From contig NW_008806275.1 of NCBI RefSeq assembly GCF_000400465.1, positions 217,602-249,601 of the forward strand: a DNA stretch of 32,000 nt, in the 5' to 3' direction. The first letter of the stretch is position 1. Each line of letters begins with the position of its first letter. Made by a program: the position numbers and the translations under genes. The notes under the pieces are model-generated. The model made no database searches. It was not told the origin of the DNA and saw only the letters and a list, made by a program, of their open reading frames with translations. Shown here piece after piece: positions 1 to 32,000 of this stretch. This DNA is from Wallemia ichthyophaga EXF-994. Taxonomy: Eukaryota > Fungi > Basidiomycota.

Positions 1-1236
1 GTATATGCTGCTGAGATGGGCGAGTACCTTAAGCATGTACCGGCAACAACGCTCCTGATTCCAACCAATAATGCATTTGAGGAGCTGGGCTATGCGATGA
101 AGTACTTGCTCAAGGGTCGCGCAAAGTCTGAATTGACCAAGTTGATAAATTACCACGTAATCAACGATATCGTATACTTATCTGATATGACTAACGGTAC
201 ATACAAGACGCTCTTAGACACAGATATTGATTTACACATTCGAGACAAAGGCAATGCAACAGAGAAAACAGTTGGCTCACTCCGCAACGAGGTTGGTTAT
301 TCTCTTAATGGGGAGGAAAGAAAGGCTGTGATAAAAGAAGGCGACATTCTCACTTCTAGCGGCGTCATACACATTATTGATCAGGTTGAACGACCTGCAG
401 AGGTTGACATCACCCTGAGAAAGTTGCTGAAGGGCAGCAACGCCAACACCATGCTTGATCTGTTCCAGAAGTCCGGGCTACACTGGCTCCTCGATGGAGA
501 CATACCACCTCCAGAAGACTACAACAATCCATACGAGAAGCGCAACACAAGTATTGGGCATCCTGTCAAACCATATACAGTGTTAACGCCAAATGACGAC
601 GCATTCACTCACATTAATCTCACGCACTACTATGATGACAGAGCAGCACTAGAAGCTCTAGTCAGAATGCACATCCTACCAGCACCCCCAGATTACCTCG
701 AAGACAGAGATCCATACAGTTTGGTAGAGCAGGATAATGTACCGCCTACGAATGGCGGACATCCTCTTTTTATTTACGACGACATGGCTTATCCATCTTT
801 GCTCTCTTATACTGAGGGTGGGCCATCCAAATACGGCGATGTGGCGTTCAAGAAAACGGAAAATGACTGGACCGTCGGTATCAAAGGAGCCAGAGATGTC
901 AACGGGCCTGAAGACTTTGCTATTGTCTTGGGATTTGGAAGGGCGTCACCTCACTTTTACAATTCCAGTATGTCTGCTTTAGACAGCAACAGCAACAACA
1001 AGGACTCAGACCAAGACGATCCACACTCTATGTCGATCGGCGGCGGAATTGTCGTGCTAGATAGAGTTCTGATACCCTACGAGCCTTCGTGGATCTACAG
1101 ATGGGGATGGATTGTTTTTACTGCTTTGGCAGGCACAGGTTTGCTTGGTGGTGGTGGATACGCTTCGTTTATAGCATACCAACGCAGAAAGGCATATAGA
1201 GCTGGCTACGAATCACTAGAAGGCGAAGAGGATTAA
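1..1236 (+). CDS. Fasciclin (FAS1) domain protein with C-terminal transmembrane helix, 5'-partial
   Basis: FAS1 motifs TLLIPTNNAFEEL, LINYHVI, GVIHIIDQV and TVLTPNDDAF; hydrophobic helix WGWIVFTALAGTGLLGGGGYASFI followed by basic RRK; frame is open from the window edge. Confidence 0.8.
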   Translation, partial: VYAAEMGEYLKHVPATTLLIPTNNAFEELGYAMKYLLKGRAKSELTKLINYHVINDIVYLSDMTNGTYKTLLDTDIDLHIRDKGNATEKTVGSLRNEVGYSLNGEERKAVIKEGDILTSSGVIHIIDQVERPAEVDITLRKLLKGSNANTMLDLFQKSGLHWLLDGDIPPPEDYNNPYEKRNTSIGHPVKPYTVLTPNDDAFTHINLTHYYDDRAALEALVRMHILPAPPDYLEDRDPYSLVEQDNVPPTNGGHPLFIYDDMAYPSLLSYTEGGPSKYGDVAFKKTENDWTVGIKGARDVNGPEDFAIVLGFGRASPHFYNSSMSALDSNSNNKDSDQDDPHSMSIGGGIVVLDRVLIPYEPSWIYRWGWIVFTALAGTGLLGGGGYASFIAYQRRKAYRAGYESLEGEED

Positions 1237-1331
1237 TGTGAATTGAAAATATAATTATAATAATGAATCAAAGGACAACCAAATTTTGTACTATTGAACG
1301 AGTTGTATAAATAGAAATAATTTAAGTACAT

Positions 1332-2500
1332 TTACGCCTGACCGATGGTTGCAAGCGCTTGACCCTTGAATTTTTCAAACAAATCCTTAGCTTCCGTCCA
1401 CACGCGTGCGGTGTTGCGGTTGGTTAACTCGAAGAGAGATGGGAGGAGGTCATGTGAGAATGCATCCGAAGACTCTCTTGGGAGGAGAGTAGGGAGGTGG
1501 TCGATTGAGACAACCTGCATTGGAGGAACGTCTGCATTTAACTCGACTGGTACTGTTGGCTTATCGAAGGTAGTATTAACGTTGTAGATTGGAATTGGGT
1601 TGTTTGGATTAGTAGTGTCACAGCTGACGTCTACAACTACCGACAATCTACGGTCCTTGCCTGCACTCTCGATGAATTGGCGATCGATAAAGTTTGGTAT
1701 TTTAGAGCTGAGGTAGATGCAGTTGACGAAGATATCAACATCGAGGATCTCCTGGAATGGGCCACCTTTTGCGGTCTCATTGATATCCCACTTGATAATG
1801 TTCTCATCTGCGAGACCGGCTTTTTGGAAGAGTGACACAGCACCTCTACCGCATCTGCCGAGTGCACCGATGACAAGAGCCTTGATAGGCTTGTTGGAGC
1901 TGCTTGCGGCGATCTTTTTCTTGAGATCGTCGATAAGCTCATCCTCATTAGGGTATGGCTCTAAATGACCAAGTTCTTTGTCTTCTTGCTGGGCAATATG
2001 TGAGAGCAAACCGACAGCTGCACCTGCAAAACCTGCGTGGAAGCCAAATGCAGCGACCCTGCGACCGCTGTTATCAGTGAGGAACTCCAAATCATACAGA
2101 CTTCCGCCTCCGTCTGCGAATCTCTTCAATACATCAGCCCAGCCAGCTTGTTGCTTGTAGCAGTGTGCGAATTGGATGTGGGTGTGCTCGAGCGGCTTGT
2201 CCTCGACTGGGAGCTCTTTCAATCCAATGATTAACGTATCTTTTGGCGCTGTTGGCCATGAGTTGTGTGGTGCGAGCTTTGCACCGACTCTGTAGCGTGT
2301 GAGTTACTTGTGCGTAAATTATCTTAAAAATAAACTCACTTCTCATACTCCTCGTCGTCGAAAATGCGCTGTGGGTCTCTCTCAATTGTCACATCGAATC
2401 CTTTATCGAGAAGCTGCTTCGTCGTTGCTGGCGTGAGCGCTGCTCTTTTTTCGAATTCCTTGGTCTCGCATCTGAGCCAGAGCTTTGGTGGTGTACTCAT
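1332..2500 (-). CDS. LYS1: Saccharopine dehydrogenase (NAD+, L-lysine-forming), ~372 aa, intron 2290-2339
   Basis: Spliced N-terminus MSTPPKLWLRCETKEFEKRAALTP; motifs IIGLKELP, FAHCYKQQAGW, RRVAAFG, IGALGRCG, VDVSCD, SIDHLPTLLPRESS; exon lengths sum to a multiple of 3. Confidence 0.95.
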
Positions 2501-3477
2501 TTTGATTTGCTTAGTGGTTTGAAAAGAAGAAGTCGGCTAGGTCGCTATCGGCGGTGTGAGTCATTGTGGTATGAGCTTGCGTGGCTGTGATATAGCTATA
2601 AATTCCTGTGAATATATTAAAACTAACACTGCTGAGGTGCATTTCTGTTGCAATTATATAAAATCCCCCTGATTGAACAAGCTGTGTGTAAAATATAGCT
2701 TATAATAATTCCATGATAGCCTTAGACAGATTAATTTTTAAGCGGACTTTTAAGAGCCGTTTTGGAACCCTCTGTCCGTTTTGAGATAGTATCACTGGTT
2801 GACAAGGATAAGCTGGCACCCTAATAGGCTGATATAGATTTTAGGCGTAACTTAAACGTTGTGGTATATCCTGAAGTTCTTTAAAATCAAAAAGAGTCGC
2901 GTTTAAGGCCTCTTGAGGGTTTGATATATATTGATGTAAAAATGAATGTTTATAAGCATTAATGGGGTAGTGGTAACCTCGATCGTTGCCATCGATCGGC
3001 CCCCGGTTCAATTCCGGGTTAATGCATTTACTTTTGCATCTCAAACCTTCTATCTGCAATTCGATACCTTTTTCTTTTGTCTTCCATATTTTATTTGCGA
3101 ATTTTTTATACAAATTGACAATTACCTTTTAAGCATCAGAAACCGAATGGAACTTTCAGAGCGATTTTCAATCCACAATTGACAACTGCCAGACGAAACG
3201 TAGAGGTCGGAGGAAGCCAGATTTTGCTAGGCAACTGTAAGTAGATTACTCTGTCATTCTCAACCACCCCTGTTATTCCCGAAGCGAGCCAAAAATTTAG
3301 TTAAGTTGACTCAGATGATGATTCAGATATGACGTGATGTCATCCGACACATTCATTCAAGTACCTAGTGATGAAAAGGTTCCTAAGATCCAGACCTTTT
3401 GTTCACTAGATAAAAGCCGCTCGATTTCTTCATGTCTTTGTCCGCATACACTGAACAGGTTTCTCACTCTCTTTAAA

Positions 3478-3934
3478 ATGTTTTACAAGTCAATCGTCGT
3501 CGCCGCTATCGCCTCAATGGTCGCTGCCGCACCTACCCAAACTGGTGCCCCTGCAGCTAAGCGCTCAGCAGACTCCTACGGTAACCAAGCCACTTGGTAC
3601 AATGCTGAGACCGGAAACCGTGGTGCTTGCGGCCAGTACTTATCAAACGACGATCGTTTTGTCGCTGTCGGATTTGGCTCACCAATCCCATGTGGACAGT
3701 GGATGGTGGGTGAAAAGACTAACTATTCGACCCCACTAACAACAAATGCAGGGCTTCAACGTCAACGGCGTCACTAGCTACGGTTACGTTGCCGACAAGT
3801 GTGCTTCATGCGCCAACAACCACTACGACATGTCCGAAGCCCTCTTCAACGACTTTGGTGCATTCGGCCAAGGTGTCATCAACGACATCTGGGCATGGCA
3901 AGTCGATAGCTGGGTTGAGCCAAGCACCCTCTAG
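3478..3934 (+). CDS. Secreted expansin-like/RlpA-like double-psi beta-barrel protein, copy 1 (~136 aa, intron 3706-3751)
   Basis: Signal peptide MFYKSIVVAAIASMVAAAP; ATWY..GACG, FVAV, CGQ, VADKCASC..HYDMSEALF pattern typical of fungal DPBB/loosenin-like proteins; GTGGGT..ACTAAC..CAG intron joins two ORF-track fragments. Confidence 0.85.
3484..3798 (+). repeat. Direct repeat shared by the two expansin-like genes (partner 5240-5554, offset 1756)
   Basis: Read by eye as identical over 3484-3765 including intron 1, one synonymous SNP (aac/aat), then identical to 3798. Confidence 0.9.
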
Positions 3935-5171
3935 ATTGCACTTGGCACATTGTGCTTTGTGCACTTTGATTTCTCTGGTTAGATCGAAGTTATAGACATA
4001 GACAAAACTGCAAAACTGTAAAAATTCTACTGTGCTTCTCTATGCACTACTGTACACTCTTTGTTAATACACTCATTGCAAATTTTTTTTTGTTTCAGTC
4101 TATACCAACGTATAAATGCTCAATATCTGCCTGTCAACACATAAATGCTTAACATCCGCAGCCGTGTTTGACAATGCTCAGTCGTGTGTTTAGTATTATG
4201 TATGATATTCACGCAACTAGATAGGGTCTCATACGCGCCAAATCTCGGTTTAGGTCGTGTTATACCTTCCAGAGTGTCCGATAGTGCAGAGCCACGAGTA
4301 AGCTGTAGATCCAGTACAATCAAAATCTGCACCTCTATTGATCCATTCACATAAAATAATATATAGTATTCCATCAAATCATGCACTAATTCTCAAATCA
4401 ATTCAAATATGTTATCGTTGTGGTATATAGAAAAGTATCTGACAACATGCCAACGGCCCATTTCCCATCTACCAATTGTCCAGCTGCTTAGAACGAGAGC
4501 TTTAAGCACTGATGAGAGAGTCTTCTTGCGTGGAAAACCCGACAAGCTAGCGTGAGACATAACCTCTAGCGTGGGGCATAAAATTTAAGGTTTCAACATG
4601 TAAACCATAGTCGGGATCGTAAAAGCTGTGCTGTTAACGCTATAGAATGATATCTTCATACCTATCTTATCTGAATTTGTTCACCTTGGAGTTCCCGACG
4701 CTAAAAGTTCGAAACCAAAGTTCCGACACCAAGCTGACACTTAGGAACAAACGATATCACAGGTTAATAGAGTAATTAAACACAGCTTTCTCGAATTTTA
4801 CCACAGACTGCATCTTAAACATTCGCAAATTTGTTTTCAAGTTGGAGTGTCTCACCATAAAATCTTGTAGAGGTCAAATACCGCATAATCAGCTTCAAAA
4901 TCAGCTTTAGAGAATGTCTCCCGTTTCCCTGAAGCTAGGCGCCAAGCTTTTGGTGTTAGCGACGATTCGAAATTTGGCAAAAACTGGACTCACACTATCT
5001 GCTTCCAGAGAATGCCAAACTGTTACACATGTGGGATAAACTGAAATTAATTCACACGATTAGTTCCGAAAAGCTGTACAATTCGCTAGAAATCGTCATC
5101 TAACACACGATTAAGTTACAAGTCTCACCTCAAGAGTTCCTGGAGGACGAAAATCTCGAACGTCTTGTGGG

Positions 5172-5181
5172 ATATAAAAGT
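5172..5181 (+). promoter_or_regulatory. Probable TATA box of expansin-like copy 2
   Basis: GATATAAAAG about 55 bp upstream of the ATG at 5234; coordinates approximate. Confidence 0.5.
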
Positions 5182-5233
5182 TGAGAATCATTTGTAGCTC
5201 TTCTTTATCTACAACACGCACACTCTCTTTACA

Positions 5234-5711
5234 ATGTTCTACAAGTCAATCGTCGTCGCCGCTATCGCCTCAATGGTCGCTGCCGCACCTACCCAAACTG
5301 GTGCCCCTGCAGCTAAGCGCTCAGCAGACTCCTACGGTAACCAAGCCACTTGGTACAATGCTGAGACCGGAAACCGTGGTGCTTGCGGCCAGTACTTATC
5401 AAACGACGATCGTTTTGTCGCTGTCGGATTTGGCTCACCAATCCCATGTGGACAGTGGATGGTGGGTGAAAAGACTAACTATTCGACCCCACTAACAACA
5501 AATGCAGGGCTTCAACGTCAATGGCGTCACTAGCTACGGTTACGTTGCCGACAAATGTGAGTTGCAGAATGCTTGTGCCAAAATTTTCTAACAAGATAAA
5601 GGCGCTGCATGTGCAAACAACCACTACGACATGTCCGAAGCACTCTTCACAGATCTTGGTTCAATGCCTCAAGGTGTATTGAACGACGTTTGGGCCTGGC
5701 AATTGGACTAA
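5234..5711 (+). CDS. Secreted expansin-like/RlpA-like DPBB protein, copy 2 (~128 aa, introns 5462-5507 and 5557-5601)
   Basis: 5' part identical to copy 1; second intron GTGAGT..CTAAC..AAG restores CAACANNHYDMSEALFTDLGSMPQGVLNDVWAWQLD*. Confidence 0.85.
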
Positions 5712-5962
5712 GCGAGACGCAAACGGATTGGCTCTCTGGAAGGACCAATGAAATAGAGCAATACTAAGTTCATATTATAATGTGCAGCGCACATCCACAC
5801 TCATTGTAACAATAACACTCATTCATGTATTTGCATCTCTTATCAATTTCCGTGACTGGAGTAGATAATCCGTGTAGTGTACACGATATCCTGCCTCCTC
5901 AATAGCTGCCGTTGCCGCTGCCGCCTCTCTAACTTAAACCACCAAGAACTGGCACTGCGCAG

Positions 5963-7455
5963 ATGAGGGTAGGCACAGAGCTAATATCTCGAATATGGAC
6001 TCAGAAATTATCAGGAAAGCAATATAATAGTTATAGAAACAGGCAGGACGATGCTCGCAGGCAAGCCGCTCGGAGAAATATTCCACAAGCCTCAGCTGCA
6101 ATTCGAAGCAAAAGTCGGCGTCAAGAAGACGACGCTGGATGGAATAGCCAAGGGCGATTTAGATGACAGCATGGACACGGATGAGAAGCAGCCGATGCGT
6201 CTCAGGCCATCGAGTTATCTCGTAGGACAGCAACTTGAAGATACCTTACTGGCGGGAGAGCCTATTGAGATAAGTTATCCGTGGCGTGATGGTCGTATAC
6301 ACGACTGGATTGGTGCAGAGGCCCTTTGGAAACACGCCCTTAAGCAGCTTCTTGGGAACCCACGTGCTGCAACTGCTTTGGTGTTGGTCACTGTCCCACA
6401 CGGACTGTCAAAGGATGAAAGCGAGAAGATTACTCAAATCTTCTTTGAAAGATTTAACGTTCCTGTGTTTGCACTGTTAGAACGCCCCGTCCTTGGTCTC
6501 TATGCTTCAGGCAGTGTCAATGGTCTTTTCATCGATATAGGCTACGACTCTACTGATGTTGTACCAGTACTGGAAACTATGCCTCAGTATACGGCTGCTA
6601 CGCACTGGAGGTTTGGCACACGGGAGCTGTCAGTCTATCTCGCAAGTCTGCTGAAGAGCGACAGCCATCTGCTCGCACATGAAAAGCTTAGCGCGTTGGG
6701 GGAGCAAGAGAAATTTAACGCTTTGGTCGAGATTGCTCAAGAGCTGTTCAACCATCCTCACTCGCTCTCGCTTCTACCCGAGGAAGACGAGAAAGAGAAG
6801 AAGAAAGGAGAGGAGTTGGATATCGCAGCCGCACTCGTTAGTGGTCAAGAGCAGAATTTAATTGATGAAAAGGACGCAAAGGAAAATAACCCAGCAGCCT
6901 CTCAAGGGAGATTTGAGGTGCAGTGGCGCGGAAGCACTGTATCTGTTGGGAAGATAAGACAAAGATTTTGGGAGCCATTGTTTAACATGAACCTCCTGAA
7001 AGGCTTGAAAGGAGTTGATGAGGAGCAGACACGAGTTAGTCTACCTGAGGCTATCGTGTATACATTAGATCAGTGCGAGATTGAAACGAGGCAGCAAATC
7101 TTGAATGGACTGGTGTTGGCAGGACCTCTGGCTGGCTCCAAGGGCTTCTCGCAATTGCTAGCACCACATATCGAACCATACCTCAGCAAAGGTGACAATA
7201 ACGAGTTGCAGGCATCAGCATCAGCTATCAAGGTGCTCAAAGTACCAGATTACTTTGCAGACTTCAAAAAAAGAGATGATTTAAACACTTTCCTGGGCGC
7301 TAGTATTGTAGCAAAAGTAAGAGTCGCCAGAGTATAGCAATAGCGCTAACGATTTCCAGATAACATCAGCAGATCACTCGAGCTTCGCCATCACCAAAGC
7401 AGACTACAATTTGAGAGGACCAGCGGTGATCACGGTGACCCCATACCTTGTGTAA
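5963..7455 (+). CDS. ARP9: Nuclear actin-related protein, Arp9-like (RSC/SWI-SNF), ~467 aa, introns 5969-6014 and 7317-7359
   Basis: Actin-fold motifs (M)RESNIIVIETGRT, YPWRDGRIHDW, QIFFERFNVP, FIDIGYDSTDVVPV, KVPDYFADFK, FLGASIVAK; start exon inferred. Confidence 0.75.
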
Positions 7456-7486
7456 TTAACTAATTTATGTGTTTTAATAGTACAAT

Positions 7487-7989
7487 CTACAATTCCTCAT
7501 GTGTTACTTTTCCAGGACCCGTCGCACCGTCAAGAAGCTCAATATCGAAAACAAGAGTAGAACCAGCAGGGATAGGACCAATAGATCTGTTCCCGTATCC
7601 CTGTGCAGGCGGTATTGTTACTTTGCGTCTCTCGCCTTGACACATGCCTAGAACGCCCTTTGAGAGCGTTAGGAGGGGAAAAAAAAGGGAGAAAAGAAGG
7701 GTAACAAGAAACGCACCTGCTCCCAGCCAGAAATGACCTGATTCGCACCCAATTTGAAGGTAAAAGGATGCCTACCAGGCTTTCTACTCGAATCAAAAAC
7801 GGTACCTTGTTCGAATAACGATCCAACGTAATGCATTTTCAGGTTATCACCATTTTGCGCTGTATGTAAACAAGGATCAGCTTTTTCTTTGATTCCAATT
7901 TGAAGTGTTGTAGGTGGTTGTTTGGATGTAGCAGCAGCAGCGCCAGCAGCACCTAAAAGGAGACCAATAAATGATATAAAGTTAACCAT
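7487..7989 (-). CDS. FPR2: ER FKBP-type peptidyl-prolyl isomerase (FKBP2/FKBP13), ~147 aa, intron 7658-7716
   Basis: Signal peptide; [62 protein letters not shown]; ends in the ER-retention-like HEEL*. Confidence 0.93.
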
Positions 7990-8059
7990 AATATTTAATA
8001 GGATTTTAATTTTAATTTTATATTACGTCGATGATGGTTGTTATCAACGTTCATCACAA

Positions 8060-10649
8060 ATGAAGACATCGCCTCAAACGATAAACGATGTGCCGCACAA
8101 GCCTGTGACTGATTACACCCGATGGAGGTTGATAGTTACTGACGTCGGCAGGCACCAGTGGAAGTATCTCTCCCCTGAGCAATCGGCTGCTTCTCCGCAG
8201 AGTATTGAAGATAAATACTGGTTGGGATTGGATATTGTGGGTTTTATATCCCAGTATCACAATTACACTCACCTAATCATCCTTAGAATCTACCTCAACT
8301 CCCTGAGCCACGAAACCCCCTCGACGCTGCTCGTAATGGTCTGTTGAAGCCTTTGCTCTTCCGTTTCGCTCATTCACTCCACCAGGCTTCAAATTCTACA
8401 AGCAAATTCAATCCGTAGATGGCCACTGGGCTGGTGAATATGGAGGTCCCATGTTCTTGCTTCCTGGTCTCGTTATTTCAAATTACATATCAGGTGTGAA
8501 ACTCGCCGAGGAACAGAGAGTGGAAATTATTCGCTATCTCTTTAACAGAGCTCATGAAGTTGATGGCGGCTGGGGAATGTGAGCAGTCTACATTTCATCA
8601 TGCCTGTCTAACGATGTCCAAGACATATTGAAAGTCCATCCACTGTATTCGGTACAGCGCTAAACTATACAGCGCTTAGGCTTCTTGGTGTTGAAGCAGA
8701 TCACCCTGTCATGACTAAAGCTAGGGGGACTCTGCACAAGCTTGGTACGTAGAATGGCTTATAGAAAGACGAATACAGCTAATGCACACAGGCGGTGCAA
8801 CTGGATCTCCAGCGTGGGGGAAGTTTTGGCTTGCTTGCTTAGGTGTATACGATTGGGATGGTGTCAATCCAGTACCACCTGAGCTCTGGTAGGTCTAATA
8901 ATATTGTTTGGACTTTTTTCACTCTGTGTCTAGGTTGCTACCAGATTGGCTGCCAATACATCCTACCAAATGGTGGATACACTGCAGACAGGTGAGTTGG
9001 TAATATTCAAAGATTTTGCCTCCTAATTGAATACAGATTTACCTCCCAATGTCATACCTCTATGGGAAGAGATTCATAGGCCGATCGACTGAGCTTACAG
9101 AGCAGCTGAAACAAGAGCTGTATGTGGATCCGTACGCTAGTATTGATTGGTCTGCACAGCGGAACAACGTCAACAAAATCGATCTCTTCCAACCACATTC
9201 AGCTGTAATGGACGCCCTTAATGCTGCTCTCTACTACGGATATGAACCCTGCTCTATACCACCGCTTAGACAAGCAGCTCTAAGGAAAGCTTACACGCAT
9301 ATCGTTCACGAAGATGAGAACACATGTTATCAGGGATTAGCGCCTATCAATAAGGCTTTCAACCAGCTCTGCCGTCTGGATGCTGATGGGCCTGATTCTA
9401 ACGCCGTCAAGAAGCATTTGGAAAAGACAAATGACTTTTTGTGGCTTGGTCCTGATGGCTTGCGTGAGACTGGTACAAACGGATCTCAGCTGGTAGGTGG
9501 GAGGGTGTAAGAGGTAGGTATTTTATTGCTCACCAACACATAAGTGGGATGCTGCATTCATTGCTCAAGCACTCGTTGAGACGGGACTTGGCGAAGAAGA
9601 AGAAAACAAGCAAGCCACTGAGAAGCTCCTTGAATGGATTGACAAATGCCAAATAAGACAAGATCCGCTCTATCCAGCTTACCGTCAACCAACTAAAGGT
9701 GCATGGCCATTTAGTACAGCTGAACAAGGATATACGGTCAGTGACTGCACAGCTGAAGGCATAAAGTCTGTCATATACCTTCAGGAGTATTTGAAGTGAG
9801 TATGAAGTGCGCGCAAAGCTATTTTTAAACTCCTACCAGGCACACAAAACACCACGTCTCGTATGAACGTTTACATGATTCAGTCGATCTGCTACTAGGG
9901 ATGCAGAACGCAGATGGTGGTTTCGCATCGTATGAGCTGACGAGAGGCTCGAAACATCTCGAACTCCTCAACCCTGCTGAAGTTTTCGGTAAGATTATGG
10001 TCGAATACTCGTACCCAGAATGTACAACATCTGTCGTTACGGCACTGTCACTGTTCAAGAAGCACCAGCCAGATTATCGTAGAGAGGATATAGAAAGGAC
10101 AACAAATGCAGCTATCAAGTATATTCATGCCGCACAAAGAGAAGATGGAAGTTGGTATGGGAGTTGGGCCATTTGTTTCACGTATGCGGCTATGTTTGCT
10201 TTAGAGTCGCTTTCTTCGGTAGGAGAGCACTACGAGAACAGTGAAAAAGTAAGAAAAGCATGCGAGTTTCTTCTCAGCAAACAGAAAGAAGATGGTGGAT
10301 GGGGAGAATCTTATTTGAGTTGCGAGACAGAGGAATACACTCAGCACCAAGACAGTCAGGTAGTGCAGACTTCGTGGGTCGTTCTTGCGTTGTTGCATGC
10401 CAGATACCCACATAAAGAGCCAATCAAACGCGCTGTACGATTGATAATGAGTCGACAAAACAAAGACGGTAGTTGGACGCAGGAAGCGATTGAGGTGAGT
10501 GGTTTAATGATATTCAAACCGTCTAATGCAGATGCTACTAGGGTATATTCAACAAGAATTGCGCTATTTCATATCCAAATTACAAGTTCTCCTTCACAAT
10601 CTGGGCATTGGGGAAGGCGTATCGAGAAGTGGGTGATATTGAATGGTAA
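8060..10649 (+). CDS. ERG7: Lanosterol synthase (oxidosqualene cyclase), about 9 introns
   Basis: [32 protein letters not shown], catalytic SDCTAEG (~9742), QW repeats ([33 protein letters not shown]), final exon [16 protein letters not shown]. Confidence 0.95.
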
Positions 10650-11009
10650 TGACGTGATACATTAAGATTTGCCTTCTCGCCTTGCTTTGAGCTGGGAGAG
10701 TGTGAGTGTGGTGGTGGGAGTGTTATCAATGTTTGCTTACCCAGAGTGCCTTACAATCTTGGGCTAATGTGAGCTGTGCGGGGCTATAAAAATGAGACTC
10801 ACTCCTGTAATTCTCGAAAACCTCTTTGCAGTTCTCTTTCTGATAGTAGTTGTCTTCTAAACACTCGAAGCTCTTCTTTGCAGCGTCGGCGCAGGGGCTG
10901 TATTGAGATTAATTCGGCAGAATGATTGCAACTAACACCCTCACTCATTAAATTTTGTAACCTTATCTTTAGCCTCGGCGCCGCTCATTGTTCTTGTTGA
11001 AGAACCGTT

Positions 11010-11670
11010 ATGGCGTCACAACCACCAATTCCTCCGCCAGCTCCCAAGCCGTTGCCACTTGGGTATGAGTCACCAAAAGACAAGGCATATCGCAAATTGG
11101 TTGAACAGCCATTGGTTCCTATTGGTGGGAATGTATCGAGTTGAGTGACAGACAAACGCTGACGTAGGCATAGGAATCGGTGCGACGATTATAGCGCTCA
11201 CACGCGCAGCCATGGAGATTAGAAGGGGTAACAGCAGAGCAGCGAACAAGTTCTTCAGATACAGAGTCTATGCGCAGGGAGCCACCGTTGTCGCAGCCGT
11301 TGGCGGTATGTGGTACTATGGTACAGCGCAGGAGCAAAAGGGCGCTAGAATAGAGAGGGATCGATTGGCCCGAACGGCTGAATTTGAGAAGAGACTTGAT
11401 GACCTCAATCAGGCTGGCGTAGGCGAACAAGCGATGACTAGCTTCCGGAAACACGCTTCTGAAGCTGATAAACGCAAGGTTAGCACTATTGCTGATCTTG
11501 ATCTCACCGGCACTTCCTGGGACAAGTTGCCGGCTGAAACTGCCCCTGCGTCCGAGAAAACACCCGAGAAGACACAGCAAGTCAACACAAGCAACCCACC
11601 TATGCCAACATCAGGGAGATTCTCACAGAAAGATCCATTGGCTTCGAATAGAGGAGGTAAAAGCGAGTAA
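11010..11670 (+). CDS. RCF1: HIG1-domain respiratory supercomplex factor
   Basis: YRKLVEQPLVPI/GIGAT..RRGNSRAANKFFRYRVYAQGATVVAAVGG, joined by one intron after ~11123. Confidence 0.85.
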
Positions 11671-11702
11671 AATGGATTTATCTTGTAATCTACATAACAA
11701 TC

Positions 11703-13225
11703 ATGAGCTTATTTCCTTTCTCAGCGTTGCGGTGTGGCAGAGGAGGAGTTCTGGCTGTAGCATCCAACAATCAAATAGCTGTAATTGATGGGTTCGTGTG
11801 GCCTCGTTTACAATACTCCCACTCAGCCTTCTCAGCATCAAAGTCCTCAAGAGCACAGAAGGACACACGATGCCTATCAGAGTGCTCCTATTCAGCAGCG
11901 ACGATAAGCAGCTGATAAGTACTGGCGACGATAAGCAGCTTAACGTTTGGAATATCGAGAAAGATGCACTCGTTCTCAAAGACACAGTGTGTGTGGGGCA
12001 TCTGGCTTTATGACATCTGCTTACCACTCCTCAGCCTCATCAGCAAGCGTGCAAACTCACTCAATCTCCTCAACGAAGACACTGTCCTCGTTGGAGACAA
12101 ATTCGGCGATATTTTCACCTACAAGCTCAATAGAACGGACCAAGACAAGGAGAATGACGCAAAAACTAAAAACAAGGACAAGGAACCACTGCTTGGACAT
12201 GTCTCAATGGTTAATGATGTCGCCGTCACTCCCTCACACATCATTTCTGCAGACAGAGATGCTCACATACGCATATCAAGGAACCCACTGGGATATGTCA
12301 TTGATATGTTCTGTCTCGGCCACGAAAAGTTTATCACTGCAGTCGGTGTACTCGATGAAAATCTTCTTTTGTCTGGTGGTGGTGACGATTATATTATTCT
12401 GTGGAATTACAAAGAGGGCAAGGAAATGAGGCGATTTGACGTGAGAGATGCTGTTCTTGCTCATGCTTCAGTGAGAGCAATCAAAATTCAAGATAAGATG
12501 CTGAAGAGCGATGATATTCCGGCTGATTACGGTGAGCATATTCTGTGCATTGATCGCATATTGGTTAGTGGAATTGGAAAGGATGCGGGTGGTGATGCTG
12601 TTGACCCACTCGTGCTCTTCACTTCATGCGGGTGAGTTGAAAGCGCTGTGCAAGCAGCTCCATTAACGTTATATCGCAGTGCGACAGGTGTTTTCTACGC
12701 GAGAAAATCAGCATTTGTAGAGGCCAACGAGTTCAATATCCAGGCTGTTGATTTGCAGCATCCTATCATCGAAATGGCAGACATGGGCGGAGGCAAGTTT
12801 GTTGTGACGCTCGATACATCCAGAGGAGCGCCAGATGCAGCTGCTGTACTCATGCTGAATTCTGAAGGAGAGGTGGGAGATTATGGCTCTATTGAGGTAT
12901 TATCTGATAGATATACAGCTACAAATAAGTGAACAAAATTCGCTTGTGAGTACGTTGAATGGATTGACTGTGCAAGGTAAGACTGCTCTAACCTCTTACA
13001 TATAATTCCGTCTAATATCATCCTCCAGGCGCAGAAAAGGATGTCAAGCACCTCGACCTCTACTCTCAACTAGCCCTGCAGCCCAAAGTCGAAGGCGAAG
13101 ACAATTTAGACGAGGAGAAAGAACATCCAGAGAAGAGTGGAAGGACTGGTGAAAAGCGCAGGGCGAGGGAGGCAGCCAAGATGTCAAATCAAGCTAAAAA
13201 AAGCAAGACAGATGAGTCGACGTAA
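11703..13225 (+). CDS. TRM82: tRNA m7G46 methyltransferase non-catalytic WD40 subunit, multi-exon
   Basis: STGDDKQLNVW, VLVGDKFGDIFTY, LLGHVSMVNDV, IISADRDAHIRISRNP..FCLGHEKFI, LLSGGGDDYIILWNY; basic C-terminus. Confidence 0.88.
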
Positions 13226-13281
13226 GGTAATAATCATCAATTATGAATAGAAATACATTATTTGTCTATATGTCCACACTT

Positions 13282-13914
13282 TTAATCGCAAGATTCATCC
13301 AACCAGCCGTCTCTCCACCGTTGCGGCACCTTATCGCAATCGAAAATATCCTTACCGAGACGGGCATTGACGTCGTTGTGCATCTGGCACCTGTACGTGT
13401 ATGTGTAAGACTATTGCGCGACCTGAACACGTAAGGCAACTTACATCCACAATTCAAGCGCAGAGCGTGTATGAACCTGTGGCGGCTGTTGTTTGACGTA
13501 ACTGCGTAGATGGCTAGCGCAATCACCGCATGGGTAGAAAGAGCCAACTGAGCTAATTAGATTCTTCATCTGAGTTTGCTCACTTATACTGGCTGTGTGG
13601 GGGTAGTATGATGCCGCTGTATGTAGGAATGTCCATGTCTGCCGACCGAGTTGGTCTGCGTCGACTGGACACCCGAATTTGTCTGCTAGTGTTGGTTGGG
13701 CTAGTTTTTGGATATTGCTTTGGGTTTGCGTGTTGTTGGTGGTGTTGTTGGTGTTGTTGGTGTTGTTGGTGTTGTTGGTGTTGTTGGTGTTGGTGATGTT
13801 GCTCCCACTCCCACTACTCCCACTACTCCCACTTCCCCCTTTTCTCTGCTGCTTGGACCAACTTTTAAACGAATTGCACACCTTGCATGGCTTCCCATCC
13901 GCACCAATTTCCAT
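13282..13914 (-). CDS. ERV1: Mitochondrial FAD-linked sulfhydryl oxidase, ~192 aa, intron 13391-13444
   Basis: N-terminal [65 protein letters not shown]. Confidence 0.93.
13731..13838. repeat. Two adjacent 9-bp coding minisatellites inside ERV1: (TGTTGTTGG)x5+ and CCCACTACT-like
   Basis: Five perfect TGTTGTTGG units at 13743-13787 encode NNT repeats; 13801-13838 encodes GSSGSSGSG. Confidence 0.9.
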
Positions 13915-13975
13915 ATTACTAACACAGATCACAGTTGGTATCAAAGTATAAATAATTATTTAATTTTATCATCTT

Positions 13976-16312
13976 TTAAAATGGCGTCTCACACACTACA
14001 CACTTTCCAGCGCTGCTTGGCGATTTGCACATGCATATACTGCAGCTCCTCTCATTCCCGCCTTGCTTAGCCGCTGCCCAGAGGGGGTTGAGTGTGGCTG
14101 GTGTGGCTGATACTGTTGACGGCTGCTCGTCTACCCTTATGGCAAAGGAGATGGATGGTACTGCTTCCACCTTCTCCTTCAGCCCGGGTGCTATCTTGCT
14201 CACTGGGATATTAAGCAGCGAGTTGAAAGTAAATGAAGGTATCTCCGATACTGCTTTAGATTGTGCTTTGTCCTTGGCGTCTTGTGGAGGTGGTGTAGTT
14301 GCGGTTGTGGCTGTGGTTGATGATTCTGGTGTTGGTGTCGAAGCTGGGAAAATGTTGACAAATGTGGAGCTCTTGTTGTCTTTCGCTTCACCTTCAACCT
14401 TGTTCACTTGCGCTTCCTTAGCTGCAGTTGAGAATGAGGGGAAAGATGGGAATTGCGATGGTTGAGGTTGTGCTTTACCCTTCTTCACTTGATCCTCTTC
14501 AAGTTCCTTATCATCGTCCGATGCCTTGGCTGGCTCTTCATCTTTTGCTTCTTCCACTTCATCCATCTCCTCTTCGTCTTGTTCCAGTTCGTCGTGTTCC
14601 ATTTCGTCACTCTCTTCTTCCTTCTCCTGTTCGACATCCTCTTCTTTCTCACCATCTACATCTACATCACTGTCACTGTCGATGTCTATGGTTTCAGTGG
14701 TTTTTGCAGGTGGCTTAGGCGAGGGTGGAGTTGGTTGCACAGACGAGGCGAAAGTAGGCTTCGGCTGAGAGGAATGTGATTGAGCGAGTGAGCTATTTTG
14801 TGGCTGTGTCTGTCCGAAAGCGCGATCGGTTGACTGCATCTCTAAAGCCTGCTTCTTCGGTGATGGTTCGGCTTTAGCTGCGAGTGGACCGAATGCTCCC
14901 GTTTCAGGCTGCGAACGACCTTCAGCTTTATCAAAGGAGGGTTTGCTCAGGTCGTTAGATGTCGCTGAACCTTTCTGCAACTCGTTCTCGTCAGCTTTTC
15001 TCTTGTTTTTCTATTAACGTCAGCTGGAGTGATCAAGGATGCTAATTTCACCTACGGATGGATCTGTCTGTTCGATCAGATCGAGTGCGCTTACGTTTGC
15101 ACCTTTGTTTTCTTCTGATTTCTCTCCATCAGTCTTCTTCTCGGGAGCAACACTCTTCCTAGAATTAGAATCACGCAGCTTAGATGGTCGAGGTGTACGA
15201 GACTTAGAAATACGAGCGACAGGGTTGTTATTTTGGTATGGGTTGATGGTCTCATTTGATGGTTTGTTAGAAACAGGTTCATCACCCAAAACACCCAAAA
15301 CAGCATCAGCAGCTCTACTACTGAGCTTTGAAGGTGTGTTGTGATCCTCTCTCTGCTTGCTTTTCTCAGGTGAGGGTGATTGAGATGATTGAGATTCAGC
15401 CGTTTGTACTTGACGGAGTGGAGAGGGTCGAACGACGGTAGCGGGTTTAGAAAACCGTGGAACACTCAAATGGGACGATTTTGAAGGAGTGGAAGTGAGT
15501 TTTGGTTGTGATTGCTGGTGTTTTTTGTTTTCTACCTGCTGCTGCTGCTGTTGTTGTTTTGAGTCTGCGTTTGAATCATCAGTTCTGCGCCTCTTGCCCG
15601 TGTCGATGGGGAGTGATGAACCAACGCCGATGGATCTGCCTACATTTTCCAACGAGCTTGAGCTGTTTCTTCTATTTGATTGGGATGGGCTGCCGAAACC
15701 AGCGCCCATGTAGATAGGTCTCTTCCTTGCAGATAAAGAACCACCGAGGCTTTGTCTGGAGTTTCTCGAACTTACGCTGCTTCTCTGGGAGAGGTTAGAA
15801 CGGGCAGGGGATAAGAAAGCGTTAACAGAGCTAGTTTGTGGTTTGCGTGTGGGGGTAGTGGAAGTGCCTGGAGAGAATAGGGCGACGGAGGGGATGTTCT
15901 GTGATTGGTCGAGTGGAGGTTGTTGGATTGAGCTGCCGATCAATTTGAAACATTGAACGGCTTCCTCAGAGGTGAGTGAGCGGTTCCCCTTGTCTTTAAA
16001 AAAGTTGGATAGCAGGTTGTTGGTTTGCTGTGAATCATCTGGCTGTCTCCAGTCGATGAGATCTTCAGTGGGATGAGCGCCTAGTTCCTCGATATCCATT
16101 GGTGAGTCAATGTGGGCATCTTTAAGGCCATCTCCGTGATTGTCTCCGGAGCCGTGAGCATCGCCGGAGCCATCACCATCACCATCACCATCACCAGTGC
16201 CATCTCTATAACTCGATTTGAAGGGAGATGAAATTAAATTATAAAAAGAGCTAAAACCAGTCGATCTCCTTTTTTTATTTTGAGTTTTTGAGTAAGGACT
16301 CGAGTGGTTCAT
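13976..16312 (-). CDS. Largely disordered nucleoporin-like protein (Nup60/Nup1/Nup153-like) with C-terminal RanBP2-type zinc finger, ~763 aa, intron 15011-15055
   Basis: Two long ORFs joined in frame by GTAGGT..GCTGAC..TAG; amphipathic N-terminal SSFYNLISSPF; RKRPIYMGAGFG; terminal CSIC-x10-CVVC; Ser/Pro-rich and acidic tracts. Confidence 0.6.
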
Positions 16313-16334
16313 GGTTGTAAGTGAACAACCAACA

Positions 16335-16826
16335 ATGCCTTCTCCAGAATCGCCAGGCCAATTTCCACTCATCGACGTTGATCCTCACTTCAGCAGAGTC
16401 GTTAGATTTTTCAGGCCATCTGACTACGTTGCCTGGGGTGCTCTGTCCACGGCCACCCCTGGTTTGTACTACGCTTGGGAACAAATCAACCCAACAAACG
16501 CCATCAAGCAAGTCAAAGTTAAATTGGCTGTGCCTACCACTCTCGGCGTGATCGGCGGCTTCTTACTCGCCTATCAAAGATCGTCCTTCAGATTCTTTGG
16601 TTGGACTGAGAATGGTCAAGAGCAGGAGAAAGATATGGCTGAGCTATCATCCAGAGCCAACCAAGGCAAACCCCTCTACGGTGACACTGGCCTCTCCCCA
16701 TACCTCCAAGGCGTCGCTCACAGGAACTCTGCCTTCTCTCAACTCAAATTGGCAACTATCCCGTGGTTTAACTTTGCTAACCATAGCCATCACGGTGTCG
16801 ACGCTGACAAGTACTCAAATAACTAA
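16335..16826 (+). CDS. NUXM: NADH-ubiquinone oxidoreductase 21 kDa (20.9 kDa) subunit, fungal complex I
   Basis: FPLIDVDPHFSRVVRFFRPSDY, GGFLLAYQRSSFRFFGWTEN, PLYG..LSPYLQGVAHRNS, FNFANHSHHGVD; a second in-frame ATG lies at 16311. Confidence 0.9.
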   Translation: MPSPESPGQFPLIDVDPHFSRVVRFFRPSDYVAWGALSTATPGLYYAWEQINPTNAIKQVKVKLAVPTTLGVIGGFLLAYQRSSFRFFGWTENGQEQEKDMAELSSRANQGKPLYGDTGLSPYLQGVAHRNSAFSQLKLATIPWFNFANHSHHGVDADKYSNN

Positions 16827-16881
16827 TTTGTACAAATTTTCATCCATTTCCCCCTTCTTCTCGTACCTCCATGAGCTGCAC

Positions 16882-19336
16882 ATGTCCGCCGTCGATACCA
16901 GCATCTCCCACGCGCACACCGCCGTATCCACCCACTTCCGCTCTCTCTCTCTATCGCTATCTCTCTGGTTCGTTCTCATCTCCACCGCCATCTCCGCAGG
17001 TATCATCTCTGCTTGTCTAGATATCATCATCGACTGGCTTTCTGATCTCAGGCAAGGCCACTGCACGTCTCTCTTCCTGCGCTCACTCAAGAGCTGCTGT
17101 CCGATGCACCACATGTGCGACGATTGGATCGAGCACACGACGGCGACGAATAACATCATCGCCTTTCTTGTCTACGTCTTCTCTGCCATACTCTTGGCAC
17201 TCGCATCAGCTACTCTCGTCGCTAAACTCGCTCCACGCGCTTTCCACACGGGCATCCCCGAAATCAAAGCTATTCTTGGCGGTATTGCTATACGAGATTT
17301 CTTATCAATGCGCACGCTCGTCGTGAAAGCTGTTGCGCTGTCCCTCAGTGTAGCCTCTGGGCTGTCTCTTGGCAAAGAAGGGCCACTGATACACGTCACC
17401 TGCGCTCTTGCCGAGTTGTACATGGGGGTGGTACGCAGGATCGGTGTAGGTGTAGGTGACTGGACAAATTCCGGCGCGCGTCAGCGTCAGACATACGCAG
17501 CTGCTGCAGCTGCTGGTGTGAGTGTAGCATTCGGTGCACCATTAGGAGGTGTGTGTCAACTTAACAGCCATCACCCTGCCCCCTCACCCTCAACTGCACA
17601 GGCGTCATGTTCGCATTGGAAGAACTTGACATAAATCTCTTCCCTACCAATACTCTCTGGCAGGCGTTTGTTTGTGCTGCACTCGCCGCAGTAACGCTGC
17701 AGTGGTGCAACCCATTCGGGACGGGGAAGCTAGTCCTCTTCTCCGTTTCTACTAACCAGTCTTGGAAGCAGTTTGAATTGGTCTTCTGGCTCCTCCTGGG
17801 CGCACTCGGCGGGTTGGCGGGTGTTGCGCTTTTACGGCTTAACCTATTCTTCGCTAGGTTGCGCCGCGATACCACTCTCAGACGCTACCCTATCCTCGAA
17901 ACGACCGCCGTCGCTCTCCTTACTGCTCTGCTGAGTTATGCGAGTATCCTGACGAGGTGTGTGGGTTTATTTTAGAGTGCTGTGTTGCTATAGTGCTATT
18001 TTGCTCTATTGCTATGCTATGCTCTTCAACACTCATACTCACACTCACTGACACGCTCACAGAGTGCAGAACACTTCACTAGTCGCAGCGCTCTTGCAGG
18101 AGTGTTCCAATACCAACACCACATCAGCACCAACGCTACAGCTACATGCCACAGTGCTGCTTTGCAACAGTGACCGGCGTGTAAGCGTGACAGTTATGCT
18201 ACTGGCCTACGCTGCCGTGGTGAAGCTGCTCCTTACAGCCTACACATTCGGTCTCTCTGTACCTGCCGGTATATTTCTCCCGGGTCTCTCCATCGGTGCG
18301 TGTATGGGACGCGCTCTCGGTGGATTACTCGAATTGGTCGAAGAGCGCTACTCGACGCTAGCTATTTTCGCCGATTGTCATGGTGCGAGTGATGGTGGCG
18401 GGTGTATCCGCCCCGGTCTCTACGCTACTGTCGGCGCTGCTGCAACTCTCGCTGGTATTACGCGTATGACTGGTGAGTGAGGTTTTATTTTGTGGTGTTT
18501 TCTTCCTTTTACTTACTTTAATCTTTATCTCATCTCTCATCTCACCTTCTACAGTCTCGCTCGTCGTCATCATCTTCGAACTTACTGGCGCACTCTCGCA
18601 CGTCGTCCCGATCATGATCGCGGTGATGACGGCCAAGTGGGTAGCAGATGCCTTTGGGAAGCAGGGTGTGTTCACGGCATGGATTTCTCACCAGCAGTAC
18701 ACATATATCCCGCAGGTGGATATTGATGTTGGGTTGGGGGTACGGGGCGCGAGTGTCCGTGATATGCACGGCGTGTGTGCGCGCGACGTCGCTCTGTCCC
18801 ATTATCCCACTCTGCCCGCTGATGGGGAGATTAGGGAATTGATGGAGCTGACGCGTGGTAATGATGATGATGATGCTCACACTCACACTCATGGCTACGC
18901 TATCATTACCCGCAACGATAGTCTGCTTGTTGGTTGGGTTCAGGCAGAGAAGATTGTTGCTATTGGTGGTGTAGTGGAGTCTAATTCAACCATCCACTCT
19001 TCTTTCTCCTTCAACCAAACAGAAACCCCAGACACACTCGATCTTAGCACATATGTCGATACAGCCCCGCTTTTCTTCTACGCGTCGACGCCAATTAACG
19101 TGATTGTAGCGACGTTCCAGAGTATGGGGGTGGATAGAGTGTTTGTTGTGAGCCAGCCAGGCACGCTAGTTGGAGTGATTGAGCGTGTACAGATATCGCA
19201 GCTGATGGCAGGCAGAGCGGGTGGATTGGGGCTGGGCTGGCCGGCATGTCTCACCAGAAGCAAAGGGAGAAAGGAATATGAGCAAGTGGAGATGGTTGAG
19301 CAGGCAGGGGAATACCAATTAGAAGAAGGAGGATGA
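16882..19336 (+). CDS. CLC-family chloride channel/antiporter (Gef1/ClC-3-like) with degenerate CBS tail, about 3 introns
   Basis: Signature motifs GIPEIK, GKEGPL, GVSVAFGAPLGGV/LFALEE, PAGIFLPGL, PGLYATVGAAA, SLVVIIFELTG. Confidence 0.92.
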
Positions 19337-19412
19337 AGGAACGTGAAAAAGATGGAAAAAGACAACAAAATGTTTTGTTTTATTTAAGATGACGATATCC
19401 GATCAAGATAGA

Positions 19413-19814
19413 TCAAGTAGACAGCTCTTGTACTTTCTCAGCATTGTTCATATCCTGCTCTCGTTGCTGCTTGTGCATATAAATTCTAGCAAGTTGAGTG
19501 AGACCAGTACAACCGACGCCAAAGTTAACAGCCGCGAGAGAGTAGTTTATGGGTTTGATGACAAGCGAGTACCTGACCCATATGAAACCAGTAGCAGCGA
19601 GTGCTAAATTCTGATTTAAACTCAGTTTATCTGCAGGTTTATTGAAGTCTTTGAGTCCGGCAGCTACTAGAGCCCATTTCATCAACGGTGCCCAGAAGAA
19701 AACAGTTTTTGGGCCTAAATTAGATAAATAAGGGGATTGCTATTGAAATATAATATCCCCACCCGCTGCCGAGTTCATAAATCTACCAAATCCAGATCCA
19801 GACGCAGAAGCCAT
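19413..19814 (-). CDS. MPC2: Mitochondrial pyruvate carrier subunit, ~117 aa, intron 19715-19762
   Basis: FMNSAA/GPKTVFFWAPLMKWALV, LSLNQNLALAATGFIWVRYSLVIKPINYSLAAVNF. Confidence 0.92.
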
Positions 19815-19855
19815 TGTGATTGTTGATAAAGAACAGCCAAAAAAACCAAATTTAA

Positions 19856-22482
19856 ATGAAATTCACTCAGGCGTTGAATATTAATCTGGTACCAGAATGG
19901 AGTGATTATTATCTCGGTTATGAACAGCTCAAGAGGAGGATATATCAGCTAGAACGGGACTTGGAGACGCAGCAACCACGACAGCAACCACGACAGCAAC
20001 CAAGTGATATTGAAACTCCTCTTCTATCCGCTACAGACTCGCCTGCGATTCGTTTATTCAGTCCAATCCTTGAAAAAGAAGTTGACAGGATTACCACCTT
20101 TTATAAGGATAAAGAGAGTGAATTAGATAGTGATCGACAAAGCCTCTTTAATTTCATTCATGCGACTGAGTTGGATGTCGTAAGGAATAGCCAGGATTTT
20201 AGACCTTCGAGAGATGACACCCGCGATACATACAATACACATAATACACACAATACGCACGACAATAACGATCATAGCGATAGCGACGACGATGATGACG
20301 ATATCACAAAGCATACTCAACCCAAGACTCACTTTGCAAGACGATCTTTCAATGACGATTTTCACCATGATCAGCGTGATACAAACGTCGAAAACAACCC
20401 ACCCAGACGCAAATCTATCGCTGTCATCAGAAGGCCCTCCCTTGATCTCCTTGATGACGACATTGAGGACTCTATCTGGACATCAAAATCCAATTACGCC
20501 ATCGACCAGCGCATTATGATTAAAAAACGTCTCACTGAGCTCTTTGTGCAGTTCAGCGAGCTCAAGCAGTTTGCACAAATAAACGAAACTGGTTGCAAGA
20601 AAATTCTCAAAAAGTAAGCCACTCTGTGCCTTTAGACAACCTCTCACCCCACGCCACACTAAAGGTTTGACAAGATCACTGAAAACGATCTCAAAACCTC
20701 CTTTATGGATAATGTTGTCCTCGTCGCTTACCCTTTCACAGAAGAGACCAAGAAGAGAGTTGACAACATACTCGACCAGTTTATTGATGTATATGCACGC
20801 GTTGTTACCCTCAATAATCGCGCTGTCGCACACAATCAACTCAAAGCGCGTGAGTGATGTTTTTGATGAGTACTCATCACTCAACCTCTATAGATCTTCG
20901 CGAGTATGTCGTACTCGAGCGTAACAGTGTGTGGAGACAGGTGAGTTAAGCATCTCTACACAAGAACACCCCTCACACCTCTCAGATGGTTGGCCAGGAG
21001 CGTAGATCGCAAGGTGTTCAGATTCAGTCGCAGTCGTTGACCGAAAAGAAACCTGCGACTGGTATTGCCAAGTACATTCCTCCCTGGCTCACCTCGAAGA
21101 TGGTCGGGCTCCTTACTGCCGTCGTCGTCTTTATCACTCTCCTCAATCTCGACATATTCGACAAAGGCGAGGAGAATTGTCTCGCGCTTCTTGTGTTTTG
21201 TGTTATACTATGGTCATCAGAAGCAGTGCCGCTATTCGTCACATCGCTGTCTGTGCCTCTCTTCATAGTCTTACTGCGCGTCGTCAAGTACCCCGATGGT
21301 CATAGAATGGAAGCGGAGGATGCAGCCAAGTATATACTATCCCAGATGATGAACCCAACCATATTCCTTCTCATTGGCGGCTTCACCATTGCTGCTGCAC
21401 TATCCAAGCATGGCATTGACAGGGTTTTAGCCCTACGAATCCTCAACCTAGCAGGCACAGATCCCAAGCTAGTCCTGCTAGCACAGATGGGAGTTGCATG
21501 TTTCTCTGCGATGTGGATCTCCAACGTAGCCGCGCCTGTGCTATGCTACTCGCTCGCACAACCGCTCCTTCGCAAATTGCCACCCAAGTCTCCCTACGCA
21601 CGGAGTATGATTCTCGGCATAGCGCTTGCAGCCAACATCGGTGGGCAGGCATCACCTATAGCGTCACCGCAGAATGTGATAGCGCTCGATGCGATGGATC
21701 CACCGATAGATTGGCTGCAGTGGTTCGCTATTGCACTACCAGTCGCGTCTACTTCGCTCGTCCTGATCTGGGGTCTGCTCCTCCTCAGCTACGGCAGCGG
21801 GGAGGGCACCGTCATCACCAAGCTTAAACCTTCAAAAGACAGCTTCACATGGACGCAGTGGTATATCGCTGCTGTTACTATCCTCACTATCGTCTTGTGG
21901 TGTGTTGCTCACTCTCTTCAAAGCGTCATAGGCGATATGGGCATCATCGCTATACTCCCCCTCATCGCCTTCTTCGGAACAGGCATCCTCTCCCCGCACG
22001 ACTTCAACTCATTCCCGTGGACTATTGTATATCTCGCCATGGGCGGTATTGCCCTCGGCAAGGGTGTGATGAGCTCCGGACTGCTTGATAGTGCTGATGA
22101 CGCAGTCAAGGAGATGGTCGGCGGGTTTGGGGTGTGGAGGATACTTGTTATTTTCTCAGTCTTGGCTACCGTGGTCGCCACATTCATCTCGCACACTATC
22201 GCTGCTGTCCTGCTGGTGCCGATCGCGGCACAAGTCGGTCAAAACCTCTCCCCTCCTCATGGTCGACTGCTCATCATGGCAACGGCACTCATCTGCTCAG
22301 CTGGAATGGGTCTCCCTGTCAGTGGATTCCCTAACATAGCCGCTATCAATCAGGAAGACAGCATGGGTGAGCGGTACCTGACAACCAACGACTTTCTTAA
22401 GAATGGCCTGCCGGCGACTGTGCTAGCAGCTGCAGTTGTCGATACGATAGGCTATTTGATAATGAGATTGATGGGGTTGTAG
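19856..22482 (+). CDS. SPX-domain low-affinity phosphate transporter (Pho87/Pho90/Pho91 family), about 3 introns
   Basis: MKF..VPEWSDYYLGYEQLK (SPX), LKQFAQINETGCKKILKK, SEAVPLFVTS, GGFTIAAALSK, SAMWISNVAAP, GMGLPVSGFPN. Confidence 0.93.
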
Positions 22483-22531
22483 TGTGTAGTGGGTAGTTAT
22501 AAATATATGTACAAAACAATTCGTTCACTTT

Positions 22532-23091
22532 CTACTTGCTAGATGGCGATCCACTGCGTCTTCTGTCGTGATTCTGCTTCTGCTTCTGCTTAGCTGCCCC
22601 ATCTTGGAATCCAGGTGGGGGAACTGAGAAGGCAAAATCAGCATGGACAACCTTCTCGAGCAGTTCAGTGCCGCTAGCGTGATCGACTGCCTTCTTTGCG
22701 TCTTCGTACGACTCGAATTCGAGCAGAGCGTATCCCTTCACGTACCCCGACCTTCTATCCAAATTGAGGTGTAAGTTACGAATATGGCCGAAGTCTGCGA
22801 ATTTATCCTGTACATCCTCCTCCGAAGCCTCTTCGTGGATATTCGTGACGAGAATTACCCATCCCTCAACGGCTGTGCGAGTCTTGTTAGCCTGCCTTGT
22901 CAGCCTTGCGTTGCGTGCACCACCCACATTTTGCAGCTTTGCTATCGAAAGCCATTTGATCCTCTACACGCTCGTAGTCGCCATCTCTTTTTGCATCTGT
23001 TGCGCGTGAGTTGATGCTCTCTCTCTTGCTCAAGTGTACACCCACCTCTATCGCCATCGCCTCCGCCGAATCCTCTCCCTTTTCTGGACAT
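22532..23091 (-). CDS. RBM8A: Exon junction complex RRM protein Y14, 2 introns
   Basis: MSRKGRGF start; SVEGWVILVTNIHEEASEEDVQDKFADFGHIRNLHLNLDRRSGYVKGYALLEF. Confidence 0.93.
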
Positions 23092-23425
23092 GGCAGCTGT
23101 AGGCGTGTAAGTGGGGTGTATGTGCTCGCTCGCTGCCCTTACGGTCCCTATCGAGCTGCATATTCGTATCGGACATGCTGAGTGTGTGTGTTCTGGGTGT
23201 TCTGGGTGTTGGGATGTAAGAGCGAGTTTATCCATGAAATTGTATCCGATGGTAATGTTGTAGTGATGTGAGCTGTGGAATCTTTATTGGCGCTATTTCT
23301 CCAAAGCCTTTCCTCCAAGCTGGCAGATGTCGCTATTGATGCCCACTTGCTCACTACTCATTGATAAATAATAACAAGGATTTATAAATATGTGTATAAT
23401 AAATTATAGTGTTTTAAAGCAGTGG

Positions 23426-24010
23426 CTATACCCATCCATCCTTTACACCGCTTACGACGGAGACGAGCGGAATGCGACAGTAACGGATCTGTTCATCTGC
23501 TGATGGCTGATGCATGGGATTTGCACACCTAATATCTATAGAACCACTAACCTGCATGTATTGCTTCCGAACGTTGCTTCCGCTCTTGGCTGCCCCAGCC
23601 CCAGCCAATCATAGCACACAATTCACCGATCAAATCACTAACATCACTCGTGTAAGCCTTATAATCAGCGCACTGCTTACATTCACCACCCTCATCACCA
23701 ATATGTCCAACCAGCCTGATATGCAGGCCCCTCAGAAGCCCCGCCTCGACAGGCTGTAAAAAAACAGCAGTGATGTCATAATCTCGATCGACCTCCTTTT
23801 GAGAATGGTCTGAATGCTCAAATCGCGTAAACAAATTAGAACAAGGCAAATTAATACTGAGATAGATTTATGGGAAGTGCTACCGCTCAAAACTCCCCTC
23901 GAATCAGCTAAAATACACCCTGAAATGCCAAAGAGTCGCCGAGAACATCGTCCAAGGAATGCTGAGGCGTGATAAAGAAAATAAAAATAAAAACATACAT
24001 ACATTGCCAT
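23426..24010 (-). CDS. Possible small multi-exon hypothetical protein, structure uncertain
   Basis: ATG at 24010 followed by GTATGT donors; protein-like frame 23547-23849 (DRDYDITAVFLQP..GWGWGSQERKQR) ending at a GTTAGT donor; no family recognised. Confidence 0.35.
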
Positions 24011-24174
24011 TTAAATTTACAACACACTGATCTCAGTATCATCGTGATCTGTACCTGAAATGAACAAAAAACTTGATGACGACGATTATCAGTGAATATC
24101 AAAGATATTTAAGTTTATTTGCGCGCTCGGTTATTTTTCAAGTATAACGACCACTATCTGTTAAACAGAATACA

Positions 24175-25268
24175 ATGATTTCCTCAAGAGCAGCAACATC
24201 CTCACAACAAACTGAATCCCGTTGCAGACGTGAATCTGTCAACAAGCTCGAGAAATCTCTTACACAGATATTGAAGGAGCAGTCCTCCTCAACGCAAGAG
24301 AGAACAGTGAAGCCTCTTCCAGGTGCGAGCGATGTCGGTATGATCCTCAGCGACGTCGACGGCACTCTCCTCGACGACGAGCACGATGTCCACCCTCGCA
24401 CCTCAGAAGCTATCAGATACATCAGACAGAACCATCCAGAAATTCCTGTGATCCCAGTTACTGGAAAGCAACGCGCCTCGTGCGATCTTGTTGCGAAACG
24501 CTGTGGCTTGGAGGACATGCCATCTGGCTGCTGTCACGGCTCAATCATCTACACTCCCGAAGGCCAGATCGAGTCTCAGTTGGGAATTGACCCGGCTGTC
24601 GTAGTTGACGTCACAAATGTTCTTATACAGAGAAACCGCTCCGTTTTTATCTACGAACATGACTCTGTCAACTGCGTCGCTCTTCAAGGACACCCTACCC
24701 TCGACTTCTACGAGATCACCCGCGGATACGACCCTAGCATTAGAGATGTTCGCGGAACTAACTATATGGACAGAGTCGCTTCCGGCCAAGTCGTCGTAAC
24801 TAAAATGTTCTTGCCAATGGAAGTGTCTATCGTTCCAGATGAAATGGATCACCTCAACTCTGTCTTCAAGAATGGTGAGGACTACAGAATGACTCGCGCA
24901 TTGAAAGATATCATCGAATTGATTCCTGCAAAGATCGACAAATCTGTCGCCCTTGATCACTTCTCCAAGATGTACAACGTCGAAAAAGGAAAAATCATGA
25001 CTTTCGGTGATGGTGAAAACGACTGTGGCATGTTCAAGGCATCTGGAATGTCTGTGTCAATGGGTAATGCTATGGCCTTACCAGCTCAAGTCAGCGATTT
25101 CTCCACAAAGACTAACAATGAAGGCGGTGTTGGCTGTATTCTTGATGCTATCTTCCGGTTAGTGATTCGTTATGTCTTAGAAACAGTCCTAACTCCTCAC
25201 ACAGTCCAGAGTACAAGTACAAGTCAGACGTTCAAGAAACCGATTCTGGTTACGCCTCAGCAGCTTAA
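24175..25268 (+). CDS. Cof-type HAD-superfamily (IIB) hydrolase, ~348 aa, intron 25158-25204
   Basis: Motif I ILSDVDGTLL, motif II VTGK, motif III K(SVAL), motif IV FGDGENDCGMF. Confidence 0.88.
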
Positions 25269-25679
25269 TTAAGCTCGTATACCACTCCATAGATTCGTCT
25301 TTATTTTGTCTATCTATTCGTGTATCGCAATTTTATTTTTATAAGTTTTCAAGCTATTCGATCGTTATCTTGGATATTAAAAACTATTTTGAAAAACACA
25401 TAATTCACTAATCAAGATAAATATCTTGGCAATATCTCAATTTTTACCCTTCATGACGCGTGTTGCTCTTTCCGACGTGCGGCGTCCACACAAGTAAATG
25501 TTGGCTCCAGGAAAAAGCATAACAAGCCTTACATGTACTTACATACTTAGCAAATGAGTGCGGCTCCTATATTTACATTCAAGTGGTTAAATCAGAATTA
25601 GTCTATGAGAATACAATGGCTTGTTGAACATGCACTTTTTATGCGTTGGGTTTTCAAGAAGGCCATAATCACAATGACC

Positions 25680-26038
25680 CTAAAGTATTTTGCTCATGAA
25701 ATTACCTCTGCAGTCATCGTGCTCGTGTTTGTCATCGTGGTGCTTGTGTTCACCTTTGCGTTCGCCCTTGTGGTTGATTGCCTCCTCGGAGTAGAGCTCT
25801 GGGTAGTACTCGCCGCTTGAATTGAGTTCTTTCTCCTCTTCGTGGGTCAAATGGTGGAAGTCAATGCGACCATCGTGCTGTACTGTGTGAGAGTCTAAAG
25901 ACAAACAGCATAACAACCTACTTTATCTCTAACACGGAGAGCTCTCTTGCCGGCACCAAAACCTCTGACATCAAGAGGAGCAGCCGTAGAAACGGAGAGG
26001 ACGGCAGCGACTACGAGGAGGGCGATTGATGATCTCAC
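25680..26038 (-). pseudogene. His-rich secreted protein copy A; GTG in place of ATG and an altered 3' end (pseudogene or non-AUG gene), intron 25878-25921
   Basis: gtg-RSSIALLVVAAVLSVSTAAP signal peptide with an in-frame upstream TAA and no ATG; homology to copies B and C stops at 25713 (tail CRGNFMSKIL*). Confidence 0.6.
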
Positions 26039-26487
26039 TGTTGCAAGGTGTGTTGTGTTGTAGTATAAAAAGAATTAAAAGGCCTTTTTAGCTTGCTCGT
26101 TAGTCGTCCACACTTTTTAGCGTCGAACTAAAGTGTTCTATTTTTTTTTCACAGTCCGGCACACCCAACTGAAAGGGATTCATGTTACGTGAAAGAGTAT
26201 GACGTAAAAGAACTGAGCAGGGCATTTAGTTTTCAAGATAAAGATAACTATATAATGCATGAACAAATTGCACAAGAATGAAACACTTTTGAAGTTTGAT
26301 GATGAAGATTTTCAACAAGTATGCTTTGCAAGCTACTTTCACATCTGAAACAGTATAGCATGACACAGTCCTTATCAAGCATTGTGTGATGCAGACTACA
26401 TATTATTCGGCGAAAATTTTAACAACTACGCCTGTAAGTCTTCATAAATAAATTCATTATTATACAGTCTATGCAATGCAATATGTG

Positions 26488-27629
26488 TCATTTACCCGGC
26501 GGCACGAAATCTTTGCTGAGATCAATGCCTTGCTCCTGCAAGTGTGTATTTGTGATCTTGACGCGCCTATTTGAGCTGCCCGCCTTCTTTCTCTTCTTTT
26601 GCGCCTGCTGTGGCGCTGCTGGAGCCACCTCCGTCTTTGATGTACGTTTGAGACCGGCTGAGAAGGGTGAGGTTGAGTACAACTAGTTACAAAGCTTTGC
26701 TCACCATCGTCAAGATCTCTAGCAACTTCTGATTCAACTGGCACGTTCAAGCTGTTCCACAGTCCTCTAAACTCTGTTGAGTTGAGTTAGGATATTCAGT
26801 CTCCTTCTGGTAACCATATAACCCTCACCATCCTGTACTTCAATCGCGTCCTTGACATTGTTCTCAAACACAGTTCTCATCCCTTGTCCGTCTTTACCCC
26901 TCAACACGATAATTTCTTTCTCGCGTTCTAGTTCATCGATAGCTTGTGGAGCTCCAGGCCATGATTCCTTGAGTATGTTGACACGCATACCTCCTCTCGG
27001 CGCATAAGCTTTGACATGTGCCAGCAGTTCAGCCTTAGATTTCATCGGGAAATCATGGCGATAGCTGTAAAGATCGAGCTTGGTGTCGTGCTGCACTCTG
27101 TCATGCGAGTTGAATAAATCGAGTAAACCAGGTGTCCGTATGAGTTCTATACCAGATCTAACGATAAGATCTTCTAATCGAATAGGAGCATTGTAATCCT
27201 GTAAGTATGTGAATATTCCGTCAACGTATGCTCATAATGACAATCTACCTTGATGAACTGGACGAGATAGGCGAGCTGTGAGTTGATATGCATACCTACA
27301 CCGGTATCACGAGGCTGTGAGAATATCTCTGCTGGTTTATCAGAATACAAAAGGCAGACTAGTGGCAGCATCACCATTATTCTTCTTCCGCCTGGCAGCG
27401 GCAGCGGCAGCAGCTTGCTGCGAGCCTGCTATGGGTATACCGTCATCGCCGTTTGCACCAGCACCAGGCGTCGGTGCAACGCTGGGAGATCTCGATTCGA
27501 CACCACCCCACGCTTGCGGCTGCTGGCTCGCAACTTTCTTTCTAAAAGCCTGGGCTTGAGCTTGCAATGACCTATTAAGGGCATCAATAAACCAATTTAA
27601 TATGTATCTCGTTGCTGTTAGATTTACAT
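26488..27629 (-). CDS. TFA2: Transcription initiation factor TFIIE beta subunit, copy 1, 5 introns
   Basis: IFSQPRDTGVGMHINSQLAYLVQFIK, LYSYRHDFPMKSKAELL, LKESWPGAPQAIDELE, LWNSLNVP, KITNTHL..IDLSKDF. Confidence 0.9.
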
Positions 27630-27926
27630 TTCTGCCAAAGATGATGATAGTCGAGGTGAAAGGGAGATAAGGCAGGGGTGGTTGGTTGATTACTGGATAG
27701 ATTTATTTGGTCTACAGAATTTGAGTAGATGTCAGATTATTGAGGCCAACATTCATCTCTTACTCATCCACAGCCTTTGTCTTCCTCCTCTACGGCCACC
27801 ACTACCACCCACTCATCCAGTCAGAATCAAATTGAAATTGTCCGTGTGGTTATACAATACACATTTGTTAATTTAGAGAATCATTTTGTTCATTGGGATT
27901 TTAAGCGAGCGTGTCCAACTGCTGTT

Positions 27927-28412
27927 TCAATTGAAAAGACATGGATCGTATTTGCCAGAGGCGATAAACTTCTCCTTCTCCTCAGGAGTGTATCCACACT
28001 TGTCCTTTTGGACCTGGCTTCCTTTCTCCTTGTTTCCACTTTCTGGCTCCTTTGGTGATTCTTTTTGATTTTCCTCTGGTTGCTTTGCTGGTGTTTCTTT
28101 TTTATTATCCTCTGGCTGCTTGGATGGCTCAGATGATTCCTTGTTTTCATTACCTTCCTTCTTGCCTTCTTCTGGCTGCTTTGATTCGCCCTTGCTCTCC
28201 CCGTTGTTTGGGTAGTTACCGGCACCCCAAAGGTCTTCGATCCACTGACCGCTTTGAATAGCTTTGTCAAGAGATCCGTTTTGGTCAGCACCACGCTTGA
28301 CCTGGACATTGGTGAGCACGCTTTTGCTTATTATTCAACATATACTCACCTCCATCTTGGCGGATGCGAGGACCGTTACTGCGAGAAGACCGACAATGTA
28401 AGTTAATTTCAT
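27927..28412 (-). CDS. Orphan secreted Lys/Glu-rich protein, copy 1, ~145 aa, intron 28302-28349
   Basis: Signal peptide MKLTYIVGLLAVTVLASA; canonical GTGAGT..GCTCAC..CAG intron; VKR site; KQPEE/KQPED repeats; CGY..DPC tail. Confidence 0.75.
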
Positions 28413-28736
28413 TGCTCGATTGTAGTTGTAAGTAGAAGAGCAGTGGAAACTGATCTCCTTTAAATAGCTTAATATTTGGTAGATGCCGATTTTTTGTGGG
28501 ATTTAATTTCCTTAGCCTTCCTTTTTTGGTTATCCGGCGAATTGAAGTATGTCTCACAAGACTAGATGCGTTCATACCTACCAGTATGGTAAGAGTTCTG
28601 CACAGCTGCGCCACTGAGCAGTTGCTATTAAAGTTTAAGATAAGCTTTTAATAAAGTGTCTCTGCATCAATGTTTCAAAGGTAGCGTGAAAATATTAATG
28701 AAACGCAGTACGTTCTACAATGGTATGCGATGGTAT

Positions 28737-29113
28737 TTAGTGCTCTTCGTTGTGCATGTCTTTCTCGTCATGCTTGTTTTCCTTGTGGTCATCGTGCTCG
28801 TGTTTGTCGTCGTGGTGCTTGTGTTCACCTTTGTGTTCGCCCTTGTGGTTGATTGCCTCCTCGGAGTAGAGCTCTGGGTAGTACTCGCCGCTTGAATTGA
28901 GTTCTTTCTCCTCTTCGTGGGTCAAATGGTGGAAGTCAATGCGACCATCGTGCTGTACTGTGTGAGAGTCTAAAGACAAACAGCATAACAACCTACTTTA
29001 TCTCTAACACGGAGAGCTCTCTTGCCGGCACCAAAACCTCTGACATCAAGAGGAGCAGCCGTAGAAACGGAGAGGACGGCAGCGACTACGAGGAGGGCGA
29101 TTGATGATCTCAC
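28737..29113 (-). CDS. His-rich secreted protein copy B (chimeric, GTG start), ~110 aa, intron 28953-28996
   Basis: Same GTG signal-peptide exon as copy A; C-terminus HKGEHKGEHKHHDDKHEHDDHKENKHDEKDMHNEEH* as in copy C. Confidence 0.6.
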
Positions 29114-29562
29114 TGTTGCAAGGTGTGTTGTGTTGTAGTATAAAAAGAATTAAAAGGCCTTTTTAGCTTGCTCGTTAGTCGTCCACACTTTTTAGCGTCG
29201 AACTAAAGTGTTCTATTTTTTTTTCACAGTCCGGCACACCCAACTGAAAGGGATTCATGTTACGTGAAAGAGTATGACGTAAAAGAACTGAGCAGGGCAT
29301 TTAGTTTTCAAGATAAAGATAACTATATAATGCATGAACAAATTGCACAAGAATGAAACACTTTTGAAGTTTGATGATGAAGATTTTCAACAAGTATGCT
29401 TTGCAAGCTACTTTCACATCTGAAACAGTATAGCATGACACAGTCCTTATCAAGCATTGTGTGATGCAGACTACATATTATTCGGCGAAAATTTTAACAA
29501 CTACGCCTGTAAGTCTTCATAAATAAATTCATTATTATACAGTCTATGCAATGCAATATGTG

Positions 29563-30704
29563 TCATTTACCCGGCGGCACGAAATCTTTGCTGAGATCAA
29601 TGCCTTGCTCCTGCAAGTGTGTATTTGTGATCTTGACGCGCCTATTTGAGCTGCCCGCCTTCTTTCTCTTCTTTTGCGCCTGCTGTGGCGCTGCTGGAGC
29701 CACCTCCGTCTTTGATGTACGTTTGAGACCGGCTGAGAAGGGTGAGGTTGAGTACAACTAGTTACAAAGCTTTGCTCACCATCGTCAAGATCTCTAGCAA
29801 CTTCTGATTCAACTGGCACGTTCAAGCTGTTCCACAGTCCTCTAAACTCTGTTGAGTTGAGTTAGGATATTCAGTCTCCTTCTGGTAACCATATAACCCT
29901 CACCATCCTGTACTTCAATCGCGTCCTTGACATTGTTCTCAAACACAGTTCTCATCCCTTGTCCGTCTTTACCCCTCAACACGATAATTTCTTTCTCGCG
30001 TTCTAGTTCATCGATAGCTTGTGGAGCTCCAGGCCATGATTCCTTGAGTATGTTGACACGCATACCTCCTCTCGGCGCATAAGCTTTGACATGTGCCAGC
30101 AGTTCAGCCTTAGATTTCATCGGGAAATCATGGCGATAGCTGTAAAGATCGAGCTTGGTGTCGTGCTGCACTCTGTCATGCGAGTTGAATAAATCGAGTA
30201 AACCAGGTGTCCGTATGAGTTCTATACCAGATCTAACGATAAGATCTTCTAATCGAATAGGAGCATTGTAATCCTGTAAGTATGTGAATATTCCGTCAAC
30301 GTATGCTCATAATGACAATCTACCTTGATGAACTGGACGAGATAGGCGAGCTGTGAGTTGATATGCATACCTACACCGGTATCACGAGGCTGTGAGAATA
30401 TCTCTGCTGGTTTATCAGAATACAAAAGGCAGACTAGTGGCAGCATCACCATTATTCTTCTTCCGCCTGGCAGCGGCAGCGGCAGCAGCTTGCTGCGAGC
30501 CTGCTATGGGTATACCGTCATCGCCGTTTGCACCAGCACCAGGCGTCGGTGCAACGCTGGGAGATCTCGATTCGACACCACCCCACGCTTGCGGCTGCTG
30601 GCTCGCAACTTTCTTTCTAAAAGCCTGGGCTTGAGCTTGCAATGACCTATTAAGGGCATCAATAAACCAATTTAATATGTATCTCGTTGCTGTTAGATTT
30701 ACAT
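29563..30704 (-). CDS. TFA2: Transcription initiation factor TFIIE beta subunit, copy 2
   Basis: Identical to copy 1 at +3075. Confidence 0.88.
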
Positions 30705-31001
30705 TTCTGCCAAAGATGATGATAGTCGAGGTGAAAGGGAGATAAGGCAGGGGTGGTTGGTTGATTACTGGATAGATTTATTTGGTCTACAGAATTTGAG
30801 TAGATGTCAGATTATTGAGGCCAACATTCATCTCTTACTCATCCACAGCCTTTGTCTTCCTCCTCTACGGCCACCACTACCACCCACTCATCCAGTCAGA
30901 ATCAAATTGAAATTGTCCGTGTGGTTATACAATACACATTTGTTAATTTAGAGAATCATTTTGTTCATTGGGATTTTAAGCGAGCGTGTCCAACTGCTGT
31001 T

Positions 31002-31487
31002 TCAATTGAAAAGACATGGATCGTATTTGCCAGAGGCGATAAACTTCTCCTTCTCCTCAGGAGTGTATCCACACTTGTCCTTTTGGACCTGGCTTCCTTT
31101 CTCCTTGTTTCCACTTTCTGGCTCCTTTGGTGATTCTTTTTGATTTTCCTCTGGTTGCTTTGCTGGTGTTTCTTTTTTATTATCCTCTGGCTGCTTGGAT
31201 GGCTCAGATGATTCCTTGTTTTCATTACCTTCCTTCTTGCCTTCTTCTGGCTGCTTTGATTCGCCCTTGCTCTCCCCGTTGTTTGGGTAGTTACCGGCAC
31301 CCCAAAGGTCTTCGATCCACTGACCGCTTTGAATAGCTTTGTCAAGAGATCCGTTTTGGTCAGCACCACGCTTGACCTGGACATTGGTGAGCACGCTTTT
31401 GCTTATTATTCAACATATACTCACCTCCATCTTGGCGGATGCGAGGACCGTTACTGCGAGAAGACCGACAATGTAAGTTAATTTCAT
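31002..31487 (-). CDS. Orphan secreted Lys/Glu-rich protein, copy 2
   Basis: Identical to 27927-28412 at +3075. Confidence 0.75.
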
Positions 31488-31811
31488 TGCTCGATTGTAG
31501 TTGTAAGTAGAAGAGCAGTGGAAACTGATCTCCTTTAAATAGCTTAATATTTGGTAGATGCCGATTTTTTGTGGGATTTAATTTCCTTAGCCTTCCTTTT
31601 TTGGTTATCCGGCGAATTGAAGTATGTCTCACAAGACTAGATGCGTTCATACCTACCAGTATGGTAAGAGTTCTGCACAGCTGCGCCACTGAGCAGTTGC
31701 TATTAAAGTTTAAGATAAGCTTTTAATAAAGTGTCTCTGCATCAATGTTTCAAAGGTAGCGTGAAAATATTAATGAAACGCAGTACGTTCTACAATGGTA
31801 TGCGATGGTAT

Positions 31812-32000
31812 TTAGTGCTCTTCGTTGTGCATGTCTTTCTCGTCATGCTTGTTTTCCTTGTGGTCATCGTGCTCGTGTTTGTCGTCGTGGTGCTTGTGTT
31901 CACCTTTGTGTTCGCCCTTGTGGTTGATTGCCTCCTCGGAGTAGAGCTCTGGGTAGTACTCGCCGCTTGAATTGAGCTCTTTCTCCTCATCGTGGGTCAA
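31812..32000 (-). CDS. His-rich secreted protein copy C, 5' end beyond the window
   Basis: THDEEKELNSSGEYYPELYSEEAINHKGEHK..HNEEH*; differs from copies A and B at 31977 and 31989. Confidence 0.7.
   Translation of the reverse strand: MTHDEEKELNSSGEYYPELYSEEAINHKGEHKGEHKHHDDKHEHDDHKENKHDEKDMHNEEH

What the first reader, a model, noticed from the sequence alone, without database searches (positions are those of the whole stretch)
25713..32000. 3075-bp tandem duplication with a chimeric junction gene, the footprint of unequal crossover between His-rich paralogues
Seen in sequence: four diagnostic SNPs separate the three His-rich copies. At 25734/28809/31884 and 25759/28834/31909, copy B equals copy C. 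At 25827/28902/31977 and 25839/28914/31989, copy B equals copy A. So B is C-type at its 3' end and A-type at its 5' end, and the switch lies within 28835-28901. Established knowledge: this is the pattern non-allelic homologous recombination between flanking direct repeats produces. Inference: the A and C paralogues act as recombination handles that make the cassette an expandable copy-number locus, and the apparent full identity of the interior means the event is very recent or strain-specific.
Basis: partly seen in the sequence, partly recalled or inferred. Interest (0 to 1): 0.7.

Follow-up and report, generated by a model that had tools for sequence, protein, structure and literature searches.

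The report
Doubtful 3-kb duplication beside assembly gap
The 3075-bp tandem repeat is really in the deposited sequence of the salt-loving fungus Wallemia ichthyophaga, but it ends at an assembly gap in an old short-read genome and is absent from about 18 other strains, so it is more likely an assembly error than a recent duplication.

Summary
Window 25713-28925 equals 28788-32000 (period 3075) with four mismatches, at the stated positions.

The window is the Wallemia ichthyophaga EXF-994 reference (scaffold KE007225.1). That assembly used SOAPdenovo with K=21 and only 500-bp and 2-kb libraries. The window's last base is followed by a 54-N gap. A third copy of the 1409 bases before the gap follows it.

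Each unit carries TFIIE-beta (TFA2), a small secreted Lys/Glu-rich protein gene and part of a His-rich secreted-protein gene.

- "A" is a real, species-specific, 3'-truncated one-module copy of that gene.
- "C" is not a separate paralogue. It is the terminal module of a 402-aa, five-module parent gene ("D") lying beyond the gap.
- A and D flank a single-copy interval in the other W. ichthyophaga assemblies. W. hederae has no A.
- The junction gene B occurs only in the reference.
- Two of the four "diagnostic" SNPs are not diagnostic. In other strains the genuine terminal module of D has exactly B's bases.

The layout fits unequal crossover between A and D. It fits an assembler's wrong turn through a shared stretch of up to 133 nt equally well. 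I put about 0.6 on artefact and 0.33 on a real duplication private to EXF-994. Interest is low.

The parts
24175..25272 (+). Unique left flank (L): HAD/Cof-type hydrolase gene. The ORF is given here; the annotated product is 348 aa with one intron.
   Evidence: Pfam PF08282 E=2e-39. Orthologue of E3P92_01083. Syntenic in all strains and in W. hederae.
25680..26038 (-). Copy A: a 3'-truncated, one-module copy of the His-rich secreted-protein gene. Signal-peptide exon 26038-25922, 44-nt intron 25921-25878, module exon 25877-25680 ending ...HEHDDCRGNFMSKIL*. In this strain the signal-peptide exon starts with GTG, not ATG.
   Evidence: Splice model verified by translation. It matches annotated proteins P0005/P0007 of other strains. 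Present next to the HAD gene in all W. ichthyophaga contigs fetched and absent from W. hederae.
25713..28787 (.). Repeat unit 1 (3075 bp).
26488..27816 (-). TFIIE-beta (TFA2) gene, copy 1 (340-aa product, several introns).
   Evidence: Pfam PF18121 E=5.5e-20 on the exon ORF. PF02186/PF18121 on the annotated 340-aa orthologue. ATG and stop confirmed.
27927..28412 (-). Small secreted Lys/Glu-rich protein gene, copy 1 (145 aa, one 48-nt intron). No known family.
   Evidence: Splice model, identical to EOR04010.1/J056_002088. No Pfam match.
28737..29113 (-). Copy B, the junction gene. It has A-type upstream DNA, signal-peptide exon (29113-28997) and intron (28996-28953), then a module exon (28952-28737) ending with the full tail ...HEHDDHKENKHDEKDMHNEEH*.
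   Evidence: This architecture occurs only in the reference among 30 loci.
28788..31862 (.). Repeat unit 2 (3075 bp). It differs from unit 1 only at the positions matching 25734 and 25759.
28835..28967 (.). Stretch within which the A-type/D-type switch must lie (offsets 47-179).
   Evidence: Exact-identity runs A vs D-last are 47-113 and 115-179. The terminal modules of other strains carry T at offset 114, as B does.
29563..30891 (-). TFIIE-beta (TFA2) gene, copy 2, identical to copy 1.
   Evidence: Annotated in the reference as the fused model EOR04009.1.
31002..31487 (-). Lys/Glu-rich secreted protein gene, copy 2, identical to copy 1.
31812..32000 (-). Copy C: tail and last 138 nt of a terminal module, cut by the contig end. 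A 54-N scaffold gap follows immediately. Its bases at 31977/31989 equal those of the internal modules of the parent gene.

Best explanation
The repeat is real in the deposited sequence, but I think the doubling is most likely an assembly error.

**Shown.** The locus in W. ichthyophaga reads: HAD gene, A, X, D, right flank.
- X is about 3 kb and holds TFIIE-beta and a Lys/Glu-rich secreted protein gene.
- D is a 402-aa secreted His-rich protein gene. It has a signal-peptide exon, four 73-aa internal modules and a terminal module. Each module follows a GFGAGKR dibasic site and its own 44-nt intron, which gives a 263-bp exon-plus-intron tandem period.
- A is a species-specific partial copy of D's 5' part, in direct orientation.

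**Inferred.** In the EXF-994 reference only, X is written 2.46 times: A-X-B-X-C, then 54 N, then the last 1.27 kb of X, then D. I think this is an assembly artefact. A, the terminal module of D and the first module of D share exact runs of up to 133-160 nt. In any de Bruijn graph this creates a 3075-bp cycle: X-end, tail, module, A-type intron, signal-peptide exon, X-start. With K=21 and inserts of at most 2 kb, nothing could fix how many times that cycle is traversed. A walk that takes the A-type exit once writes exactly the 'chimeric' B and a perfect second copy. The unmerged overlap across the gap shows that gap filling did misbehave here.
For: 1. The window is 100% identical to KE007225.1 of GCA_000400465.1. 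A 54-N gap starts at the base after window 32000. It is followed by a copy of window 30592-32000 with 1 mismatch, at 31989.
2. Assembly method: SOAPdenovo 1.04, K=21, 500-bp and 2000-bp libraries only (PMC3849046). The 3075-bp unit with 3142 identical bases exceeds every insert.
3. Independent assemblies of other strains (IDBA-Hybrid, k up to 120, guided by this very reference; PMC6738226) show one X. Contig SPOD01000009.1 runs D-X-A-HAD without a break. The X contigs of the other strains run from an internal D module through the terminal module and X into A's exon and intron.
4. The full tail preceded by an A-type intron occurs only in the reference.
5. Their contig ends sit where the 160-nt A/D-m1 exact run predicts for k=120, so no B junction is needed to explain them.
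6. B's module (G,T,T,T) is simply the normal terminal module of other strains. C (G,T,C,A) and the copy beyond the gap (G,T,C,T) carry internal-module bases. Module copies are therefore mixed in this assembly.
7. Prior, from general knowledge and my own inference: a neutral tandem duplication with 3-kb perfect repeats is unstable, so it should be rare in any one clone.
Against: - Short-read assemblers usually collapse duplications rather than create them.
- Units 1 and 2 are joined without any N.
- A gap closer that respects read pairs should not recruit A-locus reads to the right of X in a single-copy genome. A gap-free second copy is therefore easier to obtain if reads across B exist.
- The structure is exactly what unequal crossover between A and D predicts.
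- The substrate for such a crossover (direct repeats with 133-160 nt of perfect identity, 3 kb apart) is demonstrably present.
- I had no reads and could not test depth or junction support.
Confidence: 0.6

Rival explanations
1. The duplication is real, recent and private to strain EXF-994. Unequal sister-chromatid or ectopic recombination between copy A and the terminal module of D (crossover within offsets 47-179) duplicated X. This created B, a new one-module gene with A's promoter and signal-peptide exon and D's full C-terminal tail. Only the third partial copy across the gap is then an assembly error.
For: - The layout A-X-B-X-(terminal module) is the expected product.
- B equals the distal type at offsets 21 and 46 and has A-type intron, exon and upstream DNA.
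- The single-copy arrangement A-X-D exists in other strains.
- The exact runs of 67-160 nt are adequate substrates.
- A-locus alleles at offsets 114 and 126 vary among strains (T,T; T,A; C,A; C,T). This suggests ongoing exchange between modules.
- Both A/B differences lie in the first 47 nt, left of any possible crossover.
- Assemblers rarely invent gap-free perfect copies.
Against: - Seen in one K=21 short-read assembly only, at one of its 19 gaps (101 contigs in 82 scaffolds).
- No insert spans the unit.
- Absent from about 18 informative strain assemblies, although they were guided by the duplicated reference.
- Every base of B exists in A or in the normal terminal module, so nothing in B requires a real molecule.
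- Perfect interior identity is uninformative in such an assembly.
- The longest identity between A and D (160 nt, with D's first module) would give a different, 4.1-kb unit.
Confidence: 0.33
2. The true locus in EXF-994 holds three or more copies of X, or the sequenced culture was a mixture of copy-number variants. The 54-N gap then hides the rest of a third unit rather than marking an unmerged overlap.
For: The assembly contains 2.46 units, with a partial unit on each side of the gap. Tandem arrays, once formed, expand and contract easily (general knowledge).
Against: The copy left of the gap (C) does not look like a second B. Its bases at offsets 114 and 126 are those of the internal modules. 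It stops at offset 137, and the next base (offset 138) differs between the terminal and internal modules, which is typical of a stalled extension. The sequences on the two sides of the gap overlap perfectly over 1409 nt, which is the usual signature of an unmerged overlap. No other strain shows any array.
Confidence: 0.07

Closest known systems
Tandem segmental duplication by non-allelic homologous recombination between flanking direct repeats (for example CMT1A-REP in humans, or Ty/LTR- and paralogue-mediated duplications in yeast)
   Same: Two direct repeats (A and D) flank a unique interval. The product has two head-to-tail units and a junction repeat that is distal-type on one side and proximal-type on the other.
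   Different: The physical existence of the junction is unproven. It is seen in a single short-read assembly beside a gap. The repeats are only about 165-420 nt long. No reciprocal deletion is possible in a haploid, because X holds TFIIE-beta.
False duplications at scaffold gaps in short-read assemblies (gap-filling overrun or unmerged contig overlap)
   Same: The same 1409 nt lie on both sides of an N run. The copies are perfectly identical. The repeat is longer than the largest insert. The locus is full of short exact repeats that form a cycle in the graph.
   Different: Units 1 and 2 are joined without N's. The extra sequence (3-4.5 kb) is larger than the tens to hundreds of bases usually reported for such artefacts (my recollection, not tested).
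Kex2-processed repeat proteins of fungi (secreted precursors made of tandem peptides separated by dibasic sites, such as the alpha-factor precursor or Ustilago Rep1)
   Same: D has an N-terminal hydrophobic signal-like sequence and five tandem modules, each preceded by GFGAGKR. The smaller neighbour gene also has a KR just after its signal sequence.
   Different: The modules are long (73 aa), acidic and His-rich. Each module is a separate exon with its own intron. There is no sequence similarity to any described family (no Pfam hit; 2 hits among 1.84 billion representatives). Processing is untested.

Membership tests
NAHR-generated tandem duplication | Two or more head-to-tail copies with a constant period | tested here: met
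   Period 3075, 3213 nt aligned with 4 mismatches.
NAHR-generated tandem duplication | Pre-existing direct repeats flank the interval in the unduplicated state | tested here: met
   A-X-D with a single X in strain contig SPOD01000009.1 and in the X contigs of the other strains. Exact runs of 67-160 nt between A and D.
NAHR-generated tandem duplication | The junction repeat is a chimera of the two flanking repeats | tested here: inconclusive
   B is D-type at offsets 21 and 46 and in the tail, and A-type in the intron, exon and upstream DNA. However, the SNPs at offsets 114 and 126 are not A-specific. A mis-threaded assembly would give the same chimera.
NAHR-generated tandem duplication | Physical support: doubled depth and molecules spanning the junction | not testable with these tools
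   No reads of EXF-994 were available. Logan contigs carrying this locus come from other, 98.8-99.3% identical samples.
   The B architecture is absent from all 29 other loci. About 18 strain assemblies show the D architecture upstream of the full-tail module.
Assembly false duplication at a gap | The duplicated sequence abuts an N run and is repeated on its other side | tested here: met
   54 N directly after window 32000. L011 17883-19291 equals window 30592-32000 at 1408 of 1409 positions.
Assembly false duplication at a gap | The data could not resolve the repeat (unit longer than reads and inserts) | tested here: met
   Unit 3075 bp versus libraries of 500 and 2000 bp, K=21.
Assembly false duplication at a gap | Single-copy read depth over the duplicated segment | not testable with these tools
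   No reads available.
Kex2-processed repeat protein (the His-rich gene D) | Secretion signal followed by three or more tandem repeats separated by dibasic (KR) sites | tested here: met
   The translated 402-aa model has MRSSIALLVVAAVLSVSTA followed by five modules, each preceded by GFGAGKR. The signal peptide is judged by eye, not by a predictor.
Kex2-processed repeat protein (the His-rich gene D) | Proteolytic release of the repeat peptides | not testable with these tools
   Needs proteomics of culture supernatant.
TFIIE beta subunit (TFA2) | TFIIE_beta winged-helix 1 and TFA2 winged-helix 2 domains | tested here: met
   PF18121 E=5.5e-20 on the window exon. PF02186, PF18121 and PF22254 on the annotated orthologue.

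The most novel reading that the evidence does not exclude
The duplication is real in EXF-994. A crossover between a young truncated gene copy and the last module of its five-module parent doubled an essential general transcription factor gene (TFIIE-beta). In the same step it rebuilt a complete one-module secreted His-rich protein gene under the truncated copy's promoter. Together with the mosaic alleles seen among strains, this would make the locus a live example of module shuffling and copy-number change in an orphan repeat-protein family restricted to Wallemia, in the most halophilic fungus known.
Probability: 0.33. Interest if true: 0.35.

Novelty: not a real feature. Interest (0 to 1): 0.18.

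Why it matters
If the duplication is an artefact, the public reference genome and proteome of W. ichthyophaga are wrong in three ways.
- They carry a spurious second TFIIE-beta gene.
- Two gene models (EOR04008.1 and EOR04009.1) fuse three unrelated genes.
- The number of modules in the repeat gene is uncertain.

Anyone counting paralogues, BUSCO duplicates or copy-number changes against this reference would be misled.

If the duplication is real, it is an ordinary but tidy case of recombination between paralogues, confined to one strain.

The part worth keeping either way is the locus itself. It holds an orphan, secreted, His- and acid-rich repeat protein. Its modules are separate exons with their own introns. 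It also has a species-specific truncated copy 3 kb away.

Tried and rejected
1. **Serial tandem amplification with random later mutations.** Rejected, because both A/B differences fall in the first 47 of 3075 positions. A is also a separate, older locus, present in all strains with its own truncated tail.
2. **A third independent paralogue 'C'.** Rejected. C is the terminal module of the multi-module gene, seen again beyond the gap.
3. **Haplotype (diploid) artefact.** Unlikely for the reference. The copies are identical and the species is treated as haploid. One other assembly (GCA_004918755.1) does hold two alleles of the A locus.
4. **Exact look-ups that found nothing.** The HAD ORF and the B-specific 84-aa ORF returned no record. 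Neither result is informative.
5. **JGI metagenome scans.** One scan used the B architecture and one used a module core. Both were empty, so that collection holds no W. ichthyophaga module at all.
6. **Word-indexed protein search with the His-rich ORF.** It found only one cluster and missed the 402-aa parent protein. Its silence is therefore not evidence.
7. **Logan contigs (k=31).** They cannot phase SNPs 68 nt apart, and they come from other samples.
8. **Reconstructing how SOAPdenovo and its gap filling produced this layout.** Neither the single-copy nor the two-copy truth gives the observed scaffold without at least one error. I could not turn this into a decisive argument.
Full report
**1. 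The observation.**

Comparing each base with the base 3075 positions downstream shows that window 25713-28925 equals 28788-32000. There are four mismatches: 25734 and 25759 (copy A vs B), and 28902 and 28914 (B vs C). A self-BLAST gives the same result: 3213 nt, 99.88% identity, no gaps.

Between the two pairs of mismatches, 3142 nt are identical. The left boundary at 25713 is sharp. The right side runs off the window.

**2. Where the window comes from.**

The region has fragmented ORFs and short introns, so it is eukaryotic.

The His-rich ORF matches a hypothetical protein of Wallemia ichthyophaga. The HAD hydrolase to the left led to the public contigs that carry the locus.

Locus L011 is KE007225.1:231776-252869 of GCA_000400465.1, the EXF-994 reference. 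Its first 17826 nt are 100% identical to window 14175-32000.

That reference was assembled with SOAPdenovo 1.04 at K=21, from 500-bp and 2000-bp libraries only. It has 101 contigs in 82 scaffolds (PMC3849046).

**3. What lies beyond the window.**

The base after window 32000 is the first of 54 N. After the gap, L011 17883-19291 repeats window 30592-32000 with one mismatch.

The full gene of which 'C' is the end then follows (L011 19103-20531, minus strand). Removing five 44-nt GT..AG introns gives a 402-aa protein, the same length as the deposited model. It consists of:
- a signal-like exon (MRSSIALLVVAAVLSVSTAAPLDVRGFGAGKRALRVRDK);
- four identical 73-aa internal modules (HDGRIDFHHLTHDEEKELNSSGEYYPELYSEEAINHKGEHKHHGHDEHKHHESRGAGARGFGAGKRSLHTRDE);
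- a terminal module ending HKENKHDEKDMHNEEH.

One exon plus one intron makes the 263-bp tandem period seen in the self-BLAST. I call this gene D.

The scaffold therefore reads: HAD, A, X, B, X, C (138 nt), 54 N, last 1.27 kb of X, D, right flank.

**4. Gene content of the unit (all on the minus strand).**

- TFIIE-beta/TFA2: 26488-27816 and 29563-30891 (Pfam PF18121; the 340-aa orthologue; ends checked).
- A 145-aa secreted Lys/Glu-rich protein with one 48-nt intron: 27927-28412 and 31002-31487.
- The His-rich gene, which straddles the unit boundary. 28788 lies 51 nt upstream of B's stop codon.

A (25680-26038) has the same signal exon and intron as B. After ...HEHDD it continues CRGNFMSKIL* instead of the 16-residue tail.

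The 'RG' after A's His-rich stretch aligns with the 'SRG' that follows the internal modules of D. A is therefore a truncated copy of D's 5' part.

The deposited annotation fuses the Lys/Glu-rich gene, TFA2 and the His-rich gene into two 'TFIIE beta' models of 528 and 534 aa.

**5. Other strains and the sister species.**

[quoted passage not shown] They were assembled with IDBA-Hybrid (k up to 120), using this reference as a guide (PMC6738226).

- In GCA_004917865.1 one contig runs from upstream of D through a terminal module, one X, A and the HAD gene for 13 kb. It is 99.4% identical to the window.
- In the other strains X lies on its own contig of 2.6-3.7 kb. On one side this contig enters the terminal module, and in most strains an internal-type intron and linker. 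On the other side it enters A's signal exon and intron, ending near offset 180.
- The contigs coming from the HAD side end at offsets 184-242.
- These break points are what a 160-nt exact run shared by A and the first module and signal exon of D (offsets 139-298) predicts for k=120. They need no B junction.
- A full tail preceded by an A-type intron, the signature of B, occurs only in the reference among 30 loci. By the tool's count of samples sharing each contig, about 18 assemblies show the D architecture there, and three contigs are too short to tell.
- W. hederae has HAD, TFA2, the Lys/Glu-rich gene and a two-module His-rich gene, with no A between HAD and TFA2. A is therefore a W. ichthyophaga novelty, and the single-copy order is ancestral.

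**6. The four SNPs re-examined.**

The table gives + strand bases at offsets 21, 46, 114 and 126.

| Copy | 21 | 46 | 114 | 126 |
|---|---|---|---|---|
| A | A | C | T | T |
| B | G | T | T | T |
| C | G | T | C | A |
| Terminal module beyond the gap | G | T | C | T |
| Internal modules | – | – | C | A |
| Terminal module in five other strain contigs of the same length | G | T | T | T |

- The genuine terminal module of D in those five contigs is identical to B.
- T at offsets 114 and 126 is therefore not an A-type mark. C carries the bases of the four internal modules.
- The same physical module, assembled from the two sides of the gap, differs at offset 126.
- C also stops at offset 137, one base before a position where terminal and internal modules differ.
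- Only offsets 21 and 46 separate A from B. 'A' at offset 21 is an A-locus allele shared by most strains. 'C' at offset 46 is private to the reference.
- The possible switch interval is offsets 47-179 (window 28835-28967). This is up to 133 nt of identity if the true terminal module of EXF-994 is G,T,T,T.

**7. Interpretation.**

Two readings give the same sequence.

*Real event.* Unequal crossover between A and the terminal module of D duplicated X and produced B.

*Artefact.* The shared runs make a 3075-bp cycle in the assembly graph: X-end, tail, module, A-type intron, signal exon, X-start. This cycle exists even for a single-copy genome. With K=21 and no insert longer than 2 kb, the number of turns is not fixed by the data. 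One extra turn writes a perfect second X and a junction made of terminal-module sequence on one side and A sequence on the other.

For the artefact:
- the 1409-nt duplicate across the gap shows gap filling failed here;
- module bases are mixed between copies;
- no other strain has B, even with the duplicated reference as a guide;
- such a duplication would be unstable, so it is a priori rare (general knowledge and my own inference).

For the real event:
- the two full units are joined without N;
- assemblers normally collapse repeats;
- a pair-aware gap filler should not bring A-locus reads to the right of X unless molecules across B exist;
- the recombination substrate is undeniably there.

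I could not reconstruct a route from either truth to the observed scaffold that involves no assembly error. I settle on 0.6 artefact, 0.33 real duplication private to EXF-994, and 0.07 a larger array or a mixed culture. The perfect interior identity carries no information about age, because both copies would be built from the same reads.

**8. What the genes are.**

TFIIE-beta is a standard general transcription factor subunit.

The His-rich modular protein and the Lys/Glu-rich protein have no Pfam family. An exhaustive HMMER scan of 1.84 billion representatives with one module found two proteins: the W. ichthyophaga one, and a 74-aa relative at 73% identity.

The architecture is a signal sequence followed by tandem peptides, each after a KR site. 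It works like a Kex2-processed repeat protein. This is inferred from sequence only, and processing and function are untested. Metal binding and an acidic salt-adapted surface are guesses.

**9. Verdict.**

However, two of the four SNPs are not diagnostic, 'C' is not a separate paralogue, no copy-number variation exists among strains, and the site is visibly misassembled. The finding is of low interest except as an erratum to the reference. The modular orphan gene is a modest curiosity.

Noticed in passing
window 3465-3803 and 5221-5559 (continuing to 3901 / 5702): Two tandem paralogues of a small secreted protein (MFYKSIVVAAIASMVAAAP...KRSADSYGNQATWYNAETGNRGACGQ...). They are 98.8% identical over 339 nt, then 81% over the next 100 nt, and lie 1756 bp apart. 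No Pfam hit on the ORFs.
   Followed up: partly
L011 19103-20531 (KE007225.1, about 3 kb beyond the window end): The parent His-rich gene has four identical internal modules, each one exon plus a 44-nt intron (263-bp period). The extra sequence around the gap (138 + 54 + 1273 = 1465 nt) equals about 5.6 such periods. The true gene may therefore have more modules than were assembled. This is speculative arithmetic.
   Followed up: partly
window 26036-26038 and 29111-29113: In the reference, the signal-peptide exon of A and B begins with GTG where D has ATG. Strain E3P92's copy A has Met at this position (P0007). Other annotations rescue the gene with an upstream MNPFQL exon. A (and B) may be pseudogenes or may use another start.
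   Followed up: partly
L008 (SPOI01000630.1) versus L010/L013 (SPOI01000259.1), both GCA_004918755.1; window 25358-26434: One strain assembly holds two versions of the HAD-flank plus A segment, about 3% apart, and both contigs end at window-equivalent 26434. One version has an internal-module-like tail (ESRGNFMSKIL). The divergent version shares its SNPs with Logan contigs from the SRR2539xxxx samples. This points to a second lineage, a mixed culture or a hybrid.
   Followed up: partly
window 25827/25839 equivalents in L009, L014-L020: Copy A carries T,T, T,A, C,A or C,T at offsets 114 and 126 in different strains. These are the bases of the terminal or the internal modules of D. This looks like repeated gene conversion between modules.
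   Followed up: partly
window 25680-28412 and 28737-31487: The deposited reference proteins EOR04008.1 (528 aa) and EOR04009.1 (534 aa), named TFIIE subunit beta, are fusions of three separate genes. MAKER models in other strains (426 aa) still fuse two of them.
   Followed up: yes
L001 (Logan SRR25393947 contig), end at window-equivalent 28817: A k=31 contig ends 30 nt into the repeat (offset 29). This is the point expected where the HAD-A path and the X-D path merge. That sample also has both repeats, and they are identical over the first 30 nt.
   Followed up: yes
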